From: an uncultured Gammaproteobacteria bacterium | GTDB taxonomy: Bacteria; Patescibacteriota; Microgenomatia; Levybacterales; UBA12049 | DNA: 64,000 nucleotides | Assembly: GCA_964507055.1 (NCBI GenBank) | Contig: CAZDOJ010000001.1 | Span: 13,210 to 77,209 of the forward strand | Direction of reading: 5' to 3' | Shown: piece by piece, positions 1-64,000 of the stretch | Layout: every line of letters begins with the position of its first letter | Numbering within the stretch: the stretch's first letter is position 1 | Made by a program: the position numbers and the translations under genes | Notes under the pieces: model-generated | The model's database searches: none | Told to the model about the DNA's origin: nothing | Seen by the model: only the letters and a program-made list of their open reading frames with translations

Positions 1-530
1 TGTAGATTGGTAAAGCCATTATCATTGCGGATATCACCGCAGACAGATTGGATCCATGGGTGTAAATTATTAATTCCGAAATTAATATTGATGATGTTCC
101 CACTTGCTGGAGGTGTTGGAGTTACTGCTGAAACAATTCCAAAGTTAAAGCTATTTGATGTTGTATTTCCACTTCCTGTAACGGTCATACAGCGAGTAGG
201 TCCTTGTGTTGTTGTCATGGTATATCCACTTGGAACTGTCGGCATGGCAATACAAAATGTTCCACTGCCATTCATTTGTACATTGTAATTTCCTGAAGCA
301 TTTGTTGTCCCTGCTATTGTCGCTCCAGTGTTTTGATTATTCATTCGTACAGTAGCTCCTGCATATCCAGATTCTCCAGTATCTTTTGTGCCGTTGCTGT
401 TTGTATCTATAAAAACGGAACCAGTATAAATATTTATATTTGTGGCTTGTGCATTTGCCCAATGCACGACCGAAAATCCAACAGAGAAAAGAATAAGAAG
501 ACTTACTGAAAATGAAGCAAAGCGGACCAT
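1..530 (-). CDS. Secreted Cna-B/SdrD-B-like repeat surface protein. The CDS is partial; its C-terminal part lies upstream of the window start.
   Basis: A minus-strand ATG at 530-528 is followed by a signal-peptide-like N-terminus 'MVRFASFSVSLLILFSVGFSVVHWANA'. Next comes a Thr/Asn/Gly-rich segment 'IDTNSNGTKDTGESGYAGATV...TTNASGNYN', typical of SdrD-B/Cna-B-type folds. The reading frame is open to position 1, and the ORF track omits it because it is truncated. Confidence 0.5.
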   Translation of the reverse strand, partial: MVRFASFSVSLLILFSVGFSVVHWANAQATNINIYTGSVFIDTNSNGTKDTGESGYAGATVRMNNQNTGATIAGTTNASGNYNVQMNGSGTFCIAMPTVPSGYTMTTTQGPTRCMTVTGSGNTTSNSFNFGIVSAVTPTPPASGNIININFGINNLHPWIQSVCGDIRNDNGFTNL

Positions 531-581
531 AATGTATTCGTATTATCAGTATAGATTATGTGAAGAAACAATACAAAATAT

Positions 582-1328
582 TTATTGACAGCTTGCTCCT
601 CGTGCTCCGTTTGTGTCACATCCTGGTCCGACCGTAACTTGGAAAGAGGCAGGGGGACCATTCAATGGATACGTAATTGCGTATCCTGGGGGGAGGGAAG
701 TATATGAAATTGTCACTGTTCCAGCAGCAAGGTTGGAAATTGTAAATGTTCCATCGGTATTATTTGTTACAGTTCCTCGGGATGCAGTAATTGATGGTGT
801 TCCATTATAGTTTGCTTCACCATTATCCTTATATCCGTTTTTATTCGTATCACTATAAACTGATCCAGCAATTGTATAGACTACTTGTGATGGTGTAGGC
901 GTTGCTGTTGGTGCTGCTGGTGGAGGGAATCCTACATTCATAATAAGATTGCCACAGTTATTCGGGGTGTTACTACATCCTCCATTTGCTTGAAAACTTT
1001 TTGATTGCGACGTTGTTCTGCCATCAGGTAACCGGACCGTAGCTGTGCATGTCGTAAGAGGCATTTGTCCGAGATTAAAACTTCCTGTGGCATCAACTGT
1101 GGTTGTTCTATTTGCATATCCTGAACAGACAGCAGTTATTGTTGTTCCTATTGCTGGAGTATCTATACCACTGTCATAACTGATGATACTTCCTCCACGC
1201 TCATACCATATACGGCCATAGATTTCATTTGTTGCAGCAAAGGCATATTCAGATGAAAAAATTGCGATGGATAAGGGAAAGAACAATAAAAAGATGAAGG
1301 TGAGTTTCCTTAAATGAAACTTATGCAT
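582..1328 (-). CDS. Secreted SdrD-B/Cna-B-like repeat protein.
   Basis: The N-terminal hydrophobic signal is 'LTFIFLLFFPLSIAIFSSEYAFA'. The body is T/N/G-rich with a 'SDTNKNGYKDNGEANYNGT...TNNTDGTFTISNL' segment characteristic of SdrD B-like Ca-binding domains. Confidence 0.55.
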   Translation of the reverse strand: MHKFHLRKLTFIFLLFFPLSIAIFSSEYAFAATNEIYGRIWYERGGSIISYDSGIDTPAIGTTITAVCSGYANRTTTVDATGSFNLGQMPLTTCTATVRLPDGRTTSQSKSFQANGGCSNTPNNCGNLIMNVGFPPPAAPTATPTPSQVVYTIAGSVYSDTNKNGYKDNGEANYNGTPSITASRGTVTNNTDGTFTISNLAAGTVTISYTSLPPGYAITYPLNGPPASFQVTVGPGCDTNGARGASCQ

Positions 1329-1380
1329 ATAAATATACTAGCATACGTATTGGTATTTACATTTTGTTTCAAAAGGTTTT

Positions 1381-3600
1381 CTATTGTCCTGGTTGTGTGG
1401 ATATTTCTCGGATGAAAAGATTGTAATCAATTTGGTTAACATCATTATCATCGTTTAAGTCAGACTTTACACTCTTTTCCGCCAATGCACAGTTTGCAGC
1501 GGCGGTAAGATCACTGTAGCAATCAAGGATTGAATTGTAGTCAAGGATATCAAGTCTGTTGTCATTATTTACATCTCCTGCGACAAGCGGGATTGATGTG
1601 ATCTTATTCTTTTGTCCCGAATTAATTTTCTGAACACCATTCACTTGTCGTCTCAAATATGTGTCTGCCTTCACCTTCATTGTGTATTGACCACTTGGGA
1701 AACCACTTTGGATAGGGATATCTCCGAGGTAATTTCCAGTGCTTGGATTATAGGTAATTGTTCCTGTTCCACTTGCGATGAGTTGATTATTTAGTGTAAA
1801 CACCTGGACGTCAGCTCCGATTGTTGGATGCTTCGGATCTTTGTTACTCAAGGAGTAGTCATTTGGATTTGTGTTGTCTCCACGATTACCAATCCCATCA
1901 AGGAAGACCGTTACATCAATTGTCGTTGTGTTCTCAGGAAGGTTTGGATCGTATGTATTTGGATTTCTTGGATCACTATCGATATGGCAAACTGGATCTC
2001 CGCCGTCAATTAATCCATCACCATTATTATCTTTAGAATCACCGCATGTATTTCCACCGCCTCGTTCACCATCTTTCTTCGGATCATATGAATTAGGATT
2101 CTTTGGATTGCCATCCGTGTGACATGTTGAATCAGCCGCATCTTTGAATCCATTATTGTCATTATCAATCCCGTCTGAGCATCGTGCCTTATCTGTATTT
2201 CCGAAGTGCTTATCATTTGATTGACTTGCGTTGGTTACATTAATTGCATATCCTGAAGGATCTGTTGGCAATGTTTGTGTCCAACCTGATTTCATTTGTT
2301 GTGACAACTTGTATGAACCGTCACAAAGTCCTGTAAATGTGTAATTTCCATTTGTGTCAGTTGTTGCAGTTTTTGTTCCTGCACTTGAAGTTGCTTGAAT
2401 AGTCCAACCTGAAAGTTTCGGCTCATTTGTATCAAATGCACCATTCATATTTGCATCGCTGAAGACAAACCCACCAAGCAATCCTTTACCGATTAACTTA
2501 GAGATTTCCTGATACACACCATCCAATTCACTTGGAGCAGGGAAGTAGAATTTACCACCTGTGAGCTCTGCAACTTGTCTCATGTAATCAGCAGAGAAGA
2601 ATTTGCTATCACCTTGTGCTGCCTCATCACCCAAACCGATTGTAAAGAAAACTGTCTTATTTGCAGCAAAGCCACTCTTTACGGCAGCCAATGCCTTTGC
2701 TTCACCTTCAGCAGCGGGTACTTGTTGGTTATTACCAATAATGTAATTTGCTTGACCATCTGTAAGCATGACTACAACTTTTTTGACCCCTGGTCGGCCT
2801 TTGGATGTAATTTCTTTATTTGCTTCAGCGATACCACATTCCTGACATGTATTTCCGCTTGCTGTCAGTGCATCGACTTTCGTTTTAATAGAATTGTAAT
2901 CAGTGGTAAGTGTGCTACTTAATGTACTATTTGTTGAGAAAGAAACCATACCTATTCTGGTTGTTTCTTCTTGGCCCGCTACAACATCAATAAAATTCTT
3001 TGCAGCATTCTTTGCTTGAACTAATTTATTTGCTTGTCCCATCGAACCTGATCTATCAATAACGAGGATGACGTCTGTCGTGACATTACCACACGTTGCC
3101 GGAACATCTGTTGAAACCTGTGCTGGCTGAGCAAGAGCATTTTGGCATGTTCGTGCTTCATAGGTTGCGGTTCGTTGTTCTGTTTGTGTAGGAGCGTCGG
3201 TATAATCAACTGTAAATGTCACTGTTCCAGCTGCGACAGAAGTTTTTCCTGAGGGGATAGTACTAGTTTTCGTTTCTTCCGGAGCAATTGTCCCTAGTGA
3301 AACTGTTTTTCCAGTGACTTCATCTTTGGCAGTAACTTCGATAGAACGTGATTTGTCGACATTAGTGTATGAAACGCCAACTTCAACTTCACCAGCAGCT
3401 GTACACTGTGATTGGCTTGATTGGAGAACAACTTGTCCTGAAAGTTCTTGATTTGCTGAAGGTTGTACAACTTGTGCTCGTCCACGAAGTTCTTGTTGCT
3501 CACGGAGATTATTTACAATGAGTGGGAGAACAATCATCGCGTATGCGATTCCCACAACCGTCAATGAAATAACTTTCCTTCTGTCTTTGAATCTTCTCAT
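1381..3600 (-). CDS. Membrane-anchored vWA-domain surface protein with an SdrD-B-like domain, Cys-rich Asp/Asn Ca-binding-type repeats and a C-terminal dockerin-like module.
   Basis: There is an N-terminal TM helix 'ISLTVVGIAYAMIVLPLIV' and a vWA MIDAS motif 'DVILVIDRSGSMG'. 'GGFVFSDANMNGAFDTNEPKLSGWTI...TDTNGNYTF' matches SdrD-B. The repeats 'CSDGIDNDNNGFKDAADSTC' and 'CGDSKDNNGDGLIDGGDPVC' are thrombospondin-type-3-like. The C-terminal paired Ca-loop segments 'DVNNDNRLDILDYNSIL' and 'DLNDDNDVNQIDYNLFI' form a dockerin type I signature. Confidence 0.65.
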   Translation of the reverse strand: MRRFKDRRKVISLTVVGIAYAMIVLPLIVNNLREQQELRGRAQVVQPSANQELSGQVVLQSSQSQCTAAGEVEVGVSYTNVDKSRSIEVTAKDEVTGKTVSLGTIAPEETKTSTIPSGKTSVAAGTVTFTVDYTDAPTQTEQRTATYEARTCQNALAQPAQVSTDVPATCGNVTTDVILVIDRSGSMGQANKLVQAKNAAKNFIDVVAGQEETTRIGMVSFSTNSTLSSTLTTDYNSIKTKVDALTASGNTCQECGIAEANKEITSKGRPGVKKVVVMLTDGQANYIIGNNQQVPAAEGEAKALAAVKSGFAANKTVFFTIGLGDEAAQGDSKFFSADYMRQVAELTGGKFYFPAPSELDGVYQEISKLIGKGLLGGFVFSDANMNGAFDTNEPKLSGWTIQATSSAGTKTATTDTNGNYTFTGLCDGSYKLSQQMKSGWTQTLPTDPSGYAINVTNASQSNDKHFGNTDKARCSDGIDNDNNGFKDAADSTCHTDGNPKNPNSYDPKKDGERGGGNTCGDSKDNNGDGLIDGGDPVCHIDSDPRNPNTYDPNLPENTTTIDVTVFLDGIGNRGDNTNPNDYSLSNKDPKHPTIGADVQVFTLNNQLIASGTGTITYNPSTGNYLGDIPIQSGFPSGQYTMKVKADTYLRRQVNGVQKINSGQKNKITSIPLVAGDVNNDNRLDILDYNSILDCYSDLTAAANCALAEKSVKSDLNDDNDVNQIDYNLFIREISTQPGQ

Positions 3601-3603
3601 ATG

Positions 3604-4812
3604 CTAGTCACCGTTCTGAACGGAGAGTTCTCGTAAGAATAAATTGTAGTCAAAACTATTCACGACACCATTATCATCGATATCAACATTTTCAACTGGT
3701 GTATGTGCTTTACATTCTTCCGTATTAAATTTAGAATTTGCATCTGCGATAGGGAGGGGATTTAATTCTCCATATCCACAATCAAGCATTGCATTGTAAT
3801 CGATGACATTTAAGAAATTATCTCCATTAGAATCACCCGCGACGAGTTGTGTGTCTGGTAATGGATTCTCTTGATCTTTCTGAATCTGCTGAATGCCTGG
3901 AACAAGTCTTCGAAGGTATCGATCGGTTTTGACCTTAATATTGTAGTTGCCAGATTCGATATCTCCCAATCCCATCTTGCCGACAAATGTTCCGGATTCA
4001 CTATCATAGGTAACTGGAGCTGAAGCACTCGCGACAATTTGATTGTCTGTATTAAAAACTTCCACAAGAAGGTTTCTTTGTGGATGGACAGGATTCTTAT
4101 TACTCAAACTATTTCCTGTAGGATTTGGATTATCTCCAGCTGCTCCAACTCCATGCATAAAGAGTGTAAATGTCACAGATGTTCCTGTTATTGTTGGCTG
4201 TGGTACGAGTGTTGCACTTGGTGTGCCAGTTGCTTCACCATTAATGACAATTGTTGCAGGAGTTGTTGAAGAAAGAACATTTTGACTTGCTTGATCGTTT
4301 GCTCCAGAGGAAAGTGCTTGTGACATACTGCCGAACGTAACTGTTGTAGGAGTTCCATTGGTTGGACCAACGGCTGTGAAGTTCACTGTCGCAACTTTTG
4401 TCTTTGTTTGCACTGCTTTTGTAGGATCAGATCCTATACTTACGGATTGGGCAATAGCTTCTGCCGTTGTTACTGGACCTTCAACACTTGAAAAGACTGT
4501 TGAATTTAATGTAATTGGATTTGCAGTGTTGAGTTGGACTTTGGTTGGATCATAGGTGATTTGGTATTTAACGAAGGTAATGAGGTTTGTTCCCGGATCA
4601 ACAGTAATATCGAGGGCGATAGGATCTCCAACATTTTTCGTCAATGGAGCTGCTGTCGTTGATGAAGGCTCAAAAGAAAGCGTTGTAGAGCCTGCTGCTT
4701 TTTGTCGTATGTCTTGTCTTTGAGAAAGTATGGAGATCGTTAATGGGATAGTAAGAAGTACTGCAACAGCAGCGACAATTAGAAAAATTTTCTTCTTATT
4801 TGAAGTGTTCAT
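3604..4812 (-). CDS. Secreted or anchored cohesin-like plus dockerin-like protein.
   Basis: The N-terminal anchor is 'IFLIVAAVAVLLTIPLTISIL'. The central segment 'ALDITVDPGTNLITFVKYQITYDPTKVQL' is cohesin-like. The C-terminal duplicated Ca-binding segments 'DSNGDNFLNVIDYNAML' and 'DIDDNGVVNSFDYNLFL' give a dockerin signature. It is adjacent and same-strand with the previous gene. Confidence 0.5.
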   Translation of the reverse strand: MNTSNKKKIFLIVAAVAVLLTIPLTISILSQRQDIRQKAAGSTTLSFEPSSTTAAPLTKNVGDPIALDITVDPGTNLITFVKYQITYDPTKVQLNTANPITLNSTVFSSVEGPVTTAEAIAQSVSIGSDPTKAVQTKTKVATVNFTAVGPTNGTPTTVTFGSMSQALSSGANDQASQNVLSSTTPATIVINGEATGTPSATLVPQPTITGTSVTFTLFMHGVGAAGDNPNPTGNSLSNKNPVHPQRNLLVEVFNTDNQIVASASAPVTYDSESGTFVGKMGLGDIESGNYNIKVKTDRYLRRLVPGIQQIQKDQENPLPDTQLVAGDSNGDNFLNVIDYNAMLDCGYGELNPLPIADANSKFNTEECKAHTPVENVDIDDNGVVNSFDYNLFLRELSVQNGD

Positions 4813-4952
4813 ATATTACTTTATTTTACGACCGCTAGACACCATAATGCGGCGTAATTTAATCGTATAGAAGAACTAGGTTGGTGTCAAGAAGTTTTTG
4901 CTGTTGGTTTTGTCTCTTTTCAAAGTGCAAGTGACGTGTTACACTTTTCGTG

Positions 4953-5522
4953 ATGATTTTATCTGACGGAGATATCAAAAAAGCCCTCGCCAGCAAGCGA
5001 ATTGTTATCAAGCCAGCTCCCAATTTGGATGAGCAATTAGGTTCGTGTTCTATTGATTTACGCCTTGGAAAAGAATTCCGAGTCTTTGATCACAGCAAAC
5101 ATCCATTCATCGATCCTTCCAAAAAAGACTACAGTAATGAGATAACCAAAGTTGTAAAAGTAAATAAAGATGGAGACTTTATCATGCAGCCTGGCGAATT
5201 TGTTCTTGCTGTAACTTTGGAAAATGTGAAGATTCCATCGGATATGATGGGACGACTTGAGGGACGATCTTCACTTGGTCGTTTGGGATTGGTAGTTCAT
5301 TCAACAGCATCTACTTTTGATGCAGGTTGGGACGGAAAACCAGTACTCGAATTAGGTAATCTTGGGCGAATGGCAATTAAATTAACCCCTGGGATGAGAA
5401 TTTGTGCAATGGTTTTTGAAGAACTGACATCACCAGCTGAAACTCCATATACCAGTAAGAAATTTGCTAAGTACAAATTTCAGCAAGCACCGGAAGAGAG
5501 TAGAATCCACGAGGATAAATAA
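4953..5522 (+). CDS. dcd: dCTP deaminase.
   Basis: 'MILSDGDIKKAL...', 'CSIDLRLG' and 'LELGNLGRMAIKLTPGMRICAMVF' match the dCTP deaminase/dUTPase beta-barrel family. The ORF track begins at a GTG one codon upstream, so the ATG at 4953 was chosen. A 'TGTTACACT' -10 box lies 7 nt upstream. Confidence 0.8.
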   Translation: MILSDGDIKKALASKRIVIKPAPNLDEQLGSCSIDLRLGKEFRVFDHSKHPFIDPSKKDYSNEITKVVKVNKDGDFIMQPGEFVLAVTLENVKIPSDMMGRLEGRSSLGRLGLVVHSTASTFDAGWDGKPVLELGNLGRMAIKLTPGMRICAMVFEELTSPAETPYTSKKFAKYKFQQAPEESRIHEDK

Positions 5523-5600
5523 AGCTTTGTCATTCCGAGTTTATTTCGGAATCTTCGTAAAGTAGATCCTGAAGCAAGTTCAGGATGACATTTTTACTAT

Positions 5601-6281
5601 ATGTCATACAATATCTCACTTGATTTAGACTTCAAAAGAAATCCACATAAAGGGAGATATTTTGCCTTAGAAGGAATTGATGGAAGTGGCAAAACTTACC
5701 AGACAGATGCACTGACTCAGTATTTTCAGAAGAAAGGTAAAGAAGTAATCGTTGCCCGAGAGCCTCGAAAAGAACACGGCGTCCTGCATGAAGTTATTGC
5801 AAACGTGTTACTCGGAAAAATCAAAATGTCTCCATTGGCTTTGCAATACTTATTTACTGCAGATCGTATCCTCAACCAAGAAGAAACAATCATTCCCGCA
5901 CTTAAGGATGGAAAGATCGTCATTGCGGATAGATCATTTTGGTCAATTATCCCGTACGCTTTATCGGATTTGAAATTGGATTTTACGACAGACGCAACCA
6001 ATTTTATGTTGATGGGTCAGGGGATTTTATCGTCGTATCACCAGACAGTCATTCCGGATAAGATTTTATTTTTGGACATTTCAGTTGATACTGCAATGGA
6101 ACGATTGTCCGGCAAATCCGAAGCAAAGGAAATTTATGAGAAGCGAAGTAAAATCGAAAAACATCACAAAGGATATCATTGGCTTCTCGAACATTATGCT
6201 GATCAATTCTCAATAATCGATGGAGAATGTTCACAAAAAGAAGTAACTGAAAAGATTGTTAAGGAATTACGCAACCAATGA
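5601..6281 (+). CDS. tmk: Thymidylate (dTMP) kinase.
   Basis: It has the P-loop 'ALEGIDGSGKTYQ', the DRS/DRY-type motif 'IADRSFWSIIPYA', and a lid region. Confidence 0.75.
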   Translation: MSYNISLDLDFKRNPHKGRYFALEGIDGSGKTYQTDALTQYFQKKGKEVIVAREPRKEHGVLHEVIANVLLGKIKMSPLALQYLFTADRILNQEETIIPALKDGKIVIADRSFWSIIPYALSDLKLDFTTDATNFMLMGQGILSSYHQTVIPDKILFLDISVDTAMERLSGKSEAKEIYEKRSKIEKHHKGYHWLLEHYADQFSIIDGECSQKEVTEKIVKELRNQ

Positions 6282-6967
6282 AGGGAAAATTAATTGTCAT
6301 CGAAGGGATCGATAGTTCAGGAAAAACAACACAGCTCAAACTACTTCAGCAGCATCTCGAAATAAATAAGATTGCATTTCAAACCGTCGACTTCCCGCAA
6401 TACCAAACATCATTTTATGGCAAAATGATTGCGCGTTTTTTACGTGGAGAATTCGGTCCGTTGCATTATGTGAGTCCATACATTATTTCAGTGATCTATG
6501 CACAAGATCGGGGAAGGGCAAAAGAAGAAATGTATCGGTGGTTGGATGAGGGCCAATTCGTTTTATCAAATCGCTATGCTACATCGAGTATGGCTCACCA
6601 GACTGGACGTTTCCCGATTCGTCAACGGAACGCTTTCGTCAAATGGCTTGAGGAATTGGAATATAAAGAAGTAGGGATTCCTCGCGAAGATATTGTTTTG
6701 TTCCTTGATGTTCCAATTAAAACTGCACAAAAATTAATGCGTAATGATAATCGCATTCAAGAGTATAGAAAAGGTGCAAAAAAAGATATGGTAGAAAAGA
6801 ATAAAGAGTACTTACAGCATTCTGCAGATACATACGAGTGGCTCACCAAAAAATTTCCTCACTGGATCCGGATCAAATGTACAAATAAAAAAGGTGAGAT
6901 GAAAAGTCGCGAAGAGATCCATGAACTTATCAAAAAAACACTTGCAAAGAAGGGCATTATCAAGTAG
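6278..6967 (+). CDS. Second thymidylate-kinase-family (d)NMP kinase paralog.
   Basis: It has the P-loop 'VIEGIDSSGKTTQ' and 'LSNRYATSSMAHQ' (a DRY-like motif). It overlaps the upstream tmk by 4 nt, indicating translational coupling. Its substrate specificity is unknown. Confidence 0.6.
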   Translation: MKGKLIVIEGIDSSGKTTQLKLLQQHLEINKIAFQTVDFPQYQTSFYGKMIARFLRGEFGPLHYVSPYIISVIYAQDRGRAKEEMYRWLDEGQFVLSNRYATSSMAHQTGRFPIRQRNAFVKWLEELEYKEVGIPREDIVLFLDVPIKTAQKLMRNDNRIQEYRKGAKKDMVEKNKEYLQHSADTYEWLTKKFPHWIRIKCTNKKGEMKSREEIHELIKKTLAKKGIIK

Positions 6968-6984
6968 AGTAGAGAAATAAATTT

Positions 6985-7524
6985 ATGATCCTCAGTCCCA
7001 AAACATTACTCGAATTGGTTGAAAAAGAAAAGCTTGTTGAAAACCTTTCAGAGCGAGAATTAAGCAATCCTGAAGGAACAGGGTTTGATTTGCGTCTTGG
7101 TGAAGTCTTCAAGATTTCAGGAAGTGCATTTCTCGGCGAGACTCACAGAAAAACTCCAGATATCGAATCAGTCATGGTCTACGATGAAAAAAAACCACAG
7201 GCAATTAAGATTGCACCAGGCGATTTCTTTCTCGTCAAAACAATTGAAAAGATAAATCTTCCAATAGATCTCTCAGCAGTTATTTTGCCAAGAACAACGA
7301 CATTTCGATCAGGACTTTTCATCCGTACGGGTCCAATTCAACCAGGATATTCTGGTGAATTAACATTTGGTTTGAAAAACGAAGGACCTGTGACAGTTGA
7401 AATTGAGATGGGTGCACGTTTTGTCCACCTCATCTTCCACGAAATTAAAGGCGAAGGTAGCCAATACCGCGGCCAATGGCAAGGCGGACGTGTGTCTGCA
7501 ACAAAGGTTGAGAAACAGGTGTAA
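6985..7524 (+). CDS. Second dCTP deaminase/dUTPase-family paralog.
   Basis: The motifs 'GFDLRLGEVFKI' and 'GPIQPGYSGELTFGLKNEG' are diagnostic of the dCTP deaminase/dUTPase fold. It is roughly 30 percent identical to the first dcd. Confidence 0.65.
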   Translation: MILSPKTLLELVEKEKLVENLSERELSNPEGTGFDLRLGEVFKISGSAFLGETHRKTPDIESVMVYDEKKPQAIKIAPGDFFLVKTIEKINLPIDLSAVILPRTTTFRSGLFIRTGPIQPGYSGELTFGLKNEGPVTVEIEMGARFVHLIFHEIKGEGSQYRGQWQGGRVSATKVEKQV

Positions 7525-7577
7525 TTGATTCTTCTAATAAGCGATGCAGTAACTATCGTGCTAGCTTCAATGTTATA

Positions 7578-8303
7578 ATGTATGAGATGGCGGAGCGATT
7601 AACACAAGGTAATCGAATTCAAGATTGGGCAATTGCTTTTAAACATCTTGGATTTAAGGCTCAAGCTGAGAAATTGTCTACAGATAGATTGAAAGGGTTT
7701 CGAGAGTTAGAAAGACTTAATCTTCCTCGTTATCGTAGTACAACACTTCCCTTAACAACTTTCTTAGATGAACCGGAAATGCATTTTAATAAATTAGATG
7801 CTAATAAGTATTGGATAAACCTTCCTCCAATTAATCCATCTCTCCAACGTTTTCGTCAAATTGATCTTTCTCGAAAGGATGTAACAACTTTTATAGAAGA
7901 AAATATTCCTACTCACCAAATATCAAATTATAATTTACATCTTTCAGAATATGTTAAAAATTTATATGGTGGTAACATTGTCGTATCAAAAGATGGTCTA
8001 AATGTTTCTATTGAAATGGGAGATGGAGTGCAAAGTCCGATTGCTACTGGGGAAAAGACACCTACATATATTACTAATAGAGATCCTTTTACTGGCATTT
8101 TTAAATATTCCTTTGAAGATAATGATTTGAGGAGAGCTGTATGGAGAACAATTTCTGCTATTCCACATGATGGAGAAGCTCGAGACATGAAATTTCTGCC
8201 TGGATATTATGAATTTATTTTAGCTCACAGAGATTCTACAAAAGCACTTGAACCAATATTTCTTGATTATAGTTCGAGCTCAATCTATCAAATGTCTGAA
8301 TGA
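7578..8303 (+). CDS. Hypothetical protein embedded in the thymidylate cluster.
   Basis: It is a long ORF in a conserved operon position between the dcd-like gene and thyA. No motif was recognised. Confidence 0.4.
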   Translation: MYEMAERLTQGNRIQDWAIAFKHLGFKAQAEKLSTDRLKGFRELERLNLPRYRSTTLPLTTFLDEPEMHFNKLDANKYWINLPPINPSLQRFRQIDLSRKDVTTFIEENIPTHQISNYNLHLSEYVKNLYGGNIVVSKDGLNVSIEMGDGVQSPIATGEKTPTYITNRDPFTGIFKYSFEDNDLRRAVWRTISAIPHDGEARDMKFLPGYYEFILAHRDSTKALEPIFLDYSSSSIYQMSE

Positions 8304-8352
8304 ATATTTTCCCACTTGAAACATCGCTTCAAAAAAGGTTATAAATAACACT

Positions 8353-9312
8353 ATGAAAGCCCCTATAAAACACCCTGAATACCAATACCTCGATTTGCTC
8401 CAAGAAGTTCTTGATGATGGGATCAAAAATGTCGATCGTGGAACTGGTGCGGTTTCATATAGTGTTTTCGGACGACAGACTCGCTACGATTTGTCCAAAG
8501 GATTTCCACTTTTAACGACAAAGAAAGTGTATTGGAAAGGCGTTTTGCATGAACTGTATTGGTTCATGGCAGGTATGTCCAATATCAAATACCTCGTCGA
8601 TAACAATGTCCACATATGGGATGATTATCCATTCAAGATGTATAGCCAAAAGAATAAAAAACAATTAACCAAAGAAGAATTTGTCGCGAAGATTGCAGAA
8701 GATGATAAGTTCGCGACAAAATGGGGGAATCTTCCAAAGATTTATGGCGAATCGTGGAGACGCTGGCCGACTCGAACAAATAGGACTATTGATCAACTCG
8801 GTTGGGTTATTCAGGAATTAAAAGATGATCCTGATGCACGTAATTTAATTGTGAATTCTTGGAATCCAGAATACCTTTATACGATGGCAACAATCGAAGA
8901 TGCTTCACGATTCCCGATCTGTCACAATATGTATCAAGTCAGTCAAAAGGGTGGCAAATTATCGTTACAATTGTATCAACGAAGTGCAGACCTCTTTCTC
9001 GGAGTTCCATTTAATATCGCAAGTTATGCATTGCTCACAATTATTCTTGCAAAGATTACTGGTTATGAACCAGGCGAGTTCGTTCATACTTTTGGCGATG
9101 CTCATATCTATGAGAATCACATCCCACAAGTGAAAGAAGAATTGTCACGTAAACCAAAAGATTTCCCAACAATTACGATTGATCCGTCTGTGAAGAAACT
9201 TGATGATTTCCGTCCAGAACATGTGACACTCAATAATTATGATCCGCATCCGGTTCTTCGTGGAGAATTGACTGTCGCTGGCGGTTTGTTTGAAGGAAAG
9301 AAAAAGAAATAA
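8353..9312 (+). CDS. thyA: Thymidylate synthase (ThyA type).
   Basis: 'LLTTKKVYWKGVLHELYWFMAG', 'NLIVNSWNP', the catalytic Cys in 'PICHNMYQ' and 'DAHIYENH' are all canonical ThyA motifs. Confidence 0.9.
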   Translation: MKAPIKHPEYQYLDLLQEVLDDGIKNVDRGTGAVSYSVFGRQTRYDLSKGFPLLTTKKVYWKGVLHELYWFMAGMSNIKYLVDNNVHIWDDYPFKMYSQKNKKQLTKEEFVAKIAEDDKFATKWGNLPKIYGESWRRWPTRTNRTIDQLGWVIQELKDDPDARNLIVNSWNPEYLYTMATIEDASRFPICHNMYQVSQKGGKLSLQLYQRSADLFLGVPFNIASYALLTIILAKITGYEPGEFVHTFGDAHIYENHIPQVKEELSRKPKDFPTITIDPSVKKLDDFRPEHVTLNNYDPHPVLRGELTVAGGLFEGKKKK

Positions 9313-9674
9313 TGAAGATATTTATCAGTCATTCCACCAAAGGCAATTTTGAAGAAGAGTTATATATCCCGCTCCAAAATTCTGAACTCAATGATAAGCA
9401 CGAATTGATTTTTCCTCATGAGACAGGCAATGAAATAGAAATAAAAGATGTGATCCGTGATTGTGATTTGGTACTTGCTGAGGTAAGTGATCCGACTTTT
9501 GAGCAAGGTTTGGAACTCGGATGGGCGAGTGGAGCGTATGTTACAACGATTTGCTTTTATAAAAATGGTATAGAGCCATCTCCTTTGTTAGCAAAGGTTT
9601 CTGAAAATATCAATGCGTATGGAACGCTGGAAGATATGGTGAAGAAAGTTCAAGAAGCAGCTGACGCATTATGA
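9312..9674 (+). CDS. Nucleoside 2-deoxyribosyltransferase-like (Rcl/DNPH1-like) protein.
   Basis: 'DCDLVLAEVSDPTFEQGLELGWASGAYVTTICFY' matches the NDT-superfamily pattern (a hydrophobic strand, an acidic residue, a short loop, then the 'ELG.A...gkpvi' pattern). The start overlaps the thyA stop (ATGA). Its location in the dTMP cluster supports a deoxynucleotide function. Confidence 0.5.
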   Translation: MKIFISHSTKGNFEEELYIPLQNSELNDKHELIFPHETGNEIEIKDVIRDCDLVLAEVSDPTFEQGLELGWASGAYVTTICFYKNGIEPSPLLAKVSENINAYGTLEDMVKKVQEAADAL

Positions 9675-10165
9675 TTTCAATTATTGCCGCAATCGATGAT
9701 AAAAGAGGACTAGGGAAAAATGGAGATTTACTTTTCCGCATCAAAGATGATTTACAAAGACTTCGTGTAATCACCAAAGGACATCCTCTTGTCATGGGAC
9801 GAAAAACATTTGATTCATTTCCCGGATTACTTCCAAATCGAACACACATTGTCGTAACTCGGAATCCAAATGCTTATGATAATACTGATATAAAACCACA
9901 TGTTATTGTCTCTTCACTTGAAGAGGGAATTGCTGCAGCGAAGGAAGCTGAAGGATCTGATGAGATCTTTGTATTTGGTGGAGGACAAATCTTTACAGAG
10001 GCAGTCGAGAAAAGTTTAGTGGACCGTTTATATTTAACGATTGTCAAAGGAGATTTCGGAGCCGATACATTCTTCCCAGACTATTCTATGTACACAAAAG
10101 AAATCGAAAAAGAAGAGAAAGAAGGGGAAGGATTCAAGTATACATTTTTAACTTTGGAAAAGTAA
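9671..10165 (+). CDS. folA: Dihydrofolate reductase.
   Basis: 'MISIIAAIDDKRGLGKNGDL', 'LVMGRKTFDS' and 'VFGGGQIF' are DHFR signatures. It overlaps the upstream gene by 4 nt. Confidence 0.8.
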   Translation: MISIIAAIDDKRGLGKNGDLLFRIKDDLQRLRVITKGHPLVMGRKTFDSFPGLLPNRTHIVVTRNPNAYDNTDIKPHVIVSSLEEGIAAAKEAEGSDEIFVFGGGQIFTEAVEKSLVDRLYLTIVKGDFGADTFFPDYSMYTKEIEKEEKEGEGFKYTFLTLEK

Positions 10166-10205
10166 GATATTGTTTTTGTGACAGGCTTTCTGCTATATTT
10201 GTCAC

Positions 10206-11525
10206 ATGATTAACCTCAAGAAAACAGATCCCCAAATTTATGAACTCATAAAGGCTGAAGAAAGACGTCAGAAAGACGTTCTCGAAATGATCCCTTCGGA
10301 GAATTACACATCACAAGCAGTGATGGAAGCTCTTGGTACAGTTCTAACAAATAAATATTCAGAAGGTTATCCAAAGAAACGATACTATCAGGGAAATGCT
10401 GTTGTCGATGAAGTAGAAATCCTTGCACAAGAACGTGTAAAGAAATTGTTTGGTGTGCCGTATGCAAATGTCCAACCATATTCTGGATCTCCTGCAAATG
10501 CTGCAATTCACTTTGCATTGATGGAGCAAGGCGATACGTTAATGGGATTGAAGTTGGCTTTTGGTGGACATTTGACCCATGGAGCGGCAATGAGTTACTC
10601 AAGCCGATTCTTCAAATCTGTGCAATATGAGCTTGGTCCTGACGGCTCACTCGATTACGATGCGATTGAGAAGTTAGCGATGAAGGAAAAGCCAAAAGTT
10701 ATTGTTTGTGGTTTTACAGCATATCCAAGAGCAGTTGATTTTAAACGGTTTGCACAAATCGCAGATAAAGTTGGAGCTTATTTACATGCAGATATCTCTC
10801 ATATAACTGGTTTAATTGTCGCTGGTGTTCATCAAAGTCCAGTTGATTATGCACACGTCATCATGACTACAACCCATAAAAGTCTTCGCGGTCCACGAGG
10901 TGCAATTATTATGGTTACAGAGAAGGGATTAAAAAAGAATCCTGATCTGCCAAAGAAGATTGATAGTGCAATTATTCCCGGATTGCAAGGCGGACCGCAT
11001 GACAATCAGACGGCGGCAATTGCTGTTTCATTAAAAGAGGCAAGTACAGCATCATTCAAAAAATATGGAGCACAAATTGTAAAGAATAGTAAGGCGTTGG
11101 CTGAAGGTTTGAATACATTTGGTTTTGATTTAATAAGCGGCGGATCTGATAATCATCTCATTCTTATCGATTTACGCAATAAAAAAGTAAATGGTGCAGT
11201 AGTTGCTTTGGCACTTGATGTCGCGGGAATAGTTACCAATAAAAATGGTGTACCTTTTGATCCAATGCCTCCATTTTATCCTTCAGGATTACGCTTGGGA
11301 ACTCCAGCTTTAACCACTCGTGGAATGAAAGAAAAAGAAATGAAGCAGGTTGCAATATGGATAAACCAAGTTGTTGAAGAAGTTGGCGATTTGATATTAC
11401 CTGAGGATAAAGAGGAACGGAAGCTTGTTTGGAAAAAGTATAAAGCTGATATTGTAAAGAATAAAGCTCTATTAAAAATTGCAAAAGAGATTAAATCATT
11501 TTGTACAAAATTCCCCGTACCATAA
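10206..11525 (+). CDS. glyA: Serine hydroxymethyltransferase.
   Basis: 'EMIPSENYTS', 'YSEGYPKKRYYQG' and the PLP-lysine region 'VIMTTTHKSLRGPRG' are canonical SHMT motifs. Confidence 0.9.
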   Translation: MINLKKTDPQIYELIKAEERRQKDVLEMIPSENYTSQAVMEALGTVLTNKYSEGYPKKRYYQGNAVVDEVEILAQERVKKLFGVPYANVQPYSGSPANAAIHFALMEQGDTLMGLKLAFGGHLTHGAAMSYSSRFFKSVQYELGPDGSLDYDAIEKLAMKEKPKVIVCGFTAYPRAVDFKRFAQIADKVGAYLHADISHITGLIVAGVHQSPVDYAHVIMTTTHKSLRGPRGAIIMVTEKGLKKNPDLPKKIDSAIIPGLQGGPHDNQTAAIAVSLKEASTASFKKYGAQIVKNSKALAEGLNTFGFDLISGGSDNHLILIDLRNKKVNGAVVALALDVAGIVTNKNGVPFDPMPPFYPSGLRLGTPALTTRGMKEKEMKQVAIWINQVVEEVGDLILPEDKEERKLVWKKYKADIVKNKALLKIAKEIKSFCTKFPVP

Positions 11526-11593
11526 ATCTCAAAAATCATCGTACAGTTGGTAAATAAGAGTACTACCTTGCCGAGACAAGCAGCATAAAATTA

Positions 11594-12544
11594 TTATGAA
11601 GTGCAGATATTGGCTACGATATTTTCAAGAATCTTATCTAAATTGCCTCCGTTGATACTATTAAAGTAATGTGTCTCAGTTGGTGCTGAAGCAACTTCTT
11701 TCATTAATGTTTCAAGATATGGGAAAAGCACTGCATCACTTGGATAACTTGGACTGTAAATATTTACTGAATAGATCCCAACTCCCATTTGCTTGATATC
11801 ACTTGCTATATTTGTCGGAACTCTTGGATCCTGTTCTCTTGCAAAACATCGCTGCTGTGGTGCAGTATTCGGATCAGGTGTTTCAACATAACAGTTTCTT
11901 GGTGGAGGAACTTCTGGTACACCGTCTGTCATAAGAATTAAATTCCACTTATATCCAGGATAAGCTTTTTCATCAAGTTGTTCTGCAATTTTATCCTTGA
12001 CCATAGCCATACCATCTCTTGTTCTCGTGTAACCATCAGGTTTAAGGCCATTAATCGCTTTATCTAATTCAGGTTTTGCGTCTTTGTAATAATTGATTGG
12101 CACTTCTTCTTCCACATCTTTACTAAAAGTATACAAACCTACAACTGATTTCCCTCCAAGGTTTTCGAGAAAATATTTAACGGCTTTTTTCGTATTATCC
12201 ATTTTCCCAGCAAACTTCATTGAACCAGAGGTATCGACTAAAAAGATCATCGCGGAATTCTGTCCACAATTACTTACATTAAATGTTTTTAGCTGAAGAT
12301 TATTATCTGCTGAAGTCTGTGCGTCAGTTGGCATAACTATTCTTTGCTTTGGATAATCTTCTGGATTGAAGTGAGGTTCAAGTGTTGGTGGTCCACCTGG
12401 ACCGTTTGGGTCAACTGGCGTTCCGCCGCCTGAGGCTACAAAAGCTCCCGCGATGACCAGTCCCATGATAAAAAGAATGGAAATAGCATTTGTGCGTGCT
12501 TCTCTATATGGTAGGGGAGGTCTACTTCCTTTGATTTTGCTCAT
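11594..12544 (-). CDS. Membrane-anchored vWA-domain protein.
   Basis: There is an N-terminal TM helix 'ISILFIMGLVIAGAFVA' and a MIDAS motif 'AMIFLVDTSGSMKF'. It is probably co-transcribed with the upstream Hint-domain gene. Confidence 0.6.
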   Translation of the reverse strand: MSKIKGSRPPLPYREARTNAISILFIMGLVIAGAFVASGGGTPVDPNGPGGPPTLEPHFNPEDYPKQRIVMPTDAQTSADNNLQLKTFNVSNCGQNSAMIFLVDTSGSMKFAGKMDNTKKAVKYFLENLGGKSVVGLYTFSKDVEEEVPINYYKDAKPELDKAINGLKPDGYTRTRDGMAMVKDKIAEQLDEKAYPGYKWNLILMTDGVPEVPPPRNCYVETPDPNTAPQQRCFAREQDPRVPTNIASDIKQMGVGIYSVNIYSPSYPSDAVLFPYLETLMKEVASAPTETHYFNSINGGNLDKILENIVANICTS

Positions 12545-12555
12545 AAGAATAACAG

Positions 12556-13407
12556 CTAGAGCTGGCTTCCACCGCTGCTTCCACTTCCGCCGCCACCGCC
12601 GCCTTTATTGTGGGCGAGAACGCCATCTGCGTAGAAGTTATTATGTCCACTTACTTTCTTGAGATTATATGCCTGTACTGGACCAGGGAAATAATCCATC
12701 CTAGTAATCGCGACATATTTTCCTGAATCTTTCAATACTTTGTCTCCGACTTTAAGAGGTTTTACTTTCAATACAGCATTCTCTTGAGCTGTTTTCTCTG
12801 GAGAAATAGATTTCCAACCTTCTGATGTGTACAGTGGATGTTCATTCGTTACACCAAGAACAGTTCCATCAGCGAGTTTGACATTATAATGATGATCGCG
12901 AAGTGGGGCATCCATTTCTTGTACTTTTACTGCAACTTGCTTCTTGCCATCATACCCGATGACACTATCTCCAACTTTTACATCTTCGATATTCTTTTCA
13001 GAATAATCAGCCATTAAGATCTTTGTTCCAGCTACGAAGCATGTGCTTCCACCGCCGCCACCGCCGCCACCACCTGTTGCAGGAGGCTGAGGAGTCGGAG
13101 TTGGAGTTGGGGTTGGTGAAGGAGTCGGTGTTGGTGTAAGTGTGATGCCAGGAAAATCTTCAAGCTGGAGATTTGATTTTCCGTCAGTATCGTCACCACG
13201 TTGGATAATAACTGGTTGACTATCATCTGGGGAAGCAAACTTAGGAGCAGAATTGCCGAGCATCATAACGCCGCCGCCAATGACAATTCCTAGGAAAATG
13301 ATTGCATAGATGGTACCAGCACCTACAGCGCCACGAGATTTTTTAACCTTTAATAAAAGTGCGTTTTTAGGTTTTCGAGCAGTAGTAGTTTTCTTTTTAG
13401 CGGGCAT
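12556..13407 (-). CDS. Membrane-anchored protein with a PT-rich linker, poly-Gly tracts and a Hint (bacterial intein-like, type-B-like BIL) domain.
   Basis: The TM helix is 'GTIYAIIFLGIVIGGGVMMLG'. The linker is 'PTPTPSPTPTPTPTPQPP' followed by G9. Hint block A is 'CFVAGTKILMADY', block B is 'VTNEHPLYT' (a TxxH motif), and the terminal block is 'NNFYADGVLAHN', followed by Lys and then a G/S-rich 16-aa tail. Confidence 0.65.
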   Translation of the reverse strand: MPAKKKTTTARKPKNALLLKVKKSRGAVGAGTIYAIIFLGIVIGGGVMMLGNSAPKFASPDDSQPVIIQRGDDTDGKSNLQLEDFPGITLTPTPTPSPTPTPTPTPQPPATGGGGGGGGGSTCFVAGTKILMADYSEKNIEDVKVGDSVIGYDGKKQVAVKVQEMDAPLRDHHYNVKLADGTVLGVTNEHPLYTSEGWKSISPEKTAQENAVLKVKPLKVGDKVLKDSGKYVAITRMDYFPGPVQAYNLKKVSGHNNFYADGVLAHNKGGGGGGSGSSGGSQL

Positions 13408-13581
13408 AGAAAAGCTCCTACATCCAGATTACTCTGAAAATTATTGCTCTGTCAAGCGACATTTTTCATGATTAAGGGTTGCATCAAGCTCAACTCTCTA
13501 GTATAATGACAGTTATCTTACACATTCAGCAGATATATCCTGAACCCACATATAGCTGAATGGAAGTTGAAGGATATTATT

Positions 13582-14478
13582 ATGAAAGCAGTTAGTTTAG
13601 AAGAATTATTAGAAGCAGGTTGCCACTTTGGCCACCAAGTTTCCCGCCAGAACTCCAAAGCAAAAGAGTATATCTTTGAAGCACGCGATAAAATCCACAT
13701 TATTGATCTTGAAAAAACAAAGGAAGGCCTTGAAGATGCTGGTAAGTTTATTAAAGATGTTGCACGAAAGAACGGTACTATATTAGTACTTGGTACAAAG
13801 CGACAAGCACAGAGTGTTCTCGAAGAAGAAAAAAGTAGATTCTCTAATGACGATCTCGCAGGAATGTATTTCGTTAACAAGCGATGGATCGGTGGAACTT
13901 TGACTAACTACTCAGAAGTTGCAAAGAATTTCAAAAAGTTAAAAGATCTTACATCAAAGTTAAAGGATGCAAAAGAGCGAGCGAAATACACAAAAAAAGA
14001 ATTAAGTGATTGGGATAAAGAACGAGCAAAGCTTGAAGCATTCTATGGTGGAATTGCTGATATGCCGACTGTACCTACAGCATTATTCATTATAGATACA
14101 CATCTCGAACACGTCGCAGCAGGTGAATCACTTAGAGCTGGTATCCCAACTGTGGGTATCACTGATACAAATGCTGATCCAACAATCATTACGTATCCAA
14201 TCCCTGCAAATGACGACGCAGTTGGTTCGTTGAAGCTTATCATTGGCTATATCTTTGATGCATGGGCTGAAGGAAAGAAATTGATTGGTTCTGAAGAACC
14301 AAAGGAAGAAAAGAAAGCAAAAGAAGAAAAACCAGCTGAGAAAAAAGCTGAAGCTAAAGAAACAAAAACTGAAAAAGCAGAAGCAAAGAAACCAGCAGCT
14401 CCAAAAGCTGACAAAAGTGGCGAATCAAAAGCAGGTCCCGTAAAGAAGCCTGCAGCAAAGAAGTCAGAGAAGAAATAG
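13582..14478 (+). CDS. rpsB: 30S ribosomal protein S2 with a Lys/Glu/Ala-rich C-terminal extension.
   Basis: 'LLEAGCHFGHQ' is the S2 N-terminal signature and 'GIPTVGITDTNADP' is conserved in S2. The start was moved to the second in-frame Met to match the S2 N-terminus. The roughly 70-aa KE-rich tail is unusual. Confidence 0.85.
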   Translation: MKAVSLEELLEAGCHFGHQVSRQNSKAKEYIFEARDKIHIIDLEKTKEGLEDAGKFIKDVARKNGTILVLGTKRQAQSVLEEEKSRFSNDDLAGMYFVNKRWIGGTLTNYSEVAKNFKKLKDLTSKLKDAKERAKYTKKELSDWDKERAKLEAFYGGIADMPTVPTALFIIDTHLEHVAAGESLRAGIPTVGITDTNADPTIITYPIPANDDAVGSLKLIIGYIFDAWAEGKKLIGSEEPKEEKKAKEEKPAEKKAEAKETKTEKAEAKKPAAPKADKSGESKAGPVKKPAAKKSEKK

Positions 14479-14517
14479 TTCTTGATTCTTACTTCATAAT
14501 TCTTTATTCTATAACCT

Positions 14518-14973
14518 ATGGCACAACTAGATTTAAAAGCAATCAAAAAATTACGTGATGAAACATCTGCATCAATTGCAGATTGTCGTCGAGCTCTCGA
14601 AGAAGCAAACGGAGATGAGAAAAAAGCTCTTGAATGGCTAAAGAAGAGAGCCGGTGAAATTGCTGCTAAGAAAGCAGATCGCGAAACTTCACAAGGAATT
14701 ATCGAGGCATATATTCATGGTGGTGGTAAAGTTGGAGTTTTAGTTGACCTTGCATGTGAGACTGATTTCGTTGCAAAAACAGATGAATTCAAAGCTCTCG
14801 CAAAAGAAGTTGCTATGCAGGTTGCAGCTATGGATCCAAAAGATGTGGATGATCTTTTGAAGCAAGCATACATTCGTGATGGTTCACAAACAATCGAATC
14901 CCTCGTTAAAGATGCTATTGGTAAAATCGGAGAAAATATCGCAATTAAAAAATTCGTCCGGTTTGAGATCTAA
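14518..14973 (+). CDS. tsf: Elongation factor Ts, short form.
   Basis: 'IKKLRDETSASIADCRRALEEANGD...KALEWLKK' is the EF-Ts UBA-like N-terminal signature. The protein has about 150 aa, as in minimal genomes. Confidence 0.75.
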   Translation: MAQLDLKAIKKLRDETSASIADCRRALEEANGDEKKALEWLKKRAGEIAAKKADRETSQGIIEAYIHGGGKVGVLVDLACETDFVAKTDEFKALAKEVAMQVAAMDPKDVDDLLKQAYIRDGSQTIESLVKDAIGKIGENIAIKKFVRFEI

Positions 14974-14982
14974 ACCTATTTT

Positions 14983-15534
14983 ATGGATCCAGTCTTAACT
15001 ACAACAAAGCAAAAACTCCAAAAGGTTCTCGATGTGCTTCGAGATGATATCGCAACAATTCGTACTGGTCGTGCAGTCCCTTCATTGGTTGAAAACATTA
15101 CTGTTATGGCATATGGTGGTTCAGCCAAACTCAAAGTTATGGAGCTTGCAACAATCGGAACTCCTGACAATCAAACTATTGTTATCACACCATTTGACGC
15201 ATCAACGATTCACGAAATTCAAAAGGGGATTGAGCAGGCAAATGTGGGCTACAACCCAATCATTGATGGCATGTTACTTCGTATTTCTATCCCACCACTT
15301 TCTTTGGAACGTCGACAAGAACTCATTAAAGCAATGAAAGGAAAACTCGAAAACGGTAAAATTATGGTTCGACAAGTTCGTCACGAAATGATTGAAGATA
15401 TGAAGAAGGATTATGAAGGCCGCGAGGACGATATCAAACGATTAGAAAAAGAAGTACAAAAAGCTGTTGATGAAACTATCGAAACTATTGAAGATTGGGG
15501 CAAACAAAAAGAACAAGAACTTCTCCAAATTTAA
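14983..15534 (+). CDS. frr: Ribosome recycling factor.
   Basis: 'TIRTGRAVPSLVENITV', 'ISIPPLSLERRQEL' and 'VRQVRHE' are RRF signatures. It follows tsf directly, with no pyrH between them. Confidence 0.85.
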   Translation: MDPVLTTTKQKLQKVLDVLRDDIATIRTGRAVPSLVENITVMAYGGSAKLKVMELATIGTPDNQTIVITPFDASTIHEIQKGIEQANVGYNPIIDGMLLRISIPPLSLERRQELIKAMKGKLENGKIMVRQVRHEMIEDMKKDYEGREDDIKRLEKEVQKAVDETIETIEDWGKQKEQELLQI

Positions 15535-16838
15535 TCTTCTGTAGGTTCTTTTGCAAACATATCTAAATAAGCAATTGCAGGATCCATGCCTTCTGTTACT
15601 GGTAAAGCTTCAGGTTTCGTTACCCCGAATAGGTTGTTTAGTATATCTTCTATTTTTCCAATAGTAGCTAAGTCTTTAGGTCTTTCCCTCGAAGCATCTA
15701 TACTAACATTGAGCAGCTGACTCAAAGCAAATTGTGCTTTCAGAGCTTCTTCATCAGAACGGCTACTACTTTCTTTAAATTGCTCAAGGTCCTTCATCGC
15801 ATCTTGTACAGTAGCTATTTCCTCACGCCAGGTCTCAAAATAACGTGCTTCCATTAAATGAGTTCCAAAATAGTTTGCTTCATTCTTATTACCTGGAGTG
15901 TCATCTAAACTAAACGTATAATATTTGGTGCCACCTTTTTGAGGCAACTTCTCCCAACTTGCTGATGCACCTCTTGCGTCATTATAACTTGCATAGATGA
16001 ACTCATTTTTAATCTGAATCATTGCGTCATCGTATGAAGTGCCATCTGCCATTACTTCTTCTATCCTTGTACGGAACTTTATATTTGCAGCTCCAACTGC
16101 TTCTTTCTTTTCTTTCCATCCTGGATTGGCATCTGCATATGCGTGCTCTTGTGTTCGCACATCTTCTCCAAAGCGTTCAAATATTTTGGGTAGGTCTTCA
16201 ATGGTTACTTCCTCAGATGTAAATCCATCAAGAATCTTATCAATATTTGGAGCATAGGTATATTCAGGATATGTTTCAAGTGCCTCAAGTTGATCTTCAG
16301 CTTCAGTCTTTTTTACATCTTTAAGAGTTTCATCTCCATCCAACTCTTGTGCCGCTTTCGTTGCTGCTTCAGGATTAAGGAGAGTATCTTTTAAAACAAG
16401 TAATGCTGCTTTATTTGTCTCAGCTATTGCACGTGCCTCTTCATCCTTGGTCTGCATTTGTTGATCAAATCTCGCGATTCGTTGATCCAAGTATGTTTCT
16501 ATTTTGTCTTTGTGAGGTGGGGAAATTTCATGGCCAGCATAGGCATCTAACAAGATTTCTCGTATATCTACCAATCTGCTTTCTTGACGAAGAAACTCCT
16601 TTCTACCAATGACAACATCTTTCTTTTGCTCATCAAGATCTCCAATTTCCGCTTTCACAAGATCGAAAGCATCAATTGCAGTTACTTTATAGCTATCAGT
16701 GAGCTTGGCACTAAAAAGGCCCGCTTGATTATCAAACTTATCCGATCGGAATGATAATCCAGAGTGGTCATATTCCGGGCTTGGTTTTACTTTAGCTTCT
16801 TTTTCGAGAACAATGCGTTCTCCACCAGCTTCACTCAT
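15531..16838 (-). CDS. Hypothetical acidic soluble protein.
   Basis: It is a long 435-aa ORF convergent with frr. It has no TM helix and no recognisable motif. Confidence 0.4.
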   Translation of the reverse strand: MSEAGGERIVLEKEAKVKPSPEYDHSGLSFRSDKFDNQAGLFSAKLTDSYKVTAIDAFDLVKAEIGDLDEQKKDVVIGRKEFLRQESRLVDIREILLDAYAGHEISPPHKDKIETYLDQRIARFDQQMQTKDEEARAIAETNKAALLVLKDTLLNPEAATKAAQELDGDETLKDVKKTEAEDQLEALETYPEYTYAPNIDKILDGFTSEEVTIEDLPKIFERFGEDVRTQEHAYADANPGWKEKKEAVGAANIKFRTRIEEVMADGTSYDDAMIQIKNEFIYASYNDARGASASWEKLPQKGGTKYYTFSLDDTPGNKNEANYFGTHLMEARYFETWREEIATVQDAMKDLEQFKESSSRSDEEALKAQFALSQLLNVSIDASRERPKDLATIGKIEDILNNLFGVTKPEALPVTEGMDPAIAYLDMFAKEPTED

Positions 16839-16937
16839 ACAGTCTTATCGTATCGTACTTCAACCATATGAAGCAAGTGAAGAAAGCTAAATAAACCTAT
16901 TGTGTGCAGAGTTTAAAAACCTGCTATAATTATTTCT

Positions 16938-18122
16938 ATGATCATCACTGCTTTGGTTTTCCTCCTCATTCTCTCTGTTCTCGTACTTATTCATGAAGCC
17001 GGTCATTACTTTGTTGCTAAAAAATTAGGGATCAAAGTTGAAGAGTTTGGTTTTGGTTTTCCACTTACTCCAGCTATTTGGCAGAAAAAAATAGGCGAGA
17101 CAGTCTATTCATTTTACCCTGTTTTAATTGGAGGATTCGTCAAGCTTTACGGAGAAGATGATGCTGGAGGTGGACGAATTGCCGCACCAAAGGATGCAAA
17201 AAAAGGAAAAGATCCTGATGCAAAACGTGCGTTTTTCTCCCGTCCATTGTGGCAGAGAACTGCTGTAGTTGTTGCTGGTGTCTTCATGAATGCCGTGCTT
17301 GCAGCGGTTATTTATTATGTCTTTCTTGGTATGTCAGGTTTTAAGACAGAGCTTCCGCTTATTGGTCAGCATACATTCTTCGGAGCAAATCAAACTGTCC
17401 AGACACAAGTTGTTGTCAGTGAAATTTCTAAGGGTTCACCTGCAGAACAAGCTGGTATAAAACCATTCTCACGAGTTGAAAGCATCAACGGCGTACCGAT
17501 GAAAGATTTAAAGACATTTTCATCAACTATAAAAGAGAATACCGGAAAACCACTACAAATTACGTGGATCGAAGACCAAACAGGGAAGTCGTCAACTGCA
17601 ACTGTTACTCCACGTGTAAATCCTCCAAAGGGTGAAGGTGCATTGGGTGTAGCATTTTTCCCAGTTCAGACTGTGACACTTGCATATGAAACACCAACGC
17701 AAAAAGCATTCTCAGGTATTGTCCATCCAGCAAATCTGATGGCATACAACTTCAATGTCCTTGGTCAATTGATTGGAGTTTCTGTTCGCGAGAAGACTGC
17801 TGAGCCAATTAGCCAAGGTGTCTCTGGTCCTGTTGGTATTTATAATGTTGTAGGAACAATTGTGGATTTGCCTGATGCAAAAGAACGATTTTTACAACTA
17901 CTTAATTTAGCAGGTTTGCTCTCGATTTCATTGGCATTCTTTAATGTGCTCCCAATTCCGGGGCTTGATGGAGGAAGATTATTCTTTATCATTCTTGAAG
18001 GTATCATCGGGAAGAAAGTAAATCCAAAAGTCGAAGGATATTTCCATGCTGTCGGTATGGTTCTTTTGATCGGATTGTTGCTTCTGGTTACGATTAAAGA
18101 TATTACGCAATTGTTTAAATAA
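16938..18122 (+). CDS. rseP: RseP-type site-2 (M50) intramembrane zinc metalloprotease with a PDZ domain.
   Basis: The HExxH motif appears in 'LIHEAGHYFVAKK'. The PDZ-like segment is 'VVVSEISKGSPAEQAGIKPFSRVESINGVP'. The second zinc-ligand region is 'NVLPIPGLDGG'. There are several TM helices. A 'TGCTATAAT' box lies 7 nt before the ATG. Confidence 0.8.
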   Translation: MIITALVFLLILSVLVLIHEAGHYFVAKKLGIKVEEFGFGFPLTPAIWQKKIGETVYSFYPVLIGGFVKLYGEDDAGGGRIAAPKDAKKGKDPDAKRAFFSRPLWQRTAVVVAGVFMNAVLAAVIYYVFLGMSGFKTELPLIGQHTFFGANQTVQTQVVVSEISKGSPAEQAGIKPFSRVESINGVPMKDLKTFSSTIKENTGKPLQITWIEDQTGKSSTATVTPRVNPPKGEGALGVAFFPVQTVTLAYETPTQKAFSGIVHPANLMAYNFNVLGQLIGVSVREKTAEPISQGVSGPVGIYNVVGTIVDLPDAKERFLQLLNLAGLLSISLAFFNVLPIPGLDGGRLFFIILEGIIGKKVNPKVEGYFHAVGMVLLIGLLLLVTIKDITQLFK

Positions 18123-18190
18123 ATCTCCTGGGATCCCCATCAATATTGACTTTGTTTTTCCTATCTGTAAGACTAGATATGAGGGAATTT

Positions 18191-18919
18191 ATGGTTAATG
18201 AAGAGTTAGTTGCTAATATACGCAATCGATTTCAACAAGGTGAGAGACGAAATGAAATTCGCATGTCTTTGATGGAAGAGGGATGGGAAGAAGCTGATGT
18301 AGATAATGCAATTTCTTTTATTCAAAATGAGGCTTTAAAGCAGCTGCCAGGGATTTCTCATATATATAAATTTATTGATCATCTCGATAGTAAAACTTCA
18401 CATTCGTCACCGAAAGTTATAGCTGCAGTTTTAGCAGGATGTTTCGGAGTTTTGCTCATCATCTTTGGAGGACTTTATTATTTCTTGGATCCTCTAGGTT
18501 TTGGTGGTGTTGAACGAGATAAACAAAGGGAAGCAGATATTGTGAAGATCCGTTCTGCGATTGATAAGTATCAAGTGGATAAGAGTGTTTATCCATCTAC
18601 GCTGCAAGAATTACTGCCAAAATATTTACAAGCAATTCCACAGGATCCAGAGACAGGCGGACAATATAGTTACCAAACAATGGACAATAATTATAACTAT
18701 GAACTTTGTGTGAATTTCGAATCAAAAGCACCTCAATGCGTTTCATCATCGATTGATACCTCAGATATTCCTATGGTGATTGCGACGCCAACTCCAGCAG
18801 CGACAGATACCGTAACTTTGCCCGTAGAACCAGATGCATCTGCACCTGCTGAATTAGAAGAAGCACCAATTGTCACAATTGTCCCTGAAGTAACTGGAGA
18901 GGGAAGTTTGGCATTATGA
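18191..18919 (+). CDS. Membrane protein with a type II secretion/type IV pilus pseudopilin-like (GspG-like) domain.
   Basis: The TM helix is 'VIAAVLAGCFGVLLIIFGGLYYF'. It is followed by 'ADIVKIRSAIDKYQVDKSVYPSTLQELLPKYLQAIPQDPETGGQYSY', which matches the GspG/PulG core pattern. The start was moved from the ORF-track TTG to the ATG preceded by 'GAGGGA'. Confidence 0.45.
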   Translation: MVNEELVANIRNRFQQGERRNEIRMSLMEEGWEEADVDNAISFIQNEALKQLPGISHIYKFIDHLDSKTSHSSPKVIAAVLAGCFGVLLIIFGGLYYFLDPLGFGGVERDKQREADIVKIRSAIDKYQVDKSVYPSTLQELLPKYLQAIPQDPETGGQYSYQTMDNNYNYELCVNFESKAPQCVSSSIDTSDIPMVIATPTPAATDTVTLPVEPDASAPAELEEAPIVTIVPEVTGEGSLAL

Positions 18920-19677
18920 TTTCGGCCTCGAATATAGCAAAAAAGCATACCCATTTTCATCACATCAATCAGGGAATTACGGTCGCTCAAGTTACAGATA
19001 ACGTCCAAGGAATTGAACTTGCGAAGAAAATTCTTTACGACATAACGGATGCAAAAACAACAGTATATCTTTCTGGTGGGAAAACACCGAAAGCACTATA
19101 TGAACAGCTCGCTCAAGAAGAACAAATAAAACCGGGTGCGGTTGGAATTGTCGATGAACGGTTTGGAAAAAAGTTTCATGGTCACAGCAATGAGAAAATG
19201 ATCAGAGAAACAGGCTTGATGCGTTATTTGGAAATACTAGATATTCCTTTCTATCCCATTCTCCAAAATGAAACCAGTCGCGAAGAAACAGCAAACCTAT
19301 ACGACGAAAAAGTTCGTCATCTGAACGCAACATTTCATCAAAGTATTGCAATTTTAGGAATAGGTGTAGATGGTCATACATCAAGTCTTGCACCAAATAG
19401 AAAAGATTTTAAGAATCCTATGTTTGATCCGATGCAAAGTCATTTACTTGTTTCAGAGTTTAATGATCCAAAAAGTTTTTATGGTGAGCGAGTTGGAATG
19501 ACATTTCTCGGATTGTCGATGATTGATCTCAATCTTGTTTTAGTCTTTGGTGAAGACAAAAAGGAAGCACTTGATGCGTTGTTTGATGAAGGTCCGGAAG
19601 AAGAAATCCCATCGCGTTTTTTTAAACGTCCCGATATAGCAAATAAAACTCTTTTCATTACCGATCAAAAAGTTTAG
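18916..19677 (+). CDS. pgl: 6-phosphogluconolactonase.
   Basis: 'VYLSGGKTP' and 'AILGIGVDGHTSSLAP' are DevB/Pgl family signatures. It lies immediately upstream of zwf. Confidence 0.7.
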   Translation: MISASNIAKKHTHFHHINQGITVAQVTDNVQGIELAKKILYDITDAKTTVYLSGGKTPKALYEQLAQEEQIKPGAVGIVDERFGKKFHGHSNEKMIRETGLMRYLEILDIPFYPILQNETSREETANLYDEKVRHLNATFHQSIAILGIGVDGHTSSLAPNRKDFKNPMFDPMQSHLLVSEFNDPKSFYGERVGMTFLGLSMIDLNLVLVFGEDKKEALDALFDEGPEEEIPSRFFKRPDIANKTLFITDQKV

Positions 19678-19685
19678 AATAGATA

Positions 19686-21122
19686 ATGATGTCTCCCTTT
19701 GTTTTTGTTATTTTTGGTGCAACAGGCGACCTGGCACAACATAAATTATTACCAGCATTATTCTCTTTATATAAACATGGTCAATTAGGAGAGAAATTTT
19801 ACATCGTTGGTTTTGCACGTCGAGAATTTACTGATGAAGCATATGCACACATGCTTGGTGATGAATTGGAATTTCACAAAGACGAACAGTGGAAAGACTT
19901 TGCAAAGAATATTTATTACCAACAAGGATATTTCGATCAGCCAGAAGGTTATGAGCAATTAATTGAAAAGCTCAATGCGTTTGACACAGAAATTGGTGCC
20001 TGCATTACTCGTGTCTTCTATCTTGCAACGCCACCCGACAATTACGAAAACATCTTATATCATCTTGAATCTACAAAACTTTCAGAAGGTTGTGGTCAAG
20101 GATCTGAAAAATGGACTCGCTTGGCTATAGAGAAACCCTTTGGCAAAGATCTTGATACGGCACGTGCTTTGGATAAGAAGCTTTCAAATATTTTTGAAGA
20201 AAAACAAATTTATCGTGTTGATCATTATCTTGGTAAAGAAACAGTACAAAATATGTTGGCCTTTCGTTTCGCCAACAGTATCTTTGAGCCAGTTTGGAAT
20301 AAACAACATATAGATAATGTGCAAATAACATTTGCTGAAAAGAAAGGAATTGGAACGCGGGGGAAATTCTTTGATGGGGTAGGGATGCTTCGTGACGTTG
20401 CTCAAAATCATTTGCTGCAATTACTTGCGACAGTTGGGATGGAACAGCCAAAAAGTTTCACCAAAGAAAGTGTTCGTGATGAACGTGCAAAAGCTATCAA
20501 GGCAATCCGTCCACTATCAAAAGATGATGTAAAGCAAAATGTCGTTCGTGGACAGTATGAAGGATATAAAAAAGAGAAGGATGTCTCGCCAGCATCACGA
20601 ACAGAAACTTTTGCAGCAATGAAATTGTTCGTTGATACAGAGCGTTTTGCAGACGTTCCATTTTATCTTCGTGCAGGGAAAGAGATTGAACAAAACCTTG
20701 TCGAGATAAAAGTCGTTTTCAAACAAACATGTCATATCTTATTTAAAGAATATGGTTGTCCTGAAACCGGTAATGTCCTCACGATTCGGATCCAACCAGA
20801 TGAAGGAATTAATCTTCAGGTGATGGCAAAAAATCCTGGAACTGAGTTATCGTTGAGTACTGTTGATATGCATTTTTCTTATCATCAAACTTTTGGCCAT
20901 CATGGTGCAGATGCATACGAAAAGATTATGCTCGATATTTTGAAGGGAGACCAAATACTCTTTAATCGATCCGATGAGCTGGATTATTCGTGGTCACTTA
21001 TTTCTCAAATATTAAAAGGTTGGGAAAGTGATGATGATGAGATCTCTCAATACGAAAAAGGGAAATGGGGGCCTCAAGAAGTTTTTGATCTCATTGAAAA
21101 AGACGGGCGAAAATGGTTGTAA
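19686..21122 (+). CDS. zwf: Glucose-6-phosphate 1-dehydrogenase.
   Basis: 'VIFGATGDLAQHKLLPALF', 'RVDHYLGKE' and 'EKPFGKDL' are canonical G6PD motifs. Confidence 0.9.
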   Translation: MMSPFVFVIFGATGDLAQHKLLPALFSLYKHGQLGEKFYIVGFARREFTDEAYAHMLGDELEFHKDEQWKDFAKNIYYQQGYFDQPEGYEQLIEKLNAFDTEIGACITRVFYLATPPDNYENILYHLESTKLSEGCGQGSEKWTRLAIEKPFGKDLDTARALDKKLSNIFEEKQIYRVDHYLGKETVQNMLAFRFANSIFEPVWNKQHIDNVQITFAEKKGIGTRGKFFDGVGMLRDVAQNHLLQLLATVGMEQPKSFTKESVRDERAKAIKAIRPLSKDDVKQNVVRGQYEGYKKEKDVSPASRTETFAAMKLFVDTERFADVPFYLRAGKEIEQNLVEIKVVFKQTCHILFKEYGCPETGNVLTIRIQPDEGINLQVMAKNPGTELSLSTVDMHFSYHQTFGHHGADAYEKIMLDILKGDQILFNRSDELDYSWSLISQILKGWESDDDEISQYEKGKWGPQEVFDLIEKDGRKWL

Positions 21123-21167
21123 GCAATTGGTATTTATTCTCAAGTGTGGTATAACTAATAAGTAATT

Positions 21168-22151
21168 ATGCAAGTAGCGATTTTAGGATTAGGGAAAATG
21201 GGTCGTAATATTACGGAAAAACTCATGAAAGATGGACATCATGTTGTAGTCTGGAATCGTTCAAGAGCTGTTCTTGATGAGATGCGTCAGTCAGAAACAG
21301 ACTACGTAGTGAGTGGCCAATTGATGCTTGCACATACTCTCGAAGAACTTCGTGATATGCTGCAAAAACCCCGAATTATATGGAGTATGCTTCCTGCAGG
21401 TGAACCTACTGAAAGTGTTATGGCACAACTTCTTGAAAGTGTCGTGGAACAAGGTGATGTTGTCATTGATGGGGGAAATGCTTTCTACAAAGATACTGAA
21501 AGAAGAGCACAGCAGTTTCAGCAGAAATCAGTCAAGTATCTTGGCATTGGTGTTTCAGGTGGCGTTATCGGTTTGAATAATGGGTATCCACTTATGGTTG
21601 GCGGTGATCAAACAGGATATGAATATATAACTCCAGTACTCGACAGTCTCGCAAAACCAAATGGTGGACATACCTACTTTGGTCCAGGTGGTGCAGGACA
21701 TTTCGTGAAGATGGTTCACAATGGTATTGAGTACGGCATGATGCAAGCGATCGCTGAAGGATTTGGAGTTCTTGCCAAAAGTGAGTACAAGCCCGACTTG
21801 GTAAAAGTTGGAAATACTTGGCAAAAGGGAAGTATCGTTTCTAGTTTTCTTGTCTGGATGGCTGAAAATGCAATTAGTAAAGATCCAAATCTTAGCCAAT
21901 TCGATGGCTATATTGAAGCAACAGGCGAAGGGAAATGGACAAGCGAGATTGCTAAAGAAATGAAAGTCCCAACACCAGTTCTGGATGCGGCAATTGATTT
22001 TCGTAATCGTTCACAGTTTGACAAAGGCGTGCAAGAGACATATGTTGCAAAACTCGTTGCTGCACTTCGACATGAATTTGGTGGACATGATGTCCACAAA
22101 GATGATCCCCTCGCAGATGGATCAGGAACACCTCCTACACAAACTTCATAA
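21168..22151 (+). CDS. gnd: 6-phosphogluconate dehydrogenase (decarboxylating), short GndA-like form.
   Basis: The NAD(P) Rossmann motif is 'VAILGLGKMGRNI'. 'GGNAFYKDT' and 'GAGHFVKMVHNGIEYG' are 6PGDH signatures. Confidence 0.8.
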   Translation: MQVAILGLGKMGRNITEKLMKDGHHVVVWNRSRAVLDEMRQSETDYVVSGQLMLAHTLEELRDMLQKPRIIWSMLPAGEPTESVMAQLLESVVEQGDVVIDGGNAFYKDTERRAQQFQQKSVKYLGIGVSGGVIGLNNGYPLMVGGDQTGYEYITPVLDSLAKPNGGHTYFGPGGAGHFVKMVHNGIEYGMMQAIAEGFGVLAKSEYKPDLVKVGNTWQKGSIVSSFLVWMAENAISKDPNLSQFDGYIEATGEGKWTSEIAKEMKVPTPVLDAAIDFRNRSQFDKGVQETYVAKLVAALRHEFGGHDVHKDDPLADGSGTPPTQTS

Positions 22152-22391
22152 ATTAGCCTCAAAAATTGACTTACCCAGCTATTTTAGCTACAATAATGAC
22201 ATAAAGCGTCGGAGTTTGGCTTCCTACCAAACAAATTTCATTTTTTGAAACGCTGACTGTGGGTTTACAAGAACGAAGCAGTACGGAAAGCTTGACCGTA
22301 AAAATAAAGAAACTGTAATCGTTTTCAAAGAGAAAACAGAGCCAGTTAGTAAGATTTCTTTAGCAATAAGGAAATAAACCAAGGTGGTACC

Positions 22392-22437
22392 ACGAGATTA
22401 CCTCGTCCTTGAGCAGTAACAAGGAGGGGGTTTTTTT
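22392..22437 (+). terminator. Tandem hairpins plus a T7 run immediately upstream of the GTG-initiated ORF. This is a candidate intrinsic terminator or attenuator that overlaps a Shine-Dalgarno sequence.
   Basis: ACGAG-attac-CTCGT occupies 22392-22406 and CCTTG-agcagtaa-CAAGG occupies 22407-22424, followed by 'AGGGGG' and 'TTTTTTT' at 22431-22437. The motif 'AAGGAGG' sits inside the second stem-to-tail region. Confidence 0.3.
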
Positions 22438-22809
22438 GTGTCTGAAAAATATAGAGGAATAACAATTGAAATTAAATTAACTGGTCCAAATGCTGAAGCA
22501 TTCCTAGCAAAGAATGGAAAGTTCGGAAAAACATTTAGGGATGAAAACGGGCACTATCTTGTCGGAAAATTTTCTGGAAGAAAAAGAAGATCCGTTCTTG
22601 GAACCACTGATATAGTATTTGGTTTGGTTAAAGAAACAGAAAATCGTGAAGTTATTCTTATCGGTGGAATCTTGGGAAATAAAGGTAAGGGGAGGCGGGT
22701 TTCTGTCTCCAATGAAGAGGGAATTGGCACACAGCAATTGAGAAAAGGTATTGATTTAATAGTCCAAACCGATGCACCGGTTGCATTATTTGAAAATAAT
22801 ATACGCTAA
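22438..22809 (+). CDS. Hypothetical small protein (GTG start).
   Basis: It is a 123-aa ORF with a strong SD-like 'AAGGAGGGGG' 8-10 nt upstream, unlike most neighbours. No motif was recognised. Confidence 0.35.
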   Translation: MSEKYRGITIEIKLTGPNAEAFLAKNGKFGKTFRDENGHYLVGKFSGRKRRSVLGTTDIVFGLVKETENREVILIGGILGNKGKGRRVSVSNEEGIGTQQLRKGIDLIVQTDAPVALFENNIR

Positions 22810-22830
22810 TGATTATGCTATACTAACTAC

Positions 22831-24063
22831 ATGAAATATTCGAAATTATATATTAAAACCAGTAAAAATGTTCCTGCAGATGAGACAGCAAAAAATGCAC
22901 AGCTCCTTATTCAAGCTGGATTTGTCTACAAAATAATGGCAGGGGTTTATGCATATTCACCGCTTGGACTACGAGTTCTTGAGAATATCAAAAAGATTGT
23001 TCGCGAAGAGATGAATGCTGTTGATGGTCAAGAGTTGATCATGTCGAGTCTCCAAAATCCGGAGACATGGAAAATTACCACTCGATGGGAAGATGATGTC
23101 GTCGATGTTTGGTTCAAATCCAAACTCAAGGATGACAGCGAAATTGGTCTTGCTTGGTCTCATGAAGAAGCAATTATGGAGATGATGCAGCACTCTATAA
23201 CTAGTTATCGTGATTTGCCAACGAGCGTGTACCAATTTCAGACCAAACTACGAAACGAATTGCGAGCAAAGAGTGGCATCATGCGTGGGCGAGAATTTGT
23301 CATGAAAGATATGTATTCATTGCATGCTTCGGCTAAAGATTTGGATATCTATTATAACAATGTTATTGAGGCTTACAAAAAAGTCTATGATCGATTAGGT
23401 TTTGGTGATGATACCTATGTGACCTTTGCAAGTGGAGGTGCTTTTACTAAATTCAGTCATGAATTCCAAACCATTTGCGATGCTGGTGAAGACATCTTAT
23501 ATATTCATCGAGGCAAAAATATCGCGGTTAATGAAGAAGTGCTTGATGAGGCTGTCAAAGAATTAGGAATTGATAAAAAAGATCTTGAAAAAGTTAAGAG
23601 TGCTGAGGTCGGAAATATTTTCAACTTCGGAACAGAAAAAGCAGAGCAAATGGGAATTACTTTTACTGACAAAGAAGGAAAACAGCAACCAATTTATCTT
23701 GCATCATATGGCATTGGCATCACTCGGGTTATGGGAGTTATTGTCGAGAAGTTTGCTGATGAACGAGGTATCGTGTGGCCAGAGAATGTTGCCCCATATA
23801 AAGTCGATTTAATTTCTATCAAAGCAAACGAAAAAGCTGATGCATTATATAAAAAGCTACAAGATGCTGGAGTAGAAGTGCTTTACGATGATCGAGAAGA
23901 TATCGGTCCAGGAGCAAAGTTTGCCGATGCTGATTTGATTGGTATTCCAGTCCGATTGGTTGTCTCATCAAAAACTGAAGACAAAGTCGAATGGAAGAAG
24001 CGAACTGAAAAAGAGTCTGAATTAATAACTGTTGAAGAAGTCCTCAAACGTCTGAAGAAATAA
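22831..24063 (+). CDS. proS: Prolyl-tRNA synthetase, bacterial-like catalytic core plus anticodon-binding domain, lacking the INS editing domain.
   Basis: The N-terminus 'MKYSKLYIKTSKNVPADETAKNAQLLIQAGFV' matches bacterial ProRS. Class II motifs are present, including motif 2 around 'RNELRAKSGIMRGREFVMKDMYSLH'. The 410-aa length is about 160 aa shorter than editing-proficient ProRS. Confidence 0.85.
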   Translation: MKYSKLYIKTSKNVPADETAKNAQLLIQAGFVYKIMAGVYAYSPLGLRVLENIKKIVREEMNAVDGQELIMSSLQNPETWKITTRWEDDVVDVWFKSKLKDDSEIGLAWSHEEAIMEMMQHSITSYRDLPTSVYQFQTKLRNELRAKSGIMRGREFVMKDMYSLHASAKDLDIYYNNVIEAYKKVYDRLGFGDDTYVTFASGGAFTKFSHEFQTICDAGEDILYIHRGKNIAVNEEVLDEAVKELGIDKKDLEKVKSAEVGNIFNFGTEKAEQMGITFTDKEGKQQPIYLASYGIGITRVMGVIVEKFADERGIVWPENVAPYKVDLISIKANEKADALYKKLQDAGVEVLYDDREDIGPGAKFADADLIGIPVRLVVSSKTEDKVEWKKRTEKESELITVEEVLKRLKK

Positions 24064-24090
24064 CCCTTCGCCTCCGTTCAGGAAATACTC

Positions 24091-24912
24091 CTAAAATAGG
24101 AACGGCAAATTAAATACCTTAATCCAAAAGACTGTATAGATCGCAAAGAAAACGACAGCTCCCACAATATAAAGAACCCGCAGCAATGCTGAGGTCTCAT
24201 GTGGAGCGTTAGCCTGCGAAACTTCTGCTGGCGAAGGTAATGGCTGCGTAAAAACCTGTGCTTGGGGATCTCCGGGGGAAGGATTATAAGGAGTGACTGG
24301 AGCCATTGGGTCTGTATCTGGTGGATTTGCTTGGCTTGAATCAAGTGACGAAAATGCTTGTGGAGATGCTAAATCCGGTTGCGATTCTGTTGGTGCGGGA
24401 GCTGGATTATTGAAGAAAGCTGAAGGAGATCCTGAAGCAGATCCAAAGCTTGAAGATGAAGTAGGTTCAGATACCGGAGCAGGAGCATCTGACGCGAAAA
24501 GTGTTGCCGAAGGATCAGCTGGTTCAGGTGTTGTCGCAGGTGAAGCTGAGACTTGATCAAATGTATCCATAATTGGCGGAGCTGCTGGTTCAGGTGCAGG
24601 CATAGTATTTGAAAGTGTTGGATCTGTAATTGGACTCGCATTTGGTGATGTAGACAAAACGCTATTTGGATCAGAAGCGTTTACAAGTGGATCTGATGCA
24701 GGAGAAGAAAGATCTGTTGTAGGTGGCACGTCTCCAACTGCTGGATTCGGTGGCATCACAGAATCTGCAGGAGTTGGTGTATTTACTGGTGTATCACCAG
24801 GTGTTGTACCTGCAACATCATGTGCCGTTCCCATAATACGGTCATACGTCTCTCGTGCTTTTGGGTCGAGGTGGTTAAGGGCTTTTGGATCCATAAGGTC
24901 TCTTTTAATCAT
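24091..24912 (-). CDS. Pro/Ser/Ala-rich low-complexity protein with a C-terminal TM anchor.
   Basis: It has a compositionally biased P/S/A/T-rich body and a C-terminal hydrophobic helix 'LLRVLYIVGAVVFFAIYTVFWIKVF'. It sits at the boundary between the core region and the island. Confidence 0.45.
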   Translation of the reverse strand: MIKRDLMDPKALNHLDPKARETYDRIMGTAHDVAGTTPGDTPVNTPTPADSVMPPNPAVGDVPPTTDLSSPASDPLVNASDPNSVLSTSPNASPITDPTLSNTMPAPEPAAPPIMDTFDQVSASPATTPEPADPSATLFASDAPAPVSEPTSSSSFGSASGSPSAFFNNPAPAPTESQPDLASPQAFSSLDSSQANPPDTDPMAPVTPYNPSPGDPQAQVFTQPLPSPAEVSQANAPHETSALLRVLYIVGAVVFFAIYTVFWIKVFNLPFLF

Positions 24913-24953
24913 CCCATTTTTCGAACTTTGGTGTCAAGTGTTTCGCTCTATAT

Positions 24954-24982
24954 TTGACGCTTCACAAAACTTCTTCTATAAT
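24954..24982 (+). promoter_or_regulatory. Sigma-70-type promoter for the first island gene: -35 'TTGACG', a 17-nt spacer, then -10 'TATAAT'.
   Basis: TTGACG lies at 24954-24959 and TATAAT at 24977-24982. The ATG at 24992 lies 9 nt downstream, giving a near-leaderless transcript. Confidence 0.55.
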
Positions 24983-24991
24983 CGCAAGATT

Positions 24992-27016
24992 ATGGAAAAG
25001 GATAGATTGTTTTCAAACAGAGATAAGGCTTCTCGAGAAATGTACAAGCAAACACGTAAAGCGATAGGTGGACCTACGCGTATTGATAGTTTATTCGTTG
25101 CGACTACTTTGACTGGAGAGCCCGTCAATTATAGAGAAGATTTTACTCAACCATTGCTTGAAAGTGAGTATCGTAAGGCAGGATTAATCATGCATACGGT
25201 GGAGCATGCAAGAAGTAATCCTCTTACATTGGTCCCTGAGTTAGTGAAGACGAAAGCGTTTGCCATTGATGCAGTAATAATTAATGGTGAAATGCATAAA
25301 GATAATGGCACACATATGGTTGCTGTTGTTCCAACGGATACTGAAGAAGATGGTACAAAGCTTACTGAATATCATGTTATTGATTCTCTCACCGAGGGTG
25401 GTGTTACTTCATATAAGTCAGAAATAGAAGCCTATGAACATATCCAATCACTCTTTGTACCGGAATCTGTCCTCATATCTCTTCACCCGAGTGAAAAAGA
25501 AGTTGAACGAAGAACACATCATGGAGATGAAATTATTACGGAAATGCTTCAGGTTGGGGATAATGCCTTCATAGAGGTTCAGGTTGCAAATGATGATCCT
25601 AGATTTTTTGGAAAGAAAGAATCGGAAGTAACTACTGCTGAAACGCTCGAGCAAGACAAAAAAGCATTGCAAGAAGTGATGCATGCACTTATTGACGATT
25701 TCCATAGCGAAGATCCAAGTCGTAAGCAGTATCTGTATACAGAATTCGCAACCATAGCAGCTCGACACGATATGCGTTACCCTTTGCTCTCTGAAATAGC
25801 GATGGATCATCTCGAGCCAGGTGCTACTCCTAGTTCCGAAGATCTTCAAAATGTACATAAGACTATCGAAACACAGCCAACAGATAATAGTATCGTGGAT
25901 ACACAAATTCCAGCATCAGTACTTCGTTCTGCCAAGCGATTGGTCGCTCATTATGCACAAGAACAAGCAAGTGACCCCTCGTTACGCGTTGTAGATATTG
26001 ATGCTCAAGTATCCTTTATTGATGAACAGGTTGCTCTTTATAACAAATCGCTTTACGATTTAGGTGATCTTTCAGAATATAACCCACGAGAATTTACTGG
26101 AGATGAATTACTAAAAGGAACCAGAGCTGCGTATGAAGAGGCACGAAGAAAGGGCTTGGATGTAATGACACCTGATTCTGAGAATGTCCGAAGTGATGGT
26201 AAGGTCGCGGTAACCTATGGATTCACTACATTTGAAAAAACAGGGAAATGGCGTAAAAAGCAGCAAACCTCGTGGAGATCTGCAATGGTGTTGGTTCTGG
26301 ATACAGAACAAAGAAAGCCTATTATATATGGTGCTCAGGATGGATCTTCTCATGAAATTATGATTGATGGTGTAGGTACGTCTGTTGAAAATTTGACTGT
26401 TGATAGAGCGGTTGCAGTTCATACCAATAATTTAAATATAAAAGAGGTTGAGGTCGAGGGTGGTGCTTCTTTACATTTTGATAGTGGACATCTAGCATAT
26501 GCGACTGTTCGTCCAGAAGCGACAGTTACTTTTGAAAACTCAGTTGTGAATATGGTAAGTTCAGACAAGAATACTCGAACGTATGCACATTATAGTCAGA
26601 TCGGAAGAGTGCAGGTAATAAATGGACTTTTTGATGTAGGTGGTACAGATATTGGCCATTTATATGCGAGCGATGCTAGAGTAAGCGTGTATGGTGACAT
26701 AGTAAAGCTTACTGCTGATAATAAAAATACAGCATTTACACAACAACAAGGAGTGTGCGGAGAATATTATGGACTGAATCAAGCACACATAGTGCACTTT
26801 GCTTCATATCCAGAGAAAGTGACTGCATCTCCTAATACAAGATATTTCGTTGATGACGAAACTGTCCAAATAGATCGTGATGGAAATAGATGTGTATATT
26901 CTAAGGCTTATGATCAATTTCAATATGACAGGGAACACACCATTGATGCGATGCATACGCTAGTAGACTGGTCAGGGCAAAATGATGATGTTGAAGGTCC
27001 CCGAAGATCACTGTGA
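24992..27016 (+). CDS. Tag-bearing island protein 1. It is a hypothetical protein with a beta-helix-like repetitive C-terminal half.
   Basis: It ends 'VDWSGQNDDVEGPRRSL'. The start was moved to the ATG downstream of the promoter, because the ORF track's GTG start would include the promoter itself. Repetitive segments such as 'VEVEGGASLHFDSGHLAYATV' suggest a parallel beta-helix. Confidence 0.6.
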   Translation: MEKDRLFSNRDKASREMYKQTRKAIGGPTRIDSLFVATTLTGEPVNYREDFTQPLLESEYRKAGLIMHTVEHARSNPLTLVPELVKTKAFAIDAVIINGEMHKDNGTHMVAVVPTDTEEDGTKLTEYHVIDSLTEGGVTSYKSEIEAYEHIQSLFVPESVLISLHPSEKEVERRTHHGDEIITEMLQVGDNAFIEVQVANDDPRFFGKKESEVTTAETLEQDKKALQEVMHALIDDFHSEDPSRKQYLYTEFATIAARHDMRYPLLSEIAMDHLEPGATPSSEDLQNVHKTIETQPTDNSIVDTQIPASVLRSAKRLVAHYAQEQASDPSLRVVDIDAQVSFIDEQVALYNKSLYDLGDLSEYNPREFTGDELLKGTRAAYEEARRKGLDVMTPDSENVRSDGKVAVTYGFTTFEKTGKWRKKQQTSWRSAMVLVLDTEQRKPIIYGAQDGSSHEIMIDGVGTSVENLTVDRAVAVHTNNLNIKEVEVEGGASLHFDSGHLAYATVRPEATVTFENSVVNMVSSDKNTRTYAHYSQIGRVQVINGLFDVGGTDIGHLYASDARVSVYGDIVKLTADNKNTAFTQQQGVCGEYYGLNQAHIVHFASYPEKVTASPNTRYFVDDETVQIDRDGNRCVYSKAYDQFQYDREHTIDAMHTLVDWSGQNDDVEGPRRSL

Positions 27017-27052
27017 TCTTTTATTCTTGATAAGTGCTATAATACTACTTTT

Positions 27053-28978
27053 ATGACAGAGCAAAAACGAAATATTGGTCCAGCTGCCGCATTATTAAAG
27101 ACCAATCCTGAACTAATAGCACAATCACCAGAGATTGCAAGACAGCTTATAGCGGATAAAGGATTTGCAGGTGAGGCTATAGCACGTCTTGGAGGAAGGA
27201 GGATGCGTCTTCTTCTTGAAGGTAGTGCAGCCGTTCATAGAAGGGCAATGATGCCTATCTCAGGACTGAGTCGTGTCGATACAGTTGTTCCTCAATATAC
27301 CGGAACGCACGAGGAAAACACGCGTATTGATGAGGGTATAAAGACGGGACGGAAAGCCGTCATTAATGGCGGAAAAGATAGAGAGAAAGCTGAGGTTGGA
27401 GCGATTGATACGTTGCGTCTTCCTGAGTTTAAAGTCCCCGCACAAATAGCAGATACTCCCATTATTATTATTGGTGGCGGTGCAGCAGGTATTATCAGTG
27501 GGCGAAGTCTTCATGAAATGGGATTCACAAATGTGAAAATCTTTGAAAAAGGTAAACCAAACGGTATTTGGAATGCAGATAATGCTGACATTACTGATGG
27601 GTCACGAAATAATCCCTCAAAGATTGTATTTCATCATCGTCACCGAACGAGCTCCTCTATCCCTCCCGTTCCAGGTTCAGGGAGAGAAATTACGAGTTTT
27701 CTTGATGACATGACCAAGGGGCCTTTATTGTCCCAAGAATTGAATATACGCACTGCAGAAGTAACACATATCCAACCTGGAGATCTGCATCATATTGTTC
27801 ATTATCAAACGCCAGAAGGTGAAGCTCGTGCTGCAAGTGCTCCAATTGTGATTAATGCTACTGGAGTGGGAGAGCCTCTCCCTGCAAACCTACCCGGGAC
27901 AATGGAAACTTCAACAAAAGATGCTGGAGTTCGTTGGCAAGAAAAGATTACCCCTCAAATGGCTGAAGAGTATCGAAATAAGTCTATGGTATTAATTGGT
28001 TTGGGAAATAGCACTGCCGAAATGCTCATGCAAATTCAAGCTTATAACGCCCAAGGTTATAATATTGGCTACAAAATACTTACGCATTATCCGCAGGAAG
28101 CTGTGGTCGATCCTACTTCAACCTATAATTTGGAAGGTAGGCACTTTAAAGTTTTTCGTGACTCAAGAAATCTTGGTAGATACGACGGAGATTTGCAGGA
28201 GCCGAGAGACGCATACGTGCAAGCAGTTCAAGGAGGTAAGGTTATGGCTGATGTAACTCGATGGGATAGAATCGGTGATAACGTAATGGTCGAGATGCGG
28301 GACGGATCTTCACAAATAATTCCATGTGATCGCCTCTACACATTGATAGGTTATGGTCAGCCAGTCGAAGTTCTTGAAAAAATGGGTATGACTGTTACAG
28401 ATGCGGATAAAAGGACTGTCGCTGTGGATTATGATGGAGAAGTGCAAAGAGTGCCTGGAGTAGCAGGCCGTGATCGAGTATTTCCTGGTTATTTTGCAAG
28501 TGGATCCGTATTAAAATCATCAACAATGCCAAATGCATCGGTTATTCCTGGAATTTTTTTCCGTACGCCTGACTTACTCCTCGCTGTTACCACCAGAGCA
28601 ATGGAATATCAGATTGCTATTGAAAAATATAAAAAAACAGAGATAGCGGCGAAATTATATGGTCAACAGCCTAAGCCTGAAAATCGAGCAGGTGCACATC
28701 GAGCAACTGATTCAGAAACTATGTTGGACGGCGTTGTTGCTCAATGGATTACTAGTGAACAGTCTATTCAGGAATCTTTACACGATTCTGAGCCTGAACC
28801 AGTGGTCCCAGAAGAAGAGATTTCAGAGCAATCGAAAGAAGAGATCGTTTTTACGAGTGGCATACAAATTAGTGATGGGAAACTCGTATTTGGGCCTCTT
28901 CCAGGATTGGATGATAGAGTAAGTTGGGATATTGAAGCCGGTCCCGAAGATCAAGATCCGCCAAAAAAAACTCTCTAG
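27053..28978 (+). CDS. Tag-bearing island protein 2. It is an FAD/NAD(P)-binding oxidoreductase with two Rossmann folds (flavin monooxygenase or pyridine-nucleotide-disulfide-oxidoreductase-like).
   Basis: The first dinucleotide motif is 'IIIIGGGAAGIISGRS' and the second is 'MVLIGLGNSTAEM'. The divergent tag is '...SWDIEAGPEDQDPPKKTL'. A 'TGCTATAAT' box lies 9 nt before the ATG. Confidence 0.6.
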   Translation: MTEQKRNIGPAAALLKTNPELIAQSPEIARQLIADKGFAGEAIARLGGRRMRLLLEGSAAVHRRAMMPISGLSRVDTVVPQYTGTHEENTRIDEGIKTGRKAVINGGKDREKAEVGAIDTLRLPEFKVPAQIADTPIIIIGGGAAGIISGRSLHEMGFTNVKIFEKGKPNGIWNADNADITDGSRNNPSKIVFHHRHRTSSSIPPVPGSGREITSFLDDMTKGPLLSQELNIRTAEVTHIQPGDLHHIVHYQTPEGEARAASAPIVINATGVGEPLPANLPGTMETSTKDAGVRWQEKITPQMAEEYRNKSMVLIGLGNSTAEMLMQIQAYNAQGYNIGYKILTHYPQEAVVDPTSTYNLEGRHFKVFRDSRNLGRYDGDLQEPRDAYVQAVQGGKVMADVTRWDRIGDNVMVEMRDGSSQIIPCDRLYTLIGYGQPVEVLEKMGMTVTDADKRTVAVDYDGEVQRVPGVAGRDRVFPGYFASGSVLKSSTMPNASVIPGIFFRTPDLLLAVTTRAMEYQIAIEKYKKTEIAAKLYGQQPKPENRAGAHRATDSETMLDGVVAQWITSEQSIQESLHDSEPEPVVPEEEISEQSKEEIVFTSGIQISDGKLVFGPLPGLDDRVSWDIEAGPEDQDPPKKTL

Positions 28979-29135
28979 AATGTCAGGTAGTATCTCTCTT
29001 TTTCATGTTATAATTCCGCCATGCCAAATATCGTGGGAAGAGATTGGAGGGGCATATGAGATGAGGGACCGAGTGGTAATCATAGGACTTTGTAGAACTT
29101 GCAAAAACCATAAAAATATCCTATAATATTAAGCT

Positions 29136-32129
29136 ATGAATAGAAAAGAGGCGCGGGCTTATTTCCGAGATCTTGGAAAAGAGACTCGTATCGATGATGC
29201 AAATGCACGCAGTACCCGGCGTGAATATCTAGCTGGTGAACGTGAGAGTGAAGCTTTTCTAGAAGCACAATCTGTAGTTCGTAAACATGCTACTCGTATT
29301 GGATCAGCTAGAAAATACTTTAGAGATCTAGGTCGAGAATTGCGTGGAATCGATGGCACTTTTCGTAAAGAATATTTAGCTGAAGAAAAAACTACAGAAG
29401 CATATCGAGATGCTCGTAGTATACTTCGCACAGATGCTCAGGAAAAGCATGCTTCCAGATCTGAAGGTGAAGGTCGACCAATCCCTGAAAGAATAGTTAG
29501 AGCTGCAGAACAAACTCCACAAGCTACAGTTACCTCAGATGAAATTGCCGTTCCTATGGATCATAGAGAAGCAATTGATCAGAATCCATCAACAGAAACA
29601 GCCAATCAAGAAACTATTCGGTGGGCATACTCCGTTATTGACGGTTATCGGGCAGCAATTCCTGAAAAAGGTACGAGAAAAGTTAAAACTGAAGCTGCAA
29701 ATGCGTATGTTCGAGAGCAACTGGTTGAGGTTATCCACGATCCTAATAAATTAGAAACAGCATTTGGTATCTGGAAAGCAAACTCAGATGAATCATCATT
29801 CTATCGAAGTGCCAAAGAAAAACTTCCAAGTGTTGTTGGGCGACATTGGGATGAGATCTCACCAAAGATTCTTGGTGAAACCGTAACGAAATATGCCCGT
29901 AACGGATATGTTGCCCAAGAATTTGAAGAATACCTCAAAGGATATTTTGAAGGGCCAAAAACAACGGAAGACAGGGTTGAAGCGTATTATCGATACTGCG
30001 ATGCAGCTCTTGATCTAGCGAATGATCCAGAATCTGTGCGAAAAGCTGTTGAAATTGGAAATTTTGAAACAGATATCATGTCCAGAAGGGGAGAAATGTT
30101 TCAAGATGTCATGTTGATTAATTTTATGGGTGTATATGATCCTCCACTTCGTCAAAAAGCAAGTACAGCTGTAAAATTAGTTATGACGAGTCTAACTCGA
30201 CTTGTAGGATTTGATCGCGATGAAGTGATGCGAAAACATCTAACAGCAATTGAAGCTATGCAGGGTGATCCAAAGTTTAACCATAAAAGACGACATATAC
30301 AAAGACTTTCAGTAAAGGGAAATATGGTAGGTTTTAAAGAGCTTTATGGAGAAGAGATCCCGACGATGGGTAAAGTATTTGGTAATTCAACTGGTTTACC
30401 AACAGATATTTATAGACAAATTATGCATGGCAATACAGATCTTGAAGCAGTCGAAGACCTTGCAGGTGGGCAAGAAGAATGGCTACGAGATCCGCTGGGG
30501 AAAAAGGTTTATGATAAGGTCCTGGGAAGATCTTCTATGGCTGCACATAAGATATATATTGCTGGTGAAATAAACGCAAGTGGTGAAGATGTCGTCTTCT
30601 TAACAAGACAAGTGGACGGAGTCATGTTGGAAGTGGGAATTCCAGCGTCACTCGCAGGTAGTCGAGATGCTATTTTAGAAGCATGCTCAGCTAGTACAGA
30701 AAATATTGCGATGGTAAAAGATGAAGGACTTCCTTTTGTTCCTGTAGAAGGTTTTCATTATGATAATAAACTTATCTATGCTACATATCGAAAAATAGAT
30801 GAAGCAGAAAATACCAACAGACATCCATTGGAAATGCTCAATAATATTGGCTTTCCAGATGTCGCATCTGAAGATTTGGAAGCTGATAATGCTGCACTTG
30901 CGACGCAAATTGTAAATGAACAACGACGATTCTTGAATACAAGAGGATTTAGTATACCTCTTACCCATCCGGCTTTAGCAGATAGAGGATACCAGAATTT
31001 TACTTTCAAGAAAAATCCTGATGACAATCGTGTGACTGATCTTACGATTAAGGTAAGAAATACTGAGATTAAAGTTCGTCTTGATCAGGATTTCCGTTTT
31101 GATTTAGAAGGGATGGAATGCGATGTTCCACAAAGAGAATCGATCCATAATATTATCTTAACAGTCCTTTATCCTGCTCTTTGTGGATTAAGTGCCAAAG
31201 ATCATGATGGCAACGAAACTGATCTTTCGAGAATTTTCCAAACTCGAGTTGGGTATATTGGTTATCTTGGTTCAGGACGAAACTTCACTGATAAAAAGGC
31301 AGAAGAGTTTTTCTCTGTAGAAGGTCGAGACTTATCCACGGTATCAGAACAAAGAAAAAGTATTGATCCGACGGGACAATCGAGAAACTCTAGTTATTGG
31401 GCACCAGTTGAATCTGATGATCCAAATCTTCCACCGGTGCGTTTAAATATTGGCTTGCCTGCAGATAAATTTAAAACCATTGCTCCTGAGGCTGAACAGG
31501 CTGCTTTGGAAGCTGCTACGACAGCGGCATTAGCAAATATTGTTTTTGAGGGGGAAGTTAATGAAAGTACTCCGAGAAGAGAATATGTAAGTCCTTTTGG
31601 TGCAAATGTTATTCCTGATGTGGAAAGACGAGAAATAGAAACAACATTTAAAAGTAATGTGGAAGTTTCTATTAGGAGAGGTGCACGATTAGAAGCAAAC
31701 TTGCATCAGCTAGAATTACAGCAAGCAGAAGATGTAAGTATGATTGACAACTATCCAGAGTTCCATAAAAAGAGAGGTGAACTTGAGAAGGCAATAGAAA
31801 AAAGACATACAAAGATTTTAGAAATGACTACTTCATTAAAAGAGAATAGGGATCTACTAGAGGGTGTGGCAGAGTTATGGACAGACTATCCAGAATTAGC
31901 ATATCTAGAAGGACGCGAGGAAATAAGTGTCACTGAGAAAGCCTTGCTAGTTGCAGCTGCAGATGAATCCAGAACTGCAGCAAATTGGCAGCAAGAAACT
32001 ACTGTTTTTGATGGTACAACTGCTCCAACTTTAGAATCTGATACAACAGAAACTTTTGAAGAAACGAATGGACATATTGATTGGACAGGTGAAGGTGACG
32101 ATCATTCTGGTCCAAATCAAACTCTATAA
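29136..32129 (+). CDS. Tag-bearing island protein 3. It is a large (997 aa) hypothetical protein with an N-terminal tandem 45-aa repeat.
   Basis: It ends 'GHIDWTGEGDDHSGPNQTL'. The N-terminal duplicated unit reads 'ARAYFRDLGKETRIDD...REYLAGERESEAF' and then 'ARKYFRDLGRELRGIDGTFRKEYLAEEKTTEAY'. A TATAAT box lies 8 nt before the ATG. Confidence 0.6.
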   Translation: MNRKEARAYFRDLGKETRIDDANARSTRREYLAGERESEAFLEAQSVVRKHATRIGSARKYFRDLGRELRGIDGTFRKEYLAEEKTTEAYRDARSILRTDAQEKHASRSEGEGRPIPERIVRAAEQTPQATVTSDEIAVPMDHREAIDQNPSTETANQETIRWAYSVIDGYRAAIPEKGTRKVKTEAANAYVREQLVEVIHDPNKLETAFGIWKANSDESSFYRSAKEKLPSVVGRHWDEISPKILGETVTKYARNGYVAQEFEEYLKGYFEGPKTTEDRVEAYYRYCDAALDLANDPESVRKAVEIGNFETDIMSRRGEMFQDVMLINFMGVYDPPLRQKASTAVKLVMTSLTRLVGFDRDEVMRKHLTAIEAMQGDPKFNHKRRHIQRLSVKGNMVGFKELYGEEIPTMGKVFGNSTGLPTDIYRQIMHGNTDLEAVEDLAGGQEEWLRDPLGKKVYDKVLGRSSMAAHKIYIAGEINASGEDVVFLTRQVDGVMLEVGIPASLAGSRDAILEACSASTENIAMVKDEGLPFVPVEGFHYDNKLIYATYRKIDEAENTNRHPLEMLNNIGFPDVASEDLEADNAALATQIVNEQRRFLNTRGFSIPLTHPALADRGYQNFTFKKNPDDNRVTDLTIKVRNTEIKVRLDQDFRFDLEGMECDVPQRESIHNIILTVLYPALCGLSAKDHDGNETDLSRIFQTRVGYIGYLGSGRNFTDKKAEEFFSVEGRDLSTVSEQRKSIDPTGQSRNSSYWAPVESDDPNLPPVRLNIGLPADKFKTIAPEAEQAALEAATTAALANIVFEGEVNESTPRREYVSPFGANVIPDVERREIETTFKSNVEVSIRRGARLEANLHQLELQQAEDVSMIDNYPEFHKKRGELEKAIEKRHTKILEMTTSLKENRDLLEGVAELWTDYPELAYLEGREEISVTEKALLVAAADESRTAANWQQETTVFDGTTAPTLESDTTETFEETNGHIDWTGEGDDHSGPNQTL

Positions 32130-32170
32130 AACTTATAGCAAGGAAAGCATGAGTTTGATATACTTTCACT

Positions 32171-33298
32171 ATGTCAAATCCTGAAAATAGACGGTCAGTA
32201 GAAGTAACAGAACGAACAGCACTTCATTCAGCATTTGCCGCAGCTGCACGAATTCATACCATGGGAGAATCTACTATAGAGAACGCCGGCTTATATCCTT
32301 CTTCGCGGATAGGAAAAAATCGACTTCGCCTCAGACCTGCTCTCGAAATAAGTGCTTCTGAAAAACCAGGAGATCCTCTTTCTCAAACAATTCTCATAAC
32401 ACGTAACGCACGAAAAGGTGAACAAACCATAGGTATTTCTATGAGTCCAGATGGAATAAGAAAATCATTTTTCAAATTGTATGATGAACCCGATTTTGAT
32501 GCGTACAAAGCACGTGCAGACCTCGATAGAGAAGACGCACTTTTTCAAAGAAGTGCAGGTTTGGACCTAATGAGTGATGCAGAAGTCCTTGCAAACATTC
32601 GTGAATTGCGAGGCATTATGGGAAGGGAATGGCCTGCCGATGTGGAGCTTCCAGACAATGAAGGTTCAAAATCTCTTCCAACCCCGGAAACTATTTCGCT
32701 CTTTCAGACTGTCACTTCTGAATTAGCATCACAGCGTCAGACGACACAAACCACTTGGTATGACGGAGGCAAACAATATTTGCTTACAACAATCGAAGAG
32801 AAGGGGAAGGGACCTGTTGAAGTTGTGCTTACACAGCTTGAAAGAGATCTTGATTCGACTTCAGATGAAAAAGTTGTACATACCTGGGAATTTCTCGGAA
32901 AGAAGAATAGATTTTCCTCTATATCTGGGGAATGGGAAGACGATTTAGCTTCGACTAGTAGCATAGAAGGTGATGAATATCATATTCAAGAAGAGATGAG
33001 AGAAAAACAGGGACTTTTTCGTGGTGTTTTTGGAGTAGACAAATTTAAAGCAAGTGAAGCTGAGGTTCAACTTGGATTAACGATATTAGAGCGAAGAGCT
33101 CAAGAGGCTGATCAAGCATTGCAGCAAGCCTTTGATGCGATGAGTGAACCGATACCAGAAAGAGAAGAAGGAGATCCAAATCCAGGCGGAACTCCAACGA
33201 TCGTTTTTGAAGCATCAGATGAAACATTAGAGGGCAAAAATGGAGATATCGATTGGAATGGTGAAGATGACCCTGAGGGTCCGCAAAAGTCGTTGTAG
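32171..33298 (+). CDS. Tag-bearing island protein 4 (family B-related).
   Basis: It ends 'GDIDWNGEDDPEGPQKSL'. It shares the 'G.EWP...LPD' motif ('RGIMGREWPADVELPDNEG') with proteins 6 and 8. Confidence 0.6.
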   Translation: MSNPENRRSVEVTERTALHSAFAAAARIHTMGESTIENAGLYPSSRIGKNRLRLRPALEISASEKPGDPLSQTILITRNARKGEQTIGISMSPDGIRKSFFKLYDEPDFDAYKARADLDREDALFQRSAGLDLMSDAEVLANIRELRGIMGREWPADVELPDNEGSKSLPTPETISLFQTVTSELASQRQTTQTTWYDGGKQYLLTTIEEKGKGPVEVVLTQLERDLDSTSDEKVVHTWEFLGKKNRFSSISGEWEDDLASTSSIEGDEYHIQEEMREKQGLFRGVFGVDKFKASEAEVQLGLTILERRAQEADQALQQAFDAMSEPIPEREEGDPNPGGTPTIVFEASDETLEGKNGDIDWNGEDDPEGPQKSL

Positions 33299-33346
33299 AT
33301 GATTTAGCCCATTGCGATAATCCAATCATGTCTTTATAATGCCCCT

Positions 33347-33679
33347 ATGGTTGAGTCAAGAAGAAGGAGTGAACCGCCTCAAAGAAGAGGTCCATGGCAA
33401 GAGCGTGCTGGCAATATATTGCGATCGGCACGAAATAAATTTTCTGGGGATGTTGGACGCCTAGAGCAGTGCCTCGTTCCTATAAATGATCCCATAACGC
33501 CTGAACCAAAGAATGTCTCCGGTCCAAGTGGATGTCTCATCGATAATTCAGGTAAAACTTCCGAAAGAACTCCACCTCCAGATCTGGGGATATCGATTTG
33601 GGAACAACCACTATCACAGGTTTTTAATATCTTTGATGGTAGCAATGATGGCCAGAGCGGTCCCAGAAGATCTTTATAA
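33347..33679 (+). CDS. Tag-bearing island protein 5 (a small 110-aa protein with a degenerate tag).
   Basis: It ends 'NIFDGSNDGQSGPRRSL' (Trp is missing). It starts 'MVES' from the conserved 'TATAAT-N7-ATGGTTGAG' arrangement. Confidence 0.5.
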   Translation: MVESRRRSEPPQRRGPWQERAGNILRSARNKFSGDVGRLEQCLVPINDPITPEPKNVSGPSGCLIDNSGKTSERTPPPDLGISIWEQPLSQVFNIFDGSNDGQSGPRRSL

Positions 33680-33754
33680 TAGGACATACAGTTTGGTATT
33701 TATAAGTATTTGAGGCAATAGCATATTTTATATTGACATGATATACTCCCAGCT

Positions 33755-35056
33755 ATGTTTAAAGAGAGAGAAAATCGCTTAACCTCAACAAACAAAAAAA
33801 CTCCAATCCGAGATCGAATCGCTTCTCGCGTAGAACAAGCAGTTGATCAAGTAAGGGCAAAAAGAGATTCTCTTGTAGATAGTGCAGTCGTATTTGCTCA
33901 CACATCTCTTGTCGTGGGGGCAGTTACAAAGAATATGCTTCTTCATTCGGATGTTCCTGGTCAAGAGCCTGAACATCGTGAAAAAAAGGAAGTTTCTGAT
34001 ATCGAAAAAGCAATGCAGTTTGCTGAGATAATTCAGGGTCATGAAGTAACTACACGCTATGCAACTGGAACATATCCATTTATCTCTGCTCGTAAAGGAG
34101 CACCGCGTACAGAAATACAATTTGAGGAAAATTCATATGAGAATCATCCGCCGACATTTAGAATAGGGATTCAATTTGAAAAACATAATGGTCATATGCA
34201 GGCAATAGGTGGCATGCGTATCAGAGAAGATGAAGGTGGACAAGTACGAGAGAGTGGAGATTTATCATTACTCTTTGGCAGAGAAGAGGATCCTTCAAAT
34301 CCACCGCCATATATATACCAAGGTTCTGGACTTGAGCGAGAATTAGAATGGATAGCAGCAGATGAATTTAGAACAAGTGCAGGGCATGATATTATGGGGG
34401 AATTCGAAGTTGTAGCAGCACTTAAAAAAACTCAGGAAGGAATGGGAGATGCCTGGCCTCAAGAATTTGTATTACCTGAAGAATCAGAAGAGTTAGGTTC
34501 AACGTCTACTAGCACATTAGATACATTTAAAGCACTTACAAGGACTTTGTCAGCTAAGAATATTGTGATTCATACTTCCTGGGACGAGGACAACATATCT
34601 TACTCACTCAGTACTCATACTTCAACAGAGAACCCCTCAAAAGTTGTAATCAGAAAAACTATTAAAACATTAACTGATGATGGAGTTATCCTCAATGAAA
34701 GTGAAGGTTTAGAAATGGAAGATGGGAATGCTCCAATACTGTCTCAACATAAAAATTATGATACAATCTCCCTTCTTCGCGTGAGAGATCAAGAAGTCAG
34801 GGCTCGCTTGGAAGCAGAGAATGAACTCTACTACGAAGACATAAAGTCACTTATTGATAATGGAGGCTCGGTTGCAGATGCGTCAGCTGTTGCTCGTTTC
34901 CTTGCTCTTCTTGAAACGAAAGTACGCGATATCCAGACAGAGCGGCAAGCGATGCGTATTCTATTTCAACCTGGTTCTTTGGAAGCTGAGAATGAAGGCA
35001 TTGATTGGAATGGAGATACTGATCCCGACCAAGACGGTCCACCTAGGACCCTGTAA
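33755..35056 (+). CDS. Tag-bearing island protein 6 (family B).
   Basis: It ends 'EGIDWNGDTDPDQDGPPRTL'. Its N-terminus 'PIRDRIASRVEQAVDQVRAKRDSLVDSAVVFAHTSLVVGAVTKNMLLHSD' is paralogous to protein 8. It also has 'GMGDAWPQEFVLPEESEE'. Confidence 0.65.
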   Translation: MFKERENRLTSTNKKTPIRDRIASRVEQAVDQVRAKRDSLVDSAVVFAHTSLVVGAVTKNMLLHSDVPGQEPEHREKKEVSDIEKAMQFAEIIQGHEVTTRYATGTYPFISARKGAPRTEIQFEENSYENHPPTFRIGIQFEKHNGHMQAIGGMRIREDEGGQVRESGDLSLLFGREEDPSNPPPYIYQGSGLERELEWIAADEFRTSAGHDIMGEFEVVAALKKTQEGMGDAWPQEFVLPEESEELGSTSTSTLDTFKALTRTLSAKNIVIHTSWDEDNISYSLSTHTSTENPSKVVIRKTIKTLTDDGVILNESEGLEMEDGNAPILSQHKNYDTISLLRVRDQEVRARLEAENELYYEDIKSLIDNGGSVADASAVARFLALLETKVRDIQTERQAMRILFQPGSLEAENEGIDWNGDTDPDQDGPPRTL

Positions 35057-35115
35057 CTTCTAAATATTTCTCCTCACCTTGAAGCTGCGTACGCATAGTG
35101 TTATACTTGTCGTTT

Positions 35116-36297
35116 ATGCGACAAGAGAGAGAACCCTATAACCAACAAGACCCAAAAGCTCGAGCTGGAGGCATCCTTGAAGGTCTACCGCGAAGACGTG
35201 ATGGGCAATCTATTGGCGATTATGTCGTGAATCGTTTGCAAAGGATAGATGATGATGGCACAAGATCTAAGACAATTACTGCACTACATCGTATGGCTGC
35301 AGGTGCTCCAATAAGTTCTCCAAATCAACAAGTCGTAGTTGAAAATGTACTTGGTGTTACGATGGCAATTACTGACTATGGCGTAGATCCTGAGGTTGAT
35401 AAACAGTTACCCAAAGTGATTCAAGTAATGGGGAAAAAGCATGTAGAGATTGTCTCTCGTGAAGAAATCACTGAAAAGACTCATCGCTTACAAGAGGCTG
35501 GTCATGATATTGACCAGATGTATGGACAATGGCTTGGAATTTCGGTGTTGGAACAAGCTCCAAATCCAGATGTCGTGAGTCATACAGGTTTTACATTGCA
35601 TGATATTCATGAAGGACTTGATGCTGAACGTAGGGCTGAGAGTTATATTAAAGATGAAACAAGCCGACGCTTAGATGCTGACGCAATTCCAGGTCAAACA
35701 TATCTTATATTTTCTCTTGATGCAAGTAATAATTTTGGTGAATCACGCAAGAAAGATATAGAAAGTGAAGTGAGTGAAGAACTCGAACCAGGGCGTGCTA
35801 TTAGGCTTATTGCTCTTTATGACAATATATCCCAACTTGTTTCACAGCATCCAACAGTTATTGCAAGAGCACTTATGGAGCAGGTACTTACAGATGAGCA
35901 ACGCAAAATCGTTCTTGAAAAAAGAGCAGCAATTCTTAAAGCAAAAGAAATAACAGATGACATGCATTTACATGATCAGACAATTGAAGATTTTGCACAA
36001 GAGTATACCTTGGATGAGGTTGCAAGTATAAGTGCAGCTGGAGGTTATCGTTTGGAGCTTGTTAAAGCACTTTGCGATACCAGTGGTATAACAAACACAA
36101 GGAACGATTCCTTCGATTTATTACGTGATGCAATGAATAAAGCAGCTTTGGTGATAACTTTTGATGGGAAAAGTATTGGGATTGTTGATCCAGAAGAAAG
36201 ACCATCTCTTGATACGGATCAATCGCTGGGTGAGATTGATCCATTCATTGATTGGGATTCTGATGATGGAATGGATGGCCCACGAAGATCTCTCTAA
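35116..36297 (+). CDS. Tag-bearing island protein 7.
   Basis: It ends 'DPFIDWDSDDGMDGPRRSL'. The start was moved from the ORF-track GTG, which lies inside the 'TGTTATACT' box, to the ATG 7 nt downstream of that box. Confidence 0.6.
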   Translation: MRQEREPYNQQDPKARAGGILEGLPRRRDGQSIGDYVVNRLQRIDDDGTRSKTITALHRMAAGAPISSPNQQVVVENVLGVTMAITDYGVDPEVDKQLPKVIQVMGKKHVEIVSREEITEKTHRLQEAGHDIDQMYGQWLGISVLEQAPNPDVVSHTGFTLHDIHEGLDAERRAESYIKDETSRRLDADAIPGQTYLIFSLDASNNFGESRKKDIESEVSEELEPGRAIRLIALYDNISQLVSQHPTVIARALMEQVLTDEQRKIVLEKRAAILKAKEITDDMHLHDQTIEDFAQEYTLDEVASISAAGGYRLELVKALCDTSGITNTRNDSFDLLRDAMNKAALVITFDGKSIGIVDPEERPSLDTDQSLGEIDPFIDWDSDDGMDGPRRSL

Positions 36298-36347
36298 ACT
36301 ATCCCGTAGTAGCCAATTGAATTCAGATTTGTTACAATACACCGATT

Positions 36348-37661
36348 ATGTCAAGACCCGAGCAAGAATCACAAGGTTTAGAACGGAAAAGACCAATAAG
36401 AGACCGTCTTAAAAATACGGTTTCAGGAATTGCGGAAAAAGGAAGAGGTTTGAAAGATTATGCTGTCGTATTTTCGCGTACAGCTCTTACTGTAGGTTTG
36501 CTTACACGCCACACATTACTTCATAGTTCTGATCGTCCTGATGGCGGATCAGAAAAGCGACCAGAAGCTTTATCCTACGCAGACCAAGCCAGACTATTAG
36601 CCGAACAAATTCACGCAAATGATCCTGTAATGACAGAATCGAATTTGGCATTCTATCCAGCAGCAGCTGTTACTGACGGTGATTATCAAATTGGTGTATC
36701 ATTCTATTCTGAGCCTTCTGCAGAAGAGGATTCAGGATCAATTTCTGTGACAATTGCTTTGGGAGCAGATCGTCCTTTGCCAGAGCGTGAATTACGATTT
36801 GATCCAGATGGAAGGTTAGAATTAGTTAATCATGGGGAATTACGAGATGCTTTAAATCGAAGAGATGAATCTGCAGAATTACAAACAGATTCTCTAACCG
36901 GAGAAGTGACACTTGAAGTTCCAGATGATGTCGATGATGCAGCTTTTCGTGAATACGCAGCAGCGTCTTCAGATAGGATACTCACCAATAATGAAGCACT
37001 CGTATATTTAGGATTTATAAAAGAACAAGTAGGCGATCGGTGGCCAGAAGATTTGGTATTACCTGATGTAACCGAGGATGGAGATTTTCCTGAAGCAATT
37101 GATGATACAAAAAGGCTGTTTACTCGAATTGCTGCTCGATTAGCGGCTCCACGTCCCGAATCAGCTGATGATCCACTATCGCCTAAGTTTGAACGAGTAA
37201 GAACAACCGAATGGATTATCTCTGAAGGCCATCGAGCAGTTCTTGATACACATACGAATGGGAATGGTGAGGTCGACGAAGTTCACCTAAAAACATATGA
37301 GAATGTTCCTACAGAATTTGGTTTTAGCTACGATGAAAGAAAGAAAGTGACTCTTCGGCCAGGAGACACAGAATATGAAGAATCAGTATATGTACATCCT
37401 GCTGACGTCTTTCATCTTACTGAAGCAAATCGAGAAGTGGCAATGGAATTAATGCAGTCATCAAGAAGAATTAGAAATCGAGAAGAACATGATCCTGCTA
37501 CAACGACTCAAATCGGGGAAGTATTTACAGTATTACAGTCCAAAGTTACGAGTTTGCGTGAACAACCTCGTCTTGATGACAATATTGATATAGAAGAACA
37601 AAATGGACATATTGATTGGGATGGACCAGATGATGATAGTGGTCCAAGAAGATCTTTGTAA
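36348..37661 (+). CDS. Tag-bearing island protein 8 (family B).
   Basis: It ends 'GHIDWDGPDDDSGPRRSL'. Its N-terminus 'PIRDRLKNTVSGIAEKGRGLKDYAVVFSRTALTVGLLTRHTLLHSS' is paralogous to protein 6. It also has 'QVGDRWPEDLVLPDVTEDG'. A 'TGTTACAAT' box lies 9 nt before the ATG. Confidence 0.65.
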   Translation: MSRPEQESQGLERKRPIRDRLKNTVSGIAEKGRGLKDYAVVFSRTALTVGLLTRHTLLHSSDRPDGGSEKRPEALSYADQARLLAEQIHANDPVMTESNLAFYPAAAVTDGDYQIGVSFYSEPSAEEDSGSISVTIALGADRPLPERELRFDPDGRLELVNHGELRDALNRRDESAELQTDSLTGEVTLEVPDDVDDAAFREYAAASSDRILTNNEALVYLGFIKEQVGDRWPEDLVLPDVTEDGDFPEAIDDTKRLFTRIAARLAAPRPESADDPLSPKFERVRTTEWIISEGHRAVLDTHTNGNGEVDEVHLKTYENVPTEFGFSYDERKKVTLRPGDTEYEESVYVHPADVFHLTEANREVAMELMQSSRRIRNREEHDPATTTQIGEVFTVLQSKVTSLREQPRLDDNIDIEEQNGHIDWDGPDDDSGPRRSL

Positions 37662-37666
37662 TATAA

Positions 37667-38845
37667 ATGAATACTCCAGAAAATCCACGATATAAAGGAC
37701 CTGATAGATCAGGGAAAGTTGAGAGAGCTCCCCATGTTGAAACACCATTTCAAGAAGCAGTGCGTTTGGCTACAGCACTACATCGTGCAGATCCGAATCG
37801 TATCTATCAAGGATTTGGGAGGTATGACGTATTTTCAGACACGCCTGGTGTTTCAGGTGTACATGAGGTGCATGTGGATCCTTTGGATGTAGATCAGAAA
37901 GGGACGCATGGGTTCGTCTTTCCTTTCGATGAAGAAGTTGAAGGAGAACAAGTTGTCGGATCTGTACGATTTTTTATCAAAGATGGGTTGATGCATGCTG
38001 ATCCTACAAAGATTTGGGAAGCAAATGCTATGCGTGCATTAGACGAGGAGTTCGGACCCGATCATGTGGATGAGTTGGGTTTTCCTGAGCAATCTGGTGC
38101 TTCAGAGAGGTTTGTTGCGGAATCTCAAGTCCTTGCATCTGTTCAAGCGGAATGGGAGAACCATTTTCAAACAGCCGCGAGTGCACTTGCCCTTGGCTCA
38201 GTTCGAGAAGTATTAAATCAGATAAAAGCCACGTATAGTGAATTGCTTCCAAAAGAATTAGGTTTTGATGATATAGATGTATCCGCTCTCGATTATGATA
38301 GCGTCATAGCTCATGTAGGTCTAGCAGCTGAACACCTTGTGATATCAACGATACATTATAGCGAATGGCACGATGGACAAAATACCTATAATCTTACAAC
38401 GGAAAAAGATAAAACTGGAGCAGTGACAGATATTAGCTTCAAACACGCACACCGAATGGCGGATGATATGGCGGTCACGCATACTATTCGTGATTGGACA
38501 TTTACTGCTGATGGAGAATATTGTGCTGGATCGTATCAACAATTAGCTCCTTTTGCGGAGTATCTTGAAGATCCTGCTCAACTCCAAATGGTTTCGGCTC
38601 ACAACAAAACGCAGATGGACGAGCGAATCCGAGAAGCAGATCTTGGTGAAGATATTGCTGACACGCTACAAATACAAGCAGGAATTGATTTGCTGAAAGA
38701 TCCAAAACATTTTAAAATTCTCCAACCAGTACTTAATAAAGGAGATGTACTTTTTCCCGAAGAAGAATCCTTAGATCAGCGGCATGAACAGATTGATTGG
38801 AGTGGAGAGGATGATCAAGATATTGGTCCACATAGATCGTTATAA
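37667..38845 (+). CDS. Tag-bearing island protein 9.
   Basis: It ends 'EQIDWSGEDDQDIGPHRSL'. The ATG lies only 5 nt after the upstream stop. Confidence 0.6.
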   Translation: MNTPENPRYKGPDRSGKVERAPHVETPFQEAVRLATALHRADPNRIYQGFGRYDVFSDTPGVSGVHEVHVDPLDVDQKGTHGFVFPFDEEVEGEQVVGSVRFFIKDGLMHADPTKIWEANAMRALDEEFGPDHVDELGFPEQSGASERFVAESQVLASVQAEWENHFQTAASALALGSVREVLNQIKATYSELLPKELGFDDIDVSALDYDSVIAHVGLAAEHLVISTIHYSEWHDGQNTYNLTTEKDKTGAVTDISFKHAHRMADDMAVTHTIRDWTFTADGEYCAGSYQQLAPFAEYLEDPAQLQMVSAHNKTQMDERIREADLGEDIADTLQIQAGIDLLKDPKHFKILQPVLNKGDVLFPEEESLDQRHEQIDWSGEDDQDIGPHRSL

Positions 38846-38846
38846 T

Positions 38847-39899
38847 ATGGTAGAAGCATACAGAAATAATAAGGAGCGTAATAAAAAACCTTTCACTATG
38901 GTACTTCTTGATCACGGTGCTGCTCGTCCTTCCGAAATAGCAGTTTGGAAAAATCATATTGTGACCCTTCTCAATAGAGATCCTTCTCATCATGGGAAAA
39001 TAGTAGTCTTCACAGAAAATGCTGCCGGCACAATCAGCAACGCTAATCGTGTGCAAAATAAAATTCGTAACGGGAAACTACCTACAAAAGCTTCCATTGA
39101 AGCAGGCCTTGAAGAGATTGCCGCAGCTGGAAGAATATTAAATGTTCCTGAAGCAGAAGCACACGCTATCGCACAAGAGGGACTTGAAGAAGGATTTGAT
39201 GGTGCAATTTTTCCCATACTTGATGATCTTCACCGGGAGCATGGAGAAAGAGTCGTTTGGATAGATGAAGCACATCCTTTATCAACGCATGAGAAAGGTA
39301 TAGCCTTCTTGGATACTGGATTTTTTATAGATCCTCCTTACGGGACGACTTCTCAATCCGAAATTGCTGATTGGTATCGTGAGAATTTTCGAAAAAACTC
39401 AGAATTTGATAGAGAGCGAGAAAATAATATAAGCCAAGCTTTGGCTGAACAGCTCGATGATCCCAATATTATTGGTGGCGTCGGGGTGATGGGATATTTC
39501 CATACCCGCGTTGTTCATAATTTGGCACGAAATGGCTATGCGGCTCGCAATGTTTTTCCAGAAAGAGAAGGAAGAAACTTTCACTTTAGTCCTAATACCT
39601 ATCTGCATAGAATGATTCATTTCTTTCCAGATCGTCAAATTACCGATGCAGATGTCCAAGATGCTTTAAGTGTAGGTCAATATACTGGGACTTTACTAAG
39701 AAGTGAAGGACGTGATCCTGCGACATTGAGTATTCAAGAAAGAAACAAAGTAGGCAATGAAATTTTGCATATCAGAGGGAAAGCACGTCAACGAGAGCTT
39801 CAGATATTTGATTCATCAGAAGCACTTGGAGATCATAATGATGAAATTGATTGGGCTGGGAATGATGAGCCTGATGAGGGACCTAAAAGGTCTCTTTAA
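38847..39899 (+). CDS. Tag-bearing island protein 10 (family A, 'VVFTENA'/'GWVGAxHTG' family).
   Basis: It ends 'DEIDWAGNDEPDEGPKRSL'. The start was set at the 'ATGGTAGAA' (MVEA...) conserved among family starts, 1 nt after the upstream stop (TAAtATG). The family motifs 'KKPFTMVLLDHG', 'GKIVVFTENAAG' and 'GGVGVMGYFHTRVVHNLARNGY' are present. Confidence 0.6.
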   Translation: MVEAYRNNKERNKKPFTMVLLDHGAARPSEIAVWKNHIVTLLNRDPSHHGKIVVFTENAAGTISNANRVQNKIRNGKLPTKASIEAGLEEIAAAGRILNVPEAEAHAIAQEGLEEGFDGAIFPILDDLHREHGERVVWIDEAHPLSTHEKGIAFLDTGFFIDPPYGTTSQSEIADWYRENFRKNSEFDRERENNISQALAEQLDDPNIIGGVGVMGYFHTRVVHNLARNGYAARNVFPEREGRNFHFSPNTYLHRMIHFFPDRQITDADVQDALSVGQYTGTLLRSEGRDPATLSIQERNKVGNEILHIRGKARQRELQIFDSSEALGDHNDEIDWAGNDEPDEGPKRSL

Positions 39900-39960
39900 T
39901 GGCCTATAATAGTTTTATTTTTAATCATTTCATGGTATAATCCCAAAAGACAAGCCATCC

Positions 39961-41019
39961 TTGTCCCATTTTTTTATGAATAATATTGAAGGTGCTCCCA
40001 AGAAAAGAGTAGAACATCGTGAGGTGGATCCACGAAAAAAACCTATTGATCTTTTCTTTTTACCTCATCATGAGGATATGTATCACGTGCTTGATCCATG
40101 GGAAGAAAAAATACGTAATACACTCGCAGAAAAACCTACCGGCAAACTTGTTGTTTTTACAGAACTAGCAACTGGACGAAGAGATATGAGCGATCGTGTA
40201 CGTGGGCTTGTATCCAATGGTGTTTCTCCCAGTGACGCATATGCACAAGCAATAATATCACGGTTGCGTGAAGCTGGAGATGACGGTACAGATAGTGAAC
40301 TTGAAAATATTGCGTTACGAAGTCTCTCTGGATTTGTAGGAGAATCATCCATGAGACTTGACGGAATTGTCCGTGATTTTCCTGGAAGGATAGACTGGAT
40401 AATTGAAGGTCGTCGCGATGATCAAGAATTACCTGAAGATGACGAAGATGTAAAGGCTGCGTACACATTTCTGACGACAAGAGTTGATGGAGTTCCTAGT
40501 GACGACCATATTGATATTTATCGAGAATCACTTGCAACAATTTCCCATAGCGATCGTGTGCGGGATCGGTATATCGCGGAGCAAATTGCAGAGACACTTG
40601 AAAATCCTGATACTATTGGTGTTGCTGGGTGGGTGGGCACCAAACACACAGCAATCAGTCATAAATTAAAAGCAGACGGCTATACAATTAATCGAACATT
40701 TCCACAGTTAGAGGATGGAGTATTGGTATTTGCACCGATAACAACTCTTATACGAGAAGCCGAGTATCATCCAAGGAGAGAAATTCCCAAAGAAGATATT
40801 ATCGTGACAACCGCTCTTGCCAACCCAGTTTTTGATTTCGATCCGAATGCATCCGATCAGCAATTTTTTAAGAATGCACATACATGGATGACAGAGAAAA
40901 AAGCAGAACTCACGTTACAAGAAGAGCTTGGCAGTGATCAACCATTATCAGAAATTGATCCGTCCGTTAACTGGGATGGGACAGAGGATCCTGATTCCGG
41001 TCCACGTCAGAGCCTTTAA
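39961..41019 (+). CDS. Tag-bearing island protein 11 (family A).
   Basis: It ends 'PSVNWDGTEDPDSGPRQSL'. It has 'RKKPIDLFFLPHH', 'GKLVVFTELA' and 'GVAGWVGTKHTAISHKLKADGY'. Confidence 0.65.
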   Translation: MSHFFMNNIEGAPKKRVEHREVDPRKKPIDLFFLPHHEDMYHVLDPWEEKIRNTLAEKPTGKLVVFTELATGRRDMSDRVRGLVSNGVSPSDAYAQAIISRLREAGDDGTDSELENIALRSLSGFVGESSMRLDGIVRDFPGRIDWIIEGRRDDQELPEDDEDVKAAYTFLTTRVDGVPSDDHIDIYRESLATISHSDRVRDRYIAEQIAETLENPDTIGVAGWVGTKHTAISHKLKADGYTINRTFPQLEDGVLVFAPITTLIREAEYHPRREIPKEDIIVTTALANPVFDFDPNASDQQFFKNAHTWMTEKKAELTLQEELGSDQPLSEIDPSVNWDGTEDPDSGPRQSL

Positions 41020-41054
41020 TTGCTTTTTGTGCCCAATTTGTTACAATACCGCCT

Positions 41055-42089
41055 ATGTCACACTTTGAAAGAGAACCTATAAAAAGAACAGAACGACTTG
41101 ATCCAAGGCAGAAGCCGACGACACTTTTTTTTATCAACCATAATGAGGCTGATCATACGCCACTTGTACCTTGGAAAAATCACCTTGAAAACCGTTTGCA
41201 GGACTTACCGAAAGGGAAAAAGATTGCGGTATTCACTGAAAGTGTTATCACAAGTACTGAAGTCGCTCAAGCCACGCAGGAACGAGTTGCCGATGGTATG
41301 AGTCCAACTGAAGCATATGTACATTCTGTATATGATCAATTGCTTCCAGGTATGCCACGCACTGACAAAACTCTGGAGCTTGTACATGATCATGTCCGAG
41401 CTCAGAATTCTTTTATAGCAGCATCTCGGGATATACTTGATGAATTAGCCCAACGCTATCCCGGAATCCATTGGATTGAAGAATCACATGATGCAACAGA
41501 GCGTGACCGTATCGTAGAGAGTGCAAAAGATTTTTTTACCATGCTTGATGTTCGAACTGATCCTCAAAGCCAAACATTGGATGAAAAAAAAGAGGTGATA
41601 GAGAATTTTGGAGCAAGGCAGCAGATGCGTGATCAAAGCATTGCAGGACTTATTACTGGAGCACTTGAAGAAGATGATGTTGTAGAAAGTATTGGTTGGG
41701 TTGGAGCGGATCATACAGGTATTTCTCATGCTTTAGTGCGAGATGGATATACAGCAAATAGAGTCTTCCCACATAGGCAAGGAGGGACCTTCTATTTTGA
41801 ACCATTAACTACATTGTGGAAAACGGCAAACATTCGAGAACTTACCGATGAAGAAGTAGAAGTATCACTTCAAGCAGACCGAAACCTCGCAGTTCCATTG
41901 AGTGTTGGAAGACAAGCTGATATTCAAGCCGCACATCGGATGATTAAAGTAGCAACCCAGCTGAGACAGCGAAGTAATCAAAGGCAAGAACCACCATCAA
42001 TAGATTCAAGTGAAACTTCTTTGCCTCAAACTGCTATTGACTGGGCTAGTGAAGAAGAAGGTCCCACAGAACCACGAAGAACTTTATAG
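41055..42089 (+). CDS. Tag-bearing island protein 12 (family A).
   Basis: It ends 'TAIDWASEEEGPTEPRRTL'. It has 'RQKPTTLFFINHN', 'KKIAVFTESV' and 'SIGWVGADHTGISHALVRDGY'. A 'TGTTACAAT' box lies 7 nt before the ATG. Confidence 0.65.
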   Translation: MSHFEREPIKRTERLDPRQKPTTLFFINHNEADHTPLVPWKNHLENRLQDLPKGKKIAVFTESVITSTEVAQATQERVADGMSPTEAYVHSVYDQLLPGMPRTDKTLELVHDHVRAQNSFIAASRDILDELAQRYPGIHWIEESHDATERDRIVESAKDFFTMLDVRTDPQSQTLDEKKEVIENFGARQQMRDQSIAGLITGALEEDDVVESIGWVGADHTGISHALVRDGYTANRVFPHRQGGTFYFEPLTTLWKTANIRELTDEEVEVSLQADRNLAVPLSVGRQADIQAAHRMIKVATQLRQRSNQRQEPPSIDSSETSLPQTAIDWASEEEGPTEPRRTL

Positions 42090-42116
42090 TCAAAATGAAT
42101 TTGGTATAATCCCCAC

Positions 42117-43289
42117 ATGGTAGAACATGTTGATTCCTCTCGAACCGGAAAAAAACCACGCAAACCTTTTACACAATTTCTTGTCTCTCATAGTGACGAT
42201 AAACTTGATCAGCTCTCTGGATGGGCTAATGCACTTCAGCGATCGCTTGAAGAAAATCCAGATAAGAAAGTTGTAGTTTTTACAGAAAATGCTAAGGGAG
42301 TTAAAGCAGATTCAGAAAAACTAACAGAAAAGGTTCTGGAAGGTATGCTGCCATCTGATGCATATGCTGCTGTAGCAACAGAAAATATGAGTTCATACTT
42401 TGCAAAGAATAGTACTCGTGTAGGTGTTACAAGACAACGTCGGATTATTAAAAAAGAGGCAGAAAAAGCTAGAGATCAGATTGGAGGAGGATTTTTTGGT
42501 AGATCATTTCAACTTCTTGATGCTATTGCAGCTGAATATCCGGGCAGAATAGTATTCATAAGTGAATGGGAACCAGAGCTCGCAAATCAATTAGATACAC
42601 AACAGAAAACTCGAGAATTAGGTATCGGTTTTCGAAGAGAATTGGGATTGCAGACTCGGGCTGAAAAAGCTGCTTCTGCACGAGAGTTCTTTCTATTCCA
42701 GGCAGATAATGCAAATGCCAGAGAAGAGTCTGCTGCACAAGTTCTGACGGATGCCTTAGACCGCGATGACGTTGCTGCAGGAGTTGGCTGGATGGGAGCC
42801 GCACATACTGGACTTGTACATCGATTGCAGGCAAATCATGATGTACGCATGATTATGCCAGGAAAGGTTGGAAGAGATTTTGTATATACGCCTGAGAATG
42901 CACTTATTCGTGAACGACTATTTCATCCGGATCGTGATATTGATTTGGATGAAGCATACGAGGCTGTACAGATAGAAAGAAGAGTAAGAAGACAGTATCC
43001 AATTTTCCATTTGGGGATTGTTTTAGAAAGTAAATGGGGTATAAATCCATTTCATAATAAGCAGAGAAAAGCTGAAATTGATCAAGAAATTAGTAGAAGA
43101 GCTCAGGTTGAATTCCAAGCTTTTCGAGCAGGCCGAAATGAGTATGCCCAAGATCAAAACACAATAGTAGCTCTTCCCAATGCATCAGCGATTGTACAAG
43201 ACAATGAAGTGTCACTAAGAGATATGAACTCTGGTCTTGATTGGGATGGTTCAGACGGTCCAGATCAAGATTATCGAAAAACATTGTAA
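42117..43289 (+). CDS. Tag-bearing island protein 13 (family A).
   Basis: It ends 'SGLDWDGSDGPDQDYRKTL'. It has 'KKPRKPFTQFLVSHSD', 'KKVVVFTENA' and 'GVGWMGAAHTGLVHRLQANHD'. A 'TGGTATAAT' box lies 6 nt before 'ATGGTAGAA'. Confidence 0.65.
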   Translation: MVEHVDSSRTGKKPRKPFTQFLVSHSDDKLDQLSGWANALQRSLEENPDKKVVVFTENAKGVKADSEKLTEKVLEGMLPSDAYAAVATENMSSYFAKNSTRVGVTRQRRIIKKEAEKARDQIGGGFFGRSFQLLDAIAAEYPGRIVFISEWEPELANQLDTQQKTRELGIGFRRELGLQTRAEKAASAREFFLFQADNANAREESAAQVLTDALDRDDVAAGVGWMGAAHTGLVHRLQANHDVRMIMPGKVGRDFVYTPENALIRERLFHPDRDIDLDEAYEAVQIERRVRRQYPIFHLGIVLESKWGINPFHNKQRKAEIDQEISRRAQVEFQAFRAGRNEYAQDQNTIVALPNASAIVQDNEVSLRDMNSGLDWDGSDGPDQDYRKTL

Positions 43290-43319
43290 TTATTATTTAA
43301 AAAGAATATAATCCCGTCA

Positions 43320-44513
43320 ATGACTGAACGATCTGCAAAATCACCTGCTCAGGTGGAAGGGGCCGTGGCTCCAGATGGCAAGAAAAAACCTGTTTCCCTT
43401 TTCTTTGTTTCGCATCATCCTGCACAAGGATACCAGCTCGACGGATGGAGAAGAAAGATAGAAGATATCCTTGATTCTACTCCAAAAGGAAAAGTTGTAG
43501 TTTTTACAGAGAATGCTGGGCAAAGCCATAGGCATTCCAATCTTACTCGACAAAATGTTGCTAATGGTGATCTACCATCAGATGCCGTTGAAAAAAGTTT
43601 CCGAGAACTAAATGATCATTATCGAAGTCATGGGGTTGAATGGGCCTTGAGTGATGAGAGAGTAGCAGAACTTCTTGAGAAAGGAACAAAAACATTTACT
43701 GGCATATCGACAGCTATACTTGATGATATTGCTGCTCGTTATCCTGGAAGAATAGATCTCGTTGAGGAATGGGAAAGTCGCAAAGGACATCAACTTGAAC
43801 ATGATCTCTACAAAAAGGATACTCCTCAGCGAAATACAACCCTAAGTGCTGTTATGTCTTTATTTCCTCAAGGACGTAGAATTTTGGCTGCTGAGGGTCG
43901 AGAAAAATTGGCATCCGAAGCTGCAATATACCGTGAACGTGAGGAAACATCTGCACGAATTATTAGTGATGCATTAGAACAACCCGATACTATTGCGGCG
44001 GTTGGCTGGATGGGTGCAATACATACTGGACTGAGCCATGAGCTCACTCGAGAGGGTCATCCAGTAATGCGTGTATTTCCAGAGCGAGTAGATGGAGAGC
44101 CATATCTTTTTCCGCCAGGACATACGCTCCTTCGTGCCAAGCGTTTTGATCCGGATAAAGAATTAACTGATGATGAGATCGTAACGGCTGAGCAGGCTGA
44201 TCTGAAGGGAATGCATAAACAATTTGGTGATCCACGGATCAATCCAATTGGTTTTTTTATGCGGTATAAGTCTCAAAAAGAAGAAGTACGCTCAGGAAAA
44301 GCACAGGCTTCTATTCGATATGCTCAAGAATGGTATAGACGAAAAATGGGCAAACAGGCATCAAATGAAGAGCAAGTAAGTACAAATAGACAACTTCAAG
44401 AATCAGTTACGGTTGCCCCAGATATAGCAGAGCCCCCACTTGGCGATCTGAATTCCGATATAGATTGGGGAGAGTCTGGACCCGATGCAAATGGACCAAA
44501 ACGGTCACTCTAA
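43320..44513 (+). CDS. Tag-bearing island protein 14 (family A).
   Basis: It ends 'SDIDWGESGPDANGPKRSL'. It has 'KKKPVSLFFVSHH', 'GKVVVFTENA' and 'AVGWMGAIHTGLSHELTREGH'. Confidence 0.65.
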   Translation: MTERSAKSPAQVEGAVAPDGKKKPVSLFFVSHHPAQGYQLDGWRRKIEDILDSTPKGKVVVFTENAGQSHRHSNLTRQNVANGDLPSDAVEKSFRELNDHYRSHGVEWALSDERVAELLEKGTKTFTGISTAILDDIAARYPGRIDLVEEWESRKGHQLEHDLYKKDTPQRNTTLSAVMSLFPQGRRILAAEGREKLASEAAIYREREETSARIISDALEQPDTIAAVGWMGAIHTGLSHELTREGHPVMRVFPERVDGEPYLFPPGHTLLRAKRFDPDKELTDDEIVTAEQADLKGMHKQFGDPRINPIGFFMRYKSQKEEVRSGKAQASIRYAQEWYRRKMGKQASNEEQVSTNRQLQESVTVAPDIAEPPLGDLNSDIDWGESGPDANGPKRSL

Positions 44514-44556
44514 GCCTGTAATAGTTAAATAGTATATTTTTTGTTATAATCCTTCG

Positions 44557-46401
44557 ATGGTAGAACAATCAAGAAGAATTGCACCACAGGGAAGTCGTAC
44601 TTTTCGTGGTACAGATGTGTCCGCAATGCATGCAGAAATGCAAGGTATCCTTACGGCTTCGAGAGATAATGATCCGCATGCCTCCACAATAGACTCATAT
44701 AGAAAGATTGCTGATGCACTTCCTCTACGGGTTCCAGCTGCTACATACCAAGCCGTTAGTGAATCTATCAATAATCCTGATCCCGTGATTTCAAAAGCTG
44801 GGAAGGAAGTTTTTACTTGGCTAAATATAAAGACTGTAATTTCAGTTGCAGAAAGATATTCGGGAGAAGGTTTGGGAGATGTTGAAGATTTCGCTCAGGA
44901 AGGGGTTACTATCCTTTATGAAAATGTAGACACAATTCATCAGAGGGCAGATAGTTCTATGTATACTTATCGTTTGGCTGAAGAGGCTCTGACTAATAGT
45001 ATTGCTCGTGAGCATGGATTTAGTGTTACTATGAGCGAAAATAGAGTTGCATTACCTATTGGTCAGACCGTGACTGAATTATTTGATAATGCTCCCTTAG
45101 GGGTTGATGAAGTAGGGCTTGAAAGGCAAGCAGTAGTATTAGCACAGAAATTTGGAATTACTGAAGATGCTGCATTTAAATATCTCTCAAGGAGGAGTGC
45201 ATTGCAGCCAATTCACGAAAGTAAGATGCAGCCAGAACGTGAGGATACAGAGGTAATAGAAGATATTATGGTTTTAGATGAGCTTCTGAGGATGCTTCCT
45301 GAAAGGAATGAACAAATGCTGCGGATGAGATTTGGGAATGGTTTTACACTAGATGAAATTGCCCAACGCTACAACCTGGTTCCTGAACGTGCTCGTCAAA
45401 TAATTGCTAAAACAATTAAATCATTACAGCATGAGCAAGTTATCGATTTTGTTACAGGGGGAGTTAAACCCGCATCTCGAAGTCAGCGAATAATGACATC
45501 AGATGGAGAAGAGGGGCAGGATATTGAAGATGTCATCCGCGAAAAGCGTTTGGCTGGATATGGTGAATCTGGATCAGGTTCGTGGGCTGAATCTAGAAAG
45601 GAATTGGCTAATATTGCACATGCATTCTTAGCTGAGCCGCAAATTGGGTATCCGGAAATTGCAAATAGGCTTGGAATTACAGTAGATAAAGTAATTTATA
45701 GTGTACAAACTCTTCGTTCAAAATATTTGTTACCAGATGCTAATGCAGGTAAGCATGCAAAAATAACTCCCGATGATGGCAACAGAACATTGCAGGAAAG
45801 ACTACATTCACGATATGAAAGACAAGAATCCGAGATTGTAGTTCCGCCAATTCAGGGGGAAAGAGAAACAAGTACTATCCCAGCAATTGAGGACACTTCT
45901 TCTAAATCGAAACCACCATCAGAAAGAACACTTCGTGCTTTAATTTTGCAAAAACAAGCGTGGAAGTTACAGCAAGAAGACGGAAAAACGTACGATGAGA
46001 TTTCTGAAATACTCAATGTTAGTCTAGGATCCATACGAAGATATCTTCAAAACGAACGGCGAGACCTTGGTCTTGCAAATCAGACGAATGTCGGACGTCC
46101 TAAAGATCCTGAGGTGCAAGCTAGAAGAGCCGTTTTGGCTGAGAGAATTAAAGCTGGTGAGCCTCTTAGAGTTCATGGATTTGCTAAAGAGTTTGGTACT
46201 ACTGTAGGTACTATAAATTTTGATATACGTGAAATTTTGAGTGGATATCATACTTCTTCATCAGAGACAACAATATTTTCTCAAGAAGAACATGCTTCGC
46301 AACAGCCTAAACTTGAGGAGCCAGAGGTTACGATCGCTGATGTAGCTGTCGATTGGGATGGTACCGATGATCCTGAAGCAGGTCCTCAACGAACTTTATA
46401 A
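44557..46401 (+). CDS. Tag-bearing island protein 15. It is a sigma-70-family-like protein (regions 2 and 4) with a roughly 330-aa C-terminal extension that contains an extra HTH.
   Basis: The region-2-like segment is 'ISVAERYSGEGLGDVEDFAQEGVTILYENVDTIH...SMYTYRLAEEALTNSIAR'. The region-4-like segment is 'LDELLRMLPERNEQMLRMRFGNGFTLDEIAQRYNLVPERARQIIAKTIKSL'. The extra HTH is 'KTYDEISEILNVSLGSIRRYL'. It ends 'VAVDWDGTDDPEAGPQRTL'. A 'TGTTATAAT' box lies 6 nt before 'ATGGTAGAA'. Confidence 0.65.
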   Translation: MVEQSRRIAPQGSRTFRGTDVSAMHAEMQGILTASRDNDPHASTIDSYRKIADALPLRVPAATYQAVSESINNPDPVISKAGKEVFTWLNIKTVISVAERYSGEGLGDVEDFAQEGVTILYENVDTIHQRADSSMYTYRLAEEALTNSIAREHGFSVTMSENRVALPIGQTVTELFDNAPLGVDEVGLERQAVVLAQKFGITEDAAFKYLSRRSALQPIHESKMQPEREDTEVIEDIMVLDELLRMLPERNEQMLRMRFGNGFTLDEIAQRYNLVPERARQIIAKTIKSLQHEQVIDFVTGGVKPASRSQRIMTSDGEEGQDIEDVIREKRLAGYGESGSGSWAESRKELANIAHAFLAEPQIGYPEIANRLGITVDKVIYSVQTLRSKYLLPDANAGKHAKITPDDGNRTLQERLHSRYERQESEIVVPPIQGERETSTIPAIEDTSSKSKPPSERTLRALILQKQAWKLQQEDGKTYDEISEILNVSLGSIRRYLQNERRDLGLANQTNVGRPKDPEVQARRAVLAERIKAGEPLRVHGFAKEFGTTVGTINFDIREILSGYHTSSSETTIFSQEEHASQQPKLEEPEVTIADVAVDWDGTDDPEAGPQRTL

Positions 46402-46442
46402 TTTATCTTTCCGCCTCATCCTATGGTATAATCTTGCCCAAT

Positions 46443-48695
46443 ATGATTGAACGGAGACCTCAAATGAAATCGGCAGTCTTTACCGGAGATGTTGATGGCA
46501 TTGATCCTTATGGTACATTGGCAGAATATGTAAAAGTTATTGATACTGTGGCTGCGATTCGCACTCCAGAAGATCGTATTCAGGCAAGACATGTATTACG
46601 TCGGATGATTATTGGATTTCCTCCTCACATTTCTCCCGCAGCTTTCATTAAAAATGAACATGCAGAGCTTGCTCTTACAGATGAAGAGCGAAGGATACAA
46701 GAACAAGATACAATTGATAGAAAAGCCAAACAAGAAGCAATTGATGCAGATATTGCTTCAGGTACATATCCTTGGCAAGCACATGCACGGCATAATGAAG
46801 AAAGCAGAGTCAATACACATCTCATTGGGTTTTACGGAGATGAAGCTTTACAACCACTCTATGGACCTCCTTATTTTGAATCAACTCACGGACAAAAAGA
46901 AGTCCATTTAATACATTTGGATATCAAGCCAGTTGAGGGAGAAGTGCGAAAGAGTGCACATTGGGATGCGTTACCAGAAGATCTTCGAGAACAGTTTGAG
47001 GGAGGATCAATCCCAATCACCGGAACGACTGACCTTTATGCATTAACAGATGAGGAATTAGACAACCTTGCAGTGTCCGAAGATCCATTCAAAATGCAAA
47101 AGCATATAAAAAAGAAACTTGCTCAAGCGGATGATGGATATTATGTTTTGTATTATAGTGATTTCCGCAATCCAGGAGGGAGAACTGGTGTCCTCATGCA
47201 ATCAAGGGATGGAGATATGCAACCTGTGACCACGAAAATTGGTGATGATGAATTTCTCATTGAAGCCAAATCGATAGGGACAAAATATGGTGGATTTGGA
47301 GGAAAGCATCGTCGTCAAAGTGGAAATGATGTCATTACGGGTGGGGGGACTGCTAGAGAATCCGTACGTGAAATTGAGCGCTTGGAAGAGACTGAATTTC
47401 ATGATGGTCCTCAACCAGTTGGTGCTATAACATTTCGCAACGAGGAAGGTGAAGATCAAGGTGTACTGCTTCGACTTACACCGTCAACTGTTCGTGCTGC
47501 TTTTACTATGCCAGATGCATATCCGAAAATTGATTCCCCTGATATTGCAAAGCGGGTTTTCGATATGTATACACAATTATTGGCTGATCAAACGCTTGGA
47601 GAAAATCCTTATATTATAGGTGCTCAATCTTCACATACGGAAAATATCCTCATTTGGAAAGATACGTATGGCTATACAGACTCAGCAGATAAAGCAGCTT
47701 TTCATGATGGTTCAGTGGTGAGTTATGAGAAGGACTTCAAGTTGCGTACGCCTAAAGAGTTTCTCATAGAATACATTGGGCTCGTAGGATATATTCCTGG
47801 AAGGAGCAAGGTAGAAAAACAATACTTTATTGATGGGCTTACTCGAGCTTTTGCCTCTCATGGCAAAAATATTGACCTCCATCCTGAAGATTATGATTTT
47901 GAGATTGCCGAAAAGCTTTGGGCAGAAGGGGGAATTGCATATTCTGTATTTAAGGCTAGAAGAGAACGAGGATTTGTGGCAGATGGAGTACTTAAAGATT
48001 TTACTGATTATGCTGCAAAGGTGAGAGATATATTTGGCGAAAAAGCAATGGGTTCTGAAGAATCATTTAAGCAGAGGATGGAAGATATGGTTGCAACTGT
48101 GAAGAAACAGCTTCTTGAGAAAAGAAATAAAACCAGTGACATTGACGCCCAAAGAGAAATCAATAGTATATTAGCAGAACTCGGAGGAAATAATTTTTTG
48201 AATGGAAGTAATGGATATGATCTCATTTCGAATACGTTTTCACAAAATCATGGAGAAACACAGGAAGATAATGAGCTTATTCAAAACGCTGAAGATATTA
48301 AGACGATACAACAGCTATTTTTCATACATGAATTATATTTCGATCATGAAAGTGATGTAGTATCTGGTGCGTTGAAAAGTTGCCCTGAAGAAGAACGTGA
48401 AAATGTTGAAGATGCAAAAGCGGAGGTTGGTCGAAAACTAGATGAAGCATTTATACTTCGCACGCCAGAAGGACTTTATCGAGCTCTAACAGATGCGGAA
48501 TATGTGCGAGAGTTGATAACAATGGAGGTATATTCACAAGGCTCAGAATTATCTACAGATATTGAAGCTCATCCCGAACAAGTGATCTTCGATCCACGAC
48601 AATATGGATCATCGACTGAGTTTTTTTTAGCTGATGCCCAGATAGACTGGGCTGGAATAGAAGATCCTGATCCTGGATCACAACGAACGCTTTAG
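46443..48695 (+). CDS. Tag-bearing island protein 16 (753-aa hypothetical).
   Basis: It ends 'AQIDWAGIEDPDPGSQRTL'. The ORF track starts at an upstream TTG, so the ATG at 46443 was chosen, 10 nt after 'TGGTATAAT'. Confidence 0.6.
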   Translation: MIERRPQMKSAVFTGDVDGIDPYGTLAEYVKVIDTVAAIRTPEDRIQARHVLRRMIIGFPPHISPAAFIKNEHAELALTDEERRIQEQDTIDRKAKQEAIDADIASGTYPWQAHARHNEESRVNTHLIGFYGDEALQPLYGPPYFESTHGQKEVHLIHLDIKPVEGEVRKSAHWDALPEDLREQFEGGSIPITGTTDLYALTDEELDNLAVSEDPFKMQKHIKKKLAQADDGYYVLYYSDFRNPGGRTGVLMQSRDGDMQPVTTKIGDDEFLIEAKSIGTKYGGFGGKHRRQSGNDVITGGGTARESVREIERLEETEFHDGPQPVGAITFRNEEGEDQGVLLRLTPSTVRAAFTMPDAYPKIDSPDIAKRVFDMYTQLLADQTLGENPYIIGAQSSHTENILIWKDTYGYTDSADKAAFHDGSVVSYEKDFKLRTPKEFLIEYIGLVGYIPGRSKVEKQYFIDGLTRAFASHGKNIDLHPEDYDFEIAEKLWAEGGIAYSVFKARRERGFVADGVLKDFTDYAAKVRDIFGEKAMGSEESFKQRMEDMVATVKKQLLEKRNKTSDIDAQREINSILAELGGNNFLNGSNGYDLISNTFSQNHGETQEDNELIQNAEDIKTIQQLFFIHELYFDHESDVVSGALKSCPEEERENVEDAKAEVGRKLDEAFILRTPEGLYRALTDAEYVRELITMEVYSQGSELSTDIEAHPEQVIFDPRQYGSSTEFFLADAQIDWAGIEDPDPGSQRTL

Positions 48696-48707
48696 AAATG
48701 TCAGGTT
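48691..48707 (+). repeat. Conserved intergenic element 'TTTAGAAATGTCAGGTT' that overlaps the stop codon.
   Basis: It recurs nearly identically at 50764-50780, and a related 'CTAGAATGTCAGGTAG' lies at about 28974-28989. It always sits directly after a tag-encoding 3' end and about 30 nt before the next -10 box. Confidence 0.5.
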
Positions 48708-48722
48708 TGTTGAGCTAAATTT

Positions 48723-48731
48723 TGCTATAAT
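48723..48731 (+). promoter_or_regulatory. Extended -10 'TGCTATAAT', 6 nt upstream of the ATG at 48738 (leaderless arrangement).
   Basis: It is representative of the island's promoters. The same arrangement occurs at 42102-42110, 44542-44550, 50796-50804 and 53562-53570 (TGnTATAAT-N6-ATG). Coordinates are approximate to +/-1 nt. Confidence 0.5.
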
Positions 48732-48737
48732 CCCCGA

Positions 48738-50768
48738 ATGAAAGAACTACTCAGAGCGAGAAAATCATTTTTGAGAGGAGAACCCCTCCGTCATAATCCT
48801 GGTGATGATGATCGGACCCAGGATAAATTTGCTAACGTACCACATGGTGGTCCCCAAAAAGAAGGAAGATTACCAGGAGAAAGAATTAGTGATCAACAGC
48901 GTGATGAGGTGCTATCCGGAGTTCTCAATAGTGAAGTAAAGATGCTCGTTTTGGCGGGAATGGTTCTGGACCCTGAAGTATACACTGCTGGAGATCTCGA
49001 TAGTATGATACGGGATATGCAACGTGGACAAAAAGGTTGGAATTTAAGTAGCAACATAGCATTCGGGTACTGTCTCAATTCTTTCGATGGGATTGGACTA
49101 GTCGCAAAAAGTGAACCTGTAAACGATCGGACGACCTTGGGATTTAAAGCAACACAAAGAGGCAAAGACACGTTACCAGTTATTGGACATCTCTTGGATT
49201 TCTCACTGAAACATCCAGATATAGCTTTGCGGCGTGTCTTTTCAACAACTGCTTCTCCTTCAAAGGCCACGGCTGAAGGCGAACAAGCTGGAGACTATAA
49301 AGTCCGTGCTCCCAAAAGACGATTTCGTATTCTTAAAGCACTCGTCGAGAACGAGGGGCCACTACGTGAGTCAGATATGCGAAAGCTTGTAAATAATTCA
49401 TCTGTTGAGTTGCATCTGGAAAGCCTTCATAACATTGGGCTTATAACTTATGAGAACACAAGAGTTGGTGCAGATCATATCACCTATACAGTTATTCCAG
49501 ATGCTATCTCTGATGTTCATGCTCTGCCTTCTATTCCAACGTCAACCGATAACCAGCTGCAATTACGTGCAGCATATATTACCTCAAAACTTTCGGGTGA
49601 AATTTCTCCAAAAGATGTATATGAACGATTAGTCGCTTTATTCCCACAATATAAAGAACGGGATCCTCGTGGTACAGAAAAGGTAATAAATAGAAAGCTC
49701 CATCACATGTCAATGCATGGATTTATAGAAAAAGGGAAACGCACAATAGACCGAAAAACAGATATCTCAGTAACTGAAGAACAGCGAGAAACTATAGCTG
49801 AGATCGTGGGAATTATTGATGCATTTCAGGCAGGAGATCCGACATTCTTAGCAGAAGGAGAACAGAAAGCTCGACGAATTATCCAAAATCCTGAGGCAGC
49901 AGCTACTCTTATGCGTAAGGCTCAGGAAAGTTCGCATACAGCTCTTGCTCTTGGTCAAGCAGAATTGAAGAGAAGATTAGTGACTTTTGCTGAACAAAGC
50001 GAAGGTCCGATAACAAGTGTGCTTGCTGCTGAATATCTGGAGCATCGTGTGGGTAAAAGTTATGCTGGTGCGATATTACGAGAACTTGCAAGAGAAGGAA
50101 AGATACAGGTTGAATCACGGGGTCAAGTTATAAGATATGGTCCTGTCGCTCCGCAGGAACAAGAGATCCCTTTGCCTGAAGATAAGCGAGGTTTAGAACA
50201 AGTTGCAGTTACGGTAAATGCGGAGATTAAGCCATTTGCTGATGGTATCAAGTTGCTTCTTGCTGCATATGCTTCACATACCGATCCTCAGTCAGAATCA
50301 GCTCTTGAAGTAATGGATCAAATTCGTTCTGTACGAGCACTGCCTGAATATGCACATCTCATTTCGAAACGTGATCAGATAGAACAACGGCTTGCTGTTA
50401 TTGCATCAGAAGAGGCTGGTATCGAGTTAGCGAATGAAGAACCCGTTGTAGAAACAGAAGTTGAGATGCAAGAAAATACGGAGGTTGTTCTGAAACCCCA
50501 AAATAGTCCAAAATCGAAGACAGTTGAGCTTCGTGAGCGAATTCAAGCCTTTAAGGATTTAGGAGTATCTGATTCTAGCGAAATTGCACAATGGATGGGT
50601 GTAAGTAGATCTACCATCACAAGACATATTCGGCAGATGCAAGCACAAGAAACACAAGAAGAACCCATACTTCCTGCAGTTGAAGATCAGCCATTAAGTG
50701 CATTAGATGCTGGGATTGATTGGAGTGGAGATGATGATCCTGATCCCGGTTTACAAAGAACACTTTAG
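48738..50768 (+). CDS. Tag-bearing island protein 17 (family C). It is a DNA-binding-like protein with a winged-helix-like segment and a C-terminal HTH.
   Basis: It ends 'AGIDWSGDDDPDPGLQRTL'. The N-terminal roughly 130 aa are paralogous to protein 18 ('...VLNSEVKMLVLAGMVLDPEVYTAGDL...GYCLNSFDGIGLVAKSE'). It has 'RRFRILKALVENEGPLRESDMRKLV' and the HTH 'SEIAQWMGVSRSTITRHIRQM'. Confidence 0.65.
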   Translation: MKELLRARKSFLRGEPLRHNPGDDDRTQDKFANVPHGGPQKEGRLPGERISDQQRDEVLSGVLNSEVKMLVLAGMVLDPEVYTAGDLDSMIRDMQRGQKGWNLSSNIAFGYCLNSFDGIGLVAKSEPVNDRTTLGFKATQRGKDTLPVIGHLLDFSLKHPDIALRRVFSTTASPSKATAEGEQAGDYKVRAPKRRFRILKALVENEGPLRESDMRKLVNNSSVELHLESLHNIGLITYENTRVGADHITYTVIPDAISDVHALPSIPTSTDNQLQLRAAYITSKLSGEISPKDVYERLVALFPQYKERDPRGTEKVINRKLHHMSMHGFIEKGKRTIDRKTDISVTEEQRETIAEIVGIIDAFQAGDPTFLAEGEQKARRIIQNPEAAATLMRKAQESSHTALALGQAELKRRLVTFAEQSEGPITSVLAAEYLEHRVGKSYAGAILRELAREGKIQVESRGQVIRYGPVAPQEQEIPLPEDKRGLEQVAVTVNAEIKPFADGIKLLLAAYASHTDPQSESALEVMDQIRSVRALPEYAHLISKRDQIEQRLAVIASEEAGIELANEEPVVETEVEMQENTEVVLKPQNSPKSKTVELRERIQAFKDLGVSDSSEIAQWMGVSRSTITRHIRQMQAQETQEEPILPAVEDQPLSALDAGIDWSGDDDPDPGLQRTL

Positions 50769-50810
50769 AAATGTCAGGTTCACTACAATGAAGTTTGTTA
50801 TAATCCCCAA

Positions 50811-53528
50811 ATGAAAGAACGATTTCGAGAAAGACGTATACAAAGGGAGGTTTTACGACATCATCCTGATCCGGGCGAACAGGATAAATTTTCGCAAGGT
50901 GGAGCACATCCTGAAGTTCCTGGTGAACGGAGAGAAAGAGTATCGACACAGAAGATTGATGAACTCCTGGCAGGAGTGTTTAATAATGAATCCAAGATGA
51001 TTGTCCTTGGTGGGATGATCCTCAATCCTCACTGGTATTCAGATCAGCAGCTTCATGATATGACAATGCGGATGCAACGAGGAGAGCGAGGATGGGGCAT
51101 TGGAAATCACATTCCCTTTGGTTACTGTCAGGATTCTTTTGATGATATCGGACTTGTTGCAAAAAATGAAATCGATGGGGCTCGCGATAGTTTAAAATAT
51201 CATGTGACCCAAGATGGTATTAGTGCACTTCCTGCTATTGGTCATCTACTTTCGTTTGTTGAAGAATCAGGCATCTCTTTGCATAGAACTTTCTCAACAA
51301 CGAGTACTCCTTCTTCAGCAGCGAGTATTGATTCTGAGGAAGAACATAATGATGATCGTGACATACGAAAACGTGCACCAAAGACAAGGTATAGAATTTT
51401 TAAACAATTACTTGCTCATGAAGGACCAATACAAAAAGTTGATTTACAAGAAAATCTCAACGTGAATGGGAGTTCTCTCGGGCACCATTTAAGAAACCTC
51501 AGTATTGAAGGTATGCTTGACTATCAAAGCTATTATGATGGTGAACCACTCGCTGTTACATATCGCATCAATGCAGATGCTTTTCAAAAGATAAACTATG
51601 ATGATCTTCCACGAGATGCAAGATCAACGATTACAACGATTACGAGACGAGTTGCTTTTATTGCTGCTCATATGGAAGGGACTGTTACTCCTGCTAAAGT
51701 GCATGAAAAATTGCTTGCTCTGTATCCTCAATATGCAGAGAGAACTGAGGGTCATGTTCGAAGCAGCGTGAATCGTGCCTTAACGCATCTTGCAAAACAT
51801 GAGTATCTACAGCGAGGAGAGATCTCTGCAGATCGTCCTTCATTAATCTCTTTAACTGATGAGCAGCGAGAAAGAATGCAACAACTTGTAACGATCATCG
51901 ATACATTCCAATCAGGTGATCCCGAATTCTTAGCACAAGGTGAGCAAAAAGCCCGCGAAATTTTAAATGATCCTCAAAGAGTAGCACGATTAATGAGACA
52001 CGCACAAGAAAATTCTAGAATAGCATTAGCTTTGGGGCCTGCGGAGTTAAAACAGATGATCATCGAAATCATTAAAGATAGTGACACACCATTATCCGGA
52101 GCGAGAATTGTGCCGTTGATGGACCATCGGATTGGACAGCCGTATGCAACAGCTTTATTAAAGCAATTATATGATGGTGGTGAAATAGCCTTGGTAAGTG
52201 AAGGAAGATCAAAATGGTATGGAAAACTTCAAGAAACAGGAGGTGTTGACGCATTACCCGAAGATAGAGATGGGTTAAGATCATCACTGCAACAAGTTAC
52301 TGCTGAATTTCAGCCATACGAAAATGGCCTGGGGCTTTTATTTGCTGCTTTAGACACGCATGATCCAGCGTCAGCAGATGCCCGAGAGGTTTTAAATCAG
52401 ATTGAATATGTCCGCATGGATCCTGAATATCGAAGACTTAAAGGTAGAATCGACACTATACAAGATAGGCTGGAGAGTTTCGCTGATGAAATTGAAGATG
52501 AAGCAGTTGCGGACGAAACTCAGGTTAGAAAAAGAACACCACGCCAAAGTTCGGTCGTCATTCGCCAACGGATAGATGCTTTTAGGGATTTAGGGATTAC
52601 CAATCAAAGCGAAATTGCACGTTGGATGGGCTTCTCTCCTGATAGTTTGAAATATCATTTCCAGTCGATGGACGATACGCTTAATAGAGCAATATCTCCT
52701 GAGCGAATGGCAAAAATTGATATATCCAGAGCATTGCGTGATCAGGATCAATTAACTCCCGCACAAATTGCAGAACGGATGGGTACCACTGAGAGTACAG
52801 CTCGTGCATATCTCGAACTTGCAGATGATGCTGAAAGGCTTGCAAATCAACGCGAAGTAACTTCTCCTTATCAAGATCGCCTTGTTAGAGTCCGCGAAAT
52901 GGAAGAAGAGTGGGGTGACATGATGCAAGTTACACCGATGGTTCATCAAATGGCTGCGGAGTTAGGCCTATCTGTTGCATCGATCCATAATTATCGAAGA
53001 GAACTTTTTGCGACACGTGCTCGAGCAGCAAGAGTACGGGAAGGCCAAATAGAACAGGTCCGAGCGATGACTGAAGAGTTACAGCAGCTTCCTAACCAAG
53101 AACGTGTATTAGTGATTGCTGAAAGACTAGGATTAAATCGATCAACTGTATATCGCTTTCAAGATAAAGCATTTGGAGTTGCAGAGCAAAGAAAAGTAGG
53201 AATTGCTGAGCGACGTGCACGGGTTGCCCAGCGTTCAGAAGAGCTTCGTGCAATGGGAATCCCTATAAAAGAAGCTGCAAAAGTTATTGCTGAAGAAGAA
53301 GGTGTCTCTCCTGGGACGATAATGTTGGACAGAAGAGCTTTATTACAATCACAGCGAGAAGCCACACAAGCAGAAAATCTATCATCTTCTGTAGAAGAAA
53401 CCATTGTTTATGAGGCAGATCATAGCTTGCCTGATCTTTCGTCAGAGCAATCATTAAATACCTTCAATGAAACAATTGACTGGTCTGGTGAAGATGATCC
53501 GGATATTGGACAACACAGGACACTTTAG
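50811..53528 (+). CDS. Tag-bearing island protein 18 (family C). It is a 905-aa protein with five tandem HTH-like repeats.
   Basis: It ends 'ETIDWSGEDDPDIGQHRTL'. The repeated HTHs are 'SEIARWMGFSPDSLKYHFQSM', 'QIAERMGTTESTARAYLELA', 'QMAAELGLSVASIHNYRREL', 'VIAERLGLNRSTVYRFQDKA' and 'KVIAEEEGVSPGTIMLDRRAL'. Confidence 0.65.
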   Translation: MKERFRERRIQREVLRHHPDPGEQDKFSQGGAHPEVPGERRERVSTQKIDELLAGVFNNESKMIVLGGMILNPHWYSDQQLHDMTMRMQRGERGWGIGNHIPFGYCQDSFDDIGLVAKNEIDGARDSLKYHVTQDGISALPAIGHLLSFVEESGISLHRTFSTTSTPSSAASIDSEEEHNDDRDIRKRAPKTRYRIFKQLLAHEGPIQKVDLQENLNVNGSSLGHHLRNLSIEGMLDYQSYYDGEPLAVTYRINADAFQKINYDDLPRDARSTITTITRRVAFIAAHMEGTVTPAKVHEKLLALYPQYAERTEGHVRSSVNRALTHLAKHEYLQRGEISADRPSLISLTDEQRERMQQLVTIIDTFQSGDPEFLAQGEQKAREILNDPQRVARLMRHAQENSRIALALGPAELKQMIIEIIKDSDTPLSGARIVPLMDHRIGQPYATALLKQLYDGGEIALVSEGRSKWYGKLQETGGVDALPEDRDGLRSSLQQVTAEFQPYENGLGLLFAALDTHDPASADAREVLNQIEYVRMDPEYRRLKGRIDTIQDRLESFADEIEDEAVADETQVRKRTPRQSSVVIRQRIDAFRDLGITNQSEIARWMGFSPDSLKYHFQSMDDTLNRAISPERMAKIDISRALRDQDQLTPAQIAERMGTTESTARAYLELADDAERLANQREVTSPYQDRLVRVREMEEEWGDMMQVTPMVHQMAAELGLSVASIHNYRRELFATRARAARVREGQIEQVRAMTEELQQLPNQERVLVIAERLGLNRSTVYRFQDKAFGVAEQRKVGIAERRARVAQRSEELRAMGIPIKEAAKVIAEEEGVSPGTIMLDRRALLQSQREATQAENLSSSVEETIVYEADHSLPDLSSEQSLNTFNETIDWSGEDDPDIGQHRTL

Positions 53529-53576
53529 TAGCAGCCTGTAGTAGAATTTTGAGCCTAAATTTGGTATAATCCGCAA

Positions 53577-56027
53577 ATGGTAGAACAAAGAGGACCAACT
53601 TCAGAAAAAGTTGTGACTGCAAACGGCCGTCAAGAACGTCGTAAGGGCCCGAAAAAGCGTGTAACGATGATCCACCTCATCCATACTGATGCTGCTGCTG
53701 AGGAGCATCTCACCCCATTTGAACAAGGTATTCGTGATGCCGTCCAAAGAAATCCTGAGCTTACTAAAAAAATTGGTGTATTCATGGAAGATACATCTAT
53801 GACAGCTGCTCAAACAGCTTTTATAAATGCTAAGATTTCAGCAGGCTCCCTTCCTTCAGAAGCAATGCTTGACTGGCATGTTAAGGAGTATCAGGAGCGT
53901 GAAAATGGGGCAGAACCATATGCGGAGGATGTTAAGAGACTTGGAGAAGTTCTTTCAACAGGATTTTATGGTAGAGCCAGAGAAATCGCAGATAGAACTT
54001 TTGCTGAATACCCAGGAAAACTTTTTCTTATTTCAGAAGGTCATGCTGAGCACACGCATGTTCATATTGATAAAGGACCACAACCGCAAACGAAACGAAG
54101 GGGGTTTTTCCCGAAACGCAAGGCTGAGGGACCCGCTCCTAAGAGCGAAGAAGAAATGTTGGAGGCAATGAAAGAGAGGATTGTGTCTTTATCATCCAGC
54201 CTTCGAGCTCGTGATACTAAGATAGTCCAAAATATCGACGAGGCACTGGCAAGAGATGACGTTGCTGAAGTGGTTGGATGGGTTGGGGCAGTACATACTC
54301 CCGTAGGGCATGAGTTAAGTAGGAAATATACAGTGAAGCGTATCTTTCCCGATAAGCAAGATGGTGTTTTTTTCTATTCTCCGGGACAACAGCTTACAAG
54401 GAAGGCAACAATGGATCCGGAATATATTCCTACTCATGCAGAAATTACTCAAACCCGTTTGTCTCACCAAGCCGCTCTTTCTGAGCTGAAAGCTGAAGGA
54501 GCAATCCCAGCAACCTATGACCGGCAGGGGCATGATGGTGCTATATCTCAACAAATAATTAGACGTGAATACGATTGGATGAAGAGGCAAAATACCCCTG
54601 AAGCTACTCCCAGGTTGGCAACTGTTGATATAGTGGCTCAAACTCTACGAGATCGGGAACAAGATTATGCGAGGATTAAGGCAGAAGAAGCCCGAGCTGC
54701 ACATCCGGACTATCCGTTTACACTGCGTATACAACCCGATCAACCAGAATGGGCGATTTTGAAAGCTGCAGGGATGTCTGCTGAAAAGATTAATTCAGGT
54801 ACATTTACTCGACAGGAATTACTCGATGCCGGCTTCTTATTCAAAAACACACTGAATTCAGGAGAAAAAGGAATTATAAGTGGAAAGATACCAGATCCAG
54901 AAGATCCAGAAAAAGAAATTGATTTTACAGGACGGAAGTTGTTAACGAGAGCGGAGGTAGAAATGGTATATGCGTATCAGCAACAACATCCTGAAGTTTA
55001 TGGACTACAAGGTCATGATATCGATGAAGTACGAAATGATATGTTGAGTTTCATGCGTGAAGCTGTGCGTACCGATCCCTTTGAATATAATAATGATTTT
55101 CTTCGTAAAGCACTTCCTTATGATCGAGCTCAAATGGGTTGGGAAATGGACTGGGAACAAGATGAGGCAGATCTGATAGAAAAATTCTGGAGAGCTGAAG
55201 AAAAGAAATATGTGCGAAGTGATCAAGATCCAGAAAAAACGAGAGATTCGAAATGGAGAGCCGCTTGGATACGTGTGAGAGAGAATTTTGCTCGAACACA
55301 ACTTGCTGATCTCTATACTTTGAAAGATGAAGGTACTAAAACTGCTTATTTTAACCGTAAAGAGGTGCGTGGTATCACAACAGAAACGAAAAATATGGTA
55401 CGTGGAGGAAGTGTTTTAAACGAGCCTTCGCCTTTTCTTGATAGTGGATTTTTCTTTGGTCGTAATATTGATATAGATCTTTGGATGAAAGAACAGACTG
55501 GTGATACTGAGGGCGTACACAGAAGGCTCAACGTAGTAAATGTCCATCTTATCGGTGCTCATCCAGAATTCCCGGGTTTTAGTGAAATGGGCACTCAAGG
55601 TTGGGATCAGCGATATATGACTCCAGGAGAATATGTACGAGAGCTCTATCCAGAAGATGAGGCAGTTCGTACCGCAGTACAGACTCAAGAAGCCACACTG
55701 GCTGCACAAGTCTTACATATAGATAAAATCATTAAAGAATCACATGTGCGATTACTAGCAGCTGTTAAAAAATGGGATGCGGAACGAGGAATATTAGGTC
55801 TAAAAGAAATTTTCAAGCGACCTGCATCAGAGTATGCTCCTCAGGCTAAAAATATTGTTGAAGGTGAAGACTATGGAGAAGCGTTACGGGTAGATTCCAC
55901 GGAAACAACAGTTGCGTCAGGAATGCCACAATTGAGCTCTGATAACACACCGCTTGCTGAGATTGATTTACAGATTGATTGGGGAGGAGAAGGAGATCCA
56001 GATCTTGGTGCACATAAGTCTCTATAA
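53577..56027 (+). CDS. Tag-bearing island protein 19 (family A with a roughly 450-aa C-terminal extension).
   Basis: It ends 'LQIDWGGEGDPDLGAHKSL'. It has 'KKIGVFMEDT', 'SLPSEAMLDW' and 'VVGWVGAVHTPVGHELSRKY'. A 'TGGTATAAT' box lies 6 nt before 'ATGGTAGAA'. Confidence 0.65.
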   Translation: MVEQRGPTSEKVVTANGRQERRKGPKKRVTMIHLIHTDAAAEEHLTPFEQGIRDAVQRNPELTKKIGVFMEDTSMTAAQTAFINAKISAGSLPSEAMLDWHVKEYQERENGAEPYAEDVKRLGEVLSTGFYGRAREIADRTFAEYPGKLFLISEGHAEHTHVHIDKGPQPQTKRRGFFPKRKAEGPAPKSEEEMLEAMKERIVSLSSSLRARDTKIVQNIDEALARDDVAEVVGWVGAVHTPVGHELSRKYTVKRIFPDKQDGVFFYSPGQQLTRKATMDPEYIPTHAEITQTRLSHQAALSELKAEGAIPATYDRQGHDGAISQQIIRREYDWMKRQNTPEATPRLATVDIVAQTLRDREQDYARIKAEEARAAHPDYPFTLRIQPDQPEWAILKAAGMSAEKINSGTFTRQELLDAGFLFKNTLNSGEKGIISGKIPDPEDPEKEIDFTGRKLLTRAEVEMVYAYQQQHPEVYGLQGHDIDEVRNDMLSFMREAVRTDPFEYNNDFLRKALPYDRAQMGWEMDWEQDEADLIEKFWRAEEKKYVRSDQDPEKTRDSKWRAAWIRVRENFARTQLADLYTLKDEGTKTAYFNRKEVRGITTETKNMVRGGSVLNEPSPFLDSGFFFGRNIDIDLWMKEQTGDTEGVHRRLNVVNVHLIGAHPEFPGFSEMGTQGWDQRYMTPGEYVRELYPEDEAVRTAVQTQEATLAAQVLHIDKIIKESHVRLLAAVKKWDAERGILGLKEIFKRPASEYAPQAKNIVEGEDYGEALRVDSTETTVASGMPQLSSDNTPLAEIDLQIDWGGEGDPDLGAHKSL

Positions 56028-56078
56028 CTTGAATATAAGGCTAAATTCAACTATAATACCCCGATACATTAGATAACT

Positions 56079-57275
56079 ATGACTGAGACACGAAAACCAA
56101 GAGAACCCTTCAAATTGAGTAAGCCAGTGAACCCAGCATACAGAGCAGCTTCAAAAAGATGGTCAGACCATCCAACGGCTGTAGACTTCACCAATTATGC
56201 TGACTACCACTGGGTTGAGAAATTTAATGAACATTCCAGAGCTGGAAATAAAATTGCAGCATTAGGATGGTTGCTGGCAGGACAAACCCGAAAGTCATTT
56301 ATGACCCGATATGATATCGTAGGTCGAAATGAAGTTGCTCCTCGGATGAGTGATGCTCAAAAGCAGACAATCAGTCGTTTTGAAACAGTCCAAAAAGTAA
56401 CAAATATCATAAAACGTGCACTTGAAGATAGTGAGACAAAAAAGCGTAGACCAAAGGAGCCACTTAGACATAGAATTGCTCGGTATAAGGATGTTTTTGA
56501 TTCAGCGAGAGCAAAAAGAAGAGAGAGAATCGATAATGGAGGAGGACTTTTTAATACGGCATTTTCTACATTTGTTCCAGATAAAGGAATTGAAAATGCA
56601 TATAAGAGTAAAGTAGCACGGCAATATGGACCATCTGATGAGGAGTCTGCTCAACAAGGGGTGGCTGAAAAAGAACCTAAAAACACTTTTGATATAGGTC
56701 ACGGATTGACCGTAGACTTTGATCAAGCTCGAGATGCTGGACTTGATGCCGTAGAAGGTAGATTGGGGCCGATAACTGGAAATGAGACTAACCAGGAACT
56801 AAATGCTCGAAAAGCAATCGCTGCAGAAGCAAGAAAAAAGGATATTCAAGGCCAATTAGATAAACAGCGTGCAGATTTTGATGCTGGACGTGAAAGTCAG
56901 GGGCTTGATCCAGTAGATCATGCAGGAGAACCAGATGCTGATGCTGCAATAGCAAAATACCTCGAAGCAAAAAAGACAACGTCGGAGACTCCGCAAGCTT
57001 CTGTACCGGATATGAAGGGTGTAAAAATAACAATGCCAGGATTTCTCAAAAGAGATCCTGATCGAAATAAAACCTTTGAGGAACGTACACTTGCAGAAGT
57101 TGCTAAACGTGTTGCAGAAGCCGAAGCTGCGAAACAGGCTTCAGTTTCCCAAAATCGAAATGGTATGCCTGAGTTATCAGATGATCAAAATGTGCCGCTA
57201 TCGACTCTGGATGAAAGTGTACAATGGGATGGCTCTGACAGTCCACGTGGGGTCGATGGGCCAAAGATGCGATAA
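56079..57275 (+). CDS. Island protein 20 with a degenerate tag. It is a basic, Lys/Arg-rich hypothetical protein.
   Basis: It ends 'ESVQWDGSDSPRGVDGPKMR'. It is the last plus-strand gene of the array and is convergent with the minus-strand operon, with a 4-nt gap. Confidence 0.55.
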   Translation: MTETRKPREPFKLSKPVNPAYRAASKRWSDHPTAVDFTNYADYHWVEKFNEHSRAGNKIAALGWLLAGQTRKSFMTRYDIVGRNEVAPRMSDAQKQTISRFETVQKVTNIIKRALEDSETKKRRPKEPLRHRIARYKDVFDSARAKRRERIDNGGGLFNTAFSTFVPDKGIENAYKSKVARQYGPSDEESAQQGVAEKEPKNTFDIGHGLTVDFDQARDAGLDAVEGRLGPITGNETNQELNARKAIAAEARKKDIQGQLDKQRADFDAGRESQGLDPVDHAGEPDADAAIAKYLEAKKTTSETPQASVPDMKGVKITMPGFLKRDPDRNKTFEERTLAEVAKRVAEAEAAKQASVSQNRNGMPELSDDQNVPLSTLDESVQWDGSDSPRGVDGPKMR

Positions 57276-57279
57276 CTTC

Positions 57280-58797
57280 TTAAAGTGTTTTCGGTAGATC
57301 TTGATCAGGTTCATCTTCTCCAGCAAAATCAACTGCATCGGTAGGTATTCCATGCTCTGACGCAAAGAATATAGGCATAGCAGCTTTCGTTATCTGAATT
57401 TGTTCTGGTTTTTCTGTAACCTTTGGTTTTGGAGTAATTTCGTCTATCATACCTAATTTTTCTGCTTCATCGCGAAGAGATGGTGCACCTAATGCTTGTG
57501 TGATCGCTGATGAAGACGTATCAATTACTTCTTCAGGCTCTCCAGAAGCTCGAATTTGCTCAACAGGAATACCTCCAATTTCAGTAATTTCATGTGCATA
57601 GCGTAATGTCCCATCAAGATTTTCAATAATTGCAGGTTGTGTCTCTACTTGAGTTTCGGGCTTTAGGCGGATTCTTTTATATTCGTATTGTTTTATCTTT
57701 TTAGGCCTTAGTCGTCCTTTGAGATATCGCTTGATGCGTCCTTCTTCGCCTGCTTCTTGATCTTCAGCTCTGGCTATCTCAGCAACTTCTTTTGTTCCAT
57801 CGTTCAGTGGTCGCCCTGCTATAATTCCTTGTGTCGAAGGTGGTGTAAATCCATTTTCTGTATAGAGCTGCTTCATTCTCGCCGCGTATGTTTTGTCTAC
57901 TTCTTCAGCCTGGCCGTAATCTCCTTGCAAATCAAAACCGAGCATTCTACGAAACTCATCACGTCTCCGTTCAACAATATTTGAAAGATTATCATCTAAT
58001 TCGATGGATGGATTTCCGCCTTTTATCGTTTCGCCTAGTTCAGGGATTTGGGCCATCCATGCATCATGAGCTCTTGCTGCTTCAGGGTGAAAGAGACGAT
58101 TATATCCATTCCATGGAGCAGCTTCGATAGCTGCAACCCATTTTTGGATTATTGCACGACGCTCCATGTATTCAGTGCGAAGTCGGTCACGATCTGCGAT
58201 CTCTTCAGCACTTGAACCAAGCGGATCCCATGGAATAAATGCGACAGTACCTGTAGCTCTGGATTTTCCATTTTTTCTTGGACCAAATAACACACCTCGC
58301 TGATGATCGGGATTTGCAACCGGACATCGACAGGAATAGGTACATACTTTTACTTCACTCTTGGGAATTATTTTATCAGGGGAGATATATACTTTTGCTT
58401 CATCAGTTAGTTCATCAAGGAGCTCTGTTGCAATACTGAGGGAGTCTGTTATCCCGGCTGCCATATCTTGCTCAGTTAATAAGTCCTTGGCTTCAAGTAC
58501 TGCCTGTTTGCCGAGGCGAAGTTCATGCCTTGTCGGTTCTGTTGAAGTTTCAGTGGCCGTTTTTTCTATATCCGTAGGGGAAATACCATGCAGCATTGCA
58601 GCAGTTACAAGTCCATCAGTTGCGAGTCTTCTTGCATCTGGATCATCAATCTGTTGAGCACTAACTAACGCAAAAGAAATAGGAAGCACATATCTATCTG
58701 CAAGTTCTCTCTCAGATTGAGCTGTCCGCTCTCGTGAAGCAGCTGGAATTCCATCCGGATGTGGATGTCTTGGTCGGAATCTATCAGGAGTGTTCAT
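57280..58797 (-). CDS. Tag-bearing protein 21 (minus strand), translationally coupled to the upstream VirD4-like ATPase.
   Basis: It ends 'DAVDFAGEDEPDQDLPKTL'. Its ATG lies 1 nt after the TAG stop of the ATPase gene. It has a Cys cluster 'CTYSCRCPVANPDHQRG'. Confidence 0.6.
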   Translation of the reverse strand: MNTPDRFRPRHPHPDGIPAASRERTAQSERELADRYVLPISFALVSAQQIDDPDARRLATDGLVTAAMLHGISPTDIEKTATETSTEPTRHELRLGKQAVLEAKDLLTEQDMAAGITDSLSIATELLDELTDEAKVYISPDKIIPKSEVKVCTYSCRCPVANPDHQRGVLFGPRKNGKSRATGTVAFIPWDPLGSSAEEIADRDRLRTEYMERRAIIQKWVAAIEAAPWNGYNRLFHPEAARAHDAWMAQIPELGETIKGGNPSIELDDNLSNIVERRRDEFRRMLGFDLQGDYGQAEEVDKTYAARMKQLYTENGFTPPSTQGIIAGRPLNDGTKEVAEIARAEDQEAGEEGRIKRYLKGRLRPKKIKQYEYKRIRLKPETQVETQPAIIENLDGTLRYAHEITEIGGIPVEQIRASGEPEEVIDTSSSAITQALGAPSLRDEAEKLGMIDEITPKPKVTEKPEQIQITKAAMPIFFASEHGIPTDAVDFAGEDEPDQDLPKTL

Positions 58798-58798
58798 A

Positions 58799-61700
58799 CT
58801 ACTTACCTAACTTTGGTGGCCCATCGTCTTTGCCTTTTTCATTTTTCTTTTCCATTTCATTGTAAAGTTCAACTTCTTGCTCCATAGTAAGTGGTGCATC
58901 TAATTCAGGACGAGGTTTTGGTTCAATTGCTGTTGTTTGTCCTCCAAGTACTTGTTTATCCGTTGGTGTGATATTTTGCGTTGGCTTAACTGTCTCTCCT
59001 TCAATAACAAATGAATCAGGTCTTCTTGCTAGTTCTCCACGTGGTTTTGGTCCAAGTCTTGGCCGTAGTGCTTCTATCTGTTTTGCAGTGACCAACTCAA
59101 CAAAGATTGGTCTACCATTTTTAAGTGCTACAATTCCTGTAAAGTCAGGCAATCTTGTAATATCTTCAGGTCTGACGATTGGTTCCCGTACGTCCTCATC
59201 AGTTTTTGTTGTTACAGTGATTTCTGGAATTCTTTGGCTTGGGTTCGTCGTCCTACTTATCTCTCCGCCTTTTCCTCGAGTAGTCGTTGTGCTGCGAGGC
59301 GTTCTATGTGCTGGAGTTGTTGCTTTACTTTCTTTTGTTACGGTACGAGTATGTTGTCCGAAATATGCACTAAATTCGTCAACAGTGGCTTTGTCATCAA
59401 GATTTGGGAGGAGTAATCTACCACCATGACTGTTACTTCTTACTGTAACATATCCATCTTGGGTCCAAATTCTTCGAGCCTGTCCACCATCTTGTATTGC
59501 CCCGAGATATTGCTGCCATCTCTTTCGAGAAAGTGCTAAGAATTGATCGTAGTTACGAATTGGTGCAATATGAGGCAATTCGTCCAGAGCTCCAAGCATT
59601 CGTGGTCCCATAGGTAATCCTTCGACACCGCGTCTTTCTGAATTTTCACCATGTGCTCTAAAATGTGTCATAAGATGTGCAAGGAAGAGCCCTCGGTATC
59701 GTTCTTGATCTGATTCGTGAGCCATCATATAAAGTGATGGACGATTTTCAAAGGTATCATCACTATACATAGTATTGGGATCAATTTCATGTACTTTCGT
59801 TGCATCTTGCACTTTTGGATCTGTCCAAGGTTCAAGTGCTTGGCGTGCCATTGTAATAGCTGATCGTGCGTTTTCTGCACCCGTTCGTAAACCTTCTTTT
59901 AAGTCGAGAAGTGCATTCCATGCCTGGACTGAATCTGATCGGAGTGCCAGACCTTCTCTAATTTTTTCTTGGTCACCGTAAGCTGCACCCTCAGCAATTA
60001 TTCTTCGTGCTTCACCTTCCTGCCATACACAGAATCCAGCAAGTTTTGGTAGGGGACTAAGTTGTCCTTTGATTGTAAAGCGTTGAGCGGCTTCAAGAAC
60101 GTGACCCATATGTCGGGGAGATTCCATATTATATCGTCCGTTGATATACAGTAATGGAGTCATCAACATACGTGCTTGACTATGCCAATAGTCCATATTG
60201 GAGTCGCTATCATTACCTTTGCTTATTCCACTGATAAGTTCGTTTGCAATTTTCATTGACTCAGACCATGTCCGTGTATGTTCAAGTGGATTCCATCGAT
60301 GGGTGCCTTCTCCTGAAGTATCAAGCGGATCCCATCTGTATACATCTCCATGAGAACGAGCCCAACCTTCAGTTTTTTTCCAGATTTCACTTCCAACAGC
60401 TGTTGATATCACCAGACCTCGTCTTGCGAGAATATTTGGAACAATGATTGATTCTGATTTACCTTGTCCTGTTGGTCCAACAACAAGTCCATGTCCACCT
60501 TCTCCTCCAGCAATGAGTCTTCCGCTACTTCGTCCCCAGATGATCCTGTCTCCGAGTTTATCTATGTTTCTGCTTGCGAAATAATCTTGTCTAGACATTT
60601 CTCTTCGTGTAGGCCAACCATATTCTGGATCTCCACGTCGACTTCTGCGACGCATTGCACGTGTATCATCGATCATCTGTTGGACGACAAAATCAACCCC
60701 ATCTCTCATTGCTCTCATAATTTCTGACTGGCTTCTGAATTCTGTTTGTTCAGTTATTCTTGTAGGACCATCGATATCTGGCATTCGTTCAGGGCGGGGA
60801 ATAACTCGTGTTCTTAGATGTTGAGGTTCTCTTCTTGTTGGGTTTGTTGAGGCTTCAGTAACCACTGGCTTTGCGTTGTCAGGGTGAGCTGGTTCTTTAC
60901 CCGTAGCGGGGACCACCAATACACCATTAACAAATTTCAGTTTTTCTGTTTGCTCCTCAACGGGAATATTTGGTGTACCGTCGAGTGGGATCGTACCTCG
61001 AATTTTGTCGGGAGTTAATGTGCTGAGGTCTTCTCCTGCAGGTACAATAATAAGATTCCCTTCATGAACAACAAGTCGTGCATTTGGGATTGAGCGTCGT
61101 TCTGTCCAGTGTACTTCGACTGTCTCAGCTTTTTCTCCACCGGACCAAAGGCGAATAGTTGTGTGCTCATTAACTTTTGTTTCAAAATACGTACCTTCCT
61201 CAGTTGACCTCTTTATTGCATTCTCACTGATTTCTCTCCATTTTTCATTGTAATCCTTCACAACTTGAGTAGCTGGTGCTTCCATCCGTGATCCTACTTT
61301 TTGCAATTCTTTTTGTACATCAGCAGCGAAAAGATCTAGATCTGGAAGTTCCTCTATATTTGGTAAACTAGGATCTTGATTTACTTTTGTTACTGTGCCT
61401 TGTAAGTCTTTCGTGGTGGAATTTTGTGTAAGCCTAATACCAAACTCAAGCGTTTCCCATTCTTTTTGTGTGAGGGGTCCTGATTTTTCTTTTAATCGTT
61501 CGGTTAAACCTGTGAGATCTGTTTCTATATGAGCAAGTATCGTAAATGCTGCATTTTGTCTTTGCACCTGGGTTCTGATTTCCTCTGGAATCGCTTCTAC
61601 CGGAAGATCTGATAATCGTTCAATAAGTTGATAATCAATATATTTAATGAGGACATTTCCCAATACTTTCTTTTCTGTTTCGGTTAGAGATTTTAGATCT

Positions 61701-62551
61701 CGTTGCATTTCATCTTCTGGAAGTGCAATTTCATCAGCAGTAGTTTCTTCAGCACCAGAAGGGTATGAAGGTGGTATCTTTCTATCTTCGACGGGAGCAC
61801 CTTCGGCTGAAACAGTTTGTTTCTGTGTTCCAGTTGTTTGTTCTTCTGAGCCGACTTTTTCAGTAACAGGAGCTTCTGTTGTCGAAATATCTTCTGTGCG
61901 GATTGTAGTTTGCAGGCCTGTATCTATCGTTGCTTGCTGATCTGTATCATCCGTAGATTCTCTACTACTGGAACCTGTTTGATGATCACTTCCTGTAGTA
62001 TCCTGCTCTGTGTCTGAACGATCATTCCCATGTGCATCGTCCTGACTAGATGTATCTTGTCTATCTGTCTGTTGGCTGTCTTCATTCGCTGTTTCTTGTT
62101 GTTCGGTTCTGACCTGATTTCTTTCAGTTTCTATTTGTGGTTGCTGAGGAACTTCATCACGAATAAAGGCTTGTTGTGTAAGAATACCTGCTCGTATATT
62201 AGATATTGGGTCTCGATCTCGTCCTAAGTAATTCTCATTTAAATTGGTCTGTAATTCTCCCGGGTTAGTTTGTGCAATGTCATACAGAGCAGATCCAATT
62301 TGATCAACTGTTTCTATTTCTGGGTTTCCAGTTAGTGTCCGAGCAATGTCTACATATGCAGCTTTAAGTGGAGCTTCTGCTCGTATAATTTGTTCTGCTG
62401 AGGGCCTATCTTTTCCGATAGATTTTGTGGCTTGTCTGCGAATATCTCCCAATACGAAAGAATTAATCCGTGCAATCCCAGCAGTTCTTGGATCAACTGC
62501 TTGATCTTTATGTTCATCTCCTGGTCTGCCAATTGGCCTTTCTGCTGCCAT
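58799..62551 (-). CDS. VirD4/TraG-like type IV coupling protein (T4CP)-family P-loop ATPase. It is atypical: it has no TM helices and carries a 650-aa acidic low-complexity N-terminal extension.
   Basis: The Walker A region is 'GLVVGPTGQGKSESIIVPNIL', compared with the VirD4 pattern 'GPTRSGKGVG.VIPNLL'. The downstream segment is 'GDVYRWDPLD....RWNPLE', compared with the VirD4 pattern 'v.fDP......fNPL'. The Walker-B-like segment is 'MLGALDELPHIAPI', compared with 'LLDEF..LG'. 'RKRWQQYLGAIQ' and the C-terminal 'EDITRLPDFTGIVALKNGRPIFV' are also present. A 'TGTTATAAT' box lies about 30 nt upstream on the minus strand. Confidence 0.7.
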   Translation of the reverse strand: MAAERPIGRPGDEHKDQAVDPRTAGIARINSFVLGDIRRQATKSIGKDRPSAEQIIRAEAPLKAAYVDIARTLTGNPEIETVDQIGSALYDIAQTNPGELQTNLNENYLGRDRDPISNIRAGILTQQAFIRDEVPQQPQIETERNQVRTEQQETANEDSQQTDRQDTSSQDDAHGNDRSDTEQDTTGSDHQTGSSSRESTDDTDQQATIDTGLQTTIRTEDISTTEAPVTEKVGSEEQTTGTQKQTVSAEGAPVEDRKIPPSYPSGAEETTADEIALPEDEMQRDLKSLTETEKKVLGNVLIKYIDYQLIERLSDLPVEAIPEEIRTQVQRQNAAFTILAHIETDLTGLTERLKEKSGPLTQKEWETLEFGIRLTQNSTTKDLQGTVTKVNQDPSLPNIEELPDLDLFAADVQKELQKVGSRMEAPATQVVKDYNEKWREISENAIKRSTEEGTYFETKVNEHTTIRLWSGGEKAETVEVHWTERRSIPNARLVVHEGNLIIVPAGEDLSTLTPDKIRGTIPLDGTPNIPVEEQTEKLKFVNGVLVVPATGKEPAHPDNAKPVVTEASTNPTRREPQHLRTRVIPRPERMPDIDGPTRITEQTEFRSQSEIMRAMRDGVDFVVQQMIDDTRAMRRRSRRGDPEYGWPTRREMSRQDYFASRNIDKLGDRIIWGRSSGRLIAGGEGGHGLVVGPTGQGKSESIIVPNILARRGLVISTAVGSEIWKKTEGWARSHGDVYRWDPLDTSGEGTHRWNPLEHTRTWSESMKIANELISGISKGNDSDSNMDYWHSQARMLMTPLLYINGRYNMESPRHMGHVLEAAQRFTIKGQLSPLPKLAGFCVWQEGEARRIIAEGAAYGDQEKIREGLALRSDSVQAWNALLDLKEGLRTGAENARSAITMARQALEPWTDPKVQDATKVHEIDPNTMYSDDTFENRPSLYMMAHESDQERYRGLFLAHLMTHFRAHGENSERRGVEGLPMGPRMLGALDELPHIAPIRNYDQFLALSRKRWQQYLGAIQDGGQARRIWTQDGYVTVRSNSHGGRLLLPNLDDKATVDEFSAYFGQHTRTVTKESKATTPAHRTPRSTTTTRGKGGEISRTTNPSQRIPEITVTTKTDEDVREPIVRPEDITRLPDFTGIVALKNGRPIFVELVTAKQIEALRPRLGPKPRGELARRPDSFVIEGETVKPTQNITPTDKQVLGGQTTAIEPKPRPELDAPLTMEQEVELYNEMEKKNEKGKDDGPPKLGK

Positions 62552-62697
62552 ATTTTTGGTATATGTGTAAGAAATGATGATTATAACATAGGATATGATT
62601 AATGAAAAGCTTGGTAGATTAATGTGATCAAAAAATCATACAGAAATCATACATCCTGTAGTAGTATTTTTACCAGTTTTTTGATAAAATATCCACC

Positions 62698-64000
62698 ATG
62701 GAGCCTAGAGAACCGAGAGGTTTCCGCAGAATTGCGGACAGATTATTATCTCCTGAACTACAGCGAGGAGATCCAAGAGGAAAAGCATTTACCATGGTAA
62801 ATGGTGGCCACGATGTTGAGGACATACCGCAGCTTAACCATTGGCGTGCACATGTTCGCACAGCATTGTCTATTACACCTACTGGGAAAAAAGTGATGCT
62901 TTATTTAGAGTCTGGAGCACTTACCACATTGCAATCTGAACGAATACAGCAATTAACCGATCAAGGTATGACATTGACTGATGCCGAAGCACAATTACGC
63001 TACGAAACTATAAATACTGGGGGACGTAAGTCTCGAAAAGATGCTGATAAGTGGAGGCCTGCATTGCGTCAACAGATACGAAGAGAACGTGAAGAAAACA
63101 GACAAACTTACCTTCTTGAAGTTCGAGATCAGGTAGATGCTCTGATCAGAGAATATCCAAATCGATTTGTTGTCACTTTAGAAGGACAAAGTGATGAAGT
63201 TCTTGATGCAAATAGTACATTTCAAGATGAAATTGAAGCACCTATTCCTACAAATGTGCGGTCTGGGCGTTTGATATCAGATCGGCGGGCACAGTTGGAA
63301 GACTGGGCAGCGAATCAAAAAGTTCGTGAAACTAAAATTGTTAAAGATATTACATCAGCAATGTCCAGAAAAGACGTACATGTTGGAGTAGGCTTACAAG
63401 GTGCATGGCATCACGGTGGCGTTGATGTTCAAGTTCGAGAAAATCTTCGTTTGCCTGATGATGTTTCGGGAAGAATTGTGACAAGTTCTTTTGCAGAATC
63501 TCACATGCCAGTTCAAGAGCGTGGACAGATTCTCTATCCGTTAAATCCTCAACTTGACCTCATGAGAAGAATTATTAATGGTGAAGCGATAAGTGATAAC
63601 GAGATTAGATTTGCGATAGAGGCAGAAACAATTGATTTTAATCAGATGACTCCTGAAGACGCTATCTTGAGAGGCACACGTCCGGAGGCCGATTCCTATC
63701 TCTCTGACTTTACAGCCGACACAATGGTGATCGGAGGAGTATATCCAACTGGAAAAAGTCCTGAATATTATAGAGATCAACAGCGATATGTTCGATTAAA
63801 AATGGCTTTGAATCAAGAAACCACGCAATTAAGGGCAGTATCTCCAAAGCAACAAGAAACGCAAGGAGATGATACTTCTTCATTGCATATACATGATTCC
63901 TCTGTGCGTGCACGGACCTATAGCGGATCTCCTGAGGACTATTCTTTATTATCTTTGTCGACACGCCAAACCATGGTTGCTATGGCAGGAGGAAGCGAAG
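62698..64000 (+). CDS. Family A paralog, divergent from the ATPase gene. The CDS is partial and continues past the window end.
   Basis: 'KAFTMVNGGHDVEDIPQLNHWRAHVRTALSITPTGKKVMLYLESGALTTLQSERIQQLTDQGMTLTDAEAQLRYE' aligns to the family A N-terminus. 'GVGLQGAWHHGGVDVQVREN' aligns to 'GWVGAxHTG'. The C-terminal tag region is not in the window. A 'TGATAAAAT' box lies 8 nt before the ATG. Confidence 0.55.
   Translation, partial: MEPREPRGFRRIADRLLSPELQRGDPRGKAFTMVNGGHDVEDIPQLNHWRAHVRTALSITPTGKKVMLYLESGALTTLQSERIQQLTDQGMTLTDAEAQLRYETINTGGRKSRKDADKWRPALRQQIRREREENRQTYLLEVRDQVDALIREYPNRFVVTLEGQSDEVLDANSTFQDEIEAPIPTNVRSGRLISDRRAQLEDWAANQKVRETKIVKDITSAMSRKDVHVGVGLQGAWHHGGVDVQVRENLRLPDDVSGRIVTSSFAESHMPVQERGQILYPLNPQLDLMRRIINGEAISDNEIRFAIEAETIDFNQMTPEDAILRGTRPEADSYLSDFTADTMVIGGVYPTGKSPEYYRDQQRYVRLKMALNQETTQLRAVSPKQQETQGDDTSSLHIHDSSVRARTYSGSPEDYSLLSLSTRQTMVAMAGGSE

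Follow-up and report, generated by a model that had tools for sequence, protein, structure and literature searches.

Paralogous four-winged-helix proteins with a shared C-terminal tail, encoded in the same island as a VirD4-type coupling protein, are candidate DNA-binding and candidate exported proteins of a probable patescibacterium

The stretch of DNA analysed here (64,000 nucleotides; hereafter the window) contains two neighbouring genes, p17 and p18 (Table 1), whose products had been predicted to be tagged paralogues assembled from winged-helix (WH) and helix-turn-helix (HTH) modules. Both ORFs were recovered at the positions originally listed. Comparison of the two proteins by BLASTP confirmed this relationship, with 40% identity across 647 aligned residues (E 5e-144), and revealed that the homology covers ~620 amino acids rather than the conserved N-terminus of ~130 amino acids originally described. 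The 'R.R(F/Y)RI(L/F)K.L...EGP' segments that were part of the same prediction are present in both proteins, but each protein possesses a single copy ('RAPK.R(F/Y)RI(L/F)K.L...EGP'), which opens the second WH domain.

A structural model of p18 was generated using AlphaFold2 from an alignment of 149 sequences (mean pLDDT 84.2, pTM 0.63); a single-sequence prediction was unusable (pLDDT 40.7). The model indicates that four WH domains are followed by a helical hairpin, five tri-helical HTH units and a disordered tail of 47 amino acids. Domain boundaries were carried over to p17 by alignment. In this model-based architecture p17 possesses an N-terminal 'LRHNP...DKFA' motif, four WH domains, the hairpin, one HTH unit and an acidic tail, and p18 has the same layout except that it has five HTH units. 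The original count of five HTH units in p18 and one in p17 is therefore upheld by the tri-helical groups of the model, by Pfam matches and by conservation across islands. Both proteins are acidic overall (pI 5.4-5.5); WH1, the hairpin and HTH units 2 and 3 are acidic, and WH3 (pI 9.2) and HTH4 (pI 10.6) are basic.

Table 1. Features of the p17/p18 locus and of the surrounding island (positions within the window; aa, residues of the protein).
Feature	Position	Strand	Residues	Basis or detail
p17 CDS	48738..50768	+	676 aa	ORF
p18 CDS	50811..53528	+	905 aa	ORF
Extended -10 promoter-like element TGCTATAATCC	48723..48733	+		TATAAT ends 6 nt before p17 ATG
Extended -10 promoter-like element TGTTATAATCC	50796..50806	+		TATAAT ends 6 nt before p18 ATG
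p17 four-WH core equivalent	48888-50147	+		alignment to p18
p18 four-WH core	50943..52229	+	45-473	secondary structure and pLDDT of model
p18 core subdomains			WH1 46-153; WH2 189-253; WH3 276-347; helical linker 350-401; WH4 410-471	WH2 ArsR-like; WH3 MarR/SarA-like
p17 helical hairpin equivalent	50148-50417	+		alignment to p18
p18 long helical hairpin	52230..52496	+	474-562	model; net charge -11
p17 sole HTH unit	50514..50657	+	593-640	HTH_38 29.1 bits (cut-off 27); ortholog of p18 unit 1
p18 array of five tri-helical HTH units	52542..53384	+		model helices; Pfam (units 2 and 4); position-specific conservation
p18 HTH units 1 to 5			578-626, 627-673, 674-735, 736-789, 790-858	
p17 tail equivalent, ending IDWSGDDDPDPGLQRTL	50658-50765	+		island-wide tag
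p18 disordered acidic tail, ending IDWSGEDDPDIGQHRTL	53385..53525	+	859-905	pLDDT <50; net charge -11
Tagged sigma-70/ECF-like protein with extra r4-type HTH units	44557..46401	+		TIGR02937 3e-24; Sigma70_r4 2.7e-16
VirD4/TraG-type type IV coupling protein (T4CP)	58799..62551	-	1250 aa	PF02534 5.4e-29; TraG-D_C 8.9e-10; TrwB_AAD_bind 8.6e-9; NF045973 4.6e-20
Tagged-gene island, part in window	24938..64000			20 tagged ORFs, T4CP, tagged ORF from 62698 running off the end

The N-terminal part of the proteins had been described as a single WH-like domain. Its WH character holds, but both the AlphaFold model and PDB profiles point to four consecutive WH domains, with separate sub-regions of the core matching ArsR, HlyU, MarR, a SarA homologue and Fur. 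Within p18, residues 191-236 match Pfam HTH_20 and HTH_5, and WH2 retains the ArsR-type recognition-helix signature S..HL..L...G(L/I), as aligned to the ArsR structure 6j05. ArsR/SmtB and MarR repressors are proteins of 100-150 amino acids with a single winged HTH and flanking dimerisation helices, and those of the ArsR/SmtB family also carry metal-sensing sites. Here only the winged-HTH cores of WH2 and WH3 match, with NF033788 reaching 27.2 bits against a cut-off of 55, and since both domains are embedded in a chain of four, p17 and p18 share the fold of the ArsR and MarR proteins, not membership of their families. Searches of the core against NCBIfam and PADLOC returned no family, just HTH-level noise (Csa3, CARF HTH tails). 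The hairpin that follows the core comprises helices at residues 486-516, 522-535 and 538-560 of the p18 model, and is also found in the close tagged relatives that were aligned (P0002, P0004 and P0135).

In a Foldseek search, the best match to the p18 model was the RNA polymerase III subunit C82/RPC62 (7z1l_O, 2xub; E 2.9e-4, probability 0.91), with further matches to MukE/F, UFL1-DDRGK1 and CSN. What p18 has in common with C82/RPC62, and with other tandem-WH proteins such as the SelB C-terminus and MukE/F, is a run of four consecutive (extended) WH domains. C82/RPC62 is absent from the PDB sequence-profile matches listed, shows no sequence homology to p18, has neither an HTH array nor a tail, and superimposes with TM-scores of just 0.08-0.12 and an rmsd of ~31 A, suggestive of a different domain arrangement. 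As far as the model allows, the resemblance is one of architecture only.

In the C-terminal half of p18, fifteen modelled helices fall into five helix-helix-turn-helix groups (residues 579-624, 630-672, 674-733, 736-788 and 790-859), so that the three-helix HTH fold is predicted for all five units. When averaged over ten-residue blocks, the pLDDT of the units is mostly 83-97, falling to 62-74 at three of the unit boundaries. Taken whole, p18 exceeds the Pfam cut-offs (in brackets) for HTH_29 (38.7 bits; 28.1), HTH_23 (37.4; 24.6), Sigma70_r4_2 (33.3; 25.7) and HTH_20 (34.3; 27). When the units were scanned singly against HTH profiles, unit 2 matched Sigma70_r4_2 (1e-5, 25.4 bits against a cut-off of 25.7) and unit 4 matched HTH_23 (2e-4, 21.3 bits against 24.6), and there was no match for units 1, 3 and 5. 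The units, with helices such as 'LGLNRSTVYRF', are of the same tri-helical type as the HTH modules of IS630/Tc1 transposases, serine resolvases and sigma-70 region 4 (HTH_23, HTH_28, HTH_38, HTH_7, Sigma70_r4_2), but five serial units following a four-WH core is not the architecture of any of these families. Nor do p17 and p18 look like sigma-70 factors, as they possess an r4_2-like unit without sigma region 2. The HTH array also showed no significant similarity to the extra HTH units of the nearby sigma-like protein (E 0.095).

The original prediction was that the HTH copy number had grown by internal duplication. We compared the units of p18 with those of four further proteins, encoded in three related islands, that also possess five units. 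Each p18 unit scores 30-46 bits against the unit at the same position in these relatives and only 3-14 bits against other units, the single p17 unit aligns with p18 unit 1 (44% identity, E 2e-14), and in a tree of the core p17 is nested among the five-unit proteins with a bootstrap of 100. These comparisons reject recent internal duplication and indicate that the five-HTH array is old and position-specific, with five units as the predicted ancestral state. Because p17 is nested in the core tree among five-HTH relatives, it most likely lost units 2-5, retaining unit 1 only.

To place the two proteins in a wider context, we built a family profile from p17, p18 and P0002. Word-index homology searches had returned only p17 itself and one relative for p17 (p18 not being among the hits), only p17 for the nine-module alignment and only the T4CP itself for the T4CP; a profile scan of genome contigs with the tagged-clade alignment recovered no relative, and two scans of metagenome contigs found nothing. 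The family was opened up by an exhaustive profile search, which identified 791 cluster representatives at E<=1e-3, of which 222 reach E<=1e-30. Hits to genomes fall in metagenome-assembled genomes of Microgenomates, Levybacteria, Saccharibacteria and the 'Patescibacteria group', a distribution that in turn underlies the probable assignment of the producer to the Patescibacteria. Among the best 150 of the 791 representatives, 127 are shorter than 478 amino acids and none of these 127 matches any of four island tail patterns. Typical stand-alone members have ~445 amino acids and are covered from about profile position 40 to 470; these members, P0010, P0011 and P0013 being examples, are homologous to the island proteins over the whole core (E 1e-67 to 1e-41), sharing with them the four WH domains and the linker helices, and the near-invariant core residues are N58, E60, K62, W95, R188, P190, H226 and Q352. 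As judged from these alignments, the paralogues p17 and p18 derive from a four-WH family that is typical of Patescibacteria and uncharacterised.

Neither the island tails nor the N-terminal HHP motif nor the HTH array of p17 and p18 is present in the stand-alone proteins, which are encoded by solitary genes without conserved neighbours (no neighbour family was common to three or more of 13 loci), and have no family in Pfam or NCBIfam. The island versions have gained an N-terminal '(L/Y)xRHHPxP...DKFAG' segment, the hairpin, the HTH array and the acidic tail. Since the stand-alone relatives are themselves uncharacterised, homology supplies no function for p17 and p18, and the gene context of these relatives offers no clue to one.

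The acidic tails of p17 and p18 end in a tag with the consensus IDWxG..D.D.G..R(T/S)L, which is carried by 18 other ORFs in the window (20 in total). Thirteen further genes past the T4CP in the same genome bear the tag, giving ~33 in an island of ~70 kb. Beyond the window, the island extends for ~21 kb (L028 and L030, same genome) with 12 more tagged genes, after which housekeeping genes begin. Short unstructured C-terminal signals common to many substrates are a feature of type IV secretion, and here the p18 tail is predicted to be disordered and its tag is shared by ~33 proteins. The WxG within the tail was considered as a type VII WXG motif and set aside; other tail types lack WxG, and the island ATPase matches VirD4/TraG models.

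The island had been called strongly enriched for DNA-binding cargo, which is an overstatement: WH or HTH domains are found in 3 of the 20 tagged proteins of the window, and in 4 of ~33 across the island when P0029, a third paralogue of p17 and p18, is included. The same three proteins are nonetheless among only four tagged proteins with a Pfam match at the thresholds used. One of them is the sigma-like protein, whose presence nearby had been predicted and is supported by its match to TIGR02937; it possesses both r2 and r4, and a sigma-like gene accompanies the p17/p18 family in every related island for which DNA is available (L001, L027 and L033), so that sigma-like and four-WH cargo are combined again there. 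No Rfam families or tRNAs were found in the window.

The island genes are preceded by promoter-like elements. The pattern TGNTAYAATMC has nine matches, all on the + strand and in intergenic gaps of the island, against 0.6 expected. An identical 15-mer, TAGAAATGTCAGGTT, lies further upstream of p17 (48693-48707) and of p18 (50766-50780). The spacing between TATAAT and the start codon of p17 implies that its mRNA would be leaderless, and the island promoters were missed by a generic sigma-70 scan because they lack a -35 element.

The T4CP is embedded in the island, giving the tagged genes the genetic linkage to a VirD4/TraG-type ATPase that is expected of type IV substrates. Its ATPase part (~aa 670-1190) contains the Walker A motif GPTGQGKS at residue 692 and is preceded by an N-terminal extension of ~650 amino acids that is not conserved; hydropathy analysis predicted no transmembrane helix. 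We propose this protein as a candidate receptor for the tails. Co-directional tagged genes followed by a convergent tagged gene, a T4CP and another tagged gene recur in a second lineage (L001/L014), although the tail there is a different one (EP.IG....SIA..E...K.K(S/T)K), and the two T4CPs are 34% identical over the ATPase part only, their N-terminal halves being unrelated. The comparison of gene order indicates that linkage to a coupling protein has been kept while the tail has changed. A third island (L027) has the L-type tail, the type seen in L001, and two further tail types (D and E) are found on family members in other lineages, with related islands encoding the same cargo families with different tails. 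Genes for a type IV channel (VirB4, VirB6, VirB8, pilins) were found neither in the window nor in the ~21 kb beyond, so the channel is assumed, not seen.

The type IV system of Patescibacteria, which is essential for epibiotic growth of the only genetically tractable patescibacterium, is devoid of a relaxase, and no substrate of it is known (PMC10633639, PMC12102498, PMC12857230). Taken together, these data lead us to favour, tentatively and with a little less than even confidence, a reading in which p17 and p18 are secretion substrates that are recognised by the coupling protein and bind DNA in a recipient cell. The tail would be a lineage-specific recruitment signal, recognised by the coupling protein, probably through the N-terminal half that is not conserved or through the all-alpha domain. 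The coupling protein would then hand the tagged proteins, in unfolded form, to a type IV channel whose genes would lie in another part of the genome. Once inside the host bacterium that receives them, p17 and p18 may bind DNA over a long footprint with their WH and HTH modules and, together with a co-delivered sigma-like protein, could alter transcription or nucleoid organisation. Each of these steps, from tail recognition to action in the host cell, is one that we infer. The number of tagged genes, the PF02534 match of the T4CP and the conserved synteny with a different tail in L001/L014 count in favour of export, and the lack of a predicted membrane anchor in the T4CP counts against it, as does the finding that a distant T4CP homologue of Southlakia is not essential (PMC12102498). 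DNA binding is weakened by the acidity of both proteins and of WH1, the hairpin and HTH units 2 and 3.

A bolder version of this reading, which we regard as speculative and unlikely, is that this island makes the substrates of a patescibacterial type IV system identifiable for the first time. p17, p18, P0029 and the tagged sigma-like protein would form an injected 'transcription take-over kit' of nucleomodulins from an ultrasmall epibiont, placing up to nine WH/HTH modules on host DNA and redirecting host RNA polymerase, and the lineage-specific tails would act as private address labels, evolving in step with the variable N-terminal half of the soluble coupling protein.

Alternatively, p17 and p18 may be endogenous regulators, acting as transcription factors or nucleoid-associated proteins inside the producer, with the tail serving as a regulatory handle (a degron, or an adaptor-binding peptide for a protease or PDZ-type protein) and the adjacent ATPase having another role. 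In keeping with this, the R-(S/T)-L at the C-terminus is similar to class I PDZ ligands, the core family mostly occurs as stand-alone proteins lacking the island tails and encoded among ordinary genes, as would be expected of a cellular DNA-binding protein, every gene of the island has a promoter-like element to itself, as is normal for cellular genes, and no secretion channel is seen nearby. We nevertheless consider it unlikely, because the tail is found on ~33 otherwise unrelated proteins, almost none with a recognisable domain, because tail types switch between lineages while linkage to the T4CP is kept, and because it is hard to justify devoting ~5% of a 1.3 Mb genome to proteins tagged for joint degradation; no protease or PDZ gene was found in the island.

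It is also conceivable, if quite unlikely, that the proteins are exported but that their WH/HTH arrays serve as platforms for protein-protein contacts instead of DNA recognition, with the RNA polymerase of the host, or another of its complexes, as a potential docking partner. Protein scaffolding is a frequent role of WH arrays, C82/RPC62 among them, and the best fold matches of p18 are to multi-WH scaffold subunits of this kind; the overall acidity of the proteins, the acidic HTH units and the failure of units 1, 3 and 5 to match HTH profiles alone point in the same direction. DNA recognition is suggested instead by the ArsR-type recognition helix of WH2, which passes HTH_20, by the matches of units 2 and 4 and of the p17 unit to DNA-binding HTH families, by the basic character of WH3 and HTH4, and by unit 4 of the four other five-unit proteins, which retains a 'G(I/L)xRAT.Y'-type helix (GIAQATVY in P0002).

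Relaxosomes commonly include accessory proteins with WH or HTH domains, and VirD4/TraG-type coupling proteins are ancestrally conjugative (PF02534, TraG-D_C). The island could be, or derive from, an integrative conjugative element. In that case p17 and p18 would be DNA-processing or establishment proteins, either relaxosome accessory factors or proteins that travel with the DNA into conspecific recipients. Many DNA-binding proteins encoded by plasmids are indeed translocated by conjugative systems (PMC11288057). This origin appears improbable given that relaxase, integrase and replication genes and a tRNA attachment site are all missing from the island and its flanks, that the GC content of the island does not differ from that of the flanking housekeeping DNA, and that patescibacterial type IV systems generally lack relaxases (PMC12102498, PMC10633639).

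Finally, the idea that the HTH units are remnants of IS630/IS21 transposases or serine recombinases, with catalytic domains decayed or elsewhere, draws on weak NCBIfam matches to IS630 (1.1e-3) and IS21 (1.8e-3) and on Pfam HTH_7 and HTH_23, but is effectively refuted, as these NCBIfam matches reach no further than the N-terminal HTH (positions 2-40 of 299 and 3-93 of 294 in the respective profiles) and score 18 bits where the cut-offs are 100-160, both ORFs are intact, the HTH units are conserved position by position across lineages, and the lack of a DDE or serine-recombinase domain in the original prediction is corroborated by a Pfam scan at E<=1, which gave only HTH/WH-type and a few marginal unrelated matches to p17 and p18, and by the confident model of all 905 residues of p18, which consists of helices and WH folds with no DDE, RNase H-like or resolvase fold.

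Returning to the export reading, p17 and p18 are best described on present sequence evidence as candidate DNA-binding proteins and candidates for export from a tiny, symbiotic-type bacterium. For the cargo of patescibacterial type IV secretion (PMC10633639, PMC12102498, PMC12857230), the ~33 tail-bearing genes provide concrete candidates, and the sharply defined tail, swapped for others in related lineages, a concrete candidate signal. p17 and p18 are among the few of these candidates with an interpretable fold and, if exported, would show an epibiont manipulating the DNA or transcription of its bacterial host. To our knowledge, effectors acting at this level are known so far mainly from pathogens of eukaryotes. 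Apart from secretion, the analysis defines a large four-WH family (~790 clusters) that is unannotated in Pfam and NCBIfam.

C-terminal signals read by VirD4 are known from VirE2, VirE3 and VirF of Agrobacterium (an Arg-rich tail), from Legionella Dot/Icm effectors (the E-block) and from the Bartonella Beps (in part PMC8714903). As in those systems, the tagged proteins described here have a short, unstructured and charged C-terminal segment on many otherwise unrelated proteins, whose genes are linked to a VirD4-type ATPase. Some of these substrates (VirE2 and VirE3) target the nucleic acids or the transcription of the recipient. The tail differs from classical type IV signals in its far sharper conservation and in being completely different between related lineages; in addition the producer is probably a monoderm epibiont, and the target would be another bacterium. 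The interbacterial effectors of Xanthomonas (X-Tfes), in which a conserved C-terminal XVIPCD binds VirD4 for delivery into other bacteria, likewise form a diverse repertoire united by a conserved C-terminal module. The XVIPCD, however, is a folded domain of ~120 amino acids, whereas the tag is a motif of 17-25 amino acids in a disordered tail, and while X-Tfes are cell-wall toxins, p17 and p18 are candidate DNA-binding arrays.

The original prediction placed two paralogous tagged proteins here, and the ORFs of both p17 (48738-50768, plus strand, 676 aa) and p18 (50811-53528, plus strand, 905 aa) proved exact in coordinates and length. It had them share a conserved N-terminus of about 130 residues; the paralogy stands, but that extent was far too small, as BLASTP aligns 647 residues at 40% identity (E 5e-144), spanning nearly all of p17. 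Both proteins also carry the predicted tag: p17 ends ...IDWSGDDDPDPGLQRTL and p18 ends ...IDWSGEDDPDIGQHRTL, acidic tails with the same terminal motif, which is found on 18 further ORFs of the window between 24938 and 58797 (20 in total).

An AlphaFold model of p18 built on a 149-sequence family alignment was confident (mean pLDDT 84.2, pTM 0.63); prediction from the single sequence reached a pLDDT of only 40.7. The model contains four winged-helix (WH) domains and five helix-turn-helix (HTH) units, and sequence profiles are consistent with it: WH2 matches ArsR, HlyU and MarR structures and retains the ArsR-type recognition-helix signature S..HL..L...G(L/I), WH3 matches a SarA homologue (9e-6), and WH4 matches Fur, MCM-WH and penicillinase-repressor WH domains. 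The top Foldseek match in the PDB was the Pol III subunit C82/RPC62 (7z1l_O, E 2.9e-4), which like p18 has four WH domains, with other tandem-WH proteins ranking after it; since TM-scores are only about 0.1, this likeness is architectural and does not imply homology.

Features of p18, of the coupling protein gene and of the promoter-like elements (window positions unless residues are stated)
Feature	Position	Strand	Basis or description
p18 disordered N-terminal segment	residues 1-44		AlphaFold model
p18 WH1	residues 46-153		AlphaFold model
p18 WH2	residues 189-253		AlphaFold model
p18 WH3	residues 276-347		AlphaFold model
p18 helical linker	residues 350-401		AlphaFold model
p18 WH4	residues 410-471		AlphaFold model
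p18 long acidic helical hairpin	residues 486-560		AlphaFold model
p18 five tri-helical HTH units	residues 579-624, 630-672, 674-733, 736-788, 790-859		AlphaFold model
p18 disordered tail	residues 859-905		AlphaFold model, pLDDT below 50
VirD4/TraG-type coupling protein	58799-62551	-	PF02534 5.4e-29; TraG-D_C; TrwB_AAD_bind; NF045973 4.6e-20
Extended -10 elements	e.g. 27035, 36330, 39933, 41039, 42102, 44542, 48723, 50796, 53562	+	TGNTAYAATMC pattern
p17 extended -10	48723-48733	+	TATAAT ends 6 nt before ATG
p18 extended -10	50796-50806	+	TATAAT ends 6 nt before ATG

The assignment of five HTH units to p18 and one to p17 is upheld by the model, profiles and conservation. Several HTH families match whole p18 above their gathering thresholds; scanned alone, p18 unit 2 matches Sigma70_r4_2 (1e-5) and unit 4 HTH_23 (2e-4), and the single p17 unit matches HTH_38 (29.1 bits, cut-off 27). 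Units 1, 3 and 5 of p18 drew no scoring profile when scanned alone, and rest on the model and conservation. No catalytic domain was found in p17 or p18, and matches to IS630 and IS21 were limited to the transposases' N-terminal HTH and lay far under cut-off, so that truncated transposases or resolvases, named at the outset as the competing identity, were rejected.

The five-unit array is common to five proteins from four islands (p18, P0002 at L001:10001, L001:7669, L012:3028 and L027:7523; L and P denote related loci and proteins). Across these, each unit scores 30-46 bits against its positional counterpart and only 3-14 bits against the others, so that the array is old and has an identity of its own at each position. 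In a neighbour-joining tree of four-WH cores, the p17/p18 clade has a bootstrap of 100; p17 groups inside with two five-unit proteins (100), as does P0004, which has no units, with two others (99). The parsimonious reading of these sequences is an ancestor with five units, of which units 2-5 were lost in p17 and all in P0004. The expansion by internal duplication originally proposed thus does not describe the difference between p17, nested among five-unit proteins, and p18; given the weak similarity between units, the array as such may have arisen by a duplication far back in time.

The sole family to which p17 and p18 truly belong is an unnamed Patescibacterial four-WH family, which corresponds to no Pfam, NCBIfam or PADLOC family. 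Word-index searches found one relative only; searching exhaustively with a profile of the core recovered 791 cluster representatives at E<=1e-3, of which 222 reach E<=1e-30. Nearly all members stand alone, measure 430-470 aa and span the whole core. Of the best 150 profile matches, 127 fall below 478 aa in length, and not one of the 127 fits any of the four island tail patterns. Species-representative genomes with the family are Microgenomates, Levybacteria, Saccharibacteria and 'Patescibacteria group' MAGs; this distribution and the 40% GC of the window DNA would both fit a Patescibacterial source. Actinobacteria hold distant relatives (23-27% identity), among them homologues of about 440 aa in Kribbella sp. 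NBC_00889 (L026, 5905-7233) and Sporichthyaceae MAGs (L023/L024). The divergent neighbour of the Kribbella gene encodes a PrimPol-helicase fusion (XPB-like helicase 8e-15, PrimPol 6e-14), suggesting a mobile or conflict-system context for that locus; across the 13 loci compared, no neighbour family was common to three or more. The family is modular beyond the HTH array. Two tagged relatives (L001:4438-7389 and L001:16861-19839) carry two tandem copies of the whole core (about 450 aa), those in the former being each other's closest relatives (bootstrap 99), and a third paralogue, P0029 (562 aa), which stands last in the island of the genome that the window comes from, has no HTH array.

The tagged island comprises about 33 consecutive genes ending in IDW.G..D.D.GP.R(S/T)L over roughly 70 kb: 20 in the window, one off its end (from 62698) and the rest beyond. 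Embedded in it, and not at its end, is the gene for a type IV coupling protein (T4CP), beyond which lie 13 more tagged genes, an untagged gene and then housekeeping genes (contigs L028 and L030, same genome). The island extends about 21 kb past the window and stops before genes for a HIT-family protein, ribosomal protein S21, YbeY and DnaX. At the thresholds used, Pfam recognises no more than four of the window's tagged proteins, the sole enzyme-domain match being a pyridine nucleotide-disulphide oxidoreductase domain in the product of 27053-28978 (Pyr_redox_3, 3.8e-10). Six tagged proteins (ORFs from 38784, 39961, 41055, 42117, 43320 and 53577; 38784-44513 and 53577-56027) form a paralogous family with 26-36% identity over the first ~300 aa and no Pfam match, and the ORFs at 32171, 33755 and 36348 form a second small one. 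At 1381-4812 (minus strand), two adjoining large proteins with signal-peptide-like N-termini have similar dockerin-like tails, ...DDN(D/G)V(V)N..DYNLF(I/L)RE(I/L)S.Q.G, a module distinct from the island tag.

Intergenic gaps of the island contain all nine matches (0.6 expected) to the extended -10 pattern, each on the plus strand and without a -35 hexamer. At least seven of these hexamers end 6-9 nt short of the listed start codon, and island genes are therefore predicted to be transcribed singly, as leaderless mRNAs. The sequence CCYRTARTAG has five plus-strand matches (0.52 expected; 36303, 39903, 44515, 53535 and 62655), and at the four of these that an extended -10 match follows, the spacing is 27-30 nt; a dedicated sigma factor or regulator may bind this sequence. 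Upstream of p17 and p18 its place is taken by an identical 15-mer, TAGAAATGTCAGGTT, at the same distance from both genes (48693 and 50766).

The T4CP has its Walker A motif at residue 692, no predicted TM helix and an N-terminal extension of about 650 aa containing a long Ser/Thr/Asp/Glu/Gln-rich stretch. Its C-terminus, ...KGKDDGPPKLGK, bears a faint likeness to the tag. A second lineage, whose tail differs, keeps its tagged genes linked to a T4CP: L001/L014 repeat the window's layout of co-directional tagged genes, a convergent tagged gene, the T4CP and one more tagged gene, similar at the N-terminus to its window counterpart, and their tails are all of the L type, EP.IG....SIA..E...K.K(S/T)K, unlike the window tag. 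The window and L014 T4CPs are alike in the ATPase part alone (34% identity, E 6e-82) and have unrelated N-terminal extensions. At least three other tail types (L, D and E) occur in related islands and proteins (L001/L014, L027, L012, L033; P0004, P0145, P0032, P0106): L027, a third island, has the L type, and family members elsewhere have the D type, ...DDRDRD, or the E type, IF..YG(I/L)(D/E)...PPE(V/I)(E/D)E, which three of L033's five complete genes share. These tails ride on the same cargo families, four-WH and sigma-like proteins, and the window, like L001, L027 and L033, combines four-WH proteins with a sigma-70-like one; the cargo is therefore common, and the address label private to each lineage. 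An N-terminal motif, (L/Y)x(R/Q)HHP(D/E)P...DKF(A/G)G, predicted to be disordered, occurs in tagged members of the family that represent three of the four tail types (p17 aa 1-50, p18 aa 1-44, P0002, P0004, P0005, P0095, P0135, P0145) and in none of the E-type members or stand-alone homologues inspected, nor in P0029; it may be a second signal.

We propose that the tail would be a recruitment signal read by the T4CP, that the proteins would leave through a type IV secretion system (T4SS) encoded elsewhere, and that p17 and p18 would bind DNA in the recipient cell, a combined model to which we give somewhat less than an even chance. Export is favoured by one label on many unrelated proteins, by a label that differs between lineages while the ATPase linkage persists, by the disorder of the tail, by the ~5% of a small genome spent on island genes, and by a Patescibacterial T4SS that is essential, has no relaxase and has no known substrates (PMC10633639, PMC12102498, PMC12857230). 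Against it count the lack of T4SS channel genes seen near the island, a T4CP without a predicted membrane anchor, and a T4CP homologue that is dispensable in Southlakia (PMC12102498). It is unlikely, though worth serious consideration, that p17 and p18 are endogenous regulators with a regulatory tail. DNA binding is favoured by the ArsR-type recognition helix of WH2, by bona fide HTH profile matches and by the basic character of WH3 and HTH4, and disfavoured by the acidity of the proteins as a whole (pI 5.4-5.5) and of several units, and by best fold matches that are scaffold-type proteins. We think it rather improbable that the proteins are exported as protein scaffolds. Conjugation-related cargo seems a slimmer prospect still. 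Transposase remnants, to which HTH-confined matches alone would point, we regard as scarcely credible.

As first noted, p17 and p18 were a modest domain-architecture observation, and the island context makes the question of what a Patescibacterial T4SS transports directly testable. Searches of the literature turned up no account of these tails or of any T4SS substrate from Patescibacteria. Among the closest systems to the proposed export model in mode of action are the T4SS substrates of Agrobacterium, Legionella and Bartonella, with their VirD4-read C-terminal signals, and the XVIPCD effectors of Xanthomonas; the present case is set apart from all of these by a short and sharply conserved tail that is specific to its lineage, by a probably monoderm producer and by cargo made of WH and HTH modules.

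Follow-up and report, generated by a model that had tools for sequence, protein, structure and literature searches.

An anchorless VirD4-family ATPase with a long N-terminal extension, encoded within an array of C-terminally tagged proteins

Introduction

In the Xanthomonas VirD4 (X-Tfes) system, the coupling protein (T4CP) recognises a conserved C-terminal module common to many effectors of one genome. This module, XVIPCD, is a folded domain of ~120 aa, and the effectors that bear it are scattered and come paired with immunity genes. In the Legionella Dot/Icm system, the T4CP for hundreds of effectors with C-terminal signals is DotL (IcmO), whose long tail serves as an adaptor platform. Native Cagβ (the H. 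pylori VirD4) and TrwB (R388) are membrane-anchored, and the constructs that were solved are N-terminally truncated (TrwBΔN70).

T4CPs lacking a TMD are already a named subfamily (PMC7434980), and one of them, TraJ of pIP501, still operates with a T4SS (PMC7434980, PMC12857230). T4SSs are widespread in Patescibacteria, with t4cp genes usually remote from virB4, and the one examined in Saccharibacteria proved essential for epibiotic growth (PMC12102498, PMC12857230). Across 2,918 genomes of the phylum, 5,713 'orphan' VirD4 homologues are recorded (Quiñonero-Coronel et al. 2025, PMC12102498). In the sole genetically tested Patescibacterium the t4cp homologue was dispensable and the T4SS essential, which led the authors to raise exaptation as something that 'cannot be ruled out' (PMC12102498). 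The same dataset holds 109 relaxases, which are rare in Patescibacteria (PMC12102498).

Here we analyse a T4CP gene on a 64-kb stretch of DNA, referred to as the window. The SHMT encoded in the window is 74-79% identical to those of Levyibacteriota MAGs, and a Levybacteria-like Patescibacterium is the best explanation for the host. A first-pass annotation, made from the sequence alone, had described the product as a soluble VirD4-like ATPase with a disordered acidic extension of 650 aa.

Results

The T4CP gene is a complete ORF (Table 1) preceded by an in-frame stop 29 codons upstream, with no alternative start between. The ORF cannot therefore extend 5', which rules out a start-site error hiding an N-terminal TM segment, an objection that the first-pass annotation had raised against itself. 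No obvious Shine-Dalgarno sequence was found on reading the upstream sequence.

Table 1. Positions of the T4CP gene, its protein segments and its neighbours in the window.
Feature	Residues (aa)	Position (nt)	Strand	Remarks
Tag-bearing ORFs (21)		24938..57275	+	20 of 344-997 aa, plus a 110-aa ORF at 33347-33679
Co-oriented downstream tag-bearing gene		57280..58797	minus	505 aa; starts 1 nt past the T4CP stop
Long TM-less VirD4-like coupling protein, complete ORF	1-1250	58799..62551	minus	1250 aa plus stop; ATG start
Poorly conserved C-terminal tail	1166-1250	58802..59056	minus	Short helix ~1223-1240; ends ...GKDDGPPKLGK
T4CP core: nucleotide-binding domain (NBD) with inserted all-alpha domain	679-1160	59072..60517	minus	Pfam, AlphaFold, Foldseek, PDB profile
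Walker B region LDELPHI	989-995	59567..59587	minus	Aligned to TrwB ...IDELASL
All-alpha domain (AAD), the usual T4CP substrate-binding module	784-920	59792..60202	minus	Helical insert in model
Walker A GPTGQGKS	692-699	60455..60478	minus	Invariant in 3-way alignment
Strongly amphipathic Arg-rich helix just before NBD	606-640	60632..60736	minus	muH 0.62, protein maximum
Extension, second part	291-550	60902..61681	minus	Predicted helices 279-450; small β region 491-546
Acidic Q/T/S/D/E-rich low-complexity segment	131-290	61682..62161	minus	Composition, single-sequence AlphaFold
Predicted helical N-terminal module	20-156	62084..62494	minus	Single-sequence AlphaFold (low reliability); ordinary composition
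Divergent intergenic region		62552-62697		146 bp; contains the -10-like element
Extended -10-like element TGTTATAAT		62580..62588	minus	28 nt upstream of T4CP ATG; read from sequence
Divergent tag-bearing gene		62698..64000	+	527 aa; runs past window end; 45% identity to L003_8241

The product is a divergent VirD4/TrwB-family T4CP with intact ATPase motifs. All of the motifs on which this family had first been proposed are present (GPTGQGKS at aa 692, IVPNIL at 703, RWDP at 739, NPL at 754 and LDELPHI at 989), and Walker A, Walker B (ALDELPHI, 988-995) and the Gln motif (IQDGGQ, ~1019-1024) are invariant in three long homologues and align to those of TrwB. PF02534 (T4SS-DNA_transf) matches aa 679-1093 with 101.8 bits (cut-off 20.1, E=5.4e-29), and PF12696 (39 vs 22 bits) and PF10412 (35.2 vs 20.5 bits) also exceed their cut-offs; the matching families include TraG-D_C and TrwB_AAD_bind. 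Among NCBIfam profiles the best match is NF045973 (VirD4-like, CD1115 family; E=4.6e-20, 71.9 bits against a cut-off of 250), followed by VirD4 NF010424 and NF010472 (43 vs 681 and 35.5 vs 728) and TraG NF010453 and NF010450 (34.3 vs 586 and 26.3 vs 674). As these scores fall far under the equivalog cut-offs, the protein is a distant relative rather than a member. The fold agrees with this assignment: an AlphaFold model of the core (pLDDT 86.8) retrieved Cagβ (E=3e-18) and TrwB (E=3e-14) with Foldseek over 480-556 columns, with a TM-score of up to 0.72 (TrwB), and HerA and VirB4 at only ~1e-5, while a PDB profile search returned Cagβ, TrwB and DotL only. The first-pass annotation had named a closer fit to FtsK/SpoIIIE or type VII EssC as grounds for abandoning the T4CP assignment. 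An FtsK/SpoIIIE or EssC identity is rejected, since the FtsK_SpoIIIE Pfam family gave no match at E<=1 and neither FtsK nor EssC appeared in the top 50 Foldseek matches of the core or in the PDB profile matches.

No segment of the T4CP attains the TM threshold of the Kyte-Doolittle scale, in line with the earlier statement that it has no hydrophobic helix. The highest 19-aa window scores 1.34 (cut-off 1.6) and, at aa 702-720, sits just past Walker A within the confidently modelled NBD. The lack of an anchor had also been presented as a departure from canonical T4CPs. It has precedents, since the TMD-less subfamily is recognised (PMC7434980); by itself the absence of a TMD is not new. The NF045973 profile has only ~30 positions ahead of Walker A. 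The Arg-rich helix at aa 606-640 occupies the place of the TM2-NBD linker of canonical T4CPs and could contact the membrane or a partner.

The extension is long, hydrophilic and net-acidic as first described, but the acidic low-complexity character attributed to all 650 aa is confined to ~150 aa (~aa 130-290), within which the acidic string quoted by that description starts at aa 151. With an extreme composition (DE 24%, QNST 39%, hydrophobic 17%, net charge -26), aa 131-290 are the sole convincingly disordered part of the protein. By contrast, aa 1-130 and 291-650 hold 31-38% hydrophobic residues, similar to the folded ATPase half. Single-sequence AlphaFold predicted helices at 21-156, with a pLDDT of 70-81 over ~20-100, and left 157-278 without secondary structure. 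Beyond these it placed helices of low confidence at 279-450 and strands at 491-546; no homologue was detectable for this second part of the extension (aa 291-550).

The T4CP gene is flanked by 22 tagged ORFs on one side (21 on the plus strand and the co-oriented partner) and at least five on the other, with gaps of 1 nt and 146 bp to neighbours that both encode soluble tagged proteins. The divergent neighbour is the best-conserved array member and the first of at least five more tagged genes beyond the window. The array genes follow one another at intervals of 30-50 nt, with no small partner ORFs among them, and their products, the presumed clients of the ATPase, have in common a C-terminal block of ~35-45 aa with the consensus ...P.L...L...IDW.G.DDPD.GP.R[ST]L. 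In the array proteins tested the tag had no Pfam match, and none of the tagged proteins has a signal peptide; some carry sigma-70 region 4 or multiple HTH domains. No T4SS channel gene (VirB4, VirB6, VirB3, VirB8, pilins), relaxase or small membrane partner was found in the window, an extra 8.5 kb or two related contigs.

We searched 1.84 billion (1.84e9) protein representatives for homologues and examined the best 150 of the 1686 found. Of these 150, Walker A lies past residue 300 in P0005 and P0006 only, both likewise without a TM helix; the homologues that come next have ~30% identity, and in most of them one or two TM helices are predicted. The first-pass annotation had asked whether homologues of the same architecture co-occur with tag arrays. 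They clearly do, as P0005 and P0006 both lie in syntenic arrays, so that a T4CP inside a tagged array is kept in three lineages. A gene resembling the co-oriented partner occupies the equivalent position in both related loci (L003 and L004); the window product is 26% identical to L003_14057 (E=4e-5), and the L003 and L004 partners are 45% identical to each other. The loci have orthologous array proteins, in one instance with 45% identity over 500 aa, and yet the tag consensus differs by lineage (EP.VG.S...SI..E...KGK[ST]K in L003, EP.V.R.RTI..RE...GKTK in L004). Tags thus change in concert within a lineage, as expected of signals co-evolving with one shared receptor. The net charge of the tag in the three lineages is -6.5, -1.5 and +2.8, and that of the AAD is +1, -5 and -10, a complementary shift in the opposite direction that with n=3 is anecdotal. 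Since the extension keeps a near-constant charge (-41, -33 and -35) while that of the tag flips from -6.5 to +2.8, simple electrostatic docking by the extension is mildly disfavoured. The tags of every lineage end in basic residues and in this resemble the positively charged C-terminal signals of VirB/D4 substrates.

The C-terminus had also been likened to the tag. The KDDGPPKLGK that prompted this is present at aa 1241, but the likeness itself scores at noise level: an HMM of the window's 25 tags gave the T4CP 1.0 bit (E=8.4 among 298 ORFs; -1.4 bits in another search), and the tail holds two collinear tag-like fragments, PRPELDAP and GKDDGPPK, that score no better. In a test chosen post hoc, a PSSM of the last 10 residues gave the tail 3.7 bits against a maximum of 2.5 for ~150 control T4CP tails. 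The tails of the two relatives match their cognate tag HMMs with 8.7 bits (reached by 0/150 controls and 1/500 shuffles) and 6.3 bits (0/150 and 2/500), and do not match non-cognate ones. These scores weakly suggest that each tail holds a weak copy of the tag of its lineage. The pieces that resemble a tag are partial, and they lie off the extreme C-terminus.

Discussion

We propose, with a probability of about 0.55, that this ATPase is a dedicated receptor and motor for the tagged proteins of a Levybacteria-like Patescibacterium. The protein itself is best explained as a T4CP of the TMD-less class that has gained a fast-evolving, soluble extension of ~650 aa. An anchorless T4CP that sits amid an array of at least 25 tag-sharing genes is a good candidate for the machinery by which their products are selected for export. 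It would serve at least 25 neighbouring proteins that end in a shared tag of ~35 aa, binding the tag most plausibly via the AAD, while the extension and the C-terminal tail would assist, tether or regulate. Upon ATP hydrolysis, the proteins would be passed to a T4SS channel of monoderm type, whose genes would lie elsewhere in the genome, and be delivered out of the cell or into a host bacterium; we infer that the tag is bound, that ATP drives the transfer, that a T4SS channel is used and that the proteins are exported. We counted T4CP identity, placement, synteny, lineage-specific tags and the AAD/tag charge trend in favour of a dedicated receptor. Against it count the extreme rarity of the architecture in a phylum where T4SSs are common, the window and related contigs without channel genes, and the dispensable patescibacterial t4cp (PMC12102498).

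A more far-reaching form of this proposal, which we put forward tentatively and with considerable doubt, is that a T4CP core was built into an effector-type protein, whose N-terminal body resembles those of the array and whose tail keeps a degenerate copy of the lineage's tag, and became the hub of an undescribed patescibacterial export module. In this module the secretion signal of at least 25 clients, the sigma-70 region 4 and HTH proteins included, would co-evolve with the ATPase, delivery would run from epibiont to host bacterium and the tail would be a pseudo-substrate gate. If true, the candidate phyla radiation would thereby have its first defined T4SS signal and set of effectors.

It is unlikely that the protein is instead an exapted, T4SS-independent cytoplasmic motor, that is, a soluble hexameric ATPase that would unfold, sort or assemble tagged proteins without a VirB4-type channel. 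Patescibacterial t4cp genes that mostly lie far from virB4, the one that is dispensable and the exaptation considered by those authors all fit such a motor (PMC12102498). So do the missing TMD, the lack of an adjoining membrane partner or channel gene, and the large soluble extension that stands where the channel-contacting part normally is. Speaking against it, no other export machinery was seen beside the locus and the tagged proteins are without signal peptides, while the basic ends of the C-terminal signals are in keeping with T4SS substrates. The TMD-less TraJ of pIP501, moreover, functions with a T4SS (PMC7434980, PMC12857230).

Less probable still is that the ATPase is itself a tagged protein, formed by insertion of a T4CP core into an array-type protein of which the N-terminal body and a remnant of the tag persist, and that a third partner reads the tag and gathers the ATPase and the array proteins in a hub, compartment or channel. 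Because the tails of the relatives weakly copy their own lineage's tag and match no other, the ATPase could be a client of such a receptor. Consistent with this, the three long T4CPs share with array proteins a hydrophilic start of M-x-E-x-R style, and aa 79-241 of P0005 are homologous to a tagged L004 array protein (E=2e-10). The whole-tag match of the window T4CP at noise level, and the partial, internal position of the tag-like pieces, argue against it. A degenerate tag could equally be a pseudo-substrate through which a tag-binding T4CP is regulated, and this would agree with the dedicated receptor.

We consider it very improbable that this is an ordinary DNA-transfer coupling protein of an integrated conjugative element. 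The Pfam and NCBIfam names are those of conjugation families, and among annotated proteins the nearest relatives are TraG/VirD4 of plasmids; at ~25% identity there are matches to 261 plasmid T4CP genes, 236 of them from conjugative plasmids. Set against this, no relaxase, integrase, VirB4 or replication gene was seen near the T4CP gene, the GC content of its region is uniform with the window's housekeeping half, viral contigs gave no match, synteny with the tagged array is kept in three lineages, and relaxases are scarce in the phylum (PMC12102498). Finally, an erroneous fusion of two genes or a decaying pseudogene, suggested by the lack of any homologue for the N-terminal 620 aa, is effectively refuted: the identical protein (P0001) on seven contigs (longest 1.32 Mb) and the architecture common to two homologues exclude mis-assembly, the catalytic motifs are intact, and a 650-codon open frame at 42% GC would arise by chance at ~1e-17 (an estimate that assumes ~6% stop codons).

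Of the described systems, EssC/EccC (type VII, FtsK/SpoIIIE) resembles the dedicated receptor as an ATPase of its superfamily reading C-terminal signals on substrates encoded nearby, but the window T4CP has a single NBD and neither FHA domains nor TM helices. Cagβ and TrwB are the best structural matches of the core, yet at 13-18% sequence identity, and have no comparable N-terminal extension. DotL, found weakly by the profile search (E=1.2e-3), has a TMD and carries its platform at the C-terminus, where DotM, IcmSW and LvgA bind; no homologues of such adaptors were found at the window locus. The orphan patescibacterial VirD4 homologues share with this T4CP the phylum-level host, a gene away from virB4 and the possibility of exaptation, but that study reports neither a TM-less architecture with a long extension nor a link to C-terminally tagged arrays (PMC12102498).

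The TMD-less T4CPs (NF045973 of monoderm ICEs, and TraJ of pIP501 with its membrane partner TraI) have the same VirD4-type NBD and AAD and no TMD, and the monoderm-type origin of the NF045973 match fits the patescibacterial T4SS (PMC12102498). The window T4CP differs from the TraJ type in having no adjoining small membrane partner, conjugation operon, relaxase or tra genes. Its ~650-aa extension occurs, P0005 and P0006 apart, in none of the best 150 of 1686 homologues. The absence of a TMD being known, what is new here is this extension together with the tagged-array context. As a functional parallel to 'one T4CP, many tagged clients', the XVIPCD system of Xanthomonas comes closest; the window locus is set apart from it by a tag of ~35 aa, one contiguous array without small partner ORFs and a TMD-less T4CP.

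Genomic context of the T4CP gene

The T4CP ORF cannot be extended N-terminally, because an in-frame stop lies 29 codons 5' of its ATG and those codons contain no alternative start; an extended -10-like element, TGTTATAAT, is found 28 nt upstream of the ATG. The gene is thus not 5'-truncated by a start-site error, a possibility raised in the first-pass annotation, and the motifs quoted there were all located (aa 692, 703, 739, 754 and 989), as were its acidic string (aa 151) and the sequence KDDGPPKLGK (aa 1241). No RNA families were detected in the window with Rfam.

The main result is the genomic context of this gene. The left third of the window consists of housekeeping genes. The SHMT encoded in the window shares 74-79% identity with that of Candidatus Levyibacteriota MAGs and 90% with that of a 1.61-Mb MAG (OZ246394.1), which places the host among the Patescibacteria of the Microgenomates group. 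Several MAG records with SHMT at 60-90% identity, including OZ246394.1 (L005), are titled 'uncultured Gammaproteobacteria', probably a placeholder or mislabelled taxonomy. The housekeeping part encodes, beside a VWA protein, a Hint/intein-like protein whose C-terminus is a Gly/Ser run; surface-type proteins of VWA and SdrD-B/prealbumin fold also cluster in this part.

On one side of the T4CP gene, 22 consecutive ORFs end in a common tag of ~35 aa, P.L...L...IDW.G.DDPD.GP.R[ST]L, and on the other side a Logan contig reaching past the window carries at least 5 further tagged genes, which diverge from the T4CP gene. The T4CP gene is therefore embedded in an array that counts 27 or more tagged genes, and its tagged downstream neighbour begins 1 nt past the T4CP stop codon. 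No signal peptides were found in the tagged proteins, and most of those scanned had no Pfam match; the downstream partner had none in Pfam, NCBIfam or PDB sequence searches. An alignment of the 22 tags, searched against 5.8e9 proteins, returned no match, the tag being too short for a database of that size.

Some tagged proteins contain DNA-binding modules: one has sigma-70 regions 2 and 4, twice, and another several HTH/winged-helix units. If exported, these would be unusual cargo, which suggests a possible reprogramming of host transcription. The tag that diverges most from the others (E=7e-7) is borne by a protein in which Pfam detects a pyridine nucleotide-disulphide/FAD oxidoreductase domain (E=4e-10). 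Between two array genes lies a 110-aa ORF that has the MVESRRR start typical of the array and a tag in degenerate form (...NIFDGSNDGQSGPRRSL; tag HMM E=4e-4). It is possibly a remnant, or else a tagged protein of minimal size. As called, the ORF at 38784 runs over the end of the array gene before it, and a downstream ATG is probably its true start. Abutting the left boundary of the array is a gene for a 273-aa protein with no family match and a single, tail-anchor-like C-terminal hydrophobic helix, the only membrane-type gene adjoining the array.

Positions of the features discussed, on the window or on the contigs of related loci
Feature	Sequence	Position	Strand	Remark
T4CP ORF (P0001)	window	58799..62551	minus	1250 aa, ATG start
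T4CP aa 346-443	window	61223-61516		apolipoprotein A-I-like matches, non-significant
22 consecutive tagged ORFs	window	24938-58797
Loci of the N-terminal comparison	window	24938-58797, 62698-64000
Loci of the N-terminal comparison	L001	1036-9854
Tagged proteins with DNA-binding modules	window	44557-46401, 50811-53528		also 48738-50768
Tagged FAD oxidoreductase	window	27053-28978
ORF with degenerate tag	window	33347-33679		110 aa
Tail-anchor-like protein	window	24091-24912	minus	273 aa
Overlap of ORF called at 38784	window	38784-38845		62 nt
Hint/intein-like protein beside VWA protein	window	12556-13407, 11594-12544
VWA and SdrD-B/prealbumin-fold cluster	window	582-4812
Tagged protein with low-complexity region	L001	4406-7057		past the window's right end
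P0005 locus	L003	351-21287
P0006 locus	L004	4023-11803

Identity of the ATPase core

A type IV coupling protein core spans residues ~680-1160. Pfam matched T4SS-DNA_transf (E=5.4e-29), TraG-D_C (9e-10) and TrwB_AAD_bind (9e-9), and the top NCBIfam match was 'VirD4-like, CD1115 family' of monoderm conjugative elements (E=4.6e-20), with scores far under the cut-offs of all curated NCBIfam families. An AlphaFold model of aa 620-1250 from a 63-sequence alignment (mean pLDDT 86.8, pTM 0.79) was closest among PDB structures to Cagβ (E=3e-18) and TrwB (E=3e-14, TM 0.72), followed by HerA and VirB4 at ~1e-5. Used as a profile against the PDB, the alignment matched solely Cagβ, TrwB and DotL. An FtsK/EssC-type ATPase was rejected, as Pfam gave no FtsK_SpoIIIE match and both FtsK and EssC were absent from the top 50 PDB structural matches of the modelled core. 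Since neither Pfam, structure nor PDB profile aligned the protein better to FtsK or EssC, the VirD4-type reading of the first-pass annotation is favoured. By sequence and predicted fold, the protein belongs to the T4CP family and is not categorically new.

Related loci and concerted change of the tag

Homologues were drawn from an exhaustive phmmer search of 1.84e9 representatives. Among the best 150 of 1686, the long architecture is found, besides the window T4CP, only in P0005 (1349 aa, 36% identity) and P0006 (1306 aa, 33%). Word-indexed searches, whether with the full-length protein or with its ATPase domain, gave P0001 and three weak matches only. A contig scan of 185,579 species representatives with a 3-protein alignment gave no relative; viral contigs gave no match and metagenomes just one distant T4CP; OZ246394.1 seems to lack a close T4CP orthologue.

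The association of this architecture with tag-bearing arrays, which the first-pass annotation suggested checking, holds for both P0005 (contig L003) and P0006 (contig L004). In each locus a co-oriented ~490-aa gene lies directly downstream of the T4CP gene, with converging genes beyond, and in L003, where upstream sequence is present, a divergent ~530-aa gene lies upstream. Array proteins are orthologous across the loci, the upstream gene with 45% identity over 500 aa; further matches involve an HTH-rich pair, the window ORF W_56079 and the downstream partner. The tag is EP.VG.S...SI..E....KGK[ST]K in L003 and EP.V.R.RTI..RE....GKTK in L004. Its layout is constant across the three lineages (about 33 aa, a Pro-x-[LV] start and [ST]-[IL] ~10 residues on), and it ends in all three in a basic stretch with a penultimate Ser or Thr. 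The tags of any one genome evolve concertedly, although the protein bodies stay orthologous between loci. Bodies that remain alignable while all tags of a genome change together are the pattern expected of one common tag receptor, for which the array-embedded ATPase is the obvious candidate.

Hydrophilic Glu/Arg/Pro-rich N-termini (MVEQR.., MTER.., MEPRE.., MAAERP..) are common to the array proteins and the three long T4CPs, with a mean of 1.27 Glu over residues 2-12 in array-type starts vs 0.38 in housekeeping genes. Such a start might act as a second signal, at the N-terminus, or reflect a common translation-initiation context.

The N-terminal extension

Homologue positions were compared in 91 proteins with a Walker A pattern match (from the best 150 homologues and 3 word-index matches). 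The median position of Walker A is 162, against residue 692 in the window T4CP, and only 3 of the proteins have it beyond residue 300. Residues 1-650 are hydrophilic, with a net charge of -37. The first-pass description of a 650-aa disordered acidic extension therefore stands as to hydrophilic, net acidic character but not as to uniform disorder: only aa 131-290 are extreme (DE 24%, QNST 39%, hydrophobic 17%, net charge -26), and aa 1-130 and 291-650 are of ordinary composition. A charge-hydropathy plot, which also calls parts of the well-folded ATPase 'disordered', was used solely to flag aa 126-275 as an outlier. A low-confidence single-sequence AlphaFold model of aa 1-660 (mean pLDDT 42.6; weak evidence, left out of fold searches) has helices in aa 21-156 (pLDDT 70-81 at 20-100), no secondary structure in aa 157-278, helices again in aa 279-450, strands in a small region from 491 to 546 and one long helix from 608 to 638. 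No segment of the protein is more amphipathic than the helix at aa 606-623; this helix precedes an Arg-rich stretch and occupies the place of the TM2-NBD linker of canonical T4CPs.

In the exhaustive phmmer search, matches were obtained from aa ~620 onward only and none to the extension, which also had no significant match in Pfam, NCBIfam or PDB sequence searches. By BLASTP, phmmer and HHalign, it shared no homology with the extensions of P0005 and P0006 or with any array protein. Net charge and length of the extension in the three long T4CPs are -41/620, -33/658 and -35/616; that both are kept without detectable sequence homology suggests that selection has acted on bulk properties and not on the sequence itself.

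Residues 346-443 gave repeated, non-significant phmmer matches (E~0.2) to the amphipathic helical repeats of apolipoprotein A-I, possibly hinting at peripheral lipid binding by the extension. On L001, the contig that continues the window locus, an acidic low-complexity region of ~500 aa, rich in Ser/Thr/Asp/Gly and similar in composition to T4CP aa 131-290, is found in a tagged protein of 883 aa.

Putative tag recognition and the C-terminus of the T4CP

The all-alpha domain (aa 784-920) is the usual substrate-binding module of T4CPs. Its charge is +1 in the window, -5 in L003 and -10 in L004, where mean tag charge is -6.5, -1.5 and +2.8, respectively; that of the extension is about -33 to -41 throughout. 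Across these n=3 lineages, the trend hints at the all-alpha domain, not the acidic extension put forward in the first-pass annotation, as the putative tag reader.

The first-pass annotation also saw a weak likeness to the tag in the C-terminus of the T4CP itself. This likeness is partial: the whole-tag HMM scores the window T4CP at noise level, and a PSSM of the terminal 10 residues, a test chosen post hoc, gives its tail 3.7 bits vs a maximum of 2.5 among ~150 control tails. The tail of P0006, PAVGRRRTIYERQEERR, scores 8.7 bits vs its cognate tag HMM, with consensus PsVtrkRTIteRekgrn (0/150 controls, 1/500 shuffles). That of P0005 scores 6.3 bits vs its cognate tag HMM (0/150 controls, 2/500 shuffles) and 2.7 bits vs the related L004 HMM (5/500 shuffles); cross pairs of window and relatives are at noise level. 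All three long T4CPs open in the hydrophilic M-x-E-x-R style of the array proteins, and aa 79-241 of P0005 share homology with a tagged array protein of L004 (E=2e-10). Together with the cognate-tag-like tails, these similarities give the long T4CP the appearance of an array-type protein into which a T4CP core has been built. The tail may be a pseudo-substrate gate, a common address or an evolutionary remnant.

Proposed mechanism and alternatives

We hypothesise, with a probability of roughly 0.55, that the protein is an ATPase dedicated to recruiting the tagged proteins, which it would pass to a monoderm-type T4SS channel encoded elsewhere in the genome. No T4SS channel genes occur within the ~74 kb read; Patescibacteria commonly encode a monoderm-type T4SS, in many cases close to oriC and distant from t4cp (PMC12102498). 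An exapted soluble motor that works independently of a T4SS is an unlikely alternative, and it is somewhat less probable again that the ATPase, with its tag-like tail, is one more tagged client of some other receptor. At ~25% identity the T4CP matches 261 plasmid records, 236 of them conjugative plasmids, and the matches listed are annotated as TraG or as T4SS conjugative DNA-transfer family; a coupling protein of a conjugative element was rejected as very improbable. An annotation or assembly artefact has a negligible chance, because P0001 is identical on 7 contigs (the longest 1.32 Mb), which rules out a local assembly error.

A coupling protein without a membrane anchor

No 19-residue Kyte-Doolittle window of the T4CP attains 1.6, the threshold for a TM-like segment. 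The maximum of 1.34 is at aa 702-720, a segment after Walker A and within the confidently modelled NBD. The protein therefore has no TM helix, as the first-pass annotation had claimed, and P0005 and P0006 also lack TM segments. A TM-like segment ahead of Walker A is missing from 22/91 homologues, some of which may be truncated.

T4SS are widespread in Patescibacteria, which also encode many stand-alone VirD4 homologues, and a T4SS is essential for epibiotic growth in the one Patescibacterium tested (PMC12102498, PMC12857230). The locus offers a testable pairing of one unusual coupling ATPase with more than 25 contiguous candidate clients bearing a short C-terminal tag, and the two related lineages with changed tags are natural specificity-swap variants. 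What a CPR T4SS/T4CP moves and how its cargo is recognised thus become approachable, and interest in the locus comes mainly from this receptor-signal pairing for CPR secretion.

In the literature searched, the ~650-aa soluble extension appears undescribed, as do the rarity of the architecture (three representatives, best 150 of 1686; none in 185,579 species genomes) and the fixed association of a long T4CP with an array bearing a concertedly evolving C-terminal tag. An anchorless T4CP is unusual yet already known, and is not new in itself: a subfamily has been named 'T4CP lacking TMD', with TraJ of pIP501 as its example, a protein presumed to be held at the membrane through TraI (PMC7434980; PMC12857230). 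The CD1115-family profile (NCBIfam) has just ~30 positions ahead of Walker A. With the window protein, T4CP architecture gains a third solution, with no TMD but a large soluble, acidic and fast-evolving N-terminal module.
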